A stretch of DNA of 60,053 bases from a virus (lineage: Duplodnaviria; Caudoviricetes): the IMG/VR virus record IMGVR_UViG_3300005239_000048, positions 1 through 60,053 of that record; one strand, 5' to 3'. Under the pieces are notes generated by a model. That model was not told the DNA's origin. It saw only the letters and a program-made list of their open reading frames with translations, and did not search any database. Positions 1 through 60,053 of the stretch are shown here, one piece after another. Numbering within the stretch: the stretch's first letter is position 1; the number at the start of each line of letters is the position of its first letter. The position numbers and the translations under genes were made by a program.

Positions 1-173
1 TAGCCATAAGACTTTTGAAGTTCTATTTCGCGGTCTGATATATAATCTATATCGTCTGACTGCTCAAGAACTTCATACTCATTCTCCTTATATCCTTGTA
101 TAAGGGTTACGCGGGTATTAAGATCACGCGTGACGCCTATCTTTTTACCCGGTATGTGATACAAATAATACAT
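1..173 (-). CDS. Partial ORF, possible GIY-YIG-like small protein (runs off window start)
   Basis: Manual translation MYYLYHIPGKKIGVTRDLNTRV...; the Y-x-Y...KIG-x-T-x-x-L-x-x-R pattern resembles the GIY-YIG N-terminus. Confidence 0.4.
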   Translation of the reverse strand, partial: MYYLYHIPGKKIGVTRDLNTRVTLIQGYKENEYEVLEQSDDIDYISDREIELQKSYG

Positions 174-827
174 CTATTTTAATTTATCGTTATACAAATG
201 TAAGTTGTGCGCATGGTGGTAATACCAGCCAGTTGGTATAGACAATCTGTCTGCAACCATTTCCTGCAATGATGCAAACTGATACTGATCATTACAGAAG
301 CCGTACCAGAGATCATTAGAACGCATATAGACAGACATACAAAGCTTATCATCAATGATACTAAACTGAACCGCGTATGTACACGGCGTGTCGAATCTAT
401 AATCGTATATCTCTTTACCGTCGTATATACTTATAGCAGCTTGCCTAGTGCTTTTGTTTTTCTTAAGTATGTCTACTACTTTGCCTAACTGGTTCTCTCT
501 GTTCCATTGCCAACCATAATTAGAGTTGACATTACCATTAGCATCTGCCATACGTTTCCATATCTCAGGTACCTTACCATACAGCTCACCTAACTTACTT
601 ATATTCCTGTTACCAGATAAATACCAAGCCCACTCAGCTGCAGCATATTTCTGGTTCCACTTTCTATATCCTGCTTTTATCTGCTTGTCAGAAGGGTTGT
701 GAATATAAAACCCAACATTAAACAAAGCTTTAGTGTTATCAAAGTCTACACCTTTATCTTTAATTTTGATGTAAAAATAATCAAAAGCTTCGCTTGCTGT
801 TTTAAAATTACTCTTTGTGCTTATCAT
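174..827 (-). CDS. Thymidylate synthase superfamily protein, dCMP hydroxymethylase-like
   Basis: Catalytic PCT, MRSNDLWYGFCND and NSNYG motifs; Asp at the position where ThyA has Asn. Confidence 0.75.
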   Translation of the reverse strand: MISTKSNFKTASEAFDYFYIKIKDKGVDFDNTKALFNVGFYIHNPSDKQIKAGYRKWNQKYAAAEWAWYLSGNRNISKLGELYGKVPEIWKRMADANGNVNSNYGWQWNRENQLGKVVDILKKNKSTRQAAISIYDGKEIYDYRFDTPCTYAVQFSIIDDKLCMSVYMRSNDLWYGFCNDQYQFASLQEMVADRLSIPTGWYYHHAHNLHLYNDKLK

Positions 828-872
828 AATAATATTTATAAAACTTATAAATGTTCTCCCATATCATATCTT

Positions 873-1071
873 TTACATACATATGCTAGGCGACCTGTTT
901 ATTTTACCGTTTAATGTTATATCTATATACCATTCAGCTGGGCCTTTAGCAAAGGGTGATATGTATATCTTATTTCGTATACACCATAGCCTAGCCTCAT
1001 ACTCTTCTTCAGTAGCGGCTATAGCTACCCATATCCCATTCTTTACTTTTCTTATGCCATGCAGCTGCCAT
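873..1071 (-). CDS. Small hypothetical protein; boundaries uncertain, probably indel-affected
   Basis: Coding-like segment (EEEYEARLWCIRNKIYISP) fills the gap between primase-helicase and the TS homolog. Confidence 0.35.
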
Positions 1072-2784
1072 TTATTCCCATGGCATCTTTTCACCATCAG
1101 CAATTGCGTGCTGTACGTGAGGTGCAAACCTACCTGATGCTGGTTGCCATTTGAAATGAGCTTCAGCACCGTTCTCACCTAAGTTTTGAAACTTTACTTT
1201 AAGTATCTTTGCTTTAACGGTTTTCTCTTCGTAGTCTCTGTGAACTAATATACCGTGGTAACTAGCATCGTACCATTCGCCACCACCTTTAATGTTATAC
1301 ATAGTCGGTTCTTCAATCTTACCGTCTTTGTCTTTGTACATCTTAGTTGGGTGCGCTACAATAAACACTAGCACATCATACTTCTTAGCAAACATTTCTA
1401 TCTTAGTTAGATACTCCATGGTGTACCTATTAACGTCTTCTGTTTTGCAGTCAACGTCTCGTACTTTATTAAACGGATCTATAACAAGGCATTTAATACC
1501 TTTACGTTTAACAAGCTCAGCACCTTTACGTAGCACAGACTCAAGCGTGTAACGTTCCATATCAATATGAAAAAAGTTATCGTTACAATGTTCAGCTACT
1601 TGTCTCCACTTGTCTGTACCGATATCCTTCTTAGAAGGCATATCTCCCCAGACTTTACGCATTAGCTTATGAGCATGTAAATATGTCGGCGCATTTTCTG
1701 GACTAGCGAATGCTGTCTTCCAACCATAATTAGCGTTGTACCCAACAACCATTTGGTCGACAAAGTCACTCTTGCCGGAACTAGGGATGCCAGTGACAGT
1801 AATAAATTGACCAGTGTAAGTCGAAAAGATATCATCAAAATTTGGTAAGCCAACTTGATATCCTGGTTTAAAGCCATTCGTAACAAAGTCGGTAACTTCA
1901 TTTTCAATATCCCTGAACGTCGTAACATTCTCAAGCGGTACTGGTCTTGCTCTTGAAATACGCTCTGCCAGTTTTTGTTTTCCATATTTAACTAAGTATT
2001 CATTTGCATCTTTACACTCTTCAAAGTCTGCTAAGAAACAAACTTCAGCACCTAGTCTTCTGACTAGCTCTTGTTGTAATGCTTGACCAGCATCATCAGA
2101 GTCTACTGCTAGTATTACTTTTTCTTTATCTTCAAAATAATCAATACAATTATCTAGATAATCTAGGTTGTTTGTATTAAGCGTTGCTCCGTTTGGTACT
2201 GACAAGGCGTTTTTAATACCAGCCTCGTGTAGAGCTAGCACGTCCATTTCACCTTCAGTTATTACACAATGATCGTAACCAACAATGCTATTGATGTTAT
2301 AAAATACTTTTTCAGCTCCTTTGTAAAGCTTAAAGTTTTTTCTACCATCTCTGTATTTAACATTGATAAGCTGATCACCCATCATGTAATTAAACTGAAT
2401 CGTATTCTCGGTCTTACCGGTCTGTGGCATCCACTCAGGACCTTGACTAACATTAAGATCGTCAAGTGTCCTTTGTGATATACCTCGTGATTCAAACCAC
2501 TCAGTTACTTTGTCTTTAACAGGGCTTAGCTTAACTACATCAGGTCTAACATAGACCTTTTCGCTAGCGCCTTTACGCTGATAAGTATGTAACTGAAAAG
2601 TTGTATTACAATTGTGACAAGTACCGAGACCACGTTCCCAATCATAGCTAGCACATTCTGCTTTCTGATTCTTGGGTTGTCTAGTATGAGAGCAAAGCGG
2701 GCATGTACCCTGTGCCTTGCCTTCTTTAAGACTGTATTGATTGAACTCGTCAATCATATATCCATTGATCTCTGTTGTCTGCAT
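1072..2784 (-). CDS. Primase-helicase (T7 gp4/Twinkle-like)
   Basis: N-terminal Zn finger CPLC...CHNC; TOPRIM ITEGEMD and DSDDAG; Walker A GIPSSGKS; LVIDP; AHPTK. Confidence 0.93.
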   Translation of the reverse strand: MQTTEINGYMIDEFNQYSLKEGKAQGTCPLCSHTRQPKNQKAECASYDWERGLGTCHNCNTTFQLHTYQRKGASEKVYVRPDVVKLSPVKDKVTEWFESRGISQRTLDDLNVSQGPEWMPQTGKTENTIQFNYMMGDQLINVKYRDGRKNFKLYKGAEKVFYNINSIVGYDHCVITEGEMDVLALHEAGIKNALSVPNGATLNTNNLDYLDNCIDYFEDKEKVILAVDSDDAGQALQQELVRRLGAEVCFLADFEECKDANEYLVKYGKQKLAERISRARPVPLENVTTFRDIENEVTDFVTNGFKPGYQVGLPNFDDIFSTYTGQFITVTGIPSSGKSDFVDQMVVGYNANYGWKTAFASPENAPTYLHAHKLMRKVWGDMPSKKDIGTDKWRQVAEHCNDNFFHIDMERYTLESVLRKGAELVKRKGIKCLVIDPFNKVRDVDCKTEDVNRYTMEYLTKIEMFAKKYDVLVFIVAHPTKMYKDKDGKIEEPTMYNIKGGGEWYDASYHGILVHRDYEEKTVKAKILKVKFQNLGENGAEAHFKWQPASGRFAPHVQHAIADGEKMPWE

Positions 2785-2853
2785 TTAATTAATCTTCTAT
2801 TAGTGTTACATTACCGTCGTTATCTGTGTTGATACTAATGTAATCGTTTTCAT

Positions 2854-2943
2854 CTACCATTCTTCTAAACATTTAGGGCATATGTCGCAGTAGTCATAAT
2901 CTTCCTGCGACATTTCCTCATTACACATTTCGCACAGTGGCAT
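2854..2943 (-). CDS. 29-aa Cys-rich (Zn-ribbon-like) miniprotein
   Basis: Manual translation MPLCEMCNEEMSQEDYDYCDICPKCLEEW; start overlaps the stop of the upstream gene. Confidence 0.45.
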   Translation of the reverse strand: MPLCEMCNEEMSQEDYDYCDICPKCLEEW

Positions 2944-3251
2944 TAGAACGGCAAGTCTTCTTCAACAGTTGCCGGCTGTGGTGCTTGTTGTGGTTGATCA
3001 TCACGCGGCGCTGCTGCTACGTTATCACCATTCGTCCATACTACCTGTACATTACCAAGGTAAGTCTTACCCTGTTTCGCATCACGCTCTTCTTTTGTTT
3101 GCGCGACAACGATAGGACCTTGATTACCAAATTGATCTGGTTCGTCATTAATAGTTATTGTTATTGGTAAGTATTTACCTTTCTTACCTGCAATAATTTT
3201 ATCCTTAGGTATTTCAGATAGGTTTATACTTGCTTTAATTATACTTGCCAT
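2943..3251 (-). CDS. Putative single-stranded DNA-binding protein
   Basis: Small beta-rich protein with Q/P linker and acidic C-terminal EEDLPF tail; lies in the replication cluster. Confidence 0.65.
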   Translation of the reverse strand: MASIIKASINLSEIPKDKIIAGKKGKYLPITITINDEPDQFGNQGPIVVAQTKEERDAKQGKTYLGNVQVVWTNGDNVAAAPRDDQPQQAPQPATVEEDLPF

Positions 3252-3430
3252 TATGCGTAGTTATTGATTTGGTTAAACATTCGCTGCAACTGATCTTTAG
3301 TAGCGTTGCTATTGCGTCGTAGATTATCTACTGCTTTAACGTGGTTTTGATTTGCGTAAAAATTGTTTACGTTAGTTTCAACTCCTGTTACTGTACAAAC
3401 CTTAGTTTGATTTTTTCTAGCTCTTGCCAT
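3251..3430 (-). CDS. Hypothetical protein (MARARKNQTKVCTVTG...)
   Basis: Likely ATG at 3430 within ORF 3251-3514; abuts the next gene. Confidence 0.55.
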   Translation of the reverse strand: MARARKNQTKVCTVTGVETNVNNFYANQNHVKAVDNLRRNSNATKDQLQRMFNQINNYA

Positions 3431-3440
3431 AATAATTGGT

Positions 3441-4169
3441 TTAAAGGGTTTCGTTAATAAAAAATTGTGAAGGATCAAAACCTTCTTGTCTATAAAATAA
3501 TTGGTATTGTTCAACTGCTTTCTTTACTTTATCAGCTCCACGCTGTAAAAATTCAGGTGAGCAATCGAATATACCGATTTGATGTGTTGTCTTATCTATC
3601 GCGATAAACAACATCTCGTAACCAAACAACTGTTGGTATATGTAAGCTTGACTGTCGTAGTTATATTTAGATGCTGACCATCTAAACTTATTAAGGTCTG
3701 CTGTTGTCTTCAAATCAATGATAAGTTTCTCATCGTGATTTAATATATCAGCTTTACCTTTCCACAACTCGTTCTCGAGCTCACCAATACCGGGTACTTC
3801 ATAGTCGCAATTGCCTTTAATAAGACCATTGCAAATATCATTTGATAAAACTTTATCAGTCATTAGCTCGATCATATCGACTTCAGACTGAAGCAAGCAT
3901 AACTCACCAGCTGATATCTCTTTGTATGCTTTAGTATTCCTGTTAGACGATTCTACAACCTTAAAGTTTTTAAGCTTTTCAGGTTCTAGTATTGCCGTGT
4001 GAAAATACCCACCAATTAAAAAGGCAGGTATTTGCTTTGACGGTTTACCTAAAGCTAAAGGATCTTTTAAAAGTGTAGATATATCAGAGTTACTAAGGTA
4101 CTGCTTACCGAAGTCGCCATAGTAATGCTCATCAATCTTAAGCTTTTCAATAATCTCATTCTTGCTCAT
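3441..4169 (-). CDS. PD-(D/E)xK exonuclease (RecE/ExoVIII-like)
   Basis: LSNSDI, G.YFHTAILEP, KGKAD...IIDLKTT and Y..QAYIY motifs; adjacent to ERF. Confidence 0.8.
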   Translation of the reverse strand: MSKNEIIEKLKIDEHYYGDFGKQYLSNSDISTLLKDPLALGKPSKQIPAFLIGGYFHTAILEPEKLKNFKVVESSNRNTKAYKEISAGELCLLQSEVDMIELMTDKVLSNDICNGLIKGNCDYEVPGIGELENELWKGKADILNHDEKLIIDLKTTADLNKFRWSASKYNYDSQAYIYQQLFGYEMLFIAIDKTTHQIGIFDCSPEFLQRGADKVKKAVEQYQLFYRQEGFDPSQFFINETL

Positions 4170-4710
4170 ACTTTTTAAGTTGCGCTTTAGCTGGTATAGA
4201 TACCTTGTACTTAGTGTTGATAGCGTTCATTGTGCCACCAGCTTTTATGTACTCCACTGCTTTGTTAAAAGCATCGGTATTTATATCCAACATTGGTTTA
4301 GATTTAGCCGCGGCTTTTCCGTGGTCGTTTGACGCATCTGAGTCTTGCGTATCATCTATTAGGAATAAATTTCCTAACGCGTATTTCTTCCCGTAACTTG
4401 AAGCAGAACCAAACTGCTGCGGTACTTGCATACCTTTCTGAGCTAGATCAACACCAACAACTGCTTTTGCAGATATTGATACTTCACCATCAGAGATAGT
4501 TGCAGTCGACTCAATCATAGGCACGCTATCAAATAACGTTAGCACCTCTTCATTTATCGTGACTGATACTCCTAACTCTAGTAGAAAGGGTTTTGTTGCT
4601 TCAAGGATGTCTTCGGCAGAACGGAAGTAATATTTGCCGAACGAATTAAACCTACTTTTCTTCGATTTAAATTTTGTCTGGATAGTAGCCAGCTTTTCAT
4701 TTAGTGTCAT
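4156..4710 (-). CDS. ERF-family ssDNA annealing protein
   Basis: FNSFGKYYFRSAEDILEA and GSASSYGKKYALGNLFLIDD..DSD motifs. Confidence 0.85.
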   Translation of the reverse strand: MTLNEKLATIQTKFKSKKSRFNSFGKYYFRSAEDILEATKPFLLELGVSVTINEEVLTLFDSVPMIESTATISDGEVSISAKAVVGVDLAQKGMQVPQQFGSASSYGKKYALGNLFLIDDTQDSDASNDHGKAAAKSKPMLDINTDAFNKAVEYIKAGGTMNAINTKYKVSIPAKAQLKKYEQE

Positions 4711-4735
4711 AGGTATATTGGTATTTACTTATTAA

Positions 4736-4764
4736 TATAATTACACATAAAAATACAGTTTTAC
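4736..4764 (-). promoter_or_regulatory. Putative class II phage promoter GTAAA-N15-GTAATTATA
   Basis: Same two boxes and spacing as 14034-14062 and 21266-21294; lies upstream of the ERF-to-primase operon. Confidence 0.55.
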
Positions 4765-4773
4765 AATTATAAC

Positions 4774-5529
4774 TTACAGATAGTCAATCACTTGCGAGTG
4801 ATCTACGTTCTCAATTAATTTCTGTACGGCTTGCTTTTTTAGCTCACTTACGCGCACATAATTGCTTGTACCTTCAATGTTTAATTTAGCCGCGATATCT
4901 TTAGCTTGATGCTTATCGCAGTCGAGTCCATAGCTTAGTCTAAGCACCTCATACTCTTTTTCATTGAGATGCTTTTGAAGTAAGCCTTTGAGATAAATAT
5001 TTAGTAGAGCTATATTGTATGGCTCTGATTTATCTGCTATTTGATGAATCATCAATTCACCTTCGTCGTTAGCTGGTTGCGCGTCTATAGATAAAAATAT
5101 AGAGTTGAAAAACATTGCAACCATCTTATGATCTTTAGGGTTTTTACGTATTTCGTTCATCTTATGCTCAGGTATGCGTATGTCGCCTCTGTGCATATCA
5201 ATACGTCTACGTATAGCACCTTTGATACGTTTGCTGAAGAAACTTTTTAAAGTTTTTTCCATATCATCAGATTCGTTTAGTTTATCCCATTCAAGCTTAT
5301 CAACTGATTTAGTAAGCGCTTCGCCACCTATCTGTATAAGATCGTTTATACTAAGTACGCCCGATGCTTGTTGTGTTGTTGAAAACTTTCGTGCTAGATT
5401 TTCTACAAGCGGCATAAACTTTACAATAAGCTCATCGCGAGTGTACTCGTCCCAAAACGCACCTTCAGGCATAGAAGCTTTTAAGTCTTCTTTGTACCTT
5501 ATATAGTTCTGTACGTTATACTTTTTCAT
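4774..5529 (-). CDS. Phage sigma-70-family factor
   Basis: Region 2 (PLVENLARKF, DLIQIG, RIKGAIRR) and region 4 (LNEKEYEVLRLSYGL...IAAKL...RVSELKKQAVQKL). Confidence 0.88.
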   Translation of the reverse strand: MKKYNVQNYIRYKEDLKASMPEGAFWDEYTRDELIVKFMPLVENLARKFSTTQQASGVLSINDLIQIGGEALTKSVDKLEWDKLNESDDMEKTLKSFFSKRIKGAIRRRIDMHRGDIRIPEHKMNEIRKNPKDHKMVAMFFNSIFLSIDAQPANDEGELMIHQIADKSEPYNIALLNIYLKGLLQKHLNEKEYEVLRLSYGLDCDKHQAKDIAAKLNIEGTSNYVRVSELKKQAVQKLIENVDHSQVIDYL

Positions 5530-6151
5530 CTTCTTTTAGTTGCTGATTTAATAATTCTTTTTCTTTTTTAAGCTCATTACCCATATTACGGTATATAGTT
5601 CTTACTGAGCAATCAAAATACTTAGCAAGCTTATCTACAGTAATAACATCATGTATCTCGTTTAAAGCTAACATAGCATCGTAGATATCATCTTGAGTAA
5701 CTGTTTTGCTTCTACCCATTATGCTACCTACAATGTGTAGCTTTTCAGATGGTGTTAACTGACACGTGTCTTTAAAAATAATCTTACGCATTTTATTACG
5801 TGGAGGTTCTTCTAAGTCATACATGCTAACATCATAGATAATATTCTTTAATAACTGCTCTGATACAGTAAATGTTACAAAACCGTTTTTCTTGTTGCAA
5901 ATATTTCTAGCTACATATTCAAACTCATCTTGGTCCATTGCAGGATTTAGATACCATATAACTAGTAAATGCCATTTTAAAGAACGATACGTTGTAATCT
6001 TAGCTTTAGTCCTAAATAGATCGTAGCACTGATGCGTACCATTATAGTACACTGTACCCCAATCATGCACCTCATCTGGGTGGTCACTAATAGGATCACG
6101 GCGGTATATAATACGGTTACTGTCTAAAAATTTGGTATTTCGGTATGACAT
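5516..6151 (-). CDS. HTH DNA-binding protein, possibly a replication initiator
   Basis: C-terminal HTH ITVDKLAKYFDCSVRTIYRN. Confidence 0.65.
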   Translation of the reverse strand: MSYRNTKFLDSNRIIYRRDPISDHPDEVHDWGTVYYNGTHQCYDLFRTKAKITTYRSLKWHLLVIWYLNPAMDQDEFEYVARNICNKKNGFVTFTVSEQLLKNIIYDVSMYDLEEPPRNKMRKIIFKDTCQLTPSEKLHIVGSIMGRSKTVTQDDIYDAMLALNEIHDVITVDKLAKYFDCSVRTIYRNMGNELKKEKELLNQQLKEDEKV

Positions 6152-6188
6152 TAGCCTATTACTTATTACTATTAGGGGCTGTTGTCAC
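6146..6188. promoter_or_regulatory. Bipartite operator-like site, copy 1
   Basis: TGACATTAG-N19-AGGGGCTGTTGTCAC; near-identical site at 13976-14019. Confidence 0.5.
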
Positions 6189-6280
6189 AGTCCCCGCTGG
6201 TTCTAACGTACATATAATAATATGCTCGTTTATAAAATCATCTTCTTCTCTTAGTCTCATAAATAATTCTTTTGTTTTGC

Positions 6281-6472
6281 TCATTTTAAAAATGTTATTA
6301 GTTTGAGTCGTTTGTTATATTTATGAAATAAATTAACTTTATTTTCATTAACTTTTAACATTAATGCGTCATTAAGTATTTGATACTTTAAATGCCAAAT
6401 GTTAGTTTCTAGATACCTTACGTGGCGTCTTCTTCTTTTGAAAAGCTTTAACTTTTGTTTTAATTTCTCCAT
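6281..6472 (-). CDS. Hypothetical basic protein
   Basis: ORF track; co-oriented with neighbours. Confidence 0.45.
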   Translation of the reverse strand: MEKLKQKLKLFKRRRRHVRYLETNIWHLKYQILNDALMLKVNENKVNLFHKYNKRLKLITFLK

Positions 6473-6583
6473 AATTAACTGATATAATGTGTTGGTATAT
6501 TTTTCTACTCATAGTGTTTATCTAATAAAATGTTAGCAACTTCTTCTGAAATAAGATTATCGTTGTATAATTTCCATATTAAT

Positions 6584-7417
6584 TTACTCATAATTTCTAA
6601 GTGTTTTGTACAGCGGATGTCTGTAGCTACCAGCTTTAGTACGTTCGAAGTACGTAAATGTAGCTAGCTTACCGATGTAGTCGTGAATATTTTCTAGTAT
6701 ATAGCGACGATCAGAGTAGTTGTAACCTTTACCGATTGGACAACCGAACTCGTTACCATCATCATCTATCATTAAGAACTTACCAATAAGACCTGTGAAC
6801 TTACCTTTACCAGCTTCATAGCCAATAATAGTAGCTTCGGTGTCACTAAAGTCTTTAAATTTTTGTAAGTTGTAGCTACGTTTTTGCTCATATGGACCGT
6901 TAAGTCTTAGTATAGAGCCTTCGTAACCTTGTTTTAGAAAGCCATCGTAGTGTACGTTAGCTGCTTCTTCGTATTTATTAACCTGTATAGTTTCAACTGA
7001 TATAACAGAGTCTGACCACAGGTTTTTACTTGACAATAGCCAGTTAAGTCTGTCTTCGTAACTAGGACCTTCAGCTATCATATCGTATACATGGTATTGT
7101 ATTAGTTTATGTGCGTTTAGACGATCCTCGTCAGTTGGTTTTTGTTTTCTGACCAATGATATGATTTGTTCGAAATCGTCTCTTAGATCGTGATTATACA
7201 ACTCACCATCAAGTACAGCGTTAGGCTGATCTTCAAAGAACTTTTCAAGATCTATCTTGATATGTTGTAAGTTGTGAAACTCTTTGCCGGTACGTGAGTA
7301 CGCACCATCTTTAGTAAATATACAGCGCACGCCATCGAGCTTAGGTTGTATAAAAACCTTCTCTGAAAAGTCTATTTTGTTTTCATTTACTTTATGCGCT
7401 AGCATGGGTTTTATCAT
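6584..7417 (-). CDS. ATP-dependent DNA ligase
   Basis: Motif I QPKLDGVR, LDGELY, YD, EGSILR, KFK and C-terminal OB fold. Confidence 0.92.
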   Translation of the reverse strand: MIKPMLAHKVNENKIDFSEKVFIQPKLDGVRCIFTKDGAYSRTGKEFHNLQHIKIDLEKFFEDQPNAVLDGELYNHDLRDDFEQIISLVRKQKPTDEDRLNAHKLIQYHVYDMIAEGPSYEDRLNWLLSSKNLWSDSVISVETIQVNKYEEAANVHYDGFLKQGYEGSILRLNGPYEQKRSYNLQKFKDFSDTEATIIGYEAGKGKFTGLIGKFLMIDDDGNEFGCPIGKGYNYSDRRYILENIHDYIGKLATFTYFERTKAGSYRHPLYKTLRNYE

Positions 7418-7656
7418 AATTTTCCGTATTTAGTTTGTAATCTTTCTATTTTTCTTTTAATTATAGCTGCTTTTTCATATTCTTCTTTGTCTTCATACGT
7501 TGACATTAGGGTCATAAGTCGCGCTAGTTCTCCTACCATTATCTCTTCATCTGTCGCAGGTGGAAACTGAGTAATCTCAAGGTCACCTGATTCAAATAAA
7601 GTTTACGATAATTTTAGTAGCAATTTTATCTGCTAGATAATCTAGTTCTTTTTCTG

Positions 7657-8104
7657 TCATACTAATTCTTCTTTATTGTATTTTTTAAGCGCTGCGTCTG
7701 GTTTACCTACAAATATAACTAAGTCTAGTAATACATCATACACAGACATATAAGTTTCTTCACCTTCTTTAGGAAAAAAAGTGTACACATAATCCGCCCA
7801 GCCATAATCATCATCAATAGGTGATAAATACAAGCCACCTGGTCTATCTTTAAAGTGTTTTATAAACTGAGCCGCAAAACAACCTACGCCATTTGCGAAC
7901 TTATTCAACTCTGGATTCTGCCGATATACCGTTTCCTATGCTAATATCTTTTAGCCATTTAGCATATTCTACTGCCATATATTCAGGATAACCATCATAT
8001 TGCTGATAAATATTCACAAGTGCTAGTTCTGGTTTTTCATGTGCTTTATCATACGCTAAGCCTTCTTGACGTGGTATAATTCGTGTTAGTGATCTAGTTC
8101 CCAT
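7657..8104 (-). CDS. Phage hypothetical protein (MGTRS...YDGYP type), split by an apparent +1 indel near 7915
   Basis: ORFs 7901-8104 and 7657-7908 overlap and join into one protein if one base is removed. Confidence 0.5.
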
Positions 8105-8291
8105 TATCTAAGATATTTTCAATTTTATCTTCCATTTCTACTATATCTTTTGCAAGCTCTAGTATAGTATCTAGACCTCTTCGCTCTGAGTGGCTAAGGT
8201 CTACGTCTACATCGCAGTCAAATAACGTATCTACTACGTCCTGCATATCCATAGAGGTATTTTCATACCTGCAATAACTCATGTTTGGCAT
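8094..8291 (-). CDS. Hypothetical early protein (MPNMSYCRYENT)
   Basis: ORF directly downstream of promoter motif 8305-8337. Confidence 0.65.
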   Translation of the reverse strand: MPNMSYCRYENTSMDMQDVVDTLFDCDVDVDLSHSERRGLDTILELAKDIVEMEDKIENILDNGN

Positions 8292-8304
8292 ATTTATTTT
8301 TATT

Positions 8305-8337
8305 TATTATCCGTTAGTGTTCGTATTTTGTCTGTAA
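8305..8337 (-). promoter_or_regulatory. Class I (early) promoter-like repeat, copy 1
   Basis: TTACAGACAAAATACGA-N8-GGATAATA, 14 nt upstream of ATG 8291. Confidence 0.75.
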
Positions 8338-8501
8338 TCTATTACAAACCCAGCAAAGACAAGTATGTTCATACCAACGCTAGCTAGTATTTCATACAAG
8401 TCATGCCAAGAGTGTATAGATAGGTGGACGTGCCCTACTACCCAAAAAGGTATAGCAAGGTTTTGACTTATCCACACTATTGTGTATTTAAGTAATTTCA
8501 T
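8307..8501 (-). CDS. Small membrane protein
   Basis: Two hydrophobic segments. Confidence 0.55.
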   Translation of the reverse strand: MKLLKYTIVWISQNLAIPFWVVGHVHLSIHSWHDLYEILASVGMNILVFAGFVIDYRQNTNTNG

Positions 8502-8543
8502 AGTGGACGTACAAGAATCGAACTTGTGTTAACCATTACGCCC
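8501..8543 (-). ncRNA. tRNA-Ala-like minihelix (acceptor stem plus T arm only)
   Basis: GGGCGTAATGGTTAACACAAGTTCGATTCTTGTACGTCCACTA: stem GGGCGT/ACGTCC with G3-U70, T arm ACAAG-TTCGATT-CTTGT. Confidence 0.55.
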
Positions 8544-8610
8544 ATTTTAGGTGTGCTCGTATGTTTTTGGGTCGAGTTACAGCGCCACACTCGCGCCCAC
8601 ACCTATTTTT

Positions 8611-8877
8611 TTAGTCTAATAAAGTCATATATGCTGAAGCATTAGCTCTGCGGAACCAGTCTAAACCTCTGCGGTGATCTTTCATTAGCTTTTCAGATCT
8701 AAATCCAGTACGTTCAAGTACCATTGTTAAACCCATAATAAAGTCATACATACTAAGCTCATTTGCATTTAACTCTGCAGGTTCACCTGTAAATATGTTT
8801 TCTACTGTACCACCTTTTGGGTACACGTCGCCATTAAACCATTTCGGTAGTGGCTTCACTTGTGTTTTCGTGCTCAT
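8611..8877 (-). CDS. Hypothetical early protein
   Basis: ORF track; overlapping co-oriented cluster. Confidence 0.6.
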   Translation of the reverse strand: MSTKTQVKPLPKWFNGDVYPKGGTVENIFTGEPAELNANELSMYDFIMGLTMVLERTGFRSEKLMKDHRRGLDWFRRANASAYMTLLD

Positions 8878-9298
8878 ATCCTTGTTCTATTAGTTCGTTT
8901 TCTATTTCTTCTTTAATATCGTTTACCATATTTCCATAAGACTCTTCAACAGCGTCCATGAATGGGTGCCAGTCTAAGTCATCTATATACATATTGTAGC
9001 CTTCTTGTATTGCTTCTGCTATTTCATTTGATAAATCATTTTCATAGTAATGAATATCTTCACCTACACAAACACTGTCAGGATTGTTTGTAGCTATATA
9101 AACTGTATATCCATCTGCAGTTGTTTCTTCGTAGCAATAAAAATCAAAGTGTTTATTACTCCATTGGTCTGAAACCTCGCAGTCATAATGCTTTTCAAGC
9201 AAGTTCCACGCTTTAGTTTCGTCCATATCGTGGTATTCTAAGTACCCTTTAGCCTCTAATTTATCAGTTATTAGCTTATCTGTTATTATTTTTGCCAT
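8834..9298 (-). CDS. Acidic hypothetical protein
   Basis: 154-aa ORF, D/E-rich. Confidence 0.65.
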   Translation of the reverse strand: MAKIITDKLITDKLEAKGYLEYHDMDETKAWNLLEKHYDCEVSDQWSNKHFDFYCYEETTADGYTVYIATNNPDSVCVGEDIHYYENDLSNEIAEAIQEGYNMYIDDLDWHPFMDAVEESYGNMVNDIKEEIENELIEQGYEHENTSEATTEMV

Positions 9299-9633
9299 TG
9301 TTTATTGTAGTAGTTTTTAAGTATATAGTTGAATATAAAGTTTATGCGGTTATCTTCACCGTATATCATCATACGTCTTTTGTTTGTCCAAGATTTAAGT
9401 TCACCTTGTTTGTTTATGAATCTGTAAGGTACTTCGTAGGTAGGATTTATCTGATATCTTGAGTAACAATTTCTGTCAATCCTGACATAACCTGATTGAT
9501 AAGAGGCTAGTGTCACGCGCTTACCTCTCACTTTGTAAGGCAATGCAAACTCTCTAGTACCATTATTCCGCTGTTTAGGCGTCGTAATTTCCTCTACTCC
9601 CAAGTATTTCATCAGCGTAGTTGTATTTTCCAT
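9286..9633 (-). CDS. Hypothetical protein
   Basis: ORF track; overlapping cluster. Confidence 0.6.
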   Translation of the reverse strand: MENTTTLMKYLGVEEITTPKQRNNGTREFALPYKVRGKRVTLASYQSGYVRIDRNCYSRYQINPTYEVPYRFINKQGELKSWTNKRRMMIYGEDNRINFIFNYILKNYYNKQWQK

Positions 9634-9838
9634 AGTCTAATTCTATTAGTTTAAATATATAATTCCAAGTTTCTAGCTCGCGCATCGCAGCGTCAAGACA
9701 TATTTCTAGCTCGTGCATAGTTACTACACCAGTATTTTTACGCTCAATGTCGTATTTTAGTTTACTCACTCTTATCTGTAGAGCATGTATTTTAGCAAAA
9801 GCTTTGTTATGAGCTTTTTCTTTAATCATTTCCTTCAT
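9575..9838 (-). CDS. Hypothetical protein
   Basis: ORF track 9575-9859; the internal ATG (MKEMIKE) is the more likely start. Confidence 0.5.
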   Translation of the reverse strand: MKEMIKEKAHNKAFAKIHALQIRVSKLKYDIERKNTGVVTMHELEICLDAAMRELETWNYIFKLIELDYGKYNYADEILGSRGNYDA

Positions 9839-10076
9839 AGTTGTCGAATATTTCTTCACCCCAAATAAATTGTATACCAGTTTGGTCTACATAGTTAATT
9901 CCAGAAAATAAATGAATTGTTCTCATGTCATCAATAGTTAGATTGCCTACAAAGTGATTGCTTTTAAGTTTAGCTATAACAGGTCTAATGCTTGAGCTAT
10001 ATTTAGACTCGTCTTGCTTTAGTCTAGTTTTAACTTTAGGCTTTAGTTTATCGTAAAGTGTTGGTATTTTAGTCAT
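9822..10076 (-). CDS. Hypothetical protein
   Basis: ORF track; A-rich leader. Confidence 0.6.
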   Translation of the reverse strand: MTKIPTLYDKLKPKVKTRLKQDESKYSSSIRPVIAKLKSNHFVGNLTIDDMRTIHLFSGINYVDQTGIQFIWGEEIFDNYEGND

Positions 10077-10173
10077 ACATTTTATTTTAATTTAATAAAA
10101 ATTTTAACAATAAGCGATAAACAAGGTACCGCTACTATCAATCATATTTAGTTTTGATTTCATAATGTTAATT

Positions 10174-10283
10174 TAGTGGACGTGGCAGGAATCGAACCTG
10201 CGTTACTATTTAACATCTGCTTTGTACCTTTAACATTGCAATATTAGGTGCAAGTAGTTTAATAGTCTAGCCATTTCACGCCC
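10174..10283 (-). ncRNA. 110-nt tmRNA-TLD/tRNA-Ala-like RNA
   Basis: 7-bp acceptor GGGCGTG/CACGTCC with G3-U70 and A73; stemless D region AAATGGCTAG; helix ACTATT/AATAGT; T arm GCAGG-TTCGATT-CCTGC; 3' end ACTA, not ACCA. Confidence 0.65.
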
Positions 10284-10382
10284 ATAAGGCAGCAGTTACG
10301 GACTGGTAGTTAACTAGTATTGTCATTTATCCGCTCTTTCTGTTTTGGCTAATTGAGCCTAACGTGACCAGTATGCCGCCGC

Positions 10383-10571
10383 CTATTTACGCCGCCAAGA
10401 CCTGTGCACTGACGCACTTACTTCTTGACTGACGATTTGTATTGTATTACCGGTTTTATGCTCAATAATTGGTACATAACTGTACGTTTGGGTTGTTGAG
10501 CAATTAACACAGGTTTTGTAGCCCATATCTAATCGCAACCGTGGTATATTTGTTCCGCATCTACAATACAT
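10383..10571 (-). CDS. Small Zn-finger protein (DksA/TraR C4-like)
   Basis: CRCG..IP..RL......CVNC pattern. Confidence 0.6.
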   Translation of the reverse strand: MYCRCGTNIPRLRLDMGYKTCVNCSTTQTYSYVPIIEHKTGNTIQIVSQEVSASVHRSWRRK

Positions 10572-10589
10572 AATTTGTTTATTTTAATA

Positions 10590-10622
10590 TATTATCCAGC
10601 TTGGTTCGTATTTTGTTTGTAA
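10590..10622 (-). promoter_or_regulatory. Class I promoter-like repeat, copy 2
   Basis: TTACAAACAAAATACGA-N8-GGATAATA upstream of ATG 10571. Confidence 0.75.
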
Positions 10623-10786
10623 AGAAGCTCAATTGCTTTACTCATTACATAGCTATGTAGCTCATTAAACTCGTCACCATCAACAGGTTGGTCAGCGATT
10701 TGCCACTCAATACTATCGTACATTATTTCTTTAGTCATATCCGCAACACCTTGTGCTATATCGTCTATTTCTTTCATTTTACTCAT
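10592..10786 (-). CDS. Hypothetical protein
   Basis: ORF track. Confidence 0.55.
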   Translation of the reverse strand: MSKMKEIDDIAQGVADMTKEIMYDSIEWQIADQPVDGDEFNELHSYVMSKAIELLYKQNTNQAG

Positions 10787-11108
10787 TTATTTATCTTTTA
10801 TGTAAGTAAAGCTAGTTGATAGCCAAAGTTAATAGCCATTTGCATTAATAAAAAGTCGTTGCTTCCATTGTTCGCGTTGGCAAACAACTCTAACCTATCT
10901 CTGTCTCCAGGCGTCGCTACAATACCTCGATCGAGTTTATTTAGTTCGTTTTCAATATATTCTTTCATTTTATTTAAATTTAGCTGCTACAGTGTTCTCA
11001 TTTTTTAAGTATTCTTCTGTTGTTATCCATTTGCCTATATCAGACACGAATACCATTCCGTCTCTGAATATAAGTCCATTAAAGTTGCCTGGTTCTAAAA
11101 ATTCCATA

Positions 11109-11300
11109 TTAAAATTTATTTATAGTGTTATCAGAGTGAGACATCCACTCAATATTGTTTAATCTGTAGCCTTCGCTTGTGATAAACTCTTCAAAATCTT
11201 CAGTTTGCCAATGTGCAAGCGTGGTTTTATCGAAGTGGTCGGCTAAATTATACTGGTCAACCGAGCCATTTGCAAAGTCTAGTATTGTTATATAGTACAT
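11109..11300 (-). CDS. Hypothetical protein (MYYITILDF...)
   Basis: Likely internal ATG of ORF 11109-11354. Confidence 0.5.
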   Translation of the reverse strand: MYYITILDFANGSVDQYNLADHFDKTTLAHWQTEDFEEFITSEGYRLNNIEWMSHSDNTINKF

Positions 11301-11545
11301 TTCTTGATTTGTTTTAGCTGTTCGACCGAGTATTCTTTGCTTGTTTCGCGCCACATAGCGTGGTGAGTGAACTTTCTAACTTTTGGGAAGCTAGATTTCT
11401 GACTGTGTACAATACGAGTGTATTCTTTGTCAGTTAGTCCACTGCACCTGCCTTCGTGGGCGAACTTACGTCTATGCACCGCAGCTCGCTGTTTTCTCAT
11501 AAGCGTAGAGTATTCGCATAGCTCTTTCATAGTCATTACGCCCAT
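11288..11545 (-). CDS. Hypothetical basic protein
   Basis: ORF track. Confidence 0.5.
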   Translation of the reverse strand: MGVMTMKELCEYSTLMRKQRAAVHRRKFAHEGRCSGLTDKEYTRIVHSQKSSFPKVRKFTHHAMWRETSKEYSVEQLKQIKKCTI

Positions 11546-11739
11546 GGGTTATCTGATTTAGGTACGTAGGTTAAACCTTTGTAGTTAAACCACTGGTAAA
11601 TACCTTCTTGGATATCGCCATCACCTGTTAGCCTTTGTTTGAAGCCAAATGATGGAGGTAGATTACCTACATTGTAAGGCTTGTAAATTTCGCCGTTAAG
11701 CTTGATTGTCTTGTTAGACAAGAATTTAATTGATTGCAT
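11536..11739 (-). CDS. Hypothetical early protein
   Basis: Directly downstream of promoter copy 3. Confidence 0.65.
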   Translation of the reverse strand: MQSIKFLSNKTIKLNGEIYKPYNVGNLPPSFGFKQRLTGDGDIQEGIYQWFNYKGLTYVPKSDNPWA

Positions 11740-11757
11740 AGTTGTAATTGTTTATTA

Positions 11758-11788
11758 TATTATCCAGTAAGCGTCGTATTTATTGTAA
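11758..11788 (-). promoter_or_regulatory. Class I promoter-like repeat, copy 3 (2 nt shorter)
   Basis: TTACAATAAATACGA-N8-GGATAATA. Confidence 0.65.
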
Positions 11789-11898
11789 TAATTTTGTTGC
11801 CACTGTGGAATACTGAGTTATAACGCTCATACCATTCGCGCTCAATTGTTTCGATTTGCGCTCGGGTTAGTTTTAAAATGGTTTTGCCAGTTCTTTTT

Positions 11899-12096
11899 CT
11901 AGTATTCTTCATTGATTTGAGTTTTATTTATTAAGTCCACCATTAAATCTTGATGAGTTTCACCGTCTTCTAAGTCACACTCGTACTTGACAAACTCTTC
12001 TATCTTACGATAGTAGTCGTTTTCGTTTATAGCATATAGCTCTTTGAAGTACTCAATAGTGTCAGAGTTCCAATGGAAGTTAGTTTGATTTTGCAT
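11899..12096 (-). CDS. Hypothetical acidic protein
   Basis: ORF track. Confidence 0.55.
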   Translation of the reverse strand: MQNQTNFHWNSDTIEYFKELYAINENDYYRKIEEFVKYECDLEDGETHQDLMVDLINKTQINEEY

Positions 12097-12276
12097 AGTT
12101 TATTTGTTAGCGTTTATTAACAACTGTCTTTCTCGCATAGCTTTAAACGTATCACCTATCAGTTCGCAGAACTGTTCGCTTGTAAGACCAGCTATGTAGC
12201 TAGTATTGTAGCGATCGTTTGCTAATTTGTGTAAGTGGTCGTAGTAGTTAATACGTTTCATATTAGTTGTTTATTA

Positions 12277-12309
12277 TATTATCCAAAGAGTTTCGTATTT
12301 TATCTGTAA
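12277..12309 (-). promoter_or_regulatory. Class I promoter-like repeat, copy 4
   Basis: TTACAGATAAAATACGA-N8-GGATAATA upstream of ATG 12261 (MKRINYYD). Confidence 0.75.
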
Positions 12310-12726
12310 ACGAACTCCTCGTCATAGTCCGTGATAGGACCGAAGATAAACCTCAGATAATGCTAGTGAAGTCAGTGATACTACAGTTGCATAAGTGATA
12401 ACCATAATAGCTTTGTGAGTAAACTTTCTCATTTGTTTGTTGATTTATAGTAGTTAATACGTTCTAAGACTTCTTGTCTTTCTATTTTTCTTTCGAGTTG
12501 TTGTAGTATGTCGCTTGACATATCTATCTGTTTGCCATTAGGGCAAGTTAGTATATATTGCATAGTTAATTATTTTAATTTGATTTATCTTTTAACTTTT
12601 CTAGTTCAGTTATTTCATTGTACACTTCACGGTATTGAAACCACCTGTCGTTGTCTGAAGAAAATCTAGTTTGTTATACAGTTTTTGTATTTTATTAGTA
12701 ATAGTCATAATTTTAATTTTTAAGTC

Positions 12727-12804
12727 AGAAGACACTAGCGGAATCGAACCGCCTCACAAAGTAGAGCTCACATAGTCAAAATGCAGAGTGAAACCATTAT
12801 GTCT
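12727..12804 (-). ncRNA. Degenerate tRNA-like RNA (Ser-UGA-like loop, variable arm, reduced D arm)
   Basis: Acceptor AGACAT/GTGTCT; AATGG; hairpin CTCTGCAT-TTTGACT-ATGTGAG; T arm GGCGG-TTCGATT-CCGCT. Confidence 0.5.
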
Positions 12805-13167
12805 AGTTATCGCATGCTCGTATTATTTTATGTCGCTAAGGCGATAGCTCAACTACGACATTAGTTATACTGAATTTAAGCAGTTTGTTTCAAGTTATAG
12901 TACTTCAGTATTTTGAAGTGCTTTGGAATTGAAGTGGAAGAAGTATAAGAGTTATACTTTAGCCAGCAAGACAAGTGGTCAAGATTTCAGACATTAGCTC
13001 ATAAGCTTTATCGTGATTGTATTTGAAAGTTTTGCCATTTTGAATGTAACTTCAATGATAGAGTTTTGACCGATTAGAGATTTTCTGATGACAAATCTTT
13101 TTGATTGAATTGAATTTTGCATAGTGTTTATATTTAAGTATTTATATTTGTTATTTAGTATTTATAT

Positions 13168-13200
13168 TATTATCCAGTTTAGTTCGTATTTTGTTTGTAA
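13168..13200 (-). promoter_or_regulatory. Class I promoter-like repeat, copy 5
   Basis: TTACAAACAAAATACGA-N8-GGATAATA. Confidence 0.75.
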
Positions 13201-13266
13201 AGAGTGTAGTTTTATTTGTTGTTTAATTTTAGTTAGTAGTTATTACACTACACTTCTTTGTGTATA

Positions 13267-13503
13267 TTATATTATTATATAATTTAAATCTAATTCGTCA
13301 GAGTGAATTGTGTAGTTAATATTGTTAGTATTAAGTTGTTTGATTGTTTCTGGAAAACATTCAATTGTGAATTCAAATAGAATATATGTATTGTTTTTGA
13401 ATTGGTTAGAGTCTATATTGTTTTCAGAGAAGAATTCAGTTGCGTCGTCAATATAGTGTATTTCATCATTTGGAAGTATTGATTGTAGTTTAGAATAATT
13501 CAT
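13267..13503 (-). CDS. Hypothetical early protein (MNYSKLQ...)
   Basis: Internal ATG of ORF 13267-13527, downstream of promoter copy 6. Confidence 0.55.
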   Translation of the reverse strand: MNYSKLQSILPNDEIHYIDDATEFFSENNIDSNQFKNNTYILFEFTIECFPETIKQLNTNNINYTIHSDELDLNYIII

Positions 13504-13530
13504 TTGTTTTAGTATTTTTAGATTCATTAT

Positions 13531-13563
13531 TATTATCCAATGTAGTTCGTATTTTGTTTGTAA
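13531..13563 (-). promoter_or_regulatory. Class I promoter-like repeat, copy 6
   Basis: TTACAAACAAAATACGA-N8-GGATAATA. Confidence 0.75.
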
Positions 13564-13737
13564 TTATAATTTATTTATTAATTCGTCGAGCGTAATTTGC
13601 AAGCTAGTTTTAGTAACGTTACCGTTTAGATATTGGTTTAGTTCGTCGATAGTAGCTAGTATTTCGATTTTAGTATTAGAATTAATTTGCATAGTAAATT
13701 ATTTTTAGTTAGTTAGTAGCTTAATTGCTTACGTATA

Positions 13738-13770
13738 TATTATCCAAACGTACTCGTATTTTGTCTGTAA
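13738..13770 (-). promoter_or_regulatory. Class I promoter-like repeat, copy 7
   Basis: TTACAGACAAAATACGA-N8-GGATAATA; first element of the leftward arm. Confidence 0.75.
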
Positions 13771-13975
13771 AAATAAAATTAGTTAGTTAGCTTCCGCTGG
13801 AAAAATTCAAAACATTCTACGTAACTGGCTGATTTTCTGGTATATATATGTAAAAACGTAGGAAAAATTGAGGGGCCCGGTGAAATAAAAACCGTTTTTG
13901 TAACAGACTGATTATCAATAACATAGGGGGTAGCACTATACCCCTATATTTGTAATATAATTTTTCAAGAGAGGG

Positions 13976-14019
13976 TGACATTAGGGTTATAAGTATATAG
14001 AGTAAGGGGCTATTGTCAC
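13976..14019. promoter_or_regulatory. Bipartite operator-like site, copy 2
   Basis: TGACATTAG-N20-AGGGGCTATTGTCAC; ends GTGACA/TGTCAC are inverted. Confidence 0.5.
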
Positions 14020-14033
14020 TATATAAGTAGTTT

Positions 14034-14062
14034 GTAAACTATCGCTTTTACCTGTAAGTATA
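14034..14062 (+). promoter_or_regulatory. Putative class II promoter GTAAA-N15-GTAAGTATA
   Basis: Upstream of the first structural gene; matches 4736-4764 and 21266-21294. Confidence 0.55.
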
Positions 14063-14087
14063 TAACCTATAAAAGAATTTAGAAAAT

Positions 14088-15503
14088 ATGGCAATAATTT
14101 ATAGCTATCCAATAGCTACACCACAGGGTACGGATTTACTTATAATATCCAGAACTCCAACAGTTACAGGCGAGATATCTAATTATAGCGTTGACATGAG
14201 TTCTGTAGCTGATTATGTTATAGACAAAGCATTTAATGGTACGGACAGGTATATACCTAGGTTTGACGGTACTAGCTCTTTGGTTAACTCTGTTATTTAC
14301 CAAGACACTGACGGGCACGTAGGTGTGGGAGTTGTTGGTAGTCCTCCAAACCCAGTACACAAGTTTGAAGTGTTTGATTTGAGAAACGAAAACACTTCCT
14401 CTGACTACTCTTCAGTAGTGACAACGCATGTCAATGCACCTTTCACTGGAGGTGGCGGTGGTATTCTATCTAGACTATCTGTTGATAGTGGCGCCACGTA
14501 CGTAGGTCAAATAAGTCTTGTACCAGGCACTAATTCGAATGACGTTATGTCTAATACAAAATTAGCTATATACGCTAACTCAAACATGGACACGAGTTCT
14601 GCATCTAATTTAGCTGGTACTGTAACACATGATGGCACTAACGCGCATTGGATATTAGGCGGATCTTTTGGAGATACTACCACAGCAACGCTTAAAGTAA
14701 ATGGCAGCCTTCACGTAGAAGCAGCTACCGGTACAAATAACCCTAACGACTTCGTTCAGATAGTGGGAGATGTAGGTGCAAAAACTTCTTTAAGTTTGTT
14801 GAGTGGAGATAATGCATTGTCGGTAAAACCTAATTCAGGTACAGACACAAAATTTACTGTAAACCGAGATAGTGGTACTGATATTATACTTCAAGCATCA
14901 AATACAGCAGGGACAGTTGCTAACGACATAAAGATTAACCCGTTTGGTGGCGATTTATTTGTAGGACAAAAACCAGCTGCCGAAACTTTTAGTAATGGTG
15001 GTTCAATTAAGTTTGACGTAGGCGATTATGGAGGCACTTCACGTATAGTTACTTTACAATCAAAAGCATCATCAGAAGACGGAGGAGGTTTTCAGTTCAA
15101 ATCTAATAACCTAACTTTGTTTGAAATTTTGCCAGATGATAACGGCAACGTTACTTATAACTTTGGTTCGGCAGACTCATTTACAGTTAATGCACAAAGT
15201 AACTTAACTTTAACTGGAGATAATAGTGTTACTATCAGCAGCAATTCAGACGAAACTTTTTTATTAAAAGAGTCTGGTACAACATTTCTACAAACAAATG
15301 TAAACCAATTTAGTAATGACGGAATTCCGTAGTTGTGACAACTACAAGTTTGAAAATAGATAGGATTTGGTATTGCTGCATTAAGTACACCTGCCTCGTC
15401 AAGCGCAACGGGAACAACAGGAGAAATAAGAATAGATGCTAATTACATATATGTCTGCACAGCAACAAACACTTGGAAAAGAACACAAATAAACACTTGG
15501 TAA
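14088..15503 (+). CDS. Tail fibre/spike protein (two compensating indels at ~15325 and ~15367)
   Basis: G/S/T-rich; GHVGVG repeat; the C-terminal STPASSSATGTTGEIRIDANYIYVCTATNTWKR* resumes after the ORF-track stop at 15332. Confidence 0.65.
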
Positions 15504-15504
15504 A

Positions 15505-15816
15505 ATGAATACATACACTTGGGAAATACAAGTATTTAAAGTCAAAAGAAACGAAGGCGAATTAGTAAACGTTGTATATCAAATACAATTTCTATATAGA
15601 GCAACAGACGGAGAGTTTAAAACGTTTGTTCAAGATATGGCTACTATTGGAAGTCCAGACGAAGAAAATTACACGGAGTACGAAAATTTAACACAAGATC
15701 AAGTAATTGGTTGGTTAGAAAATAGCGTTGATGTTGATGCGTTAAAAAGTTTCGTTGACAGTAAACTATTAAAAGTTCGTGCTAATAATAGCAAGACATT
15801 AAGACCGCCGTTCTAA
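15505..15816 (+). CDS. Small fibre-associated protein, paralog of 20924-21265
   Basis: Shared TY.W...VVY...Y/FE.LT...V..W pattern; follows a fibre gene. Confidence 0.6.
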   Translation: MNTYTWEIQVFKVKRNEGELVNVVYQIQFLYRATDGEFKTFVQDMATIGSPDEENYTEYENLTQDQVIGWLENSVDVDALKSFVDSKLLKVRANNSKTLRPPF

Positions 15817-15873
15817 TGTTATTTAACGAAACATTTGATCTATCTGCTACTGCGTTGTAAAAATAAATAAAAC

Positions 15874-16569
15874 ATGCCAATAATATCATCGTATAAATTA
15901 AACAATACGCCAGAAGAATCTGACATACTTATTGGTACTGATGTTTCTAACGGACAGACAAAAAATTTTAACATAGCATCGTTATCAGTAACGTCTATAA
16001 ATAGTTTTTTAAAACATACTACTTGGCAGTTTATAACACTTGATCCAGATCCAGACCCAAGACCGGAGGGTACTATATCTTTTGAAAACTATGGAGGGCA
16101 ATCAACTCTGTGGTCAGCTATAAGTAGTTTATACATAAACGTTCAAATGCCAGCTACATCACCCGTGGCTTTACCGTACTTGCAAAGACTTATAGGTTAC
16201 GATATAGTAATACAAGATGTAAGATCATTAGGAAGGTACGGCGTTTATAAGTTAACGGCATTAACACCTGTTGGCGCATCTGTGTATAACATGGAGCTTA
16301 CCTACGTATCAGGTAGTTCAACAATACAAGCACTTCAATATTATTCAATTCAAATAGACGAGGTAGAAGGGTTTGACTCTCATTTTGAATTTACACAAGG
16401 AGTTCCATCAACAACATGGGATATAACGCATAATTTAAACAAATTTCCTTCTATATCAGTTGTTGATACCGCGAATACAACTGTAATAGGTGATTACGAA
16501 TATATAAATAAAAATAGAGTAATATTAAATTTTTCTGCAGCATTCGCTGGAAAAGCATTTTTAAACTAA
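15874..16569 (+). CDS. Structural/tail-associated protein
   Basis: C-terminal TWDITHNLNKFPSISVVD...F..AFAGKAFLN fibre-type domain. Confidence 0.6.
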   Translation: MPIISSYKLNNTPEESDILIGTDVSNGQTKNFNIASLSVTSINSFLKHTTWQFITLDPDPDPRPEGTISFENYGGQSTLWSAISSLYINVQMPATSPVALPYLQRLIGYDIVIQDVRSLGRYGVYKLTALTPVGASVYNMELTYVSGSSTIQALQYYSIQIDEVEGFDSHFEFTQGVPSTTWDITHNLNKFPSISVVDTANTTVIGDYEYINKNRVILNFSAAFAGKAFLN

Positions 16570-16576
16570 AAAAACA

Positions 16577-18232
16577 ATGGCAATACAATTTGTAAACAAT
16601 GTAGATTTTAACTTAAACCAAGCACAGTCTATAGTAATAGAAAAACTAGGATCAGATCCCGCATCTGATTTAGTTGTAGGTAGAATAATATTTAACACAG
16701 CATCAGATACTTTAAAACAATACGTTGCTGACACTGGAAGCGGTAGTCCTGGTTGGGTTGAAGTAGGTGGTGGAGTAGAGTCTGTTGGTCTTTCAATGCC
16801 ATCCGCTTTCACAGTATCAAACTCTCCAGTAACAAGCACTGGTACTTTAACTGTAGTAGGCGCTGGCGCTACAAGTCAGTATATAGACGGAACAGGTGCG
16901 TTACAAACATTTCCAACTATACCAACAGTGCCTTCTAATATTGTAGAGACGATTGATACTACAAATGGTACCTATATTAATCTTACACCAACCACAGCAA
17001 CAGACGGGGATGTAACTATTACAGCAGACTTAAATGCGGTAGATGGCACAGCGGTAGCAGGTGAAAGATATTTAACTAAAACAAACAAATGGGCTACAGT
17101 AGCCTCTATTCCTGGAACTTACACATGGACTGTAGCTGGCGACGCCGGTAGCGAAGCTGTTGTCTCTGGAGATACTATAACTTTTGCTGGTGGAACAAAT
17201 ATAACAACAGAATACACGGCGGGTACAAATACACTAGATATAGATTTAGATGATAGTATTACTTTAGCTGGTACACTAACTGTAAACGGTACGGGCCAAT
17301 CAAGTTTCGGAGGCCAAGTAACAGTACCAACAACACCTAGCGCTGCAACTGACGCTGCTTCTAAATCTTATGTATTATCTCAAGTAGGTGGAGTTGGAGG
17401 TTTCCAAGGAGGATATAACGCAACTACAAATACACCAGCTTTAACAGGCGCGAGTAACGTCGCTTTAAATCAAGGCGATTTTTATGTGGTAACTACAGCG
17501 GGTACATTTTTTACCGAAAACGTAGAAGTTGGTGATTTTATATTTGCCAATTCTACTATCAATGCTAATTCTAGTCCTTCACTATCTGACTACACTGTTG
17601 TTATAGCAGATCAAAACGTAGCGGGTGAAGGAGCTACGGATGGCGCAACTCAAAAAGGTGTTGCTGGCTTTAACTCCGCTCACTTTAATGTTACAGCAAA
17701 CGGGTTTGTTTCTTCTGATATATACGCAGGAGGTTCTACACTAGGTATTGTACCAGCAGGAGGCGCTGGCACCACGTTCCTTCGAGGTGATGGTACTTGG
17801 GTAACGCCAACCGACAACGATGCTAAATATGCTTTAACAGCTGCTGCTAAAAGTGGTAGCAATGTTCCTCTTACACTTACAGGATCTGACGGTGGAGCTA
17901 CTACAACTGTAAACCTTACAGAAGGTTCAAACATAACACTTACTAGAAACAGTTCTGGTCAAATTACGATTGCTTCTACTGATACTGGAGCTTTAGGTGA
18001 TAGAGTTGCTTTAACAGGTGGTAGTCAAGCTGGTGGTTTAACCACATTTACATACGATGTCACTAACTCTTTTACAGGAGCTAACGCTATAGATGTTAAA
18101 TGTGAAGTTATATCTGCCGCGGGTGAAACAGTTTACGCAAGCGTTACAAGATCAGGTGCTAATTTAATCGTTGAATTTACAGGTTCAATATCTGACAGTG
18201 CTTACGAAGTATTACTTACATATGTAGGTTAA
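16577..18232 (+). CDS. Tail fibre protein
   Basis: T/G/S-rich; PSAATDAASKSYV, TTFLRGDGTW and LTEGSNITL repeat motifs. Confidence 0.7.
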   Translation: MAIQFVNNVDFNLNQAQSIVIEKLGSDPASDLVVGRIIFNTASDTLKQYVADTGSGSPGWVEVGGGVESVGLSMPSAFTVSNSPVTSTGTLTVVGAGATSQYIDGTGALQTFPTIPTVPSNIVETIDTTNGTYINLTPTTATDGDVTITADLNAVDGTAVAGERYLTKTNKWATVASIPGTYTWTVAGDAGSEAVVSGDTITFAGGTNITTEYTAGTNTLDIDLDDSITLAGTLTVNGTGQSSFGGQVTVPTTPSAATDAASKSYVLSQVGGVGGFQGGYNATTNTPALTGASNVALNQGDFYVVTTAGTFFTENVEVGDFIFANSTINANSSPSLSDYTVVIADQNVAGEGATDGATQKGVAGFNSAHFNVTANGFVSSDIYAGGSTLGIVPAGGAGTTFLRGDGTWVTPTDNDAKYALTAAAKSGSNVPLTLTGSDGGATTTVNLTEGSNITLTRNSSGQITIASTDTGALGDRVALTGGSQAGGLTTFTYDVTNSFTGANAIDVKCEVISAAGETVYASVTRSGANLIVEFTGSISDSAYEVLLTYVG

Positions 18233-18252
18233 TAATAAAATAATTAAATAAT

Positions 18253-20908
18253 ATGCCAATTAAATTTCTTAATGATGTCGCTGTAGACACTAGTGTCTTA
18301 TATGTAGATACAACAAACGATAGAGTTGGTATCGGAACGGCTAGTCCAAGTGAAAAACTTCATGTTGTTGGCTCAGCTCTTATTGAGGGCTCAAGTATCG
18401 AATTAAAAGTAAAAGGAAGCGGGAGCTACGACACAGCTAATATTACTATGGGTAACGCGGCTAAGGCTGATAGTTTTTCAATAGATACTCGAAACGATCC
18501 AGGCGATAATAAAACAACTCTCAGTTTTGATTCTTATCAGACAACGGGTACATCGACAATAACGCTTGGCGATAATTATGTAAATTTAGGTACAGCCAGC
18601 TCAACCCGGTTGGTGATCAATTCTTCGGGCAACGTCGGGATTGGGACGACTAATCCTAGTCAAAAACTTCACGTATCAGGTAATGCAAGAGTCACAGGAG
18701 CATACTACGATTCAAATAATTCCCCAGGCACATCAAACCAAGTATTAGTATCTACAGTTACAGGCACTGATTGGATTGACGGTTCGGCTATACCAGGTGT
18801 TCCAGATGGATCAGGCACCGCTGGTAAAATAGTTATGTGGCAAGACTCTGATACACTTACAGATTCTAAAATCACACAAACAGCAGGCAGTGAAACAAAC
18901 TATGTAGACGTTGATTTTGCAAATGTAGAAGATTTAACAATAACAGGGGATAGTAGCTTTAGTACTTTTACTGTTAATGCTTTTGATGAAGTTAATTTTT
19001 CAAATATTGAAAATAATTTTAGTGTTGGAAGCGGTGACTTGAGCATAGCTACTGGTGATTCTAGTATGAGTCTTGGTACGACTACAGCTGATAGTGACAC
19101 GCTAACAGTTGGATATACAACTACTAGATTTATAGGCACAGGAAACTTCGGGATTGGTACGACTAACCCTGGCGAAAAGCTTACATTGCAAACTCAAGCA
19201 ACTGGCTTAGGGAGTGAAGGTGTTTTTATAAAAAACCCTTTCGCGGGTAGCACGCCTATTGTAAACTCTAAAAGTCCTTTTTTATCATTAGCAACTTCCA
19301 ATAGTTCTGGGTATACCTCTACAATTTATATGGGTAGAAACGGAACAGCCACAGGTCAAGAAAGTAAAATAGAGTGGAGTAATTCTAATAATGGTTTAAG
19401 CATTTATGTAGCAGGGCAAGGCAGCTACCGGGAGCATGTTCGTTTTGGAAATCTTTCTTCAAGTGTCGCAAGAACGTATTTTAATGGCACCGTCGGTATC
19501 GGAACGACTAGTCCTGCATATTTACTTGATGTAAACGAAGATGATAACGTATTGGCGTTTCGTGTTACAGGCGGAGGTGGCGGTGCGCCAATGGCTAGTT
19601 TTGTAAGAGACGTGGGGGCAACTGGCTCTCAGGTAAATATAAATGCTCAGAGTAATTTTCCTCAAATACAGTTTACTAATACAAGTAATACTTTTTCAAT
19701 AGGCGGAGATACTTCTGGTAATTTTAAAATATCAGATAATACGGCTATTGGAACAAATGATAGGATTACAATAGACAATACTGGCAACGTAGGGATTGGG
19801 ACTACTAGTCCAGCAGCTCAGCTTGAGGTTGAAGGTGGTGACCATTTATTACAATTAAGCTCGCTTTCCGCTACCGGTAATCCATACGTATCATTCAACC
19901 AAGCCGGCGCTAGGAGATCTTTTATACAACACGCTGATAACGGCGATTTCCTTAAATTAGCTAGTGAGTATGGCGGTATTAGTTTCTTCACAGGAACAGG
20001 AGGTACTGAAACTCAAAAAATGACAATACTGTCTGGCGGCAATGTCGGGGTTGGTGACACAAGCGCCAGACGCTAAATTAACAGTGTTTAGAACTGATAG
20101 TACATACGCTATAAACCTTAGCAATACAGAAGCTAGAGCAGGTTTATCCGTAAAATCTTCAAGCACTTTTGATAGCAAATTAACAATAAGCTCTGGAGCA
20201 AGCTCTAGGCAGTATATACAAGCTGTTAATAACGCCGCAACAACAGGAAGAGATATTGTTTTAAATCCTTACGGCGGCAACGTTGGGATCGGGACTACTA
20301 GTCCTGGAGCTAAGCTGGATGTTAGTGGTAGTTTTAAGTTAAGTGATTTTACTTCAAATTCAGTTGCAACAACGGGTAGTTTATCACCTAATCAAAACTA
20401 TCAAGCGTCAACACAAGATACTTTAGCTGATTTAACTGTTGATCCAAGTGGTAATGTAGTAAGAGGCATGCAAGAAGGCACGTGGACTTTTACAAAAGCA
20501 CAACTTGATGGGACTTTGGGAATGACGTTAATATCAGCGCCAGGTGTAAATAAAGCTGTTATAGTTTATGAATCATCTTGGATGATAAAGTATAATGCTA
20601 CTGGGGCTATAAGCGCAAACCAAAGATACGAAATACGCCAGGCTAGTAACGTAGGCGTAGGAGTCGTAACTATATTACCTGGAGCAAAAATTAATGAAAT
20701 ACTTTCTAATGGCCAGACTATGCCGGGAGGTGGTGCTTCTGCTTATGGATTTTATTCAAGAGACGTACCTGCGGACGTGGGTGGTAGAACTTTTAAAACA
20801 AACACAGCTACTACGCTGCATAAAAACGTTTCAAATCAATTACCAACAGGTGTTGAAACTGTTTCAATAAAATTAAAATATAGAATATACGATGCAACAA
20901 CTTTTTAA
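18253..20908 (+). CDS. Tail fibre with GNVGIGTTSP repeats (apparent +1 indel near 20061)
   Basis: Seven repeats across ORFs 18253-20076 and 20042-20908; the junction falls inside one repeat. Confidence 0.75.
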
Positions 20909-20923
20909 AACAAATAATAAATT

Positions 20924-21265
20924 ATGATAACTTACGATTGGAACTGTAAAACAGTAGACGTTCACCCAACAGAAGGTAGTGAAACAGACGTGGTGTACAA
21001 CGTGCACTGGATAGTAACTGGTATCTCAGACGAGCTTGATCCAGAAGGAAATGCATATCAGTCAACTAGTATCGGTACGCAGACTGTACCTTTAGATCCT
21101 GAAAGTGAATTTATTCCTTTTGAAGATCTAACAAATGAAATAGTAGTTGATTGGACTAAGGATGCTATGGGCGCGGAACAAGTAACTTCTATAGAAGCTG
21201 GTATACAGCAAGCTATTGATTTAGAGATAAATCCAACTTCTGTAACTATGACAATAGCAGATTAA
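20924..21265 (+). CDS. Small fibre-associated protein
   Basis: TYDW...VVYNVHW...FIPFEDLT...V.DW; paralog of 15505-15816. Confidence 0.65.
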   Translation: MITYDWNCKTVDVHPTEGSETDVVYNVHWIVTGISDELDPEGNAYQSTSIGTQTVPLDPESEFIPFEDLTNEIVVDWTKDAMGAEQVTSIEAGIQQAIDLEINPTSVTMTIAD

Positions 21266-21294
21266 GTAAAAATCACTAAAACCAAGTGAGTATA
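21266..21294 (+). promoter_or_regulatory. Putative class II promoter GTAAA-N15-GTGAGTATA
   Basis: Intergenic, upstream of the groEL operon. Confidence 0.55.
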
Positions 21295-21351
21295 TAGAAT
21301 ATACCCGGCCAGGGAAATGGCAAACCAAATAGTAATTTAAAACCAAAACCA

Positions 21352-21642
21352 ATGACACTATTTTACCAGACTCAATCGTGGAGTAGTCAACCACAAGTAA
21401 CTGAAGAAACCATTAACCTTTGGAAGCATGTATCTGAAAAGAAACACTGGCGTATAGTCCAGCTACCAAACGGTTTCTACCAAACAGAATACCTAGATCC
21501 TAATAAAGAAGATTCTTGGATCGACGTAACGAGACGCGAAACCCTCGAAGGAGCTGAGCAAGCAATAGATGCATCAATATCGCACTACGAAAAAAAGCTT
21601 GGTTATCTGCGCGGACCACAAGTCGTTAAAACCTTTAAATAA
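21352..21642 (+). CDS. Hypothetical protein
   Basis: ORF track; A-rich leader. Confidence 0.7.
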   Translation: MTLFYQTQSWSSQPQVTEETINLWKHVSEKKHWRIVQLPNGFYQTEYLDPNKEDSWIDVTRRETLEGAEQAIDASISHYEKKLGYLRGPQVVKTFK

Positions 21643-21674
21643 AATTATACAATCAAATTAAATTAAATTAAATC

Positions 21675-23231
21675 ATGACTGACAAAATTGTCAAAAATCT
21701 TAACTTTGGTCAAGAGGCTAAAGATAAGGTGTTTAAAGGTATAGATAAATTAACAAAGGCTGTTAGCTCCACACTTGGGGCTAGCGGCCAATGTGTAATA
21801 CTAGAAGATGATCAGGGTAAACCTGTCATTACAAAAGATGGTGTAACTGTAGCAAATGCTATAACACTATTAGACCCAGTAGAAAATATGGGTGCTACGC
21901 TTCTAAAGGAAGCTGCTAGAAAAACTGTTCAAGAAGCTGGCGATGGAACAACAACGGCTACAGTACTAGCGCACTCAATTTTAACTGAAGCGTATAAAAA
22001 TATCGACAAAGATAATATACGTAATATTAAAAACGGTATAACAAACGCCGTTGATAAAGTTGTTAAATACCTAGAAGCAAAAGCTATTGAAGTAAAAGGT
22101 AGCATGCTTGATGATGTAGCAACAATTAGTTGTAACAATGATTTAGAACTAGGTAAAATAATCGGTGATGCTTTTAAAGCAGCTGGTGAAAACGGTGTTG
22201 TTATAATGGAGCCAACAACAGAGGACAAAACAGAGTTTGAACTTGTTGACGGTGTACAATACGAAAAGGGTTTAACCAACTCTCACTTTGTTACAAGTAA
22301 AGAAAAACGTGTAGCAGAACTTGACAACCCACTTGTATTACTAATCGAGTCACCTATAGAATCTGTACGCAAGATTCAGTCAGTCCTTGAGTATGTAATT
22401 AAAAATAAAAAGCCATTGCTTATTATAGGTGATTTAGAAACAGAAGTGTTATCAACACTAGCGATGAACAAGGCTAAAGGTAATATAAAAGTAAATGTAG
22501 TAAACGCGCCTACGTACGGTATAAACAAGAAAGATACAATGTCTGACTTAGCTATACTTACCGGTGCTACTGTTATCAACGAAGATCTTGGTGATGACTT
22601 AGATGTTATAAACCCAGACTTTCTAGGATCGTGTTTTAAGAGCACAACTAGTGATACAGATACAATACTTCAAGTAGATACTTCTACTGACGAGATAAAG
22701 CATTTAATTGATTCAGTTAAAAAATTGATATCTAAAGCTAAAGCTCCTGGTGAAGTTATAAGACTTGAAAAAAGATTAGCTAGACTATCAGCAAAAGTTG
22801 CAGTTGTAAAAATAGGGGCTAACTCAGAGATAGAGTTAAAAGAAAAATCAGATAGAGTCGAAGATGCTATCTGTGCTACTAAAGCCGCGATAAAAGAAGG
22901 TATAGTATCTGGAGGTGGCATAGCTCTTCGCGATGCATCTAATAAAACCAAAAGTAAAAACATTGGTGAAAAGATATTGCTAGAAGCTATTAAAGCTCCA
23001 TTTAAAACTATACTAAATAACGCTGGACTAGAAGAGGTTGGTACGCCCGAAGAAGGTATGGGTGTTAATGTAGTTACAGGTGAAACTGTTCATATGGTTG
23101 ATACAGGTATTATTGATCCATTGCTTGTAACTAAAAGCGCACTCAAACACGCGGCTTCAGTGGCTACCACTATACTTTCTACAGATTGTGTAATCAATAA
23201 TTTAAGAGTTGGAGATGATAGCAGTAGGTAG
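21675..23231 (+). CDS. groEL: Chaperonin GroEL
   Basis: ITKDGVTVA, AGDGTTTATVLA, RVEDA..ATKAA..EGIV.GGG, GIIDP motifs. Confidence 0.96.
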   Translation: MTDKIVKNLNFGQEAKDKVFKGIDKLTKAVSSTLGASGQCVILEDDQGKPVITKDGVTVANAITLLDPVENMGATLLKEAARKTVQEAGDGTTTATVLAHSILTEAYKNIDKDNIRNIKNGITNAVDKVVKYLEAKAIEVKGSMLDDVATISCNNDLELGKIIGDAFKAAGENGVVIMEPTTEDKTEFELVDGVQYEKGLTNSHFVTSKEKRVAELDNPLVLLIESPIESVRKIQSVLEYVIKNKKPLLIIGDLETEVLSTLAMNKAKGNIKVNVVNAPTYGINKKDTMSDLAILTGATVINEDLGDDLDVINPDFLGSCFKSTTSDTDTILQVDTSTDEIKHLIDSVKKLISKAKAPGEVIRLEKRLARLSAKVAVVKIGANSEIELKEKSDRVEDAICATKAAIKEGIVSGGGIALRDASNKTKSKNIGEKILLEAIKAPFKTILNNAGLEEVGTPEEGMGVNVVTGETVHMVDTGIIDPLLVTKSALKHAASVATTILSTDCVINNLRVGDDSSR

Positions 23232-23478
23232 AAATATAGTAATAGAAAAGAAAAAAGAAAATACCATTAAAAAAACAGATGGTGGTCTCATGCTTACAGG
23301 TTCTCAAAGAGTTGATGTTCGTTATAAAGAAGCAACTGTACTTCACTGTGGTAGTGATGTAAAAGGTATAGAAGAAGGTCAAACAATATTCTATGATAAA
23401 AATGCTAGCCACCGACTTGAAGTTGATAAAGAAGTTTTTTACGTTATAAAAGATATTGATGTTGTTATAGTGTTATGA
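23215..23478 (+). CDS. groES: Co-chaperonin GroES-like
   Basis: Mobile loop KTDGGLML; ATVLHCG; size and position after groEL. Confidence 0.8.
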   Translation: MIAVGRNIVIEKKKENTIKKTDGGLMLTGSQRVDVRYKEATVLHCGSDVKGIEEGQTIFYDKNASHRLEVDKEVFYVIKDIDVVIVL

Positions 23479-23918
23479 AAATAGATGCTAGTGACATTAG
23501 GGATTTAAATCTTCTTAAACACTATCGTATAATACGTAAGTGGGCTTGTAAAAATAATGGTTTAAACGATGCGGAGCTAGAGCTTTTAATTTATCTAGAC
23601 TGCATGGATATGTTTACTAGAAAAGATTTTCAAGATGGCGTATATTCTTTTAGTTGGGATAATCGCAGGTGGAACAAGCTTTTACAAAACGATTGGATTA
23701 CTGTTTGGAGGCACAACAATAGGACTACACAGAAGTATAATATATACAAAGTGTCTTTTAAAGGTAAACAACTAATATCAAGAGTATATAAAATAATGCT
23801 AGGTGAAGAGGATATACCTACAAGCACCAGGCGAAACAGTATAATGAAAGGCAAAAGCTATAGCGATAAAGTTTATTCATTTGCTATTAACAATGTCAAC
23901 AAAGATAAAGAAAGATAA
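23475..23918 (+). CDS. Putative winged-helix (MarR-like) DNA-binding protein
   Basis: GLNDAELELLIYL...W..L....WI...Y.VS.KGKQLI pattern. Confidence 0.5.
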   Translation: MKIDASDIRDLNLLKHYRIIRKWACKNNGLNDAELELLIYLDCMDMFTRKDFQDGVYSFSWDNRRWNKLLQNDWITVWRHNNRTTQKYNIYKVSFKGKQLISRVYKIMLGEEDIPTSTRRNSIMKGKSYSDKVYSFAINNVNKDKER

Positions 23919-23920
23919 TT

Positions 23921-25096
23921 ATGGCTTTTAAATTACCAAACCCATCACCTTTTAGACAAGAGGTAGATAAACCTAAAAGTAGCTTCGCTGATAATAGTTT
24001 TTTTACAGATTCTATGCGCCAAGGGTTTAACGCTGGTGAATATGGAACATACTCAAACCCTTCACTTGATCCACAGACGTATGCTTCAGATAGTATGGGA
24101 GATGCTATAGCTTCAACTAGTGAAAAACTTGCTGCTGCTATTGCTGACAAGAAAAAAATGATGACAACGTCTAAAGATCGCCCAAATTTTGAAAACAAAC
24201 ACAAGGTCGAAAAAACAAAAACTTTAAAAAAAGGCGCTAGTCCAGATTTAGAGTCTAAAATAAAAACAGCTAAGTCTAGAGGTAATTTAAAAAGAGCAGC
24301 TAGATTACAAGGTAGACAAGATAGACGTATTGAAAGACAAACAGAAGGAGCTCAAAGAATTGAAGATAGACAAGCTAAAAAAACAAAACGCGTTTCAGGA
24401 AGACAAAAAGAAATGACTAAAAAATCATTAGATACTAGTACTGATGGAAGTAACTTAGAGATAAAAAATGATTCACCAAATAAATTTTTAGGAGGTATTG
24501 CAGCGGCTGCTGGTCAAATAGGTACGGGAAACTCAAGTATTATGAGTGGATTTCTAGAAAATAACACTGCATATCAAATGGCAATGGAACGCAAGCAAGC
24601 TCAGCAATCAGCTTCAGCGGCACCCACAACTCCAGTAGCACCCACAGCTAATATGTCTGCAGGAGCAACAATGGATGGAGGCGCTATGGACCAAGCAAAT
24701 CCTTTTGAAGGTAAAACATTTCAAATTACTCCGGCTAATATGATGGGTAATGCCAAGCCTATGTTTAGTGAACAAACTCAAGGTATGGCGCAAACTGCTT
24801 TTGGATCTGGTTTAGAAAGACAAATGTCTATGCCTAAGTCTGGATCAGTTACACAAATGAGTGCTAAACAAGAAAAAGCTTTTGGGCCTGGTAGCGAAGT
24901 ATATGAAGGTGGTAACACAGCTATATACGAAGGTTTAAAAGCTGGAGACAATTCACCAGCCGCTAGCTATGAAAATCCTAAAACTGTTATAAATGATTCT
25001 CACGGTTATGTAGCTAGAAAAGCAGCTGAAGCTTTTGGTGAGATAGGCGCAAAACTTATTGAAAAGAAAAAAGGAGATCAAGACGAAAACGAATAA
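23921..25096 (+). CDS. Low-complexity hypothetical protein, possibly internal virion protein
   Basis: 391-aa ORF starting MAFKL. Confidence 0.65.
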   Translation: MAFKLPNPSPFRQEVDKPKSSFADNSFFTDSMRQGFNAGEYGTYSNPSLDPQTYASDSMGDAIASTSEKLAAAIADKKKMMTTSKDRPNFENKHKVEKTKTLKKGASPDLESKIKTAKSRGNLKRAARLQGRQDRRIERQTEGAQRIEDRQAKKTKRVSGRQKEMTKKSLDTSTDGSNLEIKNDSPNKFLGGIAAAAGQIGTGNSSIMSGFLENNTAYQMAMERKQAQQSASAAPTTPVAPTANMSAGATMDGGAMDQANPFEGKTFQITPANMMGNAKPMFSEQTQGMAQTAFGSGLERQMSMPKSGSVTQMSAKQEKAFGPGSEVYEGGNTAIYEGLKAGDNSPAASYENPKTVINDSHGYVARKAAEAFGEIGAKLIEKKKGDQDENE

Positions 25097-25105
25097 CAAA
25101 TAATT

Positions 25106-25309
25106 ATGGATCACAAGATAAGTAAATTACTAGGTAAGCCTTCGTTGGAAGGACAAGTAGGTGAGTCGCATGTTTGGGACGGGCCGCTAGACACCACTGG
25201 TTTTCCAATGGGTAAAGGTAGTAGTTCTGGTATTACAGGTATGCAAGTTAAAAAATATCCTTGCAGCTATAAATCCGGACCAATTACAATGAGAGCAAAA
25301 GGATTATAA
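25106..25309 (+). CDS. Hypothetical protein
   Basis: ORF track. Confidence 0.6.
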   Translation: MDHKISKLLGKPSLEGQVGESHVWDGPLDTTGFPMGKGSSSGITGMQVKKYPCSYKSGPITMRAKGL

Positions 25310-25310
25310 G

Positions 25311-25466
25311 ATGAGTTTTAACGATTTTAAACTTTACGCTATAAACACAACTACATTGGGAGTAACAACATTTGCTGAAATAGAGATGGGTTTAAAATTG
25401 CTATTGCTAGTGGTAACTATTGGTTACACTGTAAACAAGTGGATACAGCTTAAAAACAAAAAATAA
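25311..25466 (+). CDS. Small membrane protein, holin-like
   Basis: Manual translation ...GLKLLLLVVTIGYTVNKWIQLKNKK; stop overlaps the endolysin ATG. Confidence 0.55.
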   Translation: MSFNDFKLYAINTTTLGVTTFAEIEMGLKLLLLVVTIGYTVNKWIQLKNKK

Positions 25467-25828
25467 TGTTTAAGTATTTTACTTATGAAGAGTTCGATTC
25501 GCCTGATGTACAAGGTAGCGGGCAAATGATGAGTAAAGATCTTATACTTATACTAGACAATGTTAGAGCTGAGCTTGGCAAACCTATAGATATTAACTCT
25601 GGGTATCGCACGTCAGCACACAATGAAAAAGTAGGTGGGAAACCTAACTCATCTCATTTAAAAGGTCTTGCGGCTGATATAGCTTGCAAGGATAGTAGAT
25701 ACAGGTTTGAACTTGTAAGAGAATTAATGGAACACGGTATAGACCGTATAGGTATTGGTGATACTTTTATTCATATAGATATAGACGATGATAAATCACC
25801 TAATGTAATTTGGACATATGGCAACTGA
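25466..25828 (+). CDS. Peptidase M15-family endolysin
   Basis: SGYR...HN..VGG...SSH..G.AAD and FIHID Zn-binding motifs. Confidence 0.88.
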   Translation: MFKYFTYEEFDSPDVQGSGQMMSKDLILILDNVRAELGKPIDINSGYRTSAHNEKVGGKPNSSHLKGLAADIACKDSRYRFELVRELMEHGIDRIGIGDTFIHIDIDDDKSPNVIWTYGN

Positions 25829-26078
25829 TAAAAAAACACTTAAGTGTAATAAACCTCGGCGTACGCCAGATCATAAAACTAAATCACACATTGTAAAAGC
25901 TTGCAGTGGAGGTTTAGAAAAAATCATAAGGTTTGGTCAGCAAGGTGTAAGCACTGCTGGTAAAAAAACAGACGCTAAGTCTAAAGCACGTAGAGCTAGT
26001 TTTAAAGCTCGTCACGCAAAGAACATTAAAAAAGGTAAAATGTCAGCCGCTTACTGGGCTGACAAAGTTAAATGGTAA
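25818..26078 (+). CDS. Basic phage hypothetical protein
   Basis: IRFGQQG...RRASFKARH...SAAYWA motif. Confidence 0.65.
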   Translation: MATDKKTLKCNKPRRTPDHKTKSHIVKACSGGLEKIIRFGQQGVSTAGKKTDAKSKARRASFKARHAKNIKKGKMSAAYWADKVKW

Positions 26079-26080
26079 TT

Positions 26081-26497
26081 ATGGGAACATTCATGACAAA
26101 GCACAGTGGTTCTGCTTTAAGATACGGATCACCAATGCAACAAAGAGAAAAACAAAAAACAATATCTGAGCAATCTTATGAAGACGAATTAAAAAGAGAA
26201 AGACGTATGCCTGGCTTTGCTGAAAATCCAACTGAAGGCGGGGTTACTCGAGCTGCTAAAGAAACAACCAGTAAGTTTAAAAAAGACATTAGCACGCCAA
26301 AAGCAAAAACTCTTAAAAAATCTCCAGTTAATCACGGTAGCCATAGAATAACAGTTAATAATCATAAGCACACAAAACAATCTAGTGTTAGTGATTCTAA
26401 TGAAAAAAAGTACCCGACCGGAGCAAAGTTTGGAGGCAATGAAAAAGCAAAAAAACTAACAGATGCGCAATTAGAAAAAATGCGCAAAAAACAATGA
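26081..26497 (+). CDS. Basic hypothetical protein
   Basis: ORF track; ATG at 26081. Confidence 0.6.
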   Translation: MGTFMTKHSGSALRYGSPMQQREKQKTISEQSYEDELKRERRMPGFAENPTEGGVTRAAKETTSKFKKDISTPKAKTLKKSPVNHGSHRITVNNHKHTKQSSVSDSNEKKYPTGAKFGGNEKAKKLTDAQLEKMRKKQ

Positions 26498-26649
26498 AAT
26501 CAAAAGGACTAGGAGACGACATAGCAAAGTTTACTAAAGCTACTGGTATTAAAACCGTAGTTGATAAACTTTCAGAGGGATTAAATATTCCTTGTGGTTG
26601 CTCTGCTAGACAAGCTTGGTTTAACGATAAAGTACCCTACAACAAATAA
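26494..26649 (+). CDS. Small protein with GLGD and CGC motifs
   Basis: Manual translation MKSKGLGDDIAKFTKATGIK...PCGCSARQAWFN. Confidence 0.6.
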   Translation: MKSKGLGDDIAKFTKATGIKTVVDKLSEGLNIPCGCSARQAWFNDKVPYNK

Positions 26650-26650
26650 T

Positions 26651-26959
26651 ATGGCTTTTAAATTAACACCACCATTTTCAATAGACAATACTCCTATATA
26701 TAGTGTAGATATGGAGGACGGTGTGTTAGGTAAAGCTAATAACAACGGTACGATTATTATAAATAAAGATGTATCACCTAATAAAATGCAAGAGGTTATT
26801 GATCACGAAATGATACATATAGACCAAATGCGTAGAGGTGATCTTGATTACGATAATAAAAACGTATATTGGAAAGGTAGGGTAATACCTCGCTCAAGTA
26901 TTAAAGAAGGAGCTAAAAACTTACCATGGGAAAAAGAAGCTTACAACAAAACAAAATAA
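26651..26959 (+). CDS. Small zincin-like metallopeptidase
   Basis: HEMIH (HExxH) plus downstream PWEKEAY third-ligand Glu. Confidence 0.7.
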   Translation: MAFKLTPPFSIDNTPIYSVDMEDGVLGKANNNGTIIINKDVSPNKMQEVIDHEMIHIDQMRRGDLDYDNKNVYWKGRVIPRSSIKEGAKNLPWEKEAYNKTK

Positions 26960-26965
26960 AACAAA

Positions 26966-27367
26966 ATGGCATATAAACAAAAACAATCATCATGCGCTAA
27001 AATGGTAGACGCTAAAGGAAAACCATCAGGTCTTATGATGGCTGGTTCTGCTTACCATATGGAATCAATAAGTCAAGAAAAGAAAAACTTAGTAAACGAT
27101 ATGCCTATTGATGGCAAGGCGTCTGCTATGGAAATGTCTCCGTATAAAATGGACCACGGTTCTCCTGCTAAAGAAAATGATCCAGATCCAAATAAAAAGG
27201 AAAAAAAAGAAAAGCAATCAGCTAGGGATAAATTTCAAAATGCATATCTAGACAAAGGTGGTGATATAAAAAAATTGCAAGAAGCTACTAATCGTGTTAT
27301 AGACGAAAAAGGAAATGTTAGAGCAAATTCAGGTTCTATTAGAGAATATGACTCAACTGTTAAGTAA
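26966..27367 (+). CDS. Hypothetical protein
   Basis: ORF track. Confidence 0.6.
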   Translation: MAYKQKQSSCAKMVDAKGKPSGLMMAGSAYHMESISQEKKNLVNDMPIDGKASAMEMSPYKMDHGSPAKENDPDPNKKEKKEKQSARDKFQNAYLDKGGDIKKLQEATNRVIDEKGNVRANSGSIREYDSTVK

Positions 27368-27766
27368 ATGAAAAAAATTCTTCAATTTATAACTGGAGGT
27401 CTCATCAAAGATATAGGTCAAGTAATAGATGATCTAGTAACTACAGATGAAGAGAGACTTGCGGCTAAACAAAAAGTTGAAGAACTGCTAGAGCAAGCAG
27501 ATAAAGATGCTCAAGACCAGGTAACAGCAAGATGGGAGTCAGACATGAAGTCTGATTCCTTCTTGTCTAAGAATATAAGGCCAATGGTTCTTATATACCT
27601 TACCTTTATATTTTCCGTGTTAGCATTTTTTGACGGTAACATAGGAGAGTTTTCAATAGCAGAGGATTATATACCTATATTCCAATCATTATTAATAACC
27701 GTGTATGGTGCTTACTTTGTGGGACGTACGTGGGAAAAAGGTAAAAAAATAAGTAATAATAAGTAA
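27368..27766 (+). CDS. Holin (GTA 3TM-holin-like)
   Basis: RW..DM.SDS.LSKNIRP followed by TM helices and YF.GR..EK. Confidence 0.75.
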   Translation: MKKILQFITGGLIKDIGQVIDDLVTTDEERLAAKQKVEELLEQADKDAQDQVTARWESDMKSDSFLSKNIRPMVLIYLTFIFSVLAFFDGNIGEFSIAEDYIPIFQSLLITVYGAYFVGRTWEKGKKISNNK

Positions 27767-27791
27767 AGTTAAATAACTTAAATTAAATTAA

Positions 27792-28061
27792 ATGTCAAAT
27801 TCAATTACAGCTGAAGAGCTTAAAACTATTAAAGACCAACAAACAGAGTTAAGTACCGTTGTAAATCAGATTGGTCAATTAGAAGCAAACAAACATTCGT
27901 TGCTTCATAAGATCGCTGGAATTAACGAAGGTATTGAAGATACTAAAAAACAACTAGAAGAAACATACGGAGCTATTAACATTAATTTAGAAGATGGTAC
28001 GTATACTGAAATCGAAAAAGAAGATGAAGGTGAACTAGCTGTTGTTAAGGCAGAAGACTAA
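27792..28061 (+). CDS. Coiled-coil protein, prefoldin-like pattern
   Basis: Heptad helices followed by YGAININLEDG. Confidence 0.55.
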   Translation: MSNSITAEELKTIKDQQTELSTVVNQIGQLEANKHSLLHKIAGINEGIEDTKKQLEETYGAININLEDGTYTEIEKEDEGELAVVKAED

Positions 28062-28288
28062 TGAGTGCTGTTATAAGAAAAATCAGTATTGGTTCTGATT
28101 ACAAAAACGATGCGATGCATTACGCTGTTGGCCAGCAAGTATATGGCGGGCACGAGATATCACATATTTTGTTTGAAGATGAAGATGCTTCTTATAACAT
28201 ATTTATAAAGAAAAACAACGAGGTATTGCCATGGAAGAAGTTTAATTCTAACATGGCTGTATCTGTTGAATATGATTTAGAATATTAA
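28061..28288 (+). CDS. Hypothetical protein
   Basis: Translationally coupled ORF. Confidence 0.7.
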   Translation: MSAVIRKISIGSDYKNDAMHYAVGQQVYGGHEISHILFEDEDASYNIFIKKNNEVLPWKKFNSNMAVSVEYDLEY

Positions 28289-28893
28289 TGAGGAGTGTTT
28301 TTGATTTTATCGTCACGCCTGTTGAAAATAGGTATGACAATGAAGTTGATATAAATGGTGATAAACTTATAGTTAATTCTAGCATAGAAAACTTTAAGTT
28401 AATAAGTAGAAAAGCTATAGTTGTTTCTACACCATCAGCTTATTCAACACCCATAGAAGAAGGTGACGAGGTTATAATACACCACAATGTATTTAGAAGA
28501 TATTATAACCACCAAGGTAAAGAAGTTGATAGTAGTAAAACGCTAAACGACAATCAATACTTATGCCAACTAGATCAAATATATCTTTACAAAAATATAT
28601 ATCAATGGAAACCTTTAGGTGAACATTGTTTTATAATACCAATAAAAAACACAGACGACTGGTCACAAGAAGTTGAAGTAAAAAATAAAGGTATAGTAAA
28701 GATAGGTAATAAAACCTTAAAAACTTTAGGTATAAACGAAGGTGATCTTGTTGGATTTAAATCTAATAGAGAGTTTGAGTTTGTTATAAACAAACAAAGA
28801 CTATACTGTATGCAATCAAATGATATTTTAGTTAAGTATGAGTTCAAAGGAAACGAGGAAGAATATAATCCAAGCTGGGCAAAGAGCAGTTGA
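28288..28893 (+). CDS. Divergent tandem GroES-like protein
   Basis: Two GroES-like halves (IEEGDEVII; KGIV...GINEGDLVGF...LYCMQSNDI). Confidence 0.55.
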   Translation: MRSVFDFIVTPVENRYDNEVDINGDKLIVNSSIENFKLISRKAIVVSTPSAYSTPIEEGDEVIIHHNVFRRYYNHQGKEVDSSKTLNDNQYLCQLDQIYLYKNIYQWKPLGEHCFIIPIKNTDDWSQEVEVKNKGIVKIGNKTLKTLGINEGDLVGFKSNREFEFVINKQRLYCMQSNDILVKYEFKGNEEEYNPSWAKSS

Positions 28894-29110
28894 GGAATTG
28901 ATAAAGGTAGCTAAAGAACCTATAGTTGATTCTGACGATGACATATCTGCTGATAGGCTTAAGAACGCAGCTGCTACAAAGAAGCTTGCTATATTCGATG
29001 CGTTTGAAATACTCGCTAGAATAGAAGAAGAAAAATCAATGCTTGACGGCGATGCTAAAGAAACTAAAGAAAAAAGTTTTAAAGGTTTTGCAGAGGGTAG
29101 ATCAAGGTAA
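28838..29110 (+). CDS. Putative terminase small subunit
   Basis: Small helical ORF coupled to the large terminase. Confidence 0.5.
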   Translation: MSSKETRKNIIQAGQRAVEELIKVAKEPIVDSDDDISADRLKNAAATKKLAIFDAFEILARIEEEKSMLDGDAKETKEKSFKGFAEGRSR

Positions 29111-31335
29111 TGTACAGGCAGTCTTTAGTTAAAACAATACAAGACCATATAAAACCTAAAGTTTTAAAAAGAAACAATAGGTATAAAAAATGGGAGTATG
29201 GTTATGATGTTGAACACGATATTATAATCATAAGCAAAAATGGAACTATAGGTGAAATTGTAGAAATACAAAATCTTAAAATAGCTTTACCTGAACAACC
29301 TGAAAATGTTTTTAGTATATCTAAAAAAACAGAAGAGCAAAAATGGGTTAAAGCAGAATATCCAAAAACATTATCTAAAATTAAAAGTGTTTTTGATTGG
29401 CAGAGATATCCTAATAGTTTTAAAGAAGAATGGTACGATTATATCGATGAAGAATTTAAAAGACGTGAACAAGGGTATTGGTTCTATAATAAAGGTTTGG
29501 CTACTTACATTACTGGTTCTCACTATATGTTCTTGCAGTGGAGCAAGATTGATGTTGGGGCGGCAGATTATAGGGAATCAAATAGATTATTCTACATTTT
29601 CTGGGAAGCTTGCAAAGCAGACCAAAGATGCTACGGTATATGTTACCTTAAAAACAGACGGTCTGGTTTCTCCTTTATGGCATCATCAGACACAGTTAAC
29701 CAAGCTACAATTAGCTCAGACTCAAGATTCGGTATACTATCAAAATCAGGGGCTGATGCTAAAAAAATGTTTACCGACAAGGTAGTACCAATATCAATTA
29801 ACTACCCTTTCTTTTTCCGTCCTATACAAGACGGTATGGATCGACCAAAAACAGAATTAGCATATAGGGTCCCGGCCTCTAAATTAACTCGTAGAAAGTT
29901 AGATGAAGGTATTGCATCAGAAGAAATAGAAGGTCTTGATACAACTATTGACTGGAAAAACACAGGTGACAACAGTTATGATGGTGAAAAACTAAAGTTG
30001 CTTGTTCATGATGAATCAGGTAAATGGGAAAGACCTGATAACATATTAAACAACTGGAGGGTTACAAAAACCACGATGAGACTTGGTAGTAAGATCGTTG
30101 GTAAGTGTATGATGGGTTCAACTAGTAACGCTATAGAAAAAGGAGGAGGAAACTTTAAGAAATTGTACTATGCTTCAGATGTCACGCAAAGAAACCGCAA
30201 TGGGCAGACTAGCTCAGGACTATATAGTTTGTTCATACCTATGGAATGGAACTACGAGGGATTCATTGATGCTTATGGCGTACCTGTATTCGACAAACCA
30301 AAAGACGCCATTAGAGATCCACACGGAGACCTTATCACAACAGGTGTTATCGAACACTGGGAAAATGAAGTAGATGGTCTTAAAAATGACCAGGATAGTT
30401 TAAACGAATACTACCGTCAGTTTCCACGTACAGAGAAACACGCTTTCAGAGATGAAGCTAAATTATCTTTATTTAATCTAACTAAAATATACGAGCAAAT
30501 AGATTATAATGAAGACATGAGGAATAAAACCTTAGTAACACAAGGTAACTTCCAATGGGCAGGAGGAGTAAAAGATACAACAGTTAATTTCATACCAGAA
30601 AACAATGGTAGGTTTTTAGTTTCTTGGATTCCATCTGCAAGATTACAAAATCGTGTAATAATAAAGAATGGAGTTAAACACCCAGGTAACGAGCACGTTG
30701 GTGCTTTTGGGTGTGACTCATATGATATATCGGGTACAGTAGATAATAAAGGTTCTAAAGGATCTTTGCACGGTCTTACAAAGTTTAGTATGGAAGAAGC
30801 GCCTTTTAATATGTTCTTTTTAGAATATATATCAAGACCTCCTACAGCTGAGATATTCTTTGAAGACGTACTTATGGCTTTACATTTTTATGGTATGCCT
30901 ATACTAGCAGAGAATAACAAACCAAGACTACTGTATTATTTAAAAAGAAGAGGTTATAGAAACTTCTCTATAAATAGACCTGATAAAACGTTTAACAAGT
31001 TATCAGTAGCTGAAAGAGAAATAGGTGGTATACCTAACTCAAGTGAAGATATTAAACAAGCGCACGCTGCTGCCATAGAATCTTATATAGAAGATTATGT
31101 AGGTTTAAAAGAAACTGAGTACGGTCAAATGTATTTTCAACGTACACTTGAAGACTGGGCTAAGTTTAACATAAACAATAGAACAAAATTTGATGCAACT
31201 ATAAGTTCTGGTTTAGCTATAATGGCTTGCAACAAAAACAAATACTCACCAGTGGCTGAAATAAAGAAAGAGCCAGTTAGTATTAATTTTACAAAATACG
31301 ATAACACAGGTTATTCTTCAAAAATAATAAAATAA
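29110..31335 (+). CDS. Terminase large subunit
   Basis: Walker A-like LKNRRSGFS, Walker B LLVHDESGK, MGST, nuclease GCD and D..IS motifs; precedes the portal. Confidence 0.88.
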   Translation: MYRQSLVKTIQDHIKPKVLKRNNRYKKWEYGYDVEHDIIIISKNGTIGEIVEIQNLKIALPEQPENVFSISKKTEEQKWVKAEYPKTLSKIKSVFDWQRYPNSFKEEWYDYIDEEFKRREQGYWFYNKGLATYITGSHYMFLQWSKIDVGAADYRESNRLFYIFWEACKADQRCYGICYLKNRRSGFSFMASSDTVNQATISSDSRFGILSKSGADAKKMFTDKVVPISINYPFFFRPIQDGMDRPKTELAYRVPASKLTRRKLDEGIASEEIEGLDTTIDWKNTGDNSYDGEKLKLLVHDESGKWERPDNILNNWRVTKTTMRLGSKIVGKCMMGSTSNAIEKGGGNFKKLYYASDVTQRNRNGQTSSGLYSLFIPMEWNYEGFIDAYGVPVFDKPKDAIRDPHGDLITTGVIEHWENEVDGLKNDQDSLNEYYRQFPRTEKHAFRDEAKLSLFNLTKIYEQIDYNEDMRNKTLVTQGNFQWAGGVKDTTVNFIPENNGRFLVSWIPSARLQNRVIIKNGVKHPGNEHVGAFGCDSYDISGTVDNKGSKGSLHGLTKFSMEEAPFNMFFLEYISRPPTAEIFFEDVLMALHFYGMPILAENNKPRLLYYLKRRGYRNFSINRPDKTFNKLSVAEREIGGIPNSSEDIKQAHAAAIESYIEDYVGLKETEYGQMYFQRTLEDWAKFNINNRTKFDATISSGLAIMACNKNKYSPVAEIKKEPVSINFTKYDNTGYSSKIIK

Positions 31336-33753
31336 ATGGTTTATACTAATGTTAATAGTTCTTTTCCAAGTCAGGTAGTACCAGACGCAGAGAAAAATAC
31401 TTATGATTACGGCTTAGCTGTAGGTAGAGCTATTGAAAACGAATGGTTTAGAGGTGACAAAGGTTTAGGCGCTGGTGGTCGTTTTGGTAATAGTTGGCAA
31501 GACTTTCACAGACTTAGACTATATGCTAGAGGTGAGCAGTCGGTTGCTAAATACAAAGACGAGCTATCTATTAATGGTGATTTATCTTATTTAAATTTAG
31601 ACTGGAAGCCAATACCTGTATTATCTAAATTTGTTGATATAGTAGTAAATGGTATGACAGATAAAGGTTATGAAATAAAATCTTTCGCTACAGATCCTTT
31701 TGCTATAAAGCAAAGAACTCAGTTTGTTTTTGATGCTATAAAAGATATGCAAAGCCGCAAGCAGATAGAAGCATTAAATGAAGCTACTGGACAAAACTTT
31801 TTTTCAAGTATAAATCCAGACGCGCTTACACAAAACGAAGAAGAGCTAGAGCTTTACATGCAGCTGAGCTATAAGCAATCTATAGAAATAGCAGAAGAAG
31901 AACTTATTGAAAATGTTTTAAATTATAATAAGTACGATGAAATTAAAAAACGTCTTGCTTATGATTTAGTTGTATTAGGTATATCAGCTGTTAAAACAGA
32001 CTTTAATTTAGCTAATGGTATTACTATTGATTATGTAGATCCTGCTAATTTAGTTTATTCATATACAGAAGATCCTAATTTTGAAGATATTTATTATGTA
32101 GGTGAAATGAAATCAATGAGTCTGCAAGAGGTTAAAAAACTTTTTCCTTATTTAACAGATTCAGAGTTAGAAGAAATACAAAAATATCCCGGTGATGCTA
32201 ACTACACCCGTAATTATTATGGTCAAGACGATCAATATAATCAGGTTCAAGTTTTATTTTTTGAATATAAAACCTATAATAACCAGGTATTTAAAATAAA
32301 ACAAACTGATCAAGGTCTTGAAAAAGCTCTAGAAAAACCAGATACATTTGATCCGCCTGAAAACGATAACTTTGAAAGAGTGCATCGGGCTATAGAAGTT
32401 TTATACAGCGGAGCTAAAATACTTGGGCATGAAAAAATGCTCAAATGGGAACTTGCTGAAAATATGACGCGTCCTTTTAGCGATCAAACTAAAGTGCAAA
32501 TGAACTACGCTATATCAGCGCCTAGAATGTATAAAGGTCGTATAGATAGTTTAGTTAGTAAATGTATTAGCTTTGCTGATATGATACAGCTTACACATTT
32601 AAAAATACAACAAGTGCTAGCGCGAACAGTGCCCGATGGTGTGTTTGTAGACGTAGATGGTTTAGCAGAGGTAGATCTTGGTAATGGTACAAGTTATAAT
32701 GCTCAAGAAGCTTTGAACATGTATTTTCAAACTGGTAGTATTGTAGGTAGAAGTTTAACCCAAGATGGTGATCCCAATAGAGGTAAAGTACCAATACAAG
32801 AATTACAAACTTCTTCTGGTATACAAAAAATCCAAGCGCTTACACAAACATATCAGTATTATTTACAAATGATTCGTGACGTAACAGGGTTGAATGAAGC
32901 TAGAGACGGTAGTCAACCAACCAAAGATGCTTTAGTAGGTTTACAAAAATTAGCCGCAGCCGCATCTAACACGGCAACAAAGCATATACTTCAATCATTA
33001 ATGTATTTAACAATAAGAGCTTGTGAAAATGTAAGTTTAAAAGCTAGTGACATGCTTAGCTTTCCTTTAACTAAAAACGCTTTGATTAGTTGTATAAATC
33101 AATATAACGTAGGTTCTTTAGAGGAAATAGAGAAACTAAATATGCATGAGTTTGGTATATTTTTAGAGTTAGAACCAGACGAAGAGCAGCAACAAATGCT
33201 AGAGCAAAATGTTCAAATAGCTTTACAGTCTGGAGGAATAAATCTAGAAGATGCTATAGATATTAGACAAATTAAAAATATTAAATTAGCTAATCAATAT
33301 CTAAAACAAAAACAAGCTGAAAGAGCTGAAGCCGCGGCAATGGCTCAACAGCAAAATATACAAATGCAAGCTCAAGCAAACGCTCAAGCTGCTGAACAAG
33401 CTGCTTTATCTGAGGTGCAAAAACAACAAGCGCTTACAGAAACTAAACTTCAACTTGAACAAGGTAAGTCACAGTTTGAAATACAAAAAATGGAATTAGA
33501 AGCTCAAATTAAAAAGCAATTAATGGCTGAAAAATTCCAATATGATATGCAATTAGCTAAGCTAGAAGTGGATGCGCAGAAAGAAAAAGAAGATAAAATA
33601 GAAGATCGCAAAGACGAGCGTGCTAGAATTATAGGTACACAACAATCAGAAATGATTGCGCAACGTCAAAACGATGAACTACCTAAAAACTTCGAGTCAT
33701 CTGGATTTGACTCACTAGGAGGATTTGGACTTGAACAGTTTGAACCTCGTTGA
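31336..33753 (+). CDS. Portal protein
   Basis: 805 aa after terminase; P.LSKFVDIVV, IRDVTGLNEAR.G; Q-rich coiled C-terminus. Confidence 0.82.
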   Translation: MVYTNVNSSFPSQVVPDAEKNTYDYGLAVGRAIENEWFRGDKGLGAGGRFGNSWQDFHRLRLYARGEQSVAKYKDELSINGDLSYLNLDWKPIPVLSKFVDIVVNGMTDKGYEIKSFATDPFAIKQRTQFVFDAIKDMQSRKQIEALNEATGQNFFSSINPDALTQNEEELELYMQLSYKQSIEIAEEELIENVLNYNKYDEIKKRLAYDLVVLGISAVKTDFNLANGITIDYVDPANLVYSYTEDPNFEDIYYVGEMKSMSLQEVKKLFPYLTDSELEEIQKYPGDANYTRNYYGQDDQYNQVQVLFFEYKTYNNQVFKIKQTDQGLEKALEKPDTFDPPENDNFERVHRAIEVLYSGAKILGHEKMLKWELAENMTRPFSDQTKVQMNYAISAPRMYKGRIDSLVSKCISFADMIQLTHLKIQQVLARTVPDGVFVDVDGLAEVDLGNGTSYNAQEALNMYFQTGSIVGRSLTQDGDPNRGKVPIQELQTSSGIQKIQALTQTYQYYLQMIRDVTGLNEARDGSQPTKDALVGLQKLAAAASNTATKHILQSLMYLTIRACENVSLKASDMLSFPLTKNALISCINQYNVGSLEEIEKLNMHEFGIFLELEPDEEQQQMLEQNVQIALQSGGINLEDAIDIRQIKNIKLANQYLKQKQAERAEAAAMAQQQNIQMQAQANAQAAEQAALSEVQKQQALTETKLQLEQGKSQFEIQKMELEAQIKKQLMAEKFQYDMQLAKLEVDAQKEKEDKIEDRKDERARIIGTQQSEMIAQRQNDELPKNFESSGFDSLGGFGLEQFEPR

Positions 33754-33786
33754 AAATAAAATCCTTTAATTTTATACTATTATATT

Positions 33787-34971
33787 ATGTCAGAAGAAAT
33801 AAAACAAGAGGGAGAGTTTAAAATAAAAACTCCTACTAAACCTAAAAACTTAGGTAAATCAAACGAAGTAACTAAAATTGAAATACCCAAAGAAGGTATT
33901 GAATCTCAAGGAGAAGTAATTCCTGAGGTTACTAAAGTAGAAATAAAAAACGAAGATGCCGTTCAAACACAAGAGACAGATGATAGCAATGTTATTATCG
34001 AAGAGTCCCCAAACAGTAGCCACAGCGAAGAAGTGGTTGAAGAAATACGGACCGCCGACGAAGGAGTAGAATCTCCTTTAACTGTAGTTGAAGACACTGA
34101 AGAAGAAGTTGTTGAGGAACAACCACAACAAACAATTGTAGAGCAAAAACAATTACCAGAAAATATTGATAAGCTAGTTACTTTTATGGAAGAAACTGGT
34201 GGAACTGTGCAAGACTATGTTAGGCTTAACGCAGATTATACCAATGTTGATAATAAAACTTTAATTAGTGAATATTATAAACAAACTAAACCACACTTAG
34301 ATTCTGAAGATGTAAGTCTTTTATTAGAAGACTTTGATTATGATGAAGATATAGATGAACCAAAAGACATACGCAAAAAGAAAATTGCGTTCAAAGAGGA
34401 GGCTGCGAAAGCTAAAGACTTTCTTGAAGGCTTAAAAGGTAAATACTACGACGAGATCAAGTTGAGACCCGGCGTAACCCAAGAGCAACAAAAAGCATTA
34501 GACTTTTTCAACCGATACAATGAAGAGCAACAAACAGTAGAACAAAACAAACAGGCTTTTGTTAACCAAACTTCTAGTCTTTTTTCTAATGATTTCAAAG
34601 GTTTTGATTTCAACGTAGGAGAGAAAAAATTTAGATACGGTGTTAAAAATCCTGAAAGTGTAGCTGAAGCACAAAAAGATATAGCTAATTTTGTCAAGAC
34701 GTTCTTGAATGATAAAGGCCAAGTCGTTAAAGTTAAAGACTACCACAAAGCTTTGTATGCTGCTAGAAACGCTGACACCATTGCCCAACACTTTTATGAA
34801 CAAGGAAAAGCTGACGCTGTTAAAGATGTCATGGCTAAATCGAAAAATATTTCGACTGAGCCTCGTCAAACAGCTGCTGGTGAAGTATTTGTTAATGGAA
34901 TTAAAGTAAAAGCAATGAGCGGAGTTGATTCTTCAAAATTGAAAATCAAAAAAGTAACAATAAAAAACTAA
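33787..34971 (+). CDS. Capsid scaffolding protein
   Basis: Highly acidic N-terminus; lies between portal and MCP. Confidence 0.7.
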   Translation: MSEEIKQEGEFKIKTPTKPKNLGKSNEVTKIEIPKEGIESQGEVIPEVTKVEIKNEDAVQTQETDDSNVIIEESPNSSHSEEVVEEIRTADEGVESPLTVVEDTEEEVVEEQPQQTIVEQKQLPENIDKLVTFMEETGGTVQDYVRLNADYTNVDNKTLISEYYKQTKPHLDSEDVSLLLEDFDYDEDIDEPKDIRKKKIAFKEEAAKAKDFLEGLKGKYYDEIKLRPGVTQEQQKALDFFNRYNEEQQTVEQNKQAFVNQTSSLFSNDFKGFDFNVGEKKFRYGVKNPESVAEAQKDIANFVKTFLNDKGQVVKVKDYHKALYAARNADTIAQHFYEQGKADAVKDVMAKSKNISTEPRQTAAGEVFVNGIKVKAMSGVDSSKLKIKKVTIKN

Positions 34972-34983
34972 AAATAAATAATT

Positions 34984-36450
34984 ATGGCAACATTAAGTCC
35001 TTTATTTGGGAGTATAGTCCCAAGTCAACAACAACAATTGCTAGATACAAACTTCCTGTCTTTTAACGGAGGTACTGGTACTGGCGATTCCGATACATTT
35101 GCACAGCAGTATCTACCTGAGATCTACGAACAAGAAGTAGAGCGTTATGGAAACAGAACTCTTTCTGGATTCTTACGTATGGTAGGAGCTGAAATGCCAA
35201 TGACTTCTGATCAGGTTATCTGGTCTGAGCAAAACCGTTTACACATCTCTTATGATGGTTGTACCAACGATCAAACAAATACAATTACTATTCCTGTAGC
35301 AGCTGATGTTAAAAACGTTATTTCTCCACAAGCTACTATTGTAGCTTTAGATGGTGCTGGTAACGAGCTTAAAGCTGTTGTAACTGCTTCTAACCTTAGT
35401 ACCGGTGCACTTACTGTTGCCCCTTATGATGCTACTACAACTGCTGCGCTTGCTACAACTGGAATTAAAATCTTTGTATTTGGTTCTGAATATGCTAAAG
35501 GTTCTTCTACACCTAACAACACTTCAGCTACTGCAGCTGACGGATACGTAAGTGTAGATCCTTCTTTCACGCAACAATCCAACTCACCAATTATTATCCG
35601 TAACAAATATGTTGTTTCTGGTTCTGACACAGCTCAGATTGGTTGGGTAGAGGTTGCTACTGAAGATGGAACTGGAGGTTACCTATGGTATCTAAAAGCT
35701 GAGTCTGAAACTCGTCTACGTTTCGAAGATTATCTTGAAATGAGCGTAGTTGAAGGTGAAAAAGCTGATGACACTTTAGGTTCTGGTTCTGCTTTTAATG
35801 CTGGTTACAAAGGTACAGAAGGTTTATTCGCTGCTATTCAATCTCGTGGTAATGTAGAAGCTGGCTTTAACGCTGCTGCTAGTGCACTAGGAGAATTTGA
35901 TAATATCCTACGTAACTTAGACACGCAAGGAGCTATTGAAGAAAACATGCTTTTCTTAAATCGCGAAACGTCTCTAGGTTTTGATGATATGCTAGCTGGT
36001 ATCTCTAACGGTGCTAACGGTGGTACTGCTTATGGATTGTTCGAAAACTCTGAAGATATGGCATTAAACCTAGGGTTTAGTGGTTTCCGCAGAGGTTCTT
36101 ACGATTTCTATAAGACTGACTGGAAATATCTAAACGATGCTTCTACTCGTGGTGCTATTAGCGACGGATTAATCCCACCAGGTTATGGCGTAAGCGCTAT
36201 TGACGGGGTATTGATTCCTGCAGGTACATCAACAGTTTACGATCAAGTTCTTGGTAGTAATATTCGTCGTCCATTCTTACACGTACGATACAGAGCGTCA
36301 CAAACTGACGATCGTCGTATGAAGTCTTGGTTGACTGGTTCTGTTGGAGGTGCTTTCACATCTGATCTAGACGCTATGGAGGTTAACTTCCTATCTGAAA
36401 GATGTTTATGTGTACAAGGTGCAAACAACTTTGTATTATTTACTAAGTAG
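34984..36450 (+). CDS. Major capsid protein
   Basis: 488 aa after the scaffold, highly expressed-type codon bias, followed by a strong hairpin. Confidence 0.8.
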   Translation: MATLSPLFGSIVPSQQQQLLDTNFLSFNGGTGTGDSDTFAQQYLPEIYEQEVERYGNRTLSGFLRMVGAEMPMTSDQVIWSEQNRLHISYDGCTNDQTNTITIPVAADVKNVISPQATIVALDGAGNELKAVVTASNLSTGALTVAPYDATTTAALATTGIKIFVFGSEYAKGSSTPNNTSATAADGYVSVDPSFTQQSNSPIIIRNKYVVSGSDTAQIGWVEVATEDGTGGYLWYLKAESETRLRFEDYLEMSVVEGEKADDTLGSGSAFNAGYKGTEGLFAAIQSRGNVEAGFNAAASALGEFDNILRNLDTQGAIEENMLFLNRETSLGFDDMLAGISNGANGGTAYGLFENSEDMALNLGFSGFRRGSYDFYKTDWKYLNDASTRGAISDGLIPPGYGVSAIDGVLIPAGTSTVYDQVLGSNIRRPFLHVRYRASQTDDRRMKSWLTGSVGGAFTSDLDAMEVNFLSERCLCVQGANNFVLFTK

Positions 36451-36458
36451 ATTACTTT

Positions 36459-36498
36459 AAAGGTACGGGCGCTTCGGCGCCCTAAACCTTTATTTTAT
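36459..36498 (+). terminator. Terminator-like hairpin after MCP
   Basis: GGGCGC-TTCG-GCGCCC, outer AAAGGT/ACCTTT, T-rich tail. Confidence 0.75.
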
Positions 36499-36518
36499 TA
36501 ATTTTATTATATTATATT

Positions 36519-37289
36519 ATGTCAAAAACAAAAGAAGCCCCAACTGTAGAAAAAGGTTGGGAAATTAAAGATAGAACGTATCTAATAGTAGGAAGATACA
36601 AACCATTAACACTTAGAATACCATCAAAACATAGCGTTAAAAAACCTATGCTATGGTATGATAGTGAAACAAATCAACAAAGAGAACTTAGGTATGCTAC
36701 AAATATGAACTCACCGTTTGTAGATGAGCAGAAAGGCGAGGTAACATTAGGCACTATACTATTTAAAGACGGTGCTTTATTTGTTCCAAAAGAAAAACAA
36801 GCCTTACAAAAACTGTTATCTTTGTATCACCCAATGAATGGAAAACGTTATAAAGAGTTTGATTCTGTTGTTGAAGCAACTGACGAACTTGATATGATGG
36901 AACTTCAAATAGACGCGTTGAATGCTGCTAGAAGTATGGAGGTAGATCAAATAGAAGCTATACTAAGAGTTGAGTTTGGAAGCAAAGTAAATGATATGTC
37001 TTCTAAAGAACTAAAAAGAGATGTACTTATATTTGCTAGACAAAACCCAGTTTTATTTATAGAACTTGCTAAAGACGAAAATGTTCAACTAAGAAACTTT
37101 GCTATTAAAGCTGCTGAAGCTAAAATAATTAAGTTGTCAGATGATCAAAGATCTTTCTCTTGGGCATCAAACGGTAAAAAACTTATGACAGTACCATTTG
37201 ATGAAAATCCTTACTCTGCTATGGCAGCTTTCTTTAAGACAGACGAAGGCGTAGAAGTTTTCAAGTCTATCGAGAAAAAGTTAAAATAA
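36519..37289 (+). CDS. Hypothetical protein following MCP
   Basis: 256-aa ORF. Confidence 0.75.
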   Translation: MSKTKEAPTVEKGWEIKDRTYLIVGRYKPLTLRIPSKHSVKKPMLWYDSETNQQRELRYATNMNSPFVDEQKGEVTLGTILFKDGALFVPKEKQALQKLLSLYHPMNGKRYKEFDSVVEATDELDMMELQIDALNAARSMEVDQIEAILRVEFGSKVNDMSSKELKRDVLIFARQNPVLFIELAKDENVQLRNFAIKAAEAKIIKLSDDQRSFSWASNGKKLMTVPFDENPYSAMAAFFKTDEGVEVFKSIEKKLK

Positions 37290-37306
37290 CATGTAACAAT
37301 AGTATA

Positions 37307-37328
37307 TGGGCCCGTTCGCTCGGGCCCA
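37307..37328 (+). other. GC-rich intergenic hairpin
   Basis: TGGGCCCG-TTCGCT-CGGGCCCA; no T tract on the + strand. Confidence 0.55.
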
Positions 37329-37346
37329 ATACTTAAAAAAATATAA

Positions 37347-38039
37347 ATGGCAATAAATGTAAACGACGTATATAAAGCCGTGCTAGTAGTTTTAGACCAG
37401 AATAATAGAGGGCCTCTTGCCCCAACTGAGTTTAATAAAATAGCTACGCAGTCTCAACAAGAAATATACACAGAATACTTTAACGAGTTAAACTTATTGC
37501 TCAGACTACCTAAAACAGATGTGGCGCAAGCAGATAGAATAGCTTTGTTAGAAGAAAAAATAGCTTTATTTAAAGGCAATACTTCTATTAATTTTACATC
37601 TGGTACTACAGTTGTTTTGACTTCTAGCATTAAAGAAGTTAATACAGTTTCTTATAAAACCGAAGAGGTAGAAAGAATAGAACAGCGCGATCTTTATACA
37701 ACAAACAAATCACCATTAACAGCTCCTTCTGCTAAATATCCTGTATACACTATAAACGATAGGCAATTAAAAGTATATCCAACAACTCTTACTGGTGGTG
37801 TAGATATAGACTATTTAAGCTTTCCTTCTGATGTTAAATGGAATTTTACAGTAAACCAAGAGTTTGGTAATTATGTTTATAGTTCTTCTGGTTCTACTGA
37901 TTTTGAAATACATGAGTTTGATCAACCTTTGTTAGTTAGTAAAATACTAGCTTACGCAGGCGTTTTATCAAATGATCAACTAGCAGCTTCTTTAGCTTCT
38001 AGCAAAGAACAAAAAATAGATATTGACGGGCAAAAATAA
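37347..38039 (+). CDS. Tail ring/adaptor protein, paralog A1
   Basis: MAINVNDVYKAVL...RG...P.EFN; paralog of 38426-39184. Confidence 0.7.
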   Translation: MAINVNDVYKAVLVVLDQNNRGPLAPTEFNKIATQSQQEIYTEYFNELNLLLRLPKTDVAQADRIALLEEKIALFKGNTSINFTSGTTVVLTSSIKEVNTVSYKTEEVERIEQRDLYTTNKSPLTAPSAKYPVYTINDRQLKVYPTTLTGGVDIDYLSFPSDVKWNFTVNQEFGNYVYSSSGSTDFEIHEFDQPLLVSKILAYAGVLSNDQLAASLASSKEQKIDIDGQK

Positions 38040-38045
38040 TAAAAA

Positions 38046-38417
38046 ATGGCAGGAGATTTAATCAACGGTAGTGTATCTTTAAATGATCTTATAAATAACT
38101 TTTTATTGTTATATATAGGACCTGACAAACTTATACCTGAAGTAGAAAGAACAGATGTAATATTTTACGCTAAACGATCTATACAGGAGTTTAATTATGA
38201 GACTTACTATACTCAAGAAGGTTTTACACCTCCAATTATTACCACTCCAGTTATAGTTCCAAAGCTAGCAGAAGATTATTTATACACTAGCATAGCTTAT
38301 TATATGCTTTCAGATATGGAAAATCCTAATCCAAACATACTACAAAAGTTAATTTTAGAGAAAAGAGAAAAACTAAAAGAAGCTAAATCAAGGTTAGTAT
38401 TTACTAATTTTAATTAA
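38046..38417 (+). CDS. Miniaturised ring protein, paralog B1
   Basis: SL.D.INNF...DKLI....RTD.IF.AKR..QEF.Y and PK.AE..LY shared with 39188-40399. Confidence 0.7.
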   Translation: MAGDLINGSVSLNDLINNFLLLYIGPDKLIPEVERTDVIFYAKRSIQEFNYETYYTQEGFTPPIITTPVIVPKLAEDYLYTSIAYYMLSDMENPNPNILQKLILEKREKLKEAKSRLVFTNFN

Positions 38418-38425
38418 TAATAAAC

Positions 38426-39184
38426 ATGGCTATTAATGTAAATACAGTTTACCAAACCGTTTTGTTAATTATAAACAAAGAACAGCGAGGTTATATTACA
38501 CCTGACGAGTTTAACAAAACAGCTACACAGGTTCAACTAGATATATTTGAACAATACTTTGATAGTTTAAATCAGCAAATTAGAGTCCCTCAAACTAATT
38601 TTGATTACTCTAATAGACAAACAAATATAGATAATAAAATATCACAGTTTAAATGTTTTGGAAATTGCAGTTATTCTGCAGGCAGTTTTAACTTACCAAC
38701 TACTGATACTAATAGTGGTTATACTATTATATACAATGGATCTGTAGGCGCGAATCAATTTGCTTTTTATACTCTAGGAGATCCTGTGTATACTGGAGGA
38801 ACATACGATGCTGACATACAAAGAGCTCAAAGAAATAATATATATAAAATATTAAAATCAGATTTAGCATCTCCAAGTAATGAATATCCTGTTTATATAT
38901 ATGAAAATAATAAAATTAAAGTATATCCTCTTAGTATAGTAAGTGGTGTTTCGACTTCATTTTTAAGAAAACCTTTAAATGTTAAATGGGCTTATTCAAC
39001 TGGAGGTCAAGGTCAATATATATATGATTCAAGTAATTCTCAAAACTTTGAATTAGAATCTAGTGAACAAGTTAATGTAATACTTAGAATACTTCAATAC
39101 TCTGGTATTATAATTAGAGATACTCAAATAGTTCAAGCGGCTGCAGCTGAGATACAACAAAACGAAGTTAATTCAAAAAGCTAA
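38426..39184 (+). CDS. Tail ring/adaptor protein, paralog A2
   Basis: MAINVNTVYQTVL...RGY.TP.EFN. Confidence 0.7.
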   Translation: MAINVNTVYQTVLLIINKEQRGYITPDEFNKTATQVQLDIFEQYFDSLNQQIRVPQTNFDYSNRQTNIDNKISQFKCFGNCSYSAGSFNLPTTDTNSGYTIIYNGSVGANQFAFYTLGDPVYTGGTYDADIQRAQRNNIYKILKSDLASPSNEYPVYIYENNKIKVYPLSIVSGVSTSFLRKPLNVKWAYSTGGQGQYIYDSSNSQNFELESSEQVNVILRILQYSGIIIRDTQIVQAAAAEIQQNEVNSKS

Positions 39185-39187
39185 TAA

Positions 39188-40399
39188 ATGGCGTTACTTA
39201 CAGAAAACAATAGACAATATTACGAAGGCGCTCAAGGCTTTAGAGGTGATGGTACCGTGGTTAGTTTTACAACTACTTTTGATACTGATTTAATATTTGG
39301 AGCTGCAAGTAATACAAACGTAAACTACGCTTTAAATAATTTTAAAATATACACCAGCACAAACGCTATTCCTGGCACATGGTCAGAAGTTATTGCTGGT
39401 TATACAGTTAGTGGAAACACTATTACATTTACCGCAGCGCCAGCTAATCTTTCATATATTGTAGTACAGCTTAAAAAACTGGATGGTGGTAACTATGCTA
39501 GCACCCACCAACAAAAAGCATACGGTGATACTGTAGAAAAAAACTACGGCTCTTACGCTTATATATCATTGGACGATATAATAAATAATTTCGAAGTTGC
39601 ATATGTTGGAACGGATAAATTAATAACTAGTGTCAAGCGGACAGATATAATTTTTCACGCTAAAAGAGGTTTACAAGAATTTAGTTACGATACTTTAAAA
39701 AGTGTAAACAAGCTAGAGGTTACAGTGCCTCACAATTTAAGTATACCAATACCGCAAGACTACGTTAATTATGTAGGCCTATATTGGATAGATAATTCAG
39801 GTGTTAAACATACTATAATGCCTGGAAATATGCTTACTACAAAACCAACAGATGTATTTTTAGACGATAACAAAGGCGTACCAATTCAAGATAGCTTTGA
39901 TAGCAATGTTGAAACTACATCTATAACTAACGATCGCTTTGATAATAATTTTTTAAAAAATACAAACAACGATGAGTTAGTAAACGATATAATATTTAGC
40001 TCAGGCTATTATGATATTTATGGCTTTGGCTATGGGCAGTTATATGGTTTAGATCCACAGTTTGCTAATGGTAATGGTTACTTTAATATAGACGAAAGAT
40101 ATAATAAGTTTTCTTTTTCTGCTGACTTGGTAGATAAAATAGTAGTATTAGAATACATCTCTGATGGTCTTTCTGTTGACTTAGATACAAAGATACCTAA
40201 GATGGCAGAAGAAGCTCTCTACGCACATATATCGCACGCTATACTAGCATCTAGAATAAATCAAAGCGAATATGTAGTTCAACGTTTAAAACGTGAGCGT
40301 AGTGCTAAACTTAGAAACACTAAAATACGTTTGTCAAATATCAAGCTTAGCGAAATAGTACAAGTTATGCGTGGTAAATCTAAATGGATTAAACACTAA
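39188..40399 (+). CDS. Tail ring/tube protein, paralog B2
   Basis: IPQDYVNYV motif; position in the tail module. Confidence 0.7.
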   Translation: MALLTENNRQYYEGAQGFRGDGTVVSFTTTFDTDLIFGAASNTNVNYALNNFKIYTSTNAIPGTWSEVIAGYTVSGNTITFTAAPANLSYIVVQLKKLDGGNYASTHQQKAYGDTVEKNYGSYAYISLDDIINNFEVAYVGTDKLITSVKRTDIIFHAKRGLQEFSYDTLKSVNKLEVTVPHNLSIPIPQDYVNYVGLYWIDNSGVKHTIMPGNMLTTKPTDVFLDDNKGVPIQDSFDSNVETTSITNDRFDNNFLKNTNNDELVNDIIFSSGYYDIYGFGYGQLYGLDPQFANGNGYFNIDERYNKFSFSADLVDKIVVLEYISDGLSVDLDTKIPKMAEEALYAHISHAILASRINQSEYVVQRLKRERSAKLRNTKIRLSNIKLSEIVQVMRGKSKWIKH

Positions 40400-40405
40400 A
40401 ATTAA

Positions 40406-43400
40406 ATGGCTGAAGTAAAAAACGCGTTCATCAAATCAAAGATGAACAAAGACCTTGATGCTAGACTTATACCACAAGGTGAATATCGCGACGCTGTAAA
40501 TATACAGGTTAGTAAGTCAGAAGGTGATGACGTTGGTGCTTTAGAAAATGTACTTGGAAACGTTAGTAGAGCTGACTTTGAATTAGATTCAGGCGTTTCT
40601 AATTTAACCTGTATTGGTTATTTTGTAAACGAGTTTGATAACAACGTATATTTATTTTTTACAGACTATACAGATCCATATAACACTCCGGTACCAACAT
40701 ATAATCCTAACGCGGAAAATTTTATATATCAGTGTAGTCTAGCTTCTAATCCAAACCCTACAACTCAAGCCACAATAACAAAATTAGTTGAAGGTGCTTT
40801 TCTTAATTTTTCAACTAATAGACCTATAATAGGTGTTAACGTTTTAGAAGACTTTTTATTTTTTACTGACAATAGAAATCAACCTAGAAAAATAAACGTT
40901 AACTTTGCTAATCCTAACAATTTAACTACGCCTACGTATTACACGACAGAAGATAGTATATCTGTAGCTAAATATTATCCATACGAACCAATATTATTAA
41001 TTAAAGATTCAGCATTATCTCCAGGTACAGACGAGTGTTCTATGTATGATGCTGCTAGTCAGTACATACCATTAAATAACAGTTCTTCGCCGAATATATC
41101 TAATCCATATTATGAGTCTGCTTTTCCGGGTGATCCTCAGTTTTTAGAAAATAAATTTGTAAGATTTAGTTATAGATTTAAATTTTTAGATGGTGAATAT
41201 TCTTTAATAGCACCTTTTACACAAGCTTGTTTTATACCAAAGCAAGATGGTTATTTTTTACAAGGTGATGAAAAACAAACTTTTGCAAGCACTATTGTTG
41301 ATTTTATGGAAAATAAAGTTAATAAAATAGATCTGCAAATACCGTTACCGTCTGCTGGTAATCAATTGTTAGATGATTTTCATGTATCTGAAATAGATAT
41401 TATATATAAAGAATCAGATGGTTTAGCTTTACAAGTTGTAGAAACAATACCAGTTTCTGAAATAACAGGAACAAGTAATGTTTTTGAATATTCTTATTTA
41501 TCACAAAAACCATATAAAACTTTACCGGACAGTGAAATAACAAGAGTTTATGATAAAGTTCCTGTAAAAGCATTAGGTCAAGAAATTATATCTAACAGAG
41601 TTGTTTATAGTAATTTTCAAGATAAGCACACGCCACCAAATTTTATAAAATATCAAATTGGTGCTAATGATAAATATGGCGCTGTGTCTCCTTCTTTTGA
41701 AGATGCTAAAACAACTATAGAATATCCAAACCACTCATTAAAGCAAAATAGAAACTATCAAGTTGGTTTTGTTTTAGCTGATAGATATGGTAGACAATCT
41801 ACTGTTATACTTTCTAACGATCAAGATCCTTCATCTTCGGGTGGTTTTGGTGCTGATACAGTTTACTTACCTTATAGAAGTTTAAATGATTCAATTACAT
41901 TTTTAGGTGATTCATTAAAAATATCTGTTAATGCAGTTATACAAAGTAACAAAAACGATCTAAACACTCCTAACCAACCTGGATTATACAACGGTGATTC
42001 TACTAGTGTAGATTACAATCCTTTAGGTTGGGAAACCTATAAAATAGTTGTTAAGCAAATTGAACAAGAGTATTACAATGTTTACACTAATGGTGCTATT
42101 AAAGGAGATCCGTTTTTTACTACAACCGCTCCTAATCAAAACACATCATTTATAACTTTGTTAAATGACAATATAAATAAAGTACCTAGAGACTTGTCTG
42201 AGGTTGGTCCCCAAGATAAAACATTCAGAAGTAGTGTTAGACTTTTTGGTAGAGTAGAAAATACAGATAGAGCTTTTAGCAATATTGGTAATGCTCAATT
42301 TATCCCACAAGATAATAGAGTTTCTTTTACAACTAATAATATAGAAGATTTATTTGATTTGTTTGATGTGGCAGATTTTTCAGGAACACCAGGAACTGAT
42401 CCTATAACAAGTGATGCTAATCCTTATTATGCTTTTTTTAGATCTGAATCAAATCCTTTTGTAGCAGAGTTTATTACTTCGCAAAATACAGGAGATCAAT
42501 TTGGTCTTTTAAATAAATCATACCCACAAACTGGTAGTAATAATTTTGTAAAATACGAAAACCTAGCTGTATTAGAGACAGCGCCTACAGTTTCTAGGTT
42601 AGATTTATTTTATGAAACAAGTACCGTTGGAGATATAATTACTTTGAATGCTAATGCTGGGCCTTCTAGCGGTGGTGGTGTTGCAGGTGTTAATCCTGGA
42701 TTTAACTATACTCATTTTGAAAGTTATACCTCTGGAACAGACGTGACAAACACGTTTTGGTTTGTTGATTTTGCAAACAACAAAATAGATCCAGCGCAAG
42801 TAATATCCTTTGTTGTTACTGATAATTCAGGAACTGGAACAAATAGATACCTTGAATGGACTCTAGTTCCTTTACCTAATAGTGAATACAAGTTGCAGAC
42901 AAACGATACATTTTATTATACAGCTTCACCTGGAGATGCTGGTTTGCAAGAATCTTATAATTTTACTTTTCAAGTACTAACAAATCAGGGTACAAGTACT
43001 GTTACAGGCGTCAGTGGAATATTACAAAATTCACCACCATCAATAACTAACTCTAATACAACCCCTATACAAGCGGTAATAGGACAGCAATCTATATTAA
43101 CAGGCTTAACTGGTTTTAATGGTAGTGCTGATAATACACAAAATACTGATAATTTAACATTTACTATAGCAAGTAAAACTGGTAACGGCGATTATACTGT
43201 TACACCTAACAATGATGTTGAAAATATCGAGCCTTCCGCTGCTGGAACAGGTAGTTTTACAGTTCAAGTTACGGATAATGGTAATCCAAACGCACGCGTT
43301 GCAACTAAAACTTTTGATGTTATTTTTGACGAACCAAACTCAAGTACTCGGCAGGAGTATATAGCTCCACAAGCCCTTGGCATAATAGATGGTTCAGGTG

Positions 43401-44419
43401 TAGCATTGTTTCTTACTAATAGTTTTAGTAGTTATTTAACAAGTGATATTCCTAGTAATTTAGGAAATACTACAACTGCTTATGTTAGAGGTTTAACAGC
43501 TCCATCAAGCGCGACTAATCCTTTAACAATAGAAGTATGCACGGGCAACCCAATAGCAAACCCATTTGGTATACCAAACTTTTTTAATTTTAAATCTGAT
43601 AACGCGCTTTCTGCAGGTGCTTTTTACGTTTATATAAACCCTTATAATAGTCAAACTAATAGTGGTACAATTGGTAGTTCTCAAATAAACGTTAGGTTTG
43701 CTATATCACGCTATGATACATCACAAAACCAATGGGTTACCGCGGTAGACATGAATGGCGATCCAGCGACTACAACAGCAATGTTTAGACACTACTTCAG
43801 CCAACAAGGTTATATTTCAAATACTAGTAATTATCCTAGTAGTACAACAGGTAGTATAACAGTTCAAAAAGATGAAACGACACCTACGCCAAGATACGGT
43901 GGTCTAGTTTATGCATTTGACCAGCCTGGCGAATATAGAATTATACATGGAAACTTTCAATCTACGTTTGGAGCGTTTAATACGTCTCTTGTTGGGTGTA
44001 ATAACCCAAATACAAGCAACCAAATGGTAAGTGTAGTAGAATATGGTGATTTTTATTATACAGTAGATGGAGCTGGTGGTGCAGATTCAAGTATAGGTCC
44101 ACCTGTTGGACAATCAAATACGGTTTATAGATACCAAGTATCACAGGGTAGTTGCGTTAGTAGTTTTAATGGTTCTAACGTATATGCTAGAGAACCATTA
44201 GCAAAATATGTAACTCAACTTTATACTGATACAGCAAAAACAAGTTTATACTCTAGTACGGCTGGAACTGACTATAGAATTAAAAGAATGGAAAATCTAA
44301 ACCCTGCTATTAGTGGTTCTTTAAGTCCTGAGTATACTCAACAAGGGTCTTATACTTTTCAATTTTCAAATACTACGGGGCTTGTAAATGCTGGCACTCA
44401 AACACCTTGTTTTTATTAA
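40406..44419 (+). CDS. Tail stabilisation/nozzle protein, N-terminal part with Ig-like C-terminal extension
   Basis: F.KSKMNKDLD.RL...GEYRDA.N, LFFTD.RNQPRKIN, RFSYRFK, YQVG.V..D.YGR motifs. Confidence 0.75.
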   Translation: MAEVKNAFIKSKMNKDLDARLIPQGEYRDAVNIQVSKSEGDDVGALENVLGNVSRADFELDSGVSNLTCIGYFVNEFDNNVYLFFTDYTDPYNTPVPTYNPNAENFIYQCSLASNPNPTTQATITKLVEGAFLNFSTNRPIIGVNVLEDFLFFTDNRNQPRKINVNFANPNNLTTPTYYTTEDSISVAKYYPYEPILLIKDSALSPGTDECSMYDAASQYIPLNNSSSPNISNPYYESAFPGDPQFLENKFVRFSYRFKFLDGEYSLIAPFTQACFIPKQDGYFLQGDEKQTFASTIVDFMENKVNKIDLQIPLPSAGNQLLDDFHVSEIDIIYKESDGLALQVVETIPVSEITGTSNVFEYSYLSQKPYKTLPDSEITRVYDKVPVKALGQEIISNRVVYSNFQDKHTPPNFIKYQIGANDKYGAVSPSFEDAKTTIEYPNHSLKQNRNYQVGFVLADRYGRQSTVILSNDQDPSSSGGFGADTVYLPYRSLNDSITFLGDSLKISVNAVIQSNKNDLNTPNQPGLYNGDSTSVDYNPLGWETYKIVVKQIEQEYYNVYTNGAIKGDPFFTTTAPNQNTSFITLLNDNINKVPRDLSEVGPQDKTFRSSVRLFGRVENTDRAFSNIGNAQFIPQDNRVSFTTNNIEDLFDLFDVADFSGTPGTDPITSDANPYYAFFRSESNPFVAEFITSQNTGDQFGLLNKSYPQTGSNNFVKYENLAVLETAPTVSRLDLFYETSTVGDIITLNANAGPSSGGGVAGVNPGFNYTHFESYTSGTDVTNTFWFVDFANNKIDPAQVISFVVTDNSGTGTNRYLEWTLVPLPNSEYKLQTNDTFYYTASPGDAGLQESYNFTFQVLTNQGTSTVTGVSGILQNSPPSITNSNTTPIQAVIGQQSILTGLTGFNGSADNTQNTDNLTFTIASKTGNGDYTVTPNNDVENIEPSAAGTGSFTVQVTDNGNPNARVATKTFDVIFDEPNSSTRQEYIAPQALGIIDGSGVALFLTNSFSSYLTSDIPSNLGNTTTAYVRGLTAPSSATNPLTIEVCTGNPIANPFGIPNFFNFKSDNALSAGAFYVYINPYNSQTNSGTIGSSQINVRFAISRYDTSQNQWVTAVDMNGDPATTTAMFRHYFSQQGYISNTSNYPSSTTGSITVQKDETTPTPRYGGLVYAFDQPGEYRIIHGNFQSTFGAFNTSLVGCNNPNTSNQMVSVVEYGDFYYTVDGAGGADSSIGPPVGQSNTVYRYQVSQGSCVSSFNGSNVYAREPLAKYVTQLYTDTAKTSLYSSTAGTDYRIKRMENLNPAISGSLSPEYTQQGSYTFQFSNTTGLVNAGTQTPCFY

Positions 44420-44422
44420 AAT

Positions 44423-45982
44423 ATGGGAGCGATAATAGAAGTAAAATATTTTAACTCTTTTTTACTAAAGAAGACTGTTGCGAGCGGAGCAACCGGTACA
44501 ACACCTCCTGTGTGGAACGGTAGTACTGGTGTACCAGCAAGCGTTAATGGTTCTTACCCTGTTAATAGTAGCACTAACCAAGGTGAAAGTTGGTTTGTAG
44601 AAGAAGCTCGCATTAGAGGTGGTTATAACAACACTAATATATCTTATGGTGTTAGAGCTTATTTAGTAGATGACGAACCTAATGGATCTATAAGATCAAA
44701 TGCTCTTATATATTCTGGTATATTCAATTCACGCACTGGTATTAATAACACTAACGTATTTAGCGTAGGTGAAGATATAACTAAAGCCGCAGATCCTGCA
44801 AATGGTAGTATACAAAAGCTATATGCTGAAGACACGAACCTTGTTATATTCCAAGAAAATAAAGTTAGTAGAGCTTTAATAGATAAAGACGCAATATACT
44901 CAGCCGAAGGTGGTGGTACTGTTACATCTGCTAATTTAGTTATTGGACAAATAGTTCCTTACGCTGGTAACTTTGGTATTAGTAGAAACCCAGAAAGCTT
45001 TGCTGTCTATGGTTATAGAAAATATTTTACTGATAAAAATAGAAACGCTATAATACGCTTATCTCAAGATGGTATTACCGAAATATCTAACTATGGTATG
45101 ATAGATTATTTTAGAGATGAGCTTTCTAATTTAAGCGTAAACGATAAAGCCATAGGGTCTTGGGATATATATACAAAACAATATATAGTTAGCCTACAGG
45201 GGTCTAACATAACACCAACAATAACCGGAAACGATAGAGGAGCTTGGGTTTCTGGTGATGATTATGAAAAAGATGATGCTGTAACATATTTAGGTAATGT
45301 TTACATTTGTATATCTGACGTTTCAGGTTCAACCACACCACCAAGTAGTGATACTAGTAATTGGTTTATTTTTTCAGACACATACCAAACACTCGCGTTT
45401 GACGAGTCTGTGCTGGGTTGGACAAGTAGATTTACTTATAAACCAGAGCAAGCATTTAGTGTTAAATCTAAATATTACAGTGTAAATAGAGGTAAATTAT
45501 ATCAACACAATTACCAGCAAGTAGGTCAAGATAATAATAGAGGTAAGTTTTATGGCGTATACTCTGATTCTAGAATTACATTTATATTTAACCCAAAAGT
45601 TAGCGCCTCTAAAGTATTTAAAACTATTAATTACGAAGGATCTACAGGTTGGGAAGTTCCAAGCTTTAACGCCGCTAGAAGTTTTGAATTAAACGATACT
45701 TCGAATTTAGTTTATAGTTTTGACGAAGGCTCTTATTCACAGAATGGCATACAATACTATGCTGGTTTTTATAACAAAGAAGGTAAGTATTTTGCTAATC
45801 TTATTAACAGTAGTTCAGAAACGGCTAGAGAAGTTGTATATGGCGCAAGTGTTTCAGGTGTAAAAGGTTACTACGCAACTGTGACTATAAGAACAGATGA
45901 TAGTACACAAGTGGCTGGAGCAGGTGGTAAAACACGCGAGCTGTTCGCTGTGTCATCTGAATACGTAGAATCAAGTTATTAA
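44423..45982 (+). CDS. Tail stabilisation/nozzle protein, C-terminal part, with CBM5/12-like insert
   Basis: GSIQKL...L.IFQE.KVS, GIS.NPESFA.YG, KVFKTINYEG, KEGKYFA motifs. Confidence 0.75.
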   Translation: MGAIIEVKYFNSFLLKKTVASGATGTTPPVWNGSTGVPASVNGSYPVNSSTNQGESWFVEEARIRGGYNNTNISYGVRAYLVDDEPNGSIRSNALIYSGIFNSRTGINNTNVFSVGEDITKAADPANGSIQKLYAEDTNLVIFQENKVSRALIDKDAIYSAEGGGTVTSANLVIGQIVPYAGNFGISRNPESFAVYGYRKYFTDKNRNAIIRLSQDGITEISNYGMIDYFRDELSNLSVNDKAIGSWDIYTKQYIVSLQGSNITPTITGNDRGAWVSGDDYEKDDAVTYLGNVYICISDVSGSTTPPSSDTSNWFIFSDTYQTLAFDESVLGWTSRFTYKPEQAFSVKSKYYSVNRGKLYQHNYQQVGQDNNRGKFYGVYSDSRITFIFNPKVSASKVFKTINYEGSTGWEVPSFNAARSFELNDTSNLVYSFDEGSYSQNGIQYYAGFYNKEGKYFANLINSSSETAREVVYGASVSGVKGYYATVTIRTDDSTQVAGAGGKTRELFAVSSEYVESSY

Positions 45983-45987
45983 ATTAT

Positions 45988-46398
45988 ATGGAATTAAAAG
46001 CGCGTCTATTAAAAGACGAAGATTACGAAACTCTATGCGAGTGGTGGAAACATTGGCCTAAATGGCCGGTAAGTCCACCAAGAACTTTTTTACCTGATAA
46101 CGGTAAAGGAGGATTAATGGTAGAGAAAAACGGTAGGCCAGTATGCGCTGGGTTTTTATACATGACAAACTCAGACGCTGTTTTACTCGAATGGATAGTA
46201 TCAGATCCAGAGTATAGAGATAAAGATCGCAAGCAAGCGATAGAGTTACTTATAACTTCTGCAGAAGAATTATGTAAGAAGTTAGGTAAAGTACATATGT
46301 TTACTATCGGTAGAAATAAACATTTGATAAATACACATAAAAAATTAGGGTGGCTTGTTGATGAAGAACCGTCACACGAAATAATTAAAAATATATAA
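45988..46398 (+). CDS. GNAT-fold protein
   Basis: IVSDPEYR...LI...EELCK.LG...L...HKKLGW pattern; precedes the ejection genes. Confidence 0.6.
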   Translation: MELKARLLKDEDYETLCEWWKHWPKWPVSPPRTFLPDNGKGGLMVEKNGRPVCAGFLYMTNSDAVLLEWIVSDPEYRDKDRKQAIELLITSAEELCKKLGKVHMFTIGRNKHLINTHKKLGWLVDEEPSHEIIKNI

Positions 46399-46401
46399 AT
46401 C

Positions 46402-47334
46402 ATGGCAGGAGTTGTAGCAATTGGAGCTGCGGTAGCAGGCACAGTAGCTTCTACAGTAATAGGCGCTAATTCAGCTAAAAAGGCAGAACGTAGAGCTAGA
46501 AGCGATAAAAACCGTTTAATAGACGAGCTTGAAGAACTTGAAAACTCAAGACAAGAAGTTATAAATCCTTATGAAAATGTATCTTCATTAGAGAGTATGG
46601 TTGTTGATAACGCTGGTATGTTGTCTAACCCTTATAAAAACATTGGGGTTGCTACAAAAGCTGCAGAGTTTCAAGCTGAAGAAGCTGATATTGCTTTAGC
46701 TAATACGTTAGATTTATTAGCGTCTACTGGCGCTAGCGCTGGCGGTGCAACTGCTCTTGCGCAAGCTGCGCTGCAAAGTAAAAGAGGTATTGCCGCTAGT
46801 TTAGAATCACAAGAAGCTAAAAACCAAGAGTTGATAGCTAGAGGCGAAGAAAACTTACAAACAAAACAAATGTCAGAAGCGCAACGTGTTCAAAATGCTC
46901 AGATGTCAGAGGCTCAACGTATGCAACAAGCAGATGTTCTAGGCAAAGAATTTGTTTACGGAGAGAAAGAACGTAGAGAAATGCAACAGCTAAATAGAAA
47001 ACAGGCACAGATTACCGGGTCGGCACAGGCTGAAGTCGCGGCGCGGCAATCAAAGGCTCAAGCTATTGGTGCTGGTGTTGGGGCTTTAGGTAATATAGCT
47101 GGTGCTGCTATATCTGATAGACGTCTTAAAAAGAATATAAAATTAATAGGTAAATCTAACAGCGGTTTAAATATATATGCTTTTGAATATATAAATAAAA
47201 TATTTGGTAAAGGTAAATGGCAAGGCGTTATGTCGGACGAGGTTCCTAACAATGCTATTATTAAAAACTTTACTGGTATATTTGATGGTGTAGATTATTC
47301 TAAAATCGACGTAGAGTTTAAACAAATAAATTAA
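46402..47334 (+). CDS. Ejection/internal virion protein with C-terminal S74-type chaperone-like domain
   Basis: A/G-rich hydrophobic N-terminus, A/Q coiled coil, SDRRLKKNI...GVM...V...VDYSKI. Confidence 0.7.
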   Translation: MAGVVAIGAAVAGTVASTVIGANSAKKAERRARSDKNRLIDELEELENSRQEVINPYENVSSLESMVVDNAGMLSNPYKNIGVATKAAEFQAEEADIALANTLDLLASTGASAGGATALAQAALQSKRGIAASLESQEAKNQELIARGEENLQTKQMSEAQRVQNAQMSEAQRMQQADVLGKEFVYGEKERREMQQLNRKQAQITGSAQAEVAARQSKAQAIGAGVGALGNIAGAAISDRRLKKNIKLIGKSNSGLNIYAFEYINKIFGKGKWQGVMSDEVPNNAIIKNFTGIFDGVDYSKIDVEFKQIN

Positions 47335-47335
47335 C

Positions 47336-48853
47336 ATGGCAGAATTACCACAATTTTCAAGAAACTACGGTAGTAGAGGAGGTGCTTATGAAAGTCCAGC
47401 AACAGCAATAGATTATTCGGGTAAAGAATATGCTAAAGCTATAACTAATATAGGTAATTCTGTAGCTAAGGTTATAAACGAAAAAACAAAAAGAAACTCT
47501 AGTGCTGTACAAGAAACTCAAAAATATTTAGATTACAACGCTAAGTTTGTTTTAGAAAACTACGATGAGTTTAGTGCCAACATGGAAAAAGTTGGTGTTA
47601 ACAATCCTAGTCTTAATAAAGCTGGTTTGTTTGCTATAGAGAAAAAAGCCCAGGCATATATGGCTATGAAAAGTTCTACATCTAAAGAACTGCAAATGGA
47701 AGCTGCTAGAGAATACGCTTTATGGGACGGTAAAATAAATGAATTAACTCAATTAATTAACGCTGGAAAAGAAGCCAATGAAAGTTATTATGCTGATTAT
47801 GTAGATGGTTACCCTAAAGTAAACACAGAAGGCGGTGTATCAACCACTAACGCAAACGTAGGTTTATCTAAACAATACCAGCTTGCTATGCCAGCTAGAA
47901 TAGGTGCCACACGTAATCCAGAAGAACAATGGTTTTTTGATGAAAATGATAATTGGAAAATCAAAACAGCGTATTCCAGCGAACAGATAACACAGGCTTA
48001 CAAAAAAGGTGAGATTAAAAACAACTATGTTGTAGCTGATCCTAAAGTTTTATTTGCTTTTGATGGTGGTAAAGTGCCAAATATAACCACTGATAGAAAT
48101 AAATTCTTAGAAGAATCTGGTATATTTAAAGATGGTAAATTTGGAGATGATTATATTTCAGAACCAGAATTAAAAACAACCGAAAATAAACAGTTTGAAT
48201 ATACGTTTAGACCTAGCAAGTTTGCAGATATAGAAACCACAGCAACACCTTTTATTACAGCTCAAGTAAATAGCTTTCTTAAATTTCCTGAAAAAGCTAA
48301 AAACATTTGGTCGCATGTTCTTAATGGTTATGCTCCTGAGGGTGCTGAACTAAACTATGCTAACGGGCAAGTTGGTACAGCGTTTGACGAAGAATCTTCA
48401 AAAACGTTTGGTGAAGCTTACACGGCTTGGTTCTTAGATGATTTAAGGAAAAAAAGCGGCAACGCTAGTAACTATAAAAAAATTACACCCGACGAACCTA
48501 CAGATGCAGAGCTTAGGGCTAGAAGAAAAGAAACTAAAGCTACTGAAAAAGATAAAAAGAAAAAGGAGTATCTTGATAAAACTTACGATATAGATAGGTT
48601 AATAAACTTAAATCAAGTAATTAAATTAGCTCAAGATGAAGGTTTAAAAGTAGAAGAGTTTGAAGATCCAAACGATGGAATTGAAGTAGAAGGTAAAGCA
48701 ATAACTCCAGGTACATCTCCAAGAGAAAGAAGAAAAATACTATTAATAGCTAGCGGTATTGACGCGGCAACAGCTGATGAAATGGCTGGAGAAGATTCAG
48801 CTCCATTCGGACCAAGTCAAGATCCAAGTACTTACAAAGGTGTTTCTTTTTAA
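47336..48853 (+). CDS. Putative ejection/internal virion protein
   Basis: 505 aa between the ejection gene and the giant gene. Confidence 0.55.
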   Translation: MAELPQFSRNYGSRGGAYESPATAIDYSGKEYAKAITNIGNSVAKVINEKTKRNSSAVQETQKYLDYNAKFVLENYDEFSANMEKVGVNNPSLNKAGLFAIEKKAQAYMAMKSSTSKELQMEAAREYALWDGKINELTQLINAGKEANESYYADYVDGYPKVNTEGGVSTTNANVGLSKQYQLAMPARIGATRNPEEQWFFDENDNWKIKTAYSSEQITQAYKKGEIKNNYVVADPKVLFAFDGGKVPNITTDRNKFLEESGIFKDGKFGDDYISEPELKTTENKQFEYTFRPSKFADIETTATPFITAQVNSFLKFPEKAKNIWSHVLNGYAPEGAELNYANGQVGTAFDEESSKTFGEAYTAWFLDDLRKKSGNASNYKKITPDEPTDAELRARRKETKATEKDKKKKEYLDKTYDIDRLINLNQVIKLAQDEGLKVEEFEDPNDGIEVEGKAITPGTSPRERRKILLIASGIDAATADEMAGEDSAPFGPSQDPSTYKGVSF

Positions 48854-48870
48854 TAATTAAATTATATAAT

Positions 48871-51800
48871 ATGAACGAAGATCAGATAAATGAATTAAAG
48901 TCTTTGGTTGATGAGTTAACAACTCAAGGTTTATCTACAGAGCAAATACAAGCTAGTGTTGATCAACGTAAAGCTGAGTTTGCTAATGCTGTAGAAGTTA
49001 CAGACGAAACACAAACAACTCTAACTGAGGGAAAGACAAACGGTGCTGTGGCAAAGGGTGCAACTGCAACACTGACAACCGGGCCAGCACCCGAGAGTTC
49101 GGAATTAAGCTTGGGAGATACTTTTTTGGAATTACAAGAAGAGGTTGATTCATATGAGCCTATAGATAATTCTGAAAAAGCTATAAAAGCTAGAAGAAAA
49201 CTAGCTAAATTTAATAAAGCTTTTGAAATTAAACTTGATCCAGTTGTAGTTACAGGTGTTGATATTAAAAAGAAAAAGTCTAATGACATATTAAATAATA
49301 TTGGTCTTGATATATATTCTAATAGACAAGATAAAATAGCTCAAACAATAGCTAAAGCTAAAGGAAAAGAAAATCCAGATTTTGAAGAAATAAACACTGT
49401 AAAAGATTATACTAGTTTTTTAACAGGTGCTTTTAATTATGAAGATTTGATTGATGATGTAAAGATAGATGAATTTTCAATAAGAGACTTACAAGCTACA
49501 CAACAACAAAATGCTTTTAATCAAACGTATACAGACTTAAGTAATCAATACGGTGAAAATTTAAACAATCAAGTTTTAGAATTTGGCGCTAACGTATTGC
49601 AAGGTGATGATAAAAAACTATACGATCTTCAGCAAAGATTAAAATCTGCACCAGATGGTTTAGTTCGTCAAGGCATACAAGCACAGATAAAAACTATGCT
49701 TGATGACGCCGATAGCAAAAGTCTTTACGATTACAACACTGGTAATGTTTATACCTATAGAAAAAATAAAATTGAAAAAAAGAATTTAAACACAGGTAAA
49801 GTTACTCAAGTAAAAGACAATGACGTTCCTGATTTTTTAAAAGAGCAAGAAGAAAAAGCAAAAGACAAAGCTAAAACTACAGAGGTTTCTATGCTTGAAG
49901 ATGAGTTAGCTAAGTCTTATGCTGGGTTAGTATCTATATCTAAAACTATAAGTCAATTTGAAAACCAAAACCAAGGCGAGGTTGCTAGATCTCAAAACGC
50001 GCCTGGATCTTTTGTTGGTGATATAAAAAATTTATTTGGTTCAGAAGAAACAGTTTATGGTGATTTAAATAGAGTAAATGAGATAGCTCAAACAGGCGTT
50101 ATACCACAACAAATAAGTGAAATACCAGGTAATCATCCGCTAGCAAAAGCTTTTAATAGAAACTTACAAGAGTATATTATTCTTAATAAGGCTATACAAA
50201 CAAACGTAAATCCTTTAAGTAAACCTCAAGAAGGTTTTAGTATTGTACTTGATAAACTTAAAGATAAGTTTTATGATTTTAGCGCAACAAGACAAGAGCC
50301 AAAACTTCAATTTGAAGTTAACCAAGTGTTTAATAATGCGGCGCAACAAGCAGGTCTTACATATATAAATACAGACGATTTATCAGAAAAACTCGAGCAA
50401 GAGACTAAGTCTGTTGTTCTTGGTGGCACTATGGATTTATCTTTTTTCATGGGTGAATTAGCAGCAACTAGAGGAGCTACTGGTAATGTTATAAGAAAAG
50501 GATCTAAAGCAGTTGAAGGTTTATTTTTAGCCTCTAATCTAGCTAAAAAAAGTAAGATAGTAAGAACAGCAGGTAAAGCGTTTATTGGAGGTGTTGATGA
50601 GGTAGCTACATTTGCTTTACTAGATGAAAGTAAAGAAGCTTTAGGTCTTACAGCTCCGTTAACAAGAGAAGAAACTACCGCTAGAAATCAATTTGCTTTT
50701 GGCCTTGGTTCTGGAGGTTCTTTAGCCCAAGGTTTACTAAGAGCTCTTCCAGCTAAAACATATCTTACGCCTGTGTTAGCTCAGATGAATAAATCTAAAA
50801 TAGTAAACAAAATAGGAAACAACGTTGCTGGCGGTGGTGTTGGTGCTTTTTCTTTTGAGTTTGCTAGAGCTTTAGAAGCTGTGACTAATAAAGATAAAGA
50901 ATATTTCCAAAGAAGTCCAGAAGAGTTTGTAAAAGAATATCTTATTGAAGTTGCTAAAATGTCTGTGCTCGGTAGAGGTTCTATATTTGGCAAAAACAGT
51001 ATGCTAAGAGCTGCGCAAAACGATTTAAGATTAATAGGTTTAAATCCTTCTTATGTTAATGCAGCTGCTAAGCGAACTGGTTTTTCTTCTAAAGAAGTTA
51101 AAGATCCAACCGAAAACACGGTTGATGATATTAACATGTCTAGGTCAGAGCAAATGCAAGCTATCGATGCTAAGCTAAAGACGGGCCAGATAACAGAAGA
51201 GCAAGCTAAAAAAGAGTCTGATAAAGCTAATAAAGATTATAATATATTAGAAGCTGAAGCTGAATATAACATAGCAGTGGAAGCTGTTAAAGCTGAAAAA
51301 GAAAGTGGTTTACAACCGTCTGATACTGCCGTACGTGTAGCTACTAATAAAATAAAAAGAGGCGAAACTTTAAATGCTGAAGACAATAACGCTATAGTAA
51401 ATACACCCACGCCTATACTTGCTAATAGATTAAATATAGAGTCAAACTCTAAAAGTGTACAATCTATATGGAACAGAGAATATATTATAAATGATATTTT
51501 AAATAATGACTCTAGTTTTAAAGCGCCATATGGAAGTTCGCAAAGAGAAGCTTCTTATAAATTTTTAAATGAATCTTTTAATATTGGAGCACCGCTTGAA
51601 AGTTTAAGGAAAAGAAAAAACAATCTAAACGAAGACCAATTAAAAGAGTTAGAAATATTAGAAAAAGATTATCAGCCTTATACCAAAGATGGTTACAAAT
51701 ATAAAAAGCTTCAAGATGAATTAAATAAATTTTATTTAGAACAACGTATAAAAAATAAAAAACAAGCAGAAGAAGTTTTAGGCGCTACAAAAGAAGGTGA

Positions 51801-54800
51801 GTCTGTTCCTATAAAATCTGTAGAAGAACTACAAAGAATATACGATGAAGCTTTTCCAAACGAACCTAAAGACGTTAGTAGTCTTGATGGCTTTTATGAT
51901 CCTAATAAAAAAGTGTTTTATACAAACGAAACACAGCTTAAAAACATTAGAAATTTTACTACCGACAAACATGAAACTGGTCATTTTGTTTTAAGAGATT
52001 CATTAAAAAACAAAGCTGGTGAAGTAACTGAAGAAGGTATTAGAATTATAGACGAAGTAATGTCTGAGCTTACTCCTAAACAAAGAGAGGTAGTTCAAAA
52101 TAGAATAGATGATTTTTATAGATTTGATTCTAAAGGAAACGAAAGAGCTAAAAAAGATTATTACGAAGAGTATCTAATGGTGTTATCTGATGCTATAGCT
52201 AATAATCAAATAGTATTTAAAGAAAATGTTGGTAATGCTTTTGAAAAGTTTGTTCCTTTTCTACGTAAAAATGGTGTGGAAAACCTAGAGTTAAACGCTG
52301 AGACTGGTAAGAACTTATTTGAGCTTATTAAAAGTTATTCTAAAGGTGAGCTGCGTGGTATTGAAGCTGCTAAAAAAATGTCAATAGCTGCTGAGAAAGC
52401 TAGTGTTGAAACTGAAAGTGTTGAAGTGGTAGATAAACCCGCTCAATTTTCTTCAACTACAGCTCAAGATTTAGCTGTAAAATTTAAATCACCAGAAGGT
52501 TTATCTCGTAAAGTTGACCCAAAAACGGGCTTATCTGAGGAAGCTAATTTTAATCAACAAATAGAGTTGATAGCTTTAGAAGCTTTAGGTTATAAGAAAG
52601 GGAAAGGAACTATAAGTAGAGACGAAGCTGTTAGTTTTGTAAATCAATATATACCTGGTATACTTAGAAGATTTGATCCTAGCAAAAGACAAATATCTAC
52701 ATTTATAACAAGTAACATAAGACCAAAGCAACAAAAATTTTACGAGCAAGAGATTGGTACTAAACCTTTAGAAACTAGAATATCTGATGAACGCGCACGT
52801 GAAATAGCAGATACACAAGCTGAGCCTTTAGAAACTAAAACAGAAGCAACTACTGATTTTAAACTAGTAGATGCTATTAAAATAAACAAAGAACCTATAA
52901 GTCCTGATACAAAAGCTGAAATAAGAAAGCTTGTAACTAAAGAAACTGAAGGTATAGATCCTAACAGTGATACGTTTAGGAAAAAAGCTTTAAAACCTGG
53001 TAGTGATCTTATTAATTTTATTAAGCAAGAATTATTAGGTGGAACCGCTATGCAGGATTATAGAAACTTTATAAGAGAAAATCCTAATTTTATAAAAGGA
53101 TTAAATATTGCTCAGCTTATAAGGTTTGATACGGGTTTATTAAAACAAGGTAAACCTAGGCTTTTTACTGAGTTAAATAGAAAACTTACTAAGCAGAAAG
53201 AAATAGAAAAATTTATGATGCAAGGTAGAGTTCCATATAAAACTATAAAACAAATAAAAGCTGGCGCTAATTTATACAATAGATTAAAACCTACAGAAAC
53301 TCAGCTCGTAAACTTTCTAACCAACGAGATTCCTTCAACTGTAAGTAATAGAAAAACAGCTATAGCAAGTGCAATAGCAACAAAGTTTATTGCAGAGGCT
53401 ACTCCTAGCACAGAGGCTTTTAAATCAAAACCAAAAGCTGAGCAAGCTAAGATAGCTGAAAAACTACAAGTATCACCTGCCGCTAAGTTTAGTGAGACAA
53501 AAAAAGAAGTAACTCCCGAGTCTATAGAAGAGAATGCAGAGATTACCATAGGTAAAGACAGGGAAGGTAAAAAAGTTTTTAGGCCTAGTAACATAAAAAT
53601 AACAAGAGACACAAAACTTAATCAATTCGGTGTTGGGGTTGTTAACCCAAAAGAAACGGGTAAAACGTATACTACAAGAGACTTGACTCAAAAGCTACCT
53701 AATGATATAGCTAGTTTTGAAGGTGAGACAGTTTTAGAAGGTGGCAAAAGAGTTTTAGAAGAATTTTTAACTGACAACCCTGAGTTGTATCAATCAACCA
53801 TGTCTTCAGTTACAGCTGGAACTGAAAGAGGTTTTATGTCTACTAAAGAAGTTTTTAAAAAAATTATACCACAGGCAGATTCAAAAGTAGAACAAGTTGG
53901 TAAAAGATTTCCGTATCTTAAAAAATTTGGATTTGCTATTCCAAAATTTATAGAATCTACTAAACAAAAAGATTTTGTAAAAACACAGGAACAACAAGTT
54001 GATAATCTTGTTGATTATTTTGTAGCGTGGGAATCTCATTTAGCAAAAAATCCAAAAGACGCTTGGGTACTTGATGCGATAGTTAAAGACGCTCAAGACA
54101 ATCAAAACTCTATACTTAGATTCGGTGCTGCAAACTTATTTATGAACGTTAATAAAAAAGGTAAGATACCTTTAGATGTTCAAATGGCGGAAGAACATTC
54201 TACACCGCAAAATAATATTAGCACTATATTAGAGCAAGCGGCTATAAATGGCAATGTTGAAAATGCAAGGTCGCTTATAAAAGCTATATATATGCAAGGT
54301 GGTTTAACTAGAACTGATGATGGTTTAGTTAATATATTGTTTAAATCTACAATGCCAGATTTTTTCTACAAAGAAATAGTACCGGCTATATTAAGTGGTA
54401 AGGTTAAATTAGATTCCGGTGTTGGCGCTGTTATTAGAATGACAGAGTCAGGTGTCAATATGGATAACTACAAGTATTTTCCAGCAAATAAAACTTTTAG
54501 CGAATATTTATTTGGATCAAATGGTTTGCCTTTAAAAGAGCAAGCTAGATTAACTAGAGATTATTTAAGTGGTAAAATTACATTAGCAGAATCTAGAAAA
54601 GAAGGGGCTGGACTAGCTGAAAATTATATAAAGTTAGAACCAGGTAAAGCAAAAGCTGAAACTAAAAACAACGGTGAGCTACCACCATCATTATCTTTTA
54701 CTGAAAAACAAAGTAATGAAAAAGTATTAGAAGAATTAGGCACGCTAGACAAGGCTTTAAAAGTAGCTAGAGATCCTAAAGCACCAATTAAAAAATACGT

Positions 54801-57326
54801 GTATTTGATTTTGACGATACATTAGCTAGATCTAATAGTAAGGTTATATATGAAATGCCTGATGGTAAGACTGGTAAACTAAATGCTACGCAGTTTGCTG
54901 AAAGAGCTGGTGAGCTAGAAGCTCAAGGAGCAACATTTGATTTTGCAGAGTTTAGCAAGGTGGTTGACGGTAAAAAAGGTCCTGTGTTTAAAGCTATAGA
55001 AAACATTGTAGCTAAACGTGGTGCTGAAGATGTATTTATACTTACAGCTCGACCTGCTGATGCTGCTGGTCCTATAAAAGAATTTATGGATGCGCTTGGT
55101 GTTAAAATACCTATTGAAAACATTGTAGGTTTAGGTGACGGTAAAGCACAAGCTAAAGCACGTTGGGTAACTGGTAAAGCTGCAGAAGGTTATAATGACT
55201 TTTTCTTTGTAGATGACGCTTATAAAAACGTTAAAGCTGTACGCAATGCGTTGGAAGTGTTTGATGTTAAATCTAAAACACAGCAAGCTAAAGTTATGTT
55301 TAGTGAAACTGTAGATCTTAATAAAGATTTTAACGATATTATAGAGAACAAAACTGGTATTGGTGCTGATAAAGTATACAGCAGAGCTAAAGCTCAAGTT
55401 GTAGGTGCTAGCAAAGGTAGTATATTTAAAGGTATACCTTACTCAGCTCAAGACTTTACAGGTTTGCTTTATGAAACGTTAGGTAAAGGAAAACTAGGTG
55501 ATCAACAAATGGCATGGTATAAGTATAATCTTCTTGATCCGTTTGCTAGAGGTGTAAACGATATATCAAGAGACAGAATTGCTATGTTTAATGACTACAA
55601 AGTTTTAAAGAAAGAACTTGGAGTTATACCTAAAGACTTACGTAAAAAATTACCAGGCGAACCTTACACTAAAGAACAAGCGGTTCGGGTGTATACCTGG
55701 AATCAATTACAAGGTATGGAAGTACCAGGCGTTAGTAAAGCAGATTTAAAAACATTAAATGAGTTTGTCAATAACAATCCTGAATTAAAAGTATTTGCAG
55801 AACAATTAGTTGCTATAAACAAAGGCGACGGATATGCTAAACCAAATGAGACTTGGCTTACTGGTAGTATTACAACTGACTTGCTTGATGGTGTTAACAC
55901 TACTAAACGTGCTAAGTATTTAGAGCAGTGGCAAACAAATGTAGATGAAATATTTAGCGAAGCAAACTTAAACAAACTTGAAGCCGCATACGGTAAAAAG
56001 TATCGTAAAGCTTTAGAAAATAGTTTACAACGTATGAAAAGTGGTCGTAACAGATCTTTTTCAGATGATAGCTTAACAGGTAGATTTACTGATTGGCTTA
56101 ACGGTAGTATTGGTGTAACAATGTTTTTTAACACGAGATCATCTTTGCTACAAACGTTATCATCAGTTAACTTTGTTAACTTCTCAGATAACAATCCGCT
56201 TAAAGCAGCTAAGGCTTTTGCGAATCAGAAACAATACTGGAAAGACTTTAAGTACTTAATGAACTCTGACTTCTTAAAAGAACGTCGTGGCGGACTGCGT
56301 ATGAATGTTAACGAAGCTGATATAGCAGAGGCTGCTAATAAAAACGGCCCAAGAGGTGTTGTTAATAGATTATTACAATTTGGTTTTACACCTACACAAA
56401 TAGCAGATAGTTTTGCTATTGCATCTGGTGGTTCTACATTTTACCGAAACAGAATTAAGACATACGAAAAGCAAGGATTAAGCACAGCTGAAGCAGAAGC
56501 TAAAGCATTTGAAGATTTTAGAGAGACAGCAGAAGAATCTCAGCAGTCGTCAAGACCTGATAGAATATCTATGCAGCAAGCAGGACCGCTAGGCCGTCCT
56601 ATACTTGCATACGGTAACACTCCTGCACAGTATGTAAGGTTAACAGATAAGGCTATTAAAGATTTAAAAGCCGGTAGAGGAGACGCTAAAACAAACATTA
56701 GTAAAATTATATATTACACCACTGTACAGAATTTAATATTCAACTCGCTTCAACAAGGTTTGTTTGCTATAGCTTTTGGAGAAGCAGATGCTGATGATGA
56801 GAAGTACGAGAAAAAATATGTTAACGTGGCTAACGGTATGGCTGATTCTATATTACGTGGAACAGGTGTTGGTGGTGCCGCGATATCTGTAGGTAAAAAT
56901 GCTATTATACGTATCATGCGTGAGCAAGAAAAGAAAATGCCTAAACTTGAAAAGGTAGGATATGAACTTACTAAAATATCTCCACCTGTTTCTTCTAAGC
57001 TTTCTAAAATAAATCAAGCCGCTAGATCTTATCAATGGGATAAAGACGAAATGATGAGTAAAGGTTTTAGCTTTGACAATCCAGCGTATTTAGCAGGTGC
57101 AAGTGTAATATCGGCAACCACAAATGTACCATTAGATGAAGCTATAAAAAAAGTTGAAAACGTCATAGCAGCTACAGAAGCTGATAAAGAGCTTTGGGAA
57201 CGTTTAGCTTTATTTGGTGGTTGGTCTGAGTGGGAGATAGAAGAACCTGAAGATGAGAAAAAGAAAAAACCTCAATCTAGAAAAGTTAAAAAGAAAAAGA
57301 TTAAAAAGAAAAAAATTAAAAAATAA
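48871..57326 (+). CDS. Giant (~2,800 aa) polyvalent virion/ejection protein; one A apparently missing at ~54795
   Basis: ORFs 48871-54825 and 54855-57326 join via IKK|IRVFDFDDTLA; contains HETGH, a sigma-like segment and HAD motifs. Confidence 0.7.
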
Positions 57327-57328
57327 TT

Positions 57329-57469
57329 ATGGGAAAGATAAGTTCTGCTTGTAAAGCCGCGGCAAAAAAGAAATTTAAAGTATGGCCATCAGCATATGCC
57401 TCTGGTTGGGGTGTGCGGTGTACTAAAGCTGGTGGGCCTAGTAAATTTGGCAATAAGAAAAAGAAGTAA
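57329..57469 (+). CDS. Small basic protein
   Basis: Manual translation MGKISSACKAAAKKKFKVWPSAYASGW...; stop overlaps the next ATG. Confidence 0.55.
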   Translation: MGKISSACKAAAKKKFKVWPSAYASGWGVRCTKAGGPSKFGNKKKK

Positions 57470-57876
57470 TGAGAAAGTTAAACGAAAGCCCTTTAGCGCA
57501 TTGTTACGCTAGTGTATTACACAACCCAGAGACTAATAAGATGAGACAAAGAGTTTCAGCTTATGGTATTGGTACTGGTAACGATAAAGCTCTAGCTGAT
57601 GCAGCTAAACTAAGATCACCATTAAATAAAAAATCTAAAGTAAAAGGTGGTGGAACTAAAAAAGTTTGTTTGCCTGCTGCTAAAGTAAGATCAATGAGCA
57701 AAGCTGAAAAAGATAAAGTTATTAGAGCTAAAAGATCTGCGGCTAAGTCTGGTGATTATAAACGCTCTAGTAAATCAAACGTTAAAGGCGCTCGTAAGAA
57801 AGGCGCTACCCTACGTGATTGGTTTGAAAGTGAAAATTGGATTAACGTTGCAACAGGAAAACCATGCGGAGATTAG
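57469..57876 (+). CDS. Basic hypothetical protein
   Basis: CLPAAK...LRDWF..E.W....G.PCG. Confidence 0.6.
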   Translation: MRKLNESPLAHCYASVLHNPETNKMRQRVSAYGIGTGNDKALADAAKLRSPLNKKSKVKGGGTKKVCLPAAKVRSMSKAEKDKVIRAKRSAAKSGDYKRSSKSNVKGARKKGATLRDWFESENWINVATGKPCGD

Positions 57877-57940
57877 TAGATAAATTGCAAGCATCTTGGA
57901 ATAGCTTGCTATATAAATTAATGTTTAAGAAATATAGATA

Positions 57941-58135
57941 ATGAAACCATTCACATCAAAACACTGTACGCCAATTAACTATGGCAGTCCCTTGGAAAAT
58001 AAAGGTAAAATAAAACCAGCTTCTAAACTAGAAAAAGCTTCAGATAGACAATTAGCAAATACTCCAGGCGAAGAAGCAAAAGCTTTACTACGCAAAAGAG
58101 CTAGAGAACGCGCAACAAATAAGGAACAAAAATAA
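57941..58135 (+). CDS. Small basic protein
   Basis: N-terminus resembles that of 26081-26497. Confidence 0.55.
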   Translation: MKPFTSKHCTPINYGSPLENKGKIKPASKLEKASDRQLANTPGEEAKALLRKRARERATNKEQK

Positions 58136-58172
58136 ACTGGGCGTACCATACCCAAAAGTTCCTGTAACCAAG

Positions 58173-58203
58173 AAAGGGGATCTCAAACGAGGTCCCCTTT
58201 TTT
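58173..58203 (+). terminator. Intrinsic, possibly bidirectional, terminator
   Basis: AAAGGGGATCTC-AAAC-GAGGTCCCC-TTTTTT between convergent genes. Confidence 0.8.
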
Positions 58204-58240
58204 AATTACTATATACTATACGTATATGTGTATAGCATAA

Positions 58241-60005
58241 TTATCCGTCACAAGCAGCGCAGTCAGGATCCATAGCTTGCTTAGCAATGTCACCACGTAG
58301 TACTGATTCAGTACGCATATAATACAAGGTTTTGATACCTTTTTTCCAAGCATCCATATGTACTTGGTTGATCCACTTAGGTGTAGCCTCGGAAGGAAAC
58401 GCTAGGTTTAAACTAACTGATTGATCTATATACTGTTGGCGTATACCAGCTTGATTAACAAGCTCTAGTTGATTAATCTCTTTGAAAGTTTTAAACACGT
58501 TTTTAACTTTGTCAAAGCCTGTAGTTTCTAAATCATCTTGCTCAGATAATACCACTAGCTTTTTATTAACATAACCGTAGTCGTCAAGCGGTAGATCTTG
58601 TATGCTACCACCGTCAGCCATTATCTTATCCCAAGTTTCTTTACTATTTAACCCAGCTTTTCTTAAGACTTTTTCGAGCTCTTTGTTCTTCCTAATGAAC
58701 GTACCCTTCGCACTTTGTTCAGTGAAAACATTAGCGGCCCAAGGCTCAATACCAGGACTAACATTACCGGCAAGCTTACTATTAGACACAGTAGGAGCAA
58801 TAGCCCTAAGATGAGTGTTACGAAACCCAGTACCAACGCACCAAAGAGGTTCACCATAAAGTTCAGCGAGATCTCTACTCGCTCGTTCAGATTCGATTTT
58901 AATCTGGCTAAATATTCTTCTAGTTTCATATTGTGCTGTTAATCCCTCGAAGGGTATTCCGTTTTTTTGTAGGTAGGTGTGCCAGCCAAGTACGCCAAGG
59001 CCGAGCGCTCTGCCTTTTTCCGCAGATCTAACTGAGTTTGCAAAGCCAACTTTTCCTTTCGACTTTCTGTATAAACTCTTCCAGTACTCCGTCCAAAAAC
59101 CAAGTAGCATCGTATATAAGGTTTGTATTTTTCCACTCTTCATATCTTGATAAATTTAAACTTGATAAGCAACAAACAAAGCTATGACTTTCATCTGTGT
59201 GTAATGTAATCTCACTGCAGATATTTGTCATGTGTACTTTTAAAGCGTTGTCTTTGTATGCTTTTGGATTTGCTTTGTTAGTATTTCCTTTAAACATAAC
59301 GTACGGTTCTCCAGTTGCTTTTCGCTTTCTAATAAGTTTACTCCATCTAGCTCTAGCATCCGCATCTCCTTGTTCAAGACGTCGCATAAACTTATCACCA
59401 ACAACTGCGCACTGATGTAGGTTAAGCGACTGTCTGTTAACATCTCCTTTAGGTTCTCTGATCTCAAGCCACTCTTCAAAATCATCGTGCTCAATATTAA
59501 TGTTAACACTGGCAGCTCCTCTTCTAACAGATCCTTGATTAGTTGCAAGTATTGTTGAGTCGTATATTTTGCAGAAAGGTACGACTCCGTCTGATGTTCC
59601 ATTGCCTGTAATTTTAGCGCCGGCGGGTCTGATTTGATTTATACCAATGCCAACTCCACCGCCGTGCTTAGCGAGTAGCATCATCTCTAAGTTTTTTTGT
59701 CCAATATCCTGAATCGAATCGGCTACATCGATACCAAAACAAGATATAGGTAAGCCACGGTCAGTGCCGGTATTACTAAGTACCGGGCTAGCAAGGCAAA
59801 GCCAACCATTCCAAATATAATTAAAGAAAGTTTCTGCCATTTCCGGTTTATATAATCTGCGAGCAACCGTTTTACTGACGCGCATGTATGCTTCTTTAGG
59901 CGACTCTCCTGCGAGTAAATATCCCCCGGATATAGTCTTCTTGTATACGTCGTTATTACCCCACGTAGGGTAATCTTCACCTTTTTTCCAGTTTTCATTC
60001 CACAT
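58241..60005 (-). CDS. nrdA: Ribonucleotide reductase class I alpha subunit (apparent +1 indel near 59063)
   Basis: ASPVLSN, ISCF, GGGVG, QGSVRRGA, TNICSEI, CCLSSLN, AIAPT, IDQSVS.N, GIKTLYY, C-terminal CAAC. Confidence 0.92.
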
Positions 60006-60053
60006 TATGTAAAGTATAGTATTGTGTAGCTATTGCTACGTTTAAATTAACCG

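What the first reader, a model, noticed from the sequence alone, without database searches (positions are those of the whole stretch)
52441..53493. Candidate virion-delivered sigma factor embedded in the giant ejection protein
Seen: in the 343-aa block between AQFS and AKFS, residues at 52621-52730 read DEAVSFVNQYIPGILRRFDPSKRQISTFITSNIRPK. Known: sigma-70 region 2.2-2.4 follows L..A..KFDP..G..FSTYA...IR, and crAss-like phi14:2 handles early transcription by injecting a virion RNA polymerase. I see no RNAP motif in this window. Inference: this phage instead injects a sigma-like domain, possibly released by proteolysis, that redirects host core RNAP to the seven class I promoters; a second encoded sigma then drives class II promoters. 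The resemblance is short and by eye, so this is a hypothesis.
Basis: inference. Interest (0 to 1): 0.85.

Follow-up and report, generated by a model that had tools for sequence, protein, structure and literature searches.

The report
Sigma-like domain inside giant phage protein
A marine phage's giant, probably virion-carried protein contains a small domain that folds like the core-binding, promoter-opening part of a bacterial sigma factor, which hints that some phages may deliver a sigma-like piece along with their DNA, although it is not needed for this phage group's early promoter motif.

Summary
The quoted peptide is at 52621-52728, in a 351-aa block (52441-53493) of a giant ORF, bounded by AQFS and AKFS.

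The first ~105 aa of the block are most likely a divergent sigma-70 region-2 (sigma2) domain:
- The AlphaFold2 model has mean pLDDT 86.
- Two family profiles hit only S. aureus SigB in the PDB (E about 8e-4).
- 21 of 30 language-model neighbours carry Sigma70_r2.
- Docking to a Flavobacterium beta' clamp-helix fragment gave weak support (0.34 against 0.00 for controls).

Against this, Pfam and NCBIfam sigma models do not match, and a third, broader profile finds no sigma.

The rest of the block is a disordered linker plus a confident domain with no clear PDB neighbour. No sigma3 or sigma4 was found.

The host protein is a mosaic polyvalent-type protein of about 2,808 aa. The window's split is a one-base A-run error. 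It lies at the crassvirus cargo position and has no DFDxD RNAP motif.

The proposed link to the seven class I promoters is not supported. The module is accessory (27 of 73 judgeable relatives), and five relatives carry 6-7 copies of the motif without it. A free-standing sigma (4774-5529) is a core gene.

Verdict: a real sigma2-like cargo module of unproven function.

The parts
48871..57326 (+). Giant mosaic cargo or polyvalent-type gene. It is read as one ORF of about 2,808 aa once the A-run at 54790-54795 has 7 A. In the window it appears as ORF 48871-54825 (1984 aa) plus ORF 54855-57326 (823 aa).
   Evidence: 61 of 68 homologues carry the downstream part fused. Relatives read APVKKIRVFDFDDT across the junction. 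An extra A is present in the bridging contig of 4 of 4 runs.
51970..51984 (+). HETGH (HExxH) motif of a putative zincin-like metallopeptidase region, 157 aa upstream of the block.
   Evidence: HExxH is kept in the consensus of three family alignments. There is no Pfam, NCBIfam or PDB sequence match.
52441..52452 (+). AQFS border motif at the start of the block. It coincides with a mosaic module boundary.
52453..52758 (+). Sigma2-like domain (block residues 5-106), with helices at 8-16, 33-49, 60-68, 71-77 and 85-105. It contains the quoted peptide (52621-52728) and the most conserved motif, [F/L/I]-S-T-aromatic, at 52693-52704.
52759..52851 (+). Acidic, low-confidence linker (block residues 107-137).
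   Evidence: pLDDT is below 50 over residues 107-137.
52852..53481 (+). C-terminal alpha/beta domain of the block (residues 138-347), with no clear known fold. It is a separable module.
53482..53493 (+). AKFS border motif at the end of the block.
   Evidence: 40 of 59 aligned rows have xxF[S/A] at this position, and 16 of them read AKFS.
54790..54795 (+). A6 run where 7 A would keep the frame. This is the apparent frameshift that splits the gene in the window.
54792..57326 (+). Conserved C-terminal part. It has HAD-type phosphatase motifs (FDFDDT, and LTARP and FADD in the family consensus), followed by about 600 aa of unknown function shared by nearly all relatives.
   Evidence: Weak phrog_415 polynucleotide kinase hit. 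Weak tblastn hit to the 2482-aa 'structural protein' Gundel1_74. No Pfam hit.
4774..5529 (-). Free-standing sigma-70-family factor (251 aa). It is context, not part of the giant protein.
   Evidence: TIGR02937 at E 2.5e-11, 43.5 bits against a cut-off of 42.9. Weak Sigma70_r2 and r4 matches. Present in 16 of 20 related records.
8305..13745 (-). Seven class I promoter-like sites of the form TTACAnACAAAATACGAnc-N8-GGATAATA.
   Evidence: GGATAATA occurs 9 times against 2.44 expected, and 7 of the 9 lie here on one strand. They form repeat family D1.

Best explanation
The block is a two-domain cassette inside a mosaic protein of about 2,808 aa. That protein belongs to a marine phage that probably infects Flavobacteriia and has a crassvirus-like tail, and it is most likely carried in the virion as cargo. 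The first ~105 residues of the block are a divergent homologue of sigma-70 regions 1.2-2.4 (the sigma2 domain). A disordered linker follows, then a separate domain with no clear known fold. There is no sigma3 or sigma4, so this is a sigma2-only unit, and the closest working analogue is T4 gp55. My preferred mechanism is as follows. The giant protein enters the cell with the DNA. The cassette may be freed at the conserved xxF[S/A] borders by the HExxH peptidase region. The sigma2-like domain then docks on the beta' clamp helices of host core RNAP and helps open -10-like DNA on the incoming genome before any phage gene is expressed. It would be an accessory booster of takeover, not the dedicated reader of the class I promoters. 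What is shown: the sequence, the fold likeness, the mosaic and accessory distribution, and the absence of an RNAP motif. What is inferred: virion delivery (from gene order and the kind of protein), cleavage, RNAP binding (one weak in-silico pass) and any role in initiation. My sub-odds are: sigma2 homologue 0.8, delivered in the virion 0.6, binds host RNAP 0.45, acts in initiation 0.3.
For: - Sequence: family profiles A2 and A4 each hit only SigB significantly among 177,635 PDB sequences (E 8.8e-4 and 7.9e-4), in register with regions 1.2-2.3.
- Language model: 21 of 30 named Atlas hits carry PF04542, and 7 more are named sigma-70 region 2. The top score is 0.94.
- Conservation: the best-kept residues in 127 distinct family sequences are P80, S86, T87, an aromatic at 88, K/R96 and Y101. 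This is the stretch that aligns with sigma region 2.3-2.4.
- Docking: with RPOC_FLAJ1 residues 190-380 the verdict was weak support. The score was 0.34 (runs 0.41, 0.34, 0.32) against a best control of 0.00. Partner pLDDT was at least 77 and the runs agreed in at least 66% of contacts. In the calibration the mark was reached by 58 of 80 solved complexes and 2 of 110 mismatched pairs, but at 0.60 or under by only 7 of those 80 and by both mismatches.
- Cargo context: the gene follows muzzle-like genes (PF25729 at 1.6e-11, phrog_14478). In crAss001 the genes after the muzzle encode cargo and giant RNAP-associated proteins that mass spectrometry finds in virions (PMC10172136, passages).
- The protein is mosaic with a conserved HExxH, as described for polyvalent proteins (PMC5512222, abstract and passages).
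- No RNAP motif is present in a record that CheckV rates 93% complete.
Against: - Pfam Sigma70_r2 does not match the block at E<=1 as protein, nor at E<=10 in six frames. No NCBIfam sigma model matches at E<=1.
- A broader profile of the domain alone (A5, 20 rows) found no sigma in the PDB at E<=10.
- hhalign against the phage's own sigma gave probability 0.14%.
- Foldseek found nothing at E<=0.001 in the PDB or in BFVD. It gave only weak sigma rows.
- The QEGxxGL-type core-binding signature of region 2.2 and the tryptophan pair of region 2.3 are not kept (alignments; the sigma-70 consensus is recalled).
- The complex pass is weak and may reflect likeness to solved sigma-RNAP complexes.
- The module is missing from 46 of 73 judgeable relatives, so it cannot be essential to the group's early programme.
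- No direct evidence shows that this protein is in virions. No cultured phage holds a homologue of the 1984-aa part.
Confidence: 0.35

Rival explanations
1. Sigma decoy or competitor. The delivered sigma2-like domain occupies the beta' clamp helices of host core RNAP and blocks host sigma binding. This would shut off host transcription without reading any promoter itself.
For: The fold and docking evidence is the same as for the best explanation. No sigma4 or other recognised DNA-reading domain is present. An accessory, cassette-like distribution is typical of takeover effectors.
Against: The most conserved stretch aligns with the DNA-melting region 2.3-2.4, not with the core-binding region 2.2. 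A pure competitor would need only the latter. Binding itself is unproven.
Confidence: 0.2
2. The injected sigma-like domain is the factor that directs host core RNAP to the seven class I promoters (TTACAnACAAAATACGA-N-GGATAATA), and the free sigma then reads the class II promoters.
For: The motif is real and clustered in the small-gene region. It is not a standard -35/-10 pair, because the upstream box lies only about 9 nt from a GATAAT-like element. That arrangement would suit a sigma2-only reader. The record shows no RNAP.
Against: The same motif (AAATACG-N9-GGATAAT) occurs in 6-7 copies in five related records (G005, G007, G013, G015, G017) that have no module at E<=1 genome-wide. Four of those five are also negative in an iterated profile search of the giant gene. 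The fifth (G007, L028) could not be judged there because its locus is cut upstream. Four records with the module have 0-2 copies. The association is 3 of 8 against 4 of 12.
Confidence: 0.1
3. A helical module with no RNAP role. The domain has a sigma2-like topology, either by descent from a captured sigma gene or by convergence, but now serves packing, folding or ejection of the giant protein, or binds some other ligand.
Against: Three different methods converge on one family: fold, profile and language model. The region 2.3-like motif is strongly conserved. The docking pass stood above three controls at 0.00.
Confidence: 0.2
4. Specificity subunit of an unrecognised phage RNA polymerase hidden elsewhere in the giant protein or the genome.
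For: Crassviruses carry giant RNAP-associated cargo proteins at this gene position. Most of the giant protein has no known family.
Against: The giant ORF has no DFDxD-type motif. That motif is said to be present in all crAss-like phages (bioRxiv 10.1101/2020.03.07.982082, abstract start in the listing). The phage keeps a free sigma as a core gene, which implies it uses host RNAP.
Confidence: 0.05

Closest known systems
T4 gp55 (late sigma, sigma2-only)
   Different: gp55 is a free-standing protein made during infection. It works with gp33 and the sliding clamp (recalled). Here the domain is embedded in a protein of about 2,808 aa that is probably virion cargo, and no partner is known.
Bacterial sigma-70 family factors (SigB, ECF sigmas)
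   Same: The fold of regions 1.2-2.4 is shared. There is an in-register alignment to S. aureus SigB residues 5-87, including the RFD and FS[T] positions.
   Different: There is no match to the curated models, no sigma3 or sigma4, and the region 2.2 signature and tryptophan pair are not kept. The domain is not a separate gene.
Virion RNA polymerases of N4-like and crAss-like phages
   Same: The logic is the same: transcription machinery delivered with the DNA, as part of giant proteins encoded after the tail genes. [quoted passage not shown] For crassvirus cargo see PMC10172136.
   Different: Those proteins deliver a polymerase. Here there is no polymerase motif, only a sigma-like piece that would have to use the host enzyme.
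Polyvalent proteins (Iyer et al. 2017)
   Same: A giant multi-domain mosaic protein with an HExxH region, variable cassettes (a P-loop kinase in relative P0032) and a phage structural-gene context. The published theme is jump-starting transcription (abstract).
   Different: The word 'sigma' does not occur in the main text of that paper. No LPD Pfam domain matched here. LPD39 appeared only as a weak Atlas lead (score 0.83, 28% of members).

Membership tests
Sigma-70 family, region 2 (sigma2 domain) | The helical sigma2 fold (regions 1.2-2.4) | tested here: met
Sigma-70 family, region 2 (sigma2 domain) | A match to the curated family models (Pfam PF04542, NCBIfam sigma-70 models) above their cut-offs | tested here: not met
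   No Pfam hit at E<=1. No six-frame PF04542 hit on the block at E<=10. No NCBIfam hit at E<=1.
Sigma-70 family, region 2 (sigma2 domain) | The region 2.3-type motif (F-S-T-aromatic) in register | tested here: met
   The alignment to SigB is in register. S86 is kept in 0.87 and T87 in 0.89 of 127 distinct sequences, with F, Y or W most frequent at position 88. The tryptophan pair of sigma-70 is absent (sigma-70 numbering is recalled).
Sigma-70 family, region 2 (sigma2 domain) | Binding to the beta' clamp helices of core RNAP | tested here: inconclusive
   Complex prediction gave weak support: 0.34 against a best control of 0.00. In the calibration, passes at 0.60 or under came from only 7 of 80 solved complexes and from both of the mismatches that passed. 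The region 2.2 signature is not conserved.
Complete sigma factor | A sigma4 (region 4) helix-turn-helix domain that reads -35 and binds the beta flap | tested here: inconclusive
   PF04545 in six frames matches only the free sigma. PF08281 gives an 18-residue, 12.2-bit partial match at 52042-52095, outside the block. The C-terminal domain's fold search lists no sigma3 or sigma4, but absence from a fold list does not exclude a family.
Complete sigma factor | Promoter-specific initiation with core RNAP | not testable with these tools
   This needs in vitro transcription. The comparative proxy, co-occurrence with the class I motif, was negative.
Polyvalent proteins (Iyer et al. 2017) | A giant protein that combines unrelated modules, with mosaic exchange between relatives | tested here: met
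   The module map of 68 homologues. The N- and C-terminal domains of the block occur apart. There is a kinase cassette in P0032.
Polyvalent proteins (Iyer et al. 2017) | A zincin-like metallopeptidase domain | tested here: inconclusive
   HETGH lies at 51970-51984, and HExxH is conserved in three alignments. No family or structure match was obtained for this region.
Polyvalent proteins (Iyer et al. 2017) | Packaging in the virion and delivery into the host | not testable with these tools
   The only evidence is gene order after muzzle-like genes and a weak hit to a phage 'structural protein'. The basis of that annotation was not found in the paper's main text, and supplements are closed.
crAss-like virion RNA polymerase | A DFDxD catalytic motif in a giant virion protein | tested here: not met
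   The six-frame scan found no such motif in 48871-57326. The one exact DFDxD (DFDYD) lies in an acidic stretch of the 394-aa ORF 33787-34971. The motif definition comes from the abstract start in the listing.

The most novel reading that the evidence does not exclude
Some marine Flavobacteriia phages deliver a sigma2-only initiation factor inside the virion, as a cleavable cassette of their giant cargo protein. Host core RNAP would then be reprogrammed on the entering DNA before any phage gene is expressed. This would be a third route to immediate-early transcription, alongside host-sigma promoters and injected RNA polymerases.
Probability: 0.3. Interest if true: 0.85.

Novelty: new variant of a known kind. 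Interest (0 to 1): 0.62.

Why it matters
Phages are known to start transcription in two ways: they use host holoenzyme, or they inject their own polymerase (N4-like, crAss-like, phiKZ-like). A sigma-like domain carried in the particle would be a cheaper third way to capture the host enzyme at time zero. It would also add a transcription-initiation module to the list of domains found in polyvalent cargo proteins.

The group is common in marine metagenomes. The free sigma alone filled all 8,000 scored candidates, and the listed best 120 were 84-95% identical. The giant-gene stretch was found in runs from 14 studies.

The finding also makes a concrete, cheap test possible: does a 105-aa domain bind Flavobacteriia RNAP core?

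The negative result matters too. The conserved early promoter motif of this phage group does not depend on this module, so its reader remains open.

Tried and rejected
**Searches that found nothing**
- phmmer of the 1984-aa and 823-aa proteins against PDB sequences found nothing at E<=10.
- tblastn and megablast of the giant gene against 50,697 phage records found no match.
- PHROGs found nothing for the giant ORF or the block.
- The A3 profile (with the C-terminal modules) against the PDB gave only coiled-coil noise.

**Sigma tests that were negative or weak**
- hhalign of A4 against the phage's own sigma gave no relation. The sigma homologues then fetched were too alike (84-95% identity) to make a useful profile, so no profile-profile test against a sigma family was done.
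- The broad domain-only profile A5 against the PDB found no sigma at E<=10.
- Foldseek against the PDB and BFVD found nothing at E<=0.001. The BFVD top row is an uncharacterised protein of an uncultured virus (E 3.2e-3), probably a relative.
- The PF08281 partial match at 52042-52095 covers 18 residues at 12.2 bits and was judged chance-level.

**Ideas rejected**
- I first read FDFDDT at the frameshift as a possible RNAP metal motif. I rejected this: it is DxDxT with LTARP and FADD downstream, the HAD pattern (the HAD motifs are recalled).
- I rejected a programmed frameshift as the preferred reading, because all 4 runs have the in-frame A7. However, contigs cannot exclude a minority A6 form.

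**Other limits**
- The basis of the 'structural protein' annotation of Gundel1_74 was not found in the main text of PMC8776804: 'proteome' and 'mass spectrometry' each occur 0 times. Supplements are closed and may hold it.
- Literature searches for a virion-delivered sigma returned no paper that describes one. These were (listings only) and a term search inside PMC5512222 and PMC7824862. The library lacks most subscription journals.
Full report
**1. What is there**

The window is a whole IMG/VR virus record of 60,053 bp. It is classed linear and CheckV rates it 93% complete. Region 52441-53493 (+) translates without a stop into 351 residues that begin AQFS and end AKFS. The block is residues 1191-1541 of ORF 48871-54825 (1984 aa).

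That ORF's stop is not real for the population. The next ORF (54855-57326, 823 aa) continues in the -1 frame from an A6 run at 54790-54795. Relatives read ...APVKKIRVFDFDDT... straight through. 61 of 68 homologues carry both parts in one protein of about 2,700-3,100 aa. In 4 of 4 public runs laid on the site, the bridging contig has one more A. The gene is therefore one ORF of about 2,808 aa.

**2. The phage and the gene's place**

- The plus-strand arm encodes terminase, portal and a virion structural protein.
- It also encodes two muzzle-related proteins: phrog_14478, and Pfam 'Crassvirus muzzle protein C-terminal domain' at E 1.6e-11. Three smaller ORFs follow, and then the giant gene.
- In crAss001, the genes after the muzzle encode cargo proteins gp45 and gp46 and the giant RNAP-associated proteins gp47, gp49 and gp50. 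All were detected in virions by mass spectrometry (PMC10172136, passages read). By position, this is a cargo gene.
- The nearest cultured terminases belong to Flavobacterium, Cellulophaga and Tenacibaculum podophages (46% identity or less), so the host is probably a marine member of the Flavobacteriia.
- The giant protein has no DFDxD-type motif. That motif is stated to mark the virion RNAP of all crAss-like phages (bioRxiv 10.1101/2020.03.07.982082; I saw only the abstract start in the listing).
- The record encodes a genuine free-standing sigma-70-family protein at 4774-5529 (-). It matches TIGR02937 at E 2.5e-11, just above the cut-off.

**3. The giant protein is a mosaic**

BLAST maps of 68 homologues show modules that are exchanged independently:
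- residues 1-1175, which include a conserved HExxH (HETGH at 51970-51984);
- the block, residues 1190-1545;
- residues 1545-1975;
- the almost universal last ~820 residues.

The block borders coincide with module borders. 40 of 59 aligned rows end the block with xxF[S/A], and 16 of those read AKFS. One relative (P0032) carries a P-loop kinase cassette just before the HAD-like part. [quoted passage not shown] The word 'sigma' does not occur in that paper's main text.

**4. Is the sigma resemblance real?**

A phmmer scan of 1.84 billion representatives found 92 relatives of the block at E<=0.001. All were giant proteins or fragments of them.

AlphaFold2 with a 55-row alignment gave mean pLDDT 86.1. 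The model has three parts:
- an N-terminal helical domain, with helices at 8-16, 33-49, 60-68, 71-77 and 85-105;
- a disordered linker at 107-137;
- a C-terminal alpha/beta domain.

Evidence that the N-terminal domain is sigma2-like:
- Two family profiles each hit only one PDB sequence significantly, the same SigB, in register over its residues 5-87 (E 8.8e-4, 7.9e-4).
- The language-model Atlas listed Sigma70_r2 clusters in 21 of 30 named hits, and 7 more were named sigma-70 region 2. The top score was 0.94, though the shared-feature counts were low (113-124 of 256), as expected for a distant relative.
- Across 127 distinct family sequences the best-conserved positions are P80, S86, T87, an aromatic at 88, K/R96 and Y101. 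This is the stretch that aligns with region 2.3-2.4.

Evidence against:
- Pfam and NCBIfam sigma models do not match.
- A broader domain-only profile finds no sigma.
- hhalign to the phage's own sigma finds nothing.
- Foldseek is not significant.
- The region 2.2 signature and the tryptophan pair are not kept (the consensus is recalled).

I put the odds that this is a true sigma2 homologue at about 0.8.

**5. It is not a whole sigma factor**

No sigma3 or sigma4 was found in the block, by fold or by HMM. The only region-4-type signal is an 18-residue, 12.2-bit partial match outside the block.

The two domains of the block are separable. Among 80 related IMG/VR loci:
- an iterated profile finds the sigma2-like domain in 27, of which 73 loci have enough upstream sequence to judge;
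- the C-terminal domain is in 12;
- both domains are together in 5;
- the N-terminal domain is alone in 22, and the C-terminal domain is alone in 7.

**6. Does it bind RNAP?**

One complex prediction paired the domain (with its alignment) with residues 190-380 of Flavobacterium johnsoniae beta'. The verdict was weak support.
- The median score was 0.34 (runs 0.41, 0.34, 0.32), against 0.00 in all three controls.
- Partner pLDDT was at least 77, and the runs agreed in at least 66% of contacts.
- The tool's calibration says the mark was reached by 58 of 80 solved complexes and 2 of 110 mismatched pairs. At 0.60 or under, however, it was reached by only 7 of those 80 and by both mismatches.
- Likeness to solved sigma-RNAP complexes can also produce a pass.

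This raises my odds a little. It is not proof.

**7. The promoter link**

The seven class I sites are real. GGATAATA occurs 9 times against 2.44 expected, and seven copies lie on the minus strand between 8305 and 13745. They share the upstream sequence TTACAnACAAAATACGA.

I searched 29 related records for AAATACG-N8-13-GGATAAT, and 8 hold 5-7 clustered, single-strand copies. Twenty of the 29 were also searched genome-wide with the domain profile:

| Motif copies | Records | With the module |
|---|---|---|
| 5 or more | 8 | 3 (G002, G018, G019) |
| Fewer than 5 | 12 | 4 |

- Five motif-rich records lack the module: G005, G007, G013, G015 and G017. Four of the five are rated 99-100% complete.
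- The giant genes of four of these five are also negative in the iterated search. The fifth (G007, L028) could not be judged there, because its locus is cut upstream.
- By contrast, the free sigma is in 16 of 20 records.

The class I motif therefore does not depend on this module. The module is an accessory cassette, not the group's early-transcription device. Two caveats apply: the pattern search was exact, and a very divergent analogue in the same slot cannot be excluded.

**8. Reading**

My best-supported account is a sigma2-only cassette in a cargo protein of the polyvalent type. It is probably delivered with the DNA and may be freed at the conserved F[S/A] borders. It would act on host core RNAP at the start of infection.

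I favour a gp55-like minimal initiation role over a pure decoy, because the most conserved residues align with the DNA-melting region rather than the core-binding region. This preference is inference.

**9. Novelty**

Free-standing phage sigmas and injected polymerases are well known. I found no description of a sigma-like domain inside a virion cargo protein. The searches were (listings) and term searches inside PMC5512222 and PMC7824862. The library does not cover most subscription journals. I class this as a new variant of a known kind.

**10. Limits**

- The fold jobs were exhausted, so the other modules of the giant protein were not folded.
- Supplements, which may hold virion proteomics for related flavophages, were closed.
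- Sigma-70 residue numbering, the HAD motifs and the biology of gp55 are recalled, not taken from calls.

Noticed in passing
window 54790-54795: The giant gene is split in the window by an A6 run where A7 keeps the frame. All 4 public runs laid on it have the extra A in the bridging contig, so the split is an assembly error or a rare variant.
   Followed up: yes
window 4774-5529 (-): A free-standing sigma-70-family gene (TIGR02937, E 2.5e-11). It is a core gene of the group, present in 16 of 20 related records. It is very abundant in marine metagenomes: all 8,000 scored candidates passed, and the listed best 120 are 84-95% identical.
   Followed up: partly
window 8305-13745 (-); records G002, G005, G007, G013, G015, G017, G018, G019: The class I motif AAATACG-N9-GGATAAT, with fixed spacing, is conserved in 5-7 clustered, single-strand copies in 8 of 29 related phage records. 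Its reader is unknown. It co-occurs neither with the sigma2-like module nor strictly with the free sigma.
   Followed up: partly
window 54792-55500 (+); protein P0032 residues 2108-2257: The conserved C-terminal part starts with HAD-type phosphatase motifs. One relative has an AAA_33/Zeta-toxin-type P-loop kinase directly before it. The kinase-phosphatase order resembles polynucleotide kinase/phosphatase.
   Followed up: partly
window 54190-54207 (+): The module between the block and the HAD part holds a conserved EH..P...N..Y-type motif that looks like a His-Me finger (HNH-like) nuclease signature by eye. No family match was found and it was not folded.
   Followed up: no
window 58241-59143 (-) and 59028-60005 (-): The ribonucleotide reductase large subunit appears as two overlapping ORFs. 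The N-terminal part matches profile positions 2-128 and the C-terminal part matches 376-523. This may be another frameshift, or an insertion.
   Followed up: no
window 33787-34971 (+), around 34330: The only exact DFDxD in the record (DFDYD) sits in an acidic stretch of a 394-aa ORF between the portal and capsid genes. This is probably a scaffold-like protein and not a polymerase.
   Followed up: no
window 21675-23231 (+): A phage-encoded GroEL-type chaperonin (Cpn60_TCP1, E 1.7e-55).
   Followed up: no
window 18628-20332 (+): Four copies of a 57-nt direct repeat inside the tail-fibre ORF 18253-20076 and just after it.
   Followed up: no
window 50600-50900 (+): The N-terminal module of the giant protein has glycine-rich hydrophobic stretches (for example around GGGVGAFSF at 50830-50856). 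These would suit a membrane-active ejection role. Not analysed.
   Followed up: no
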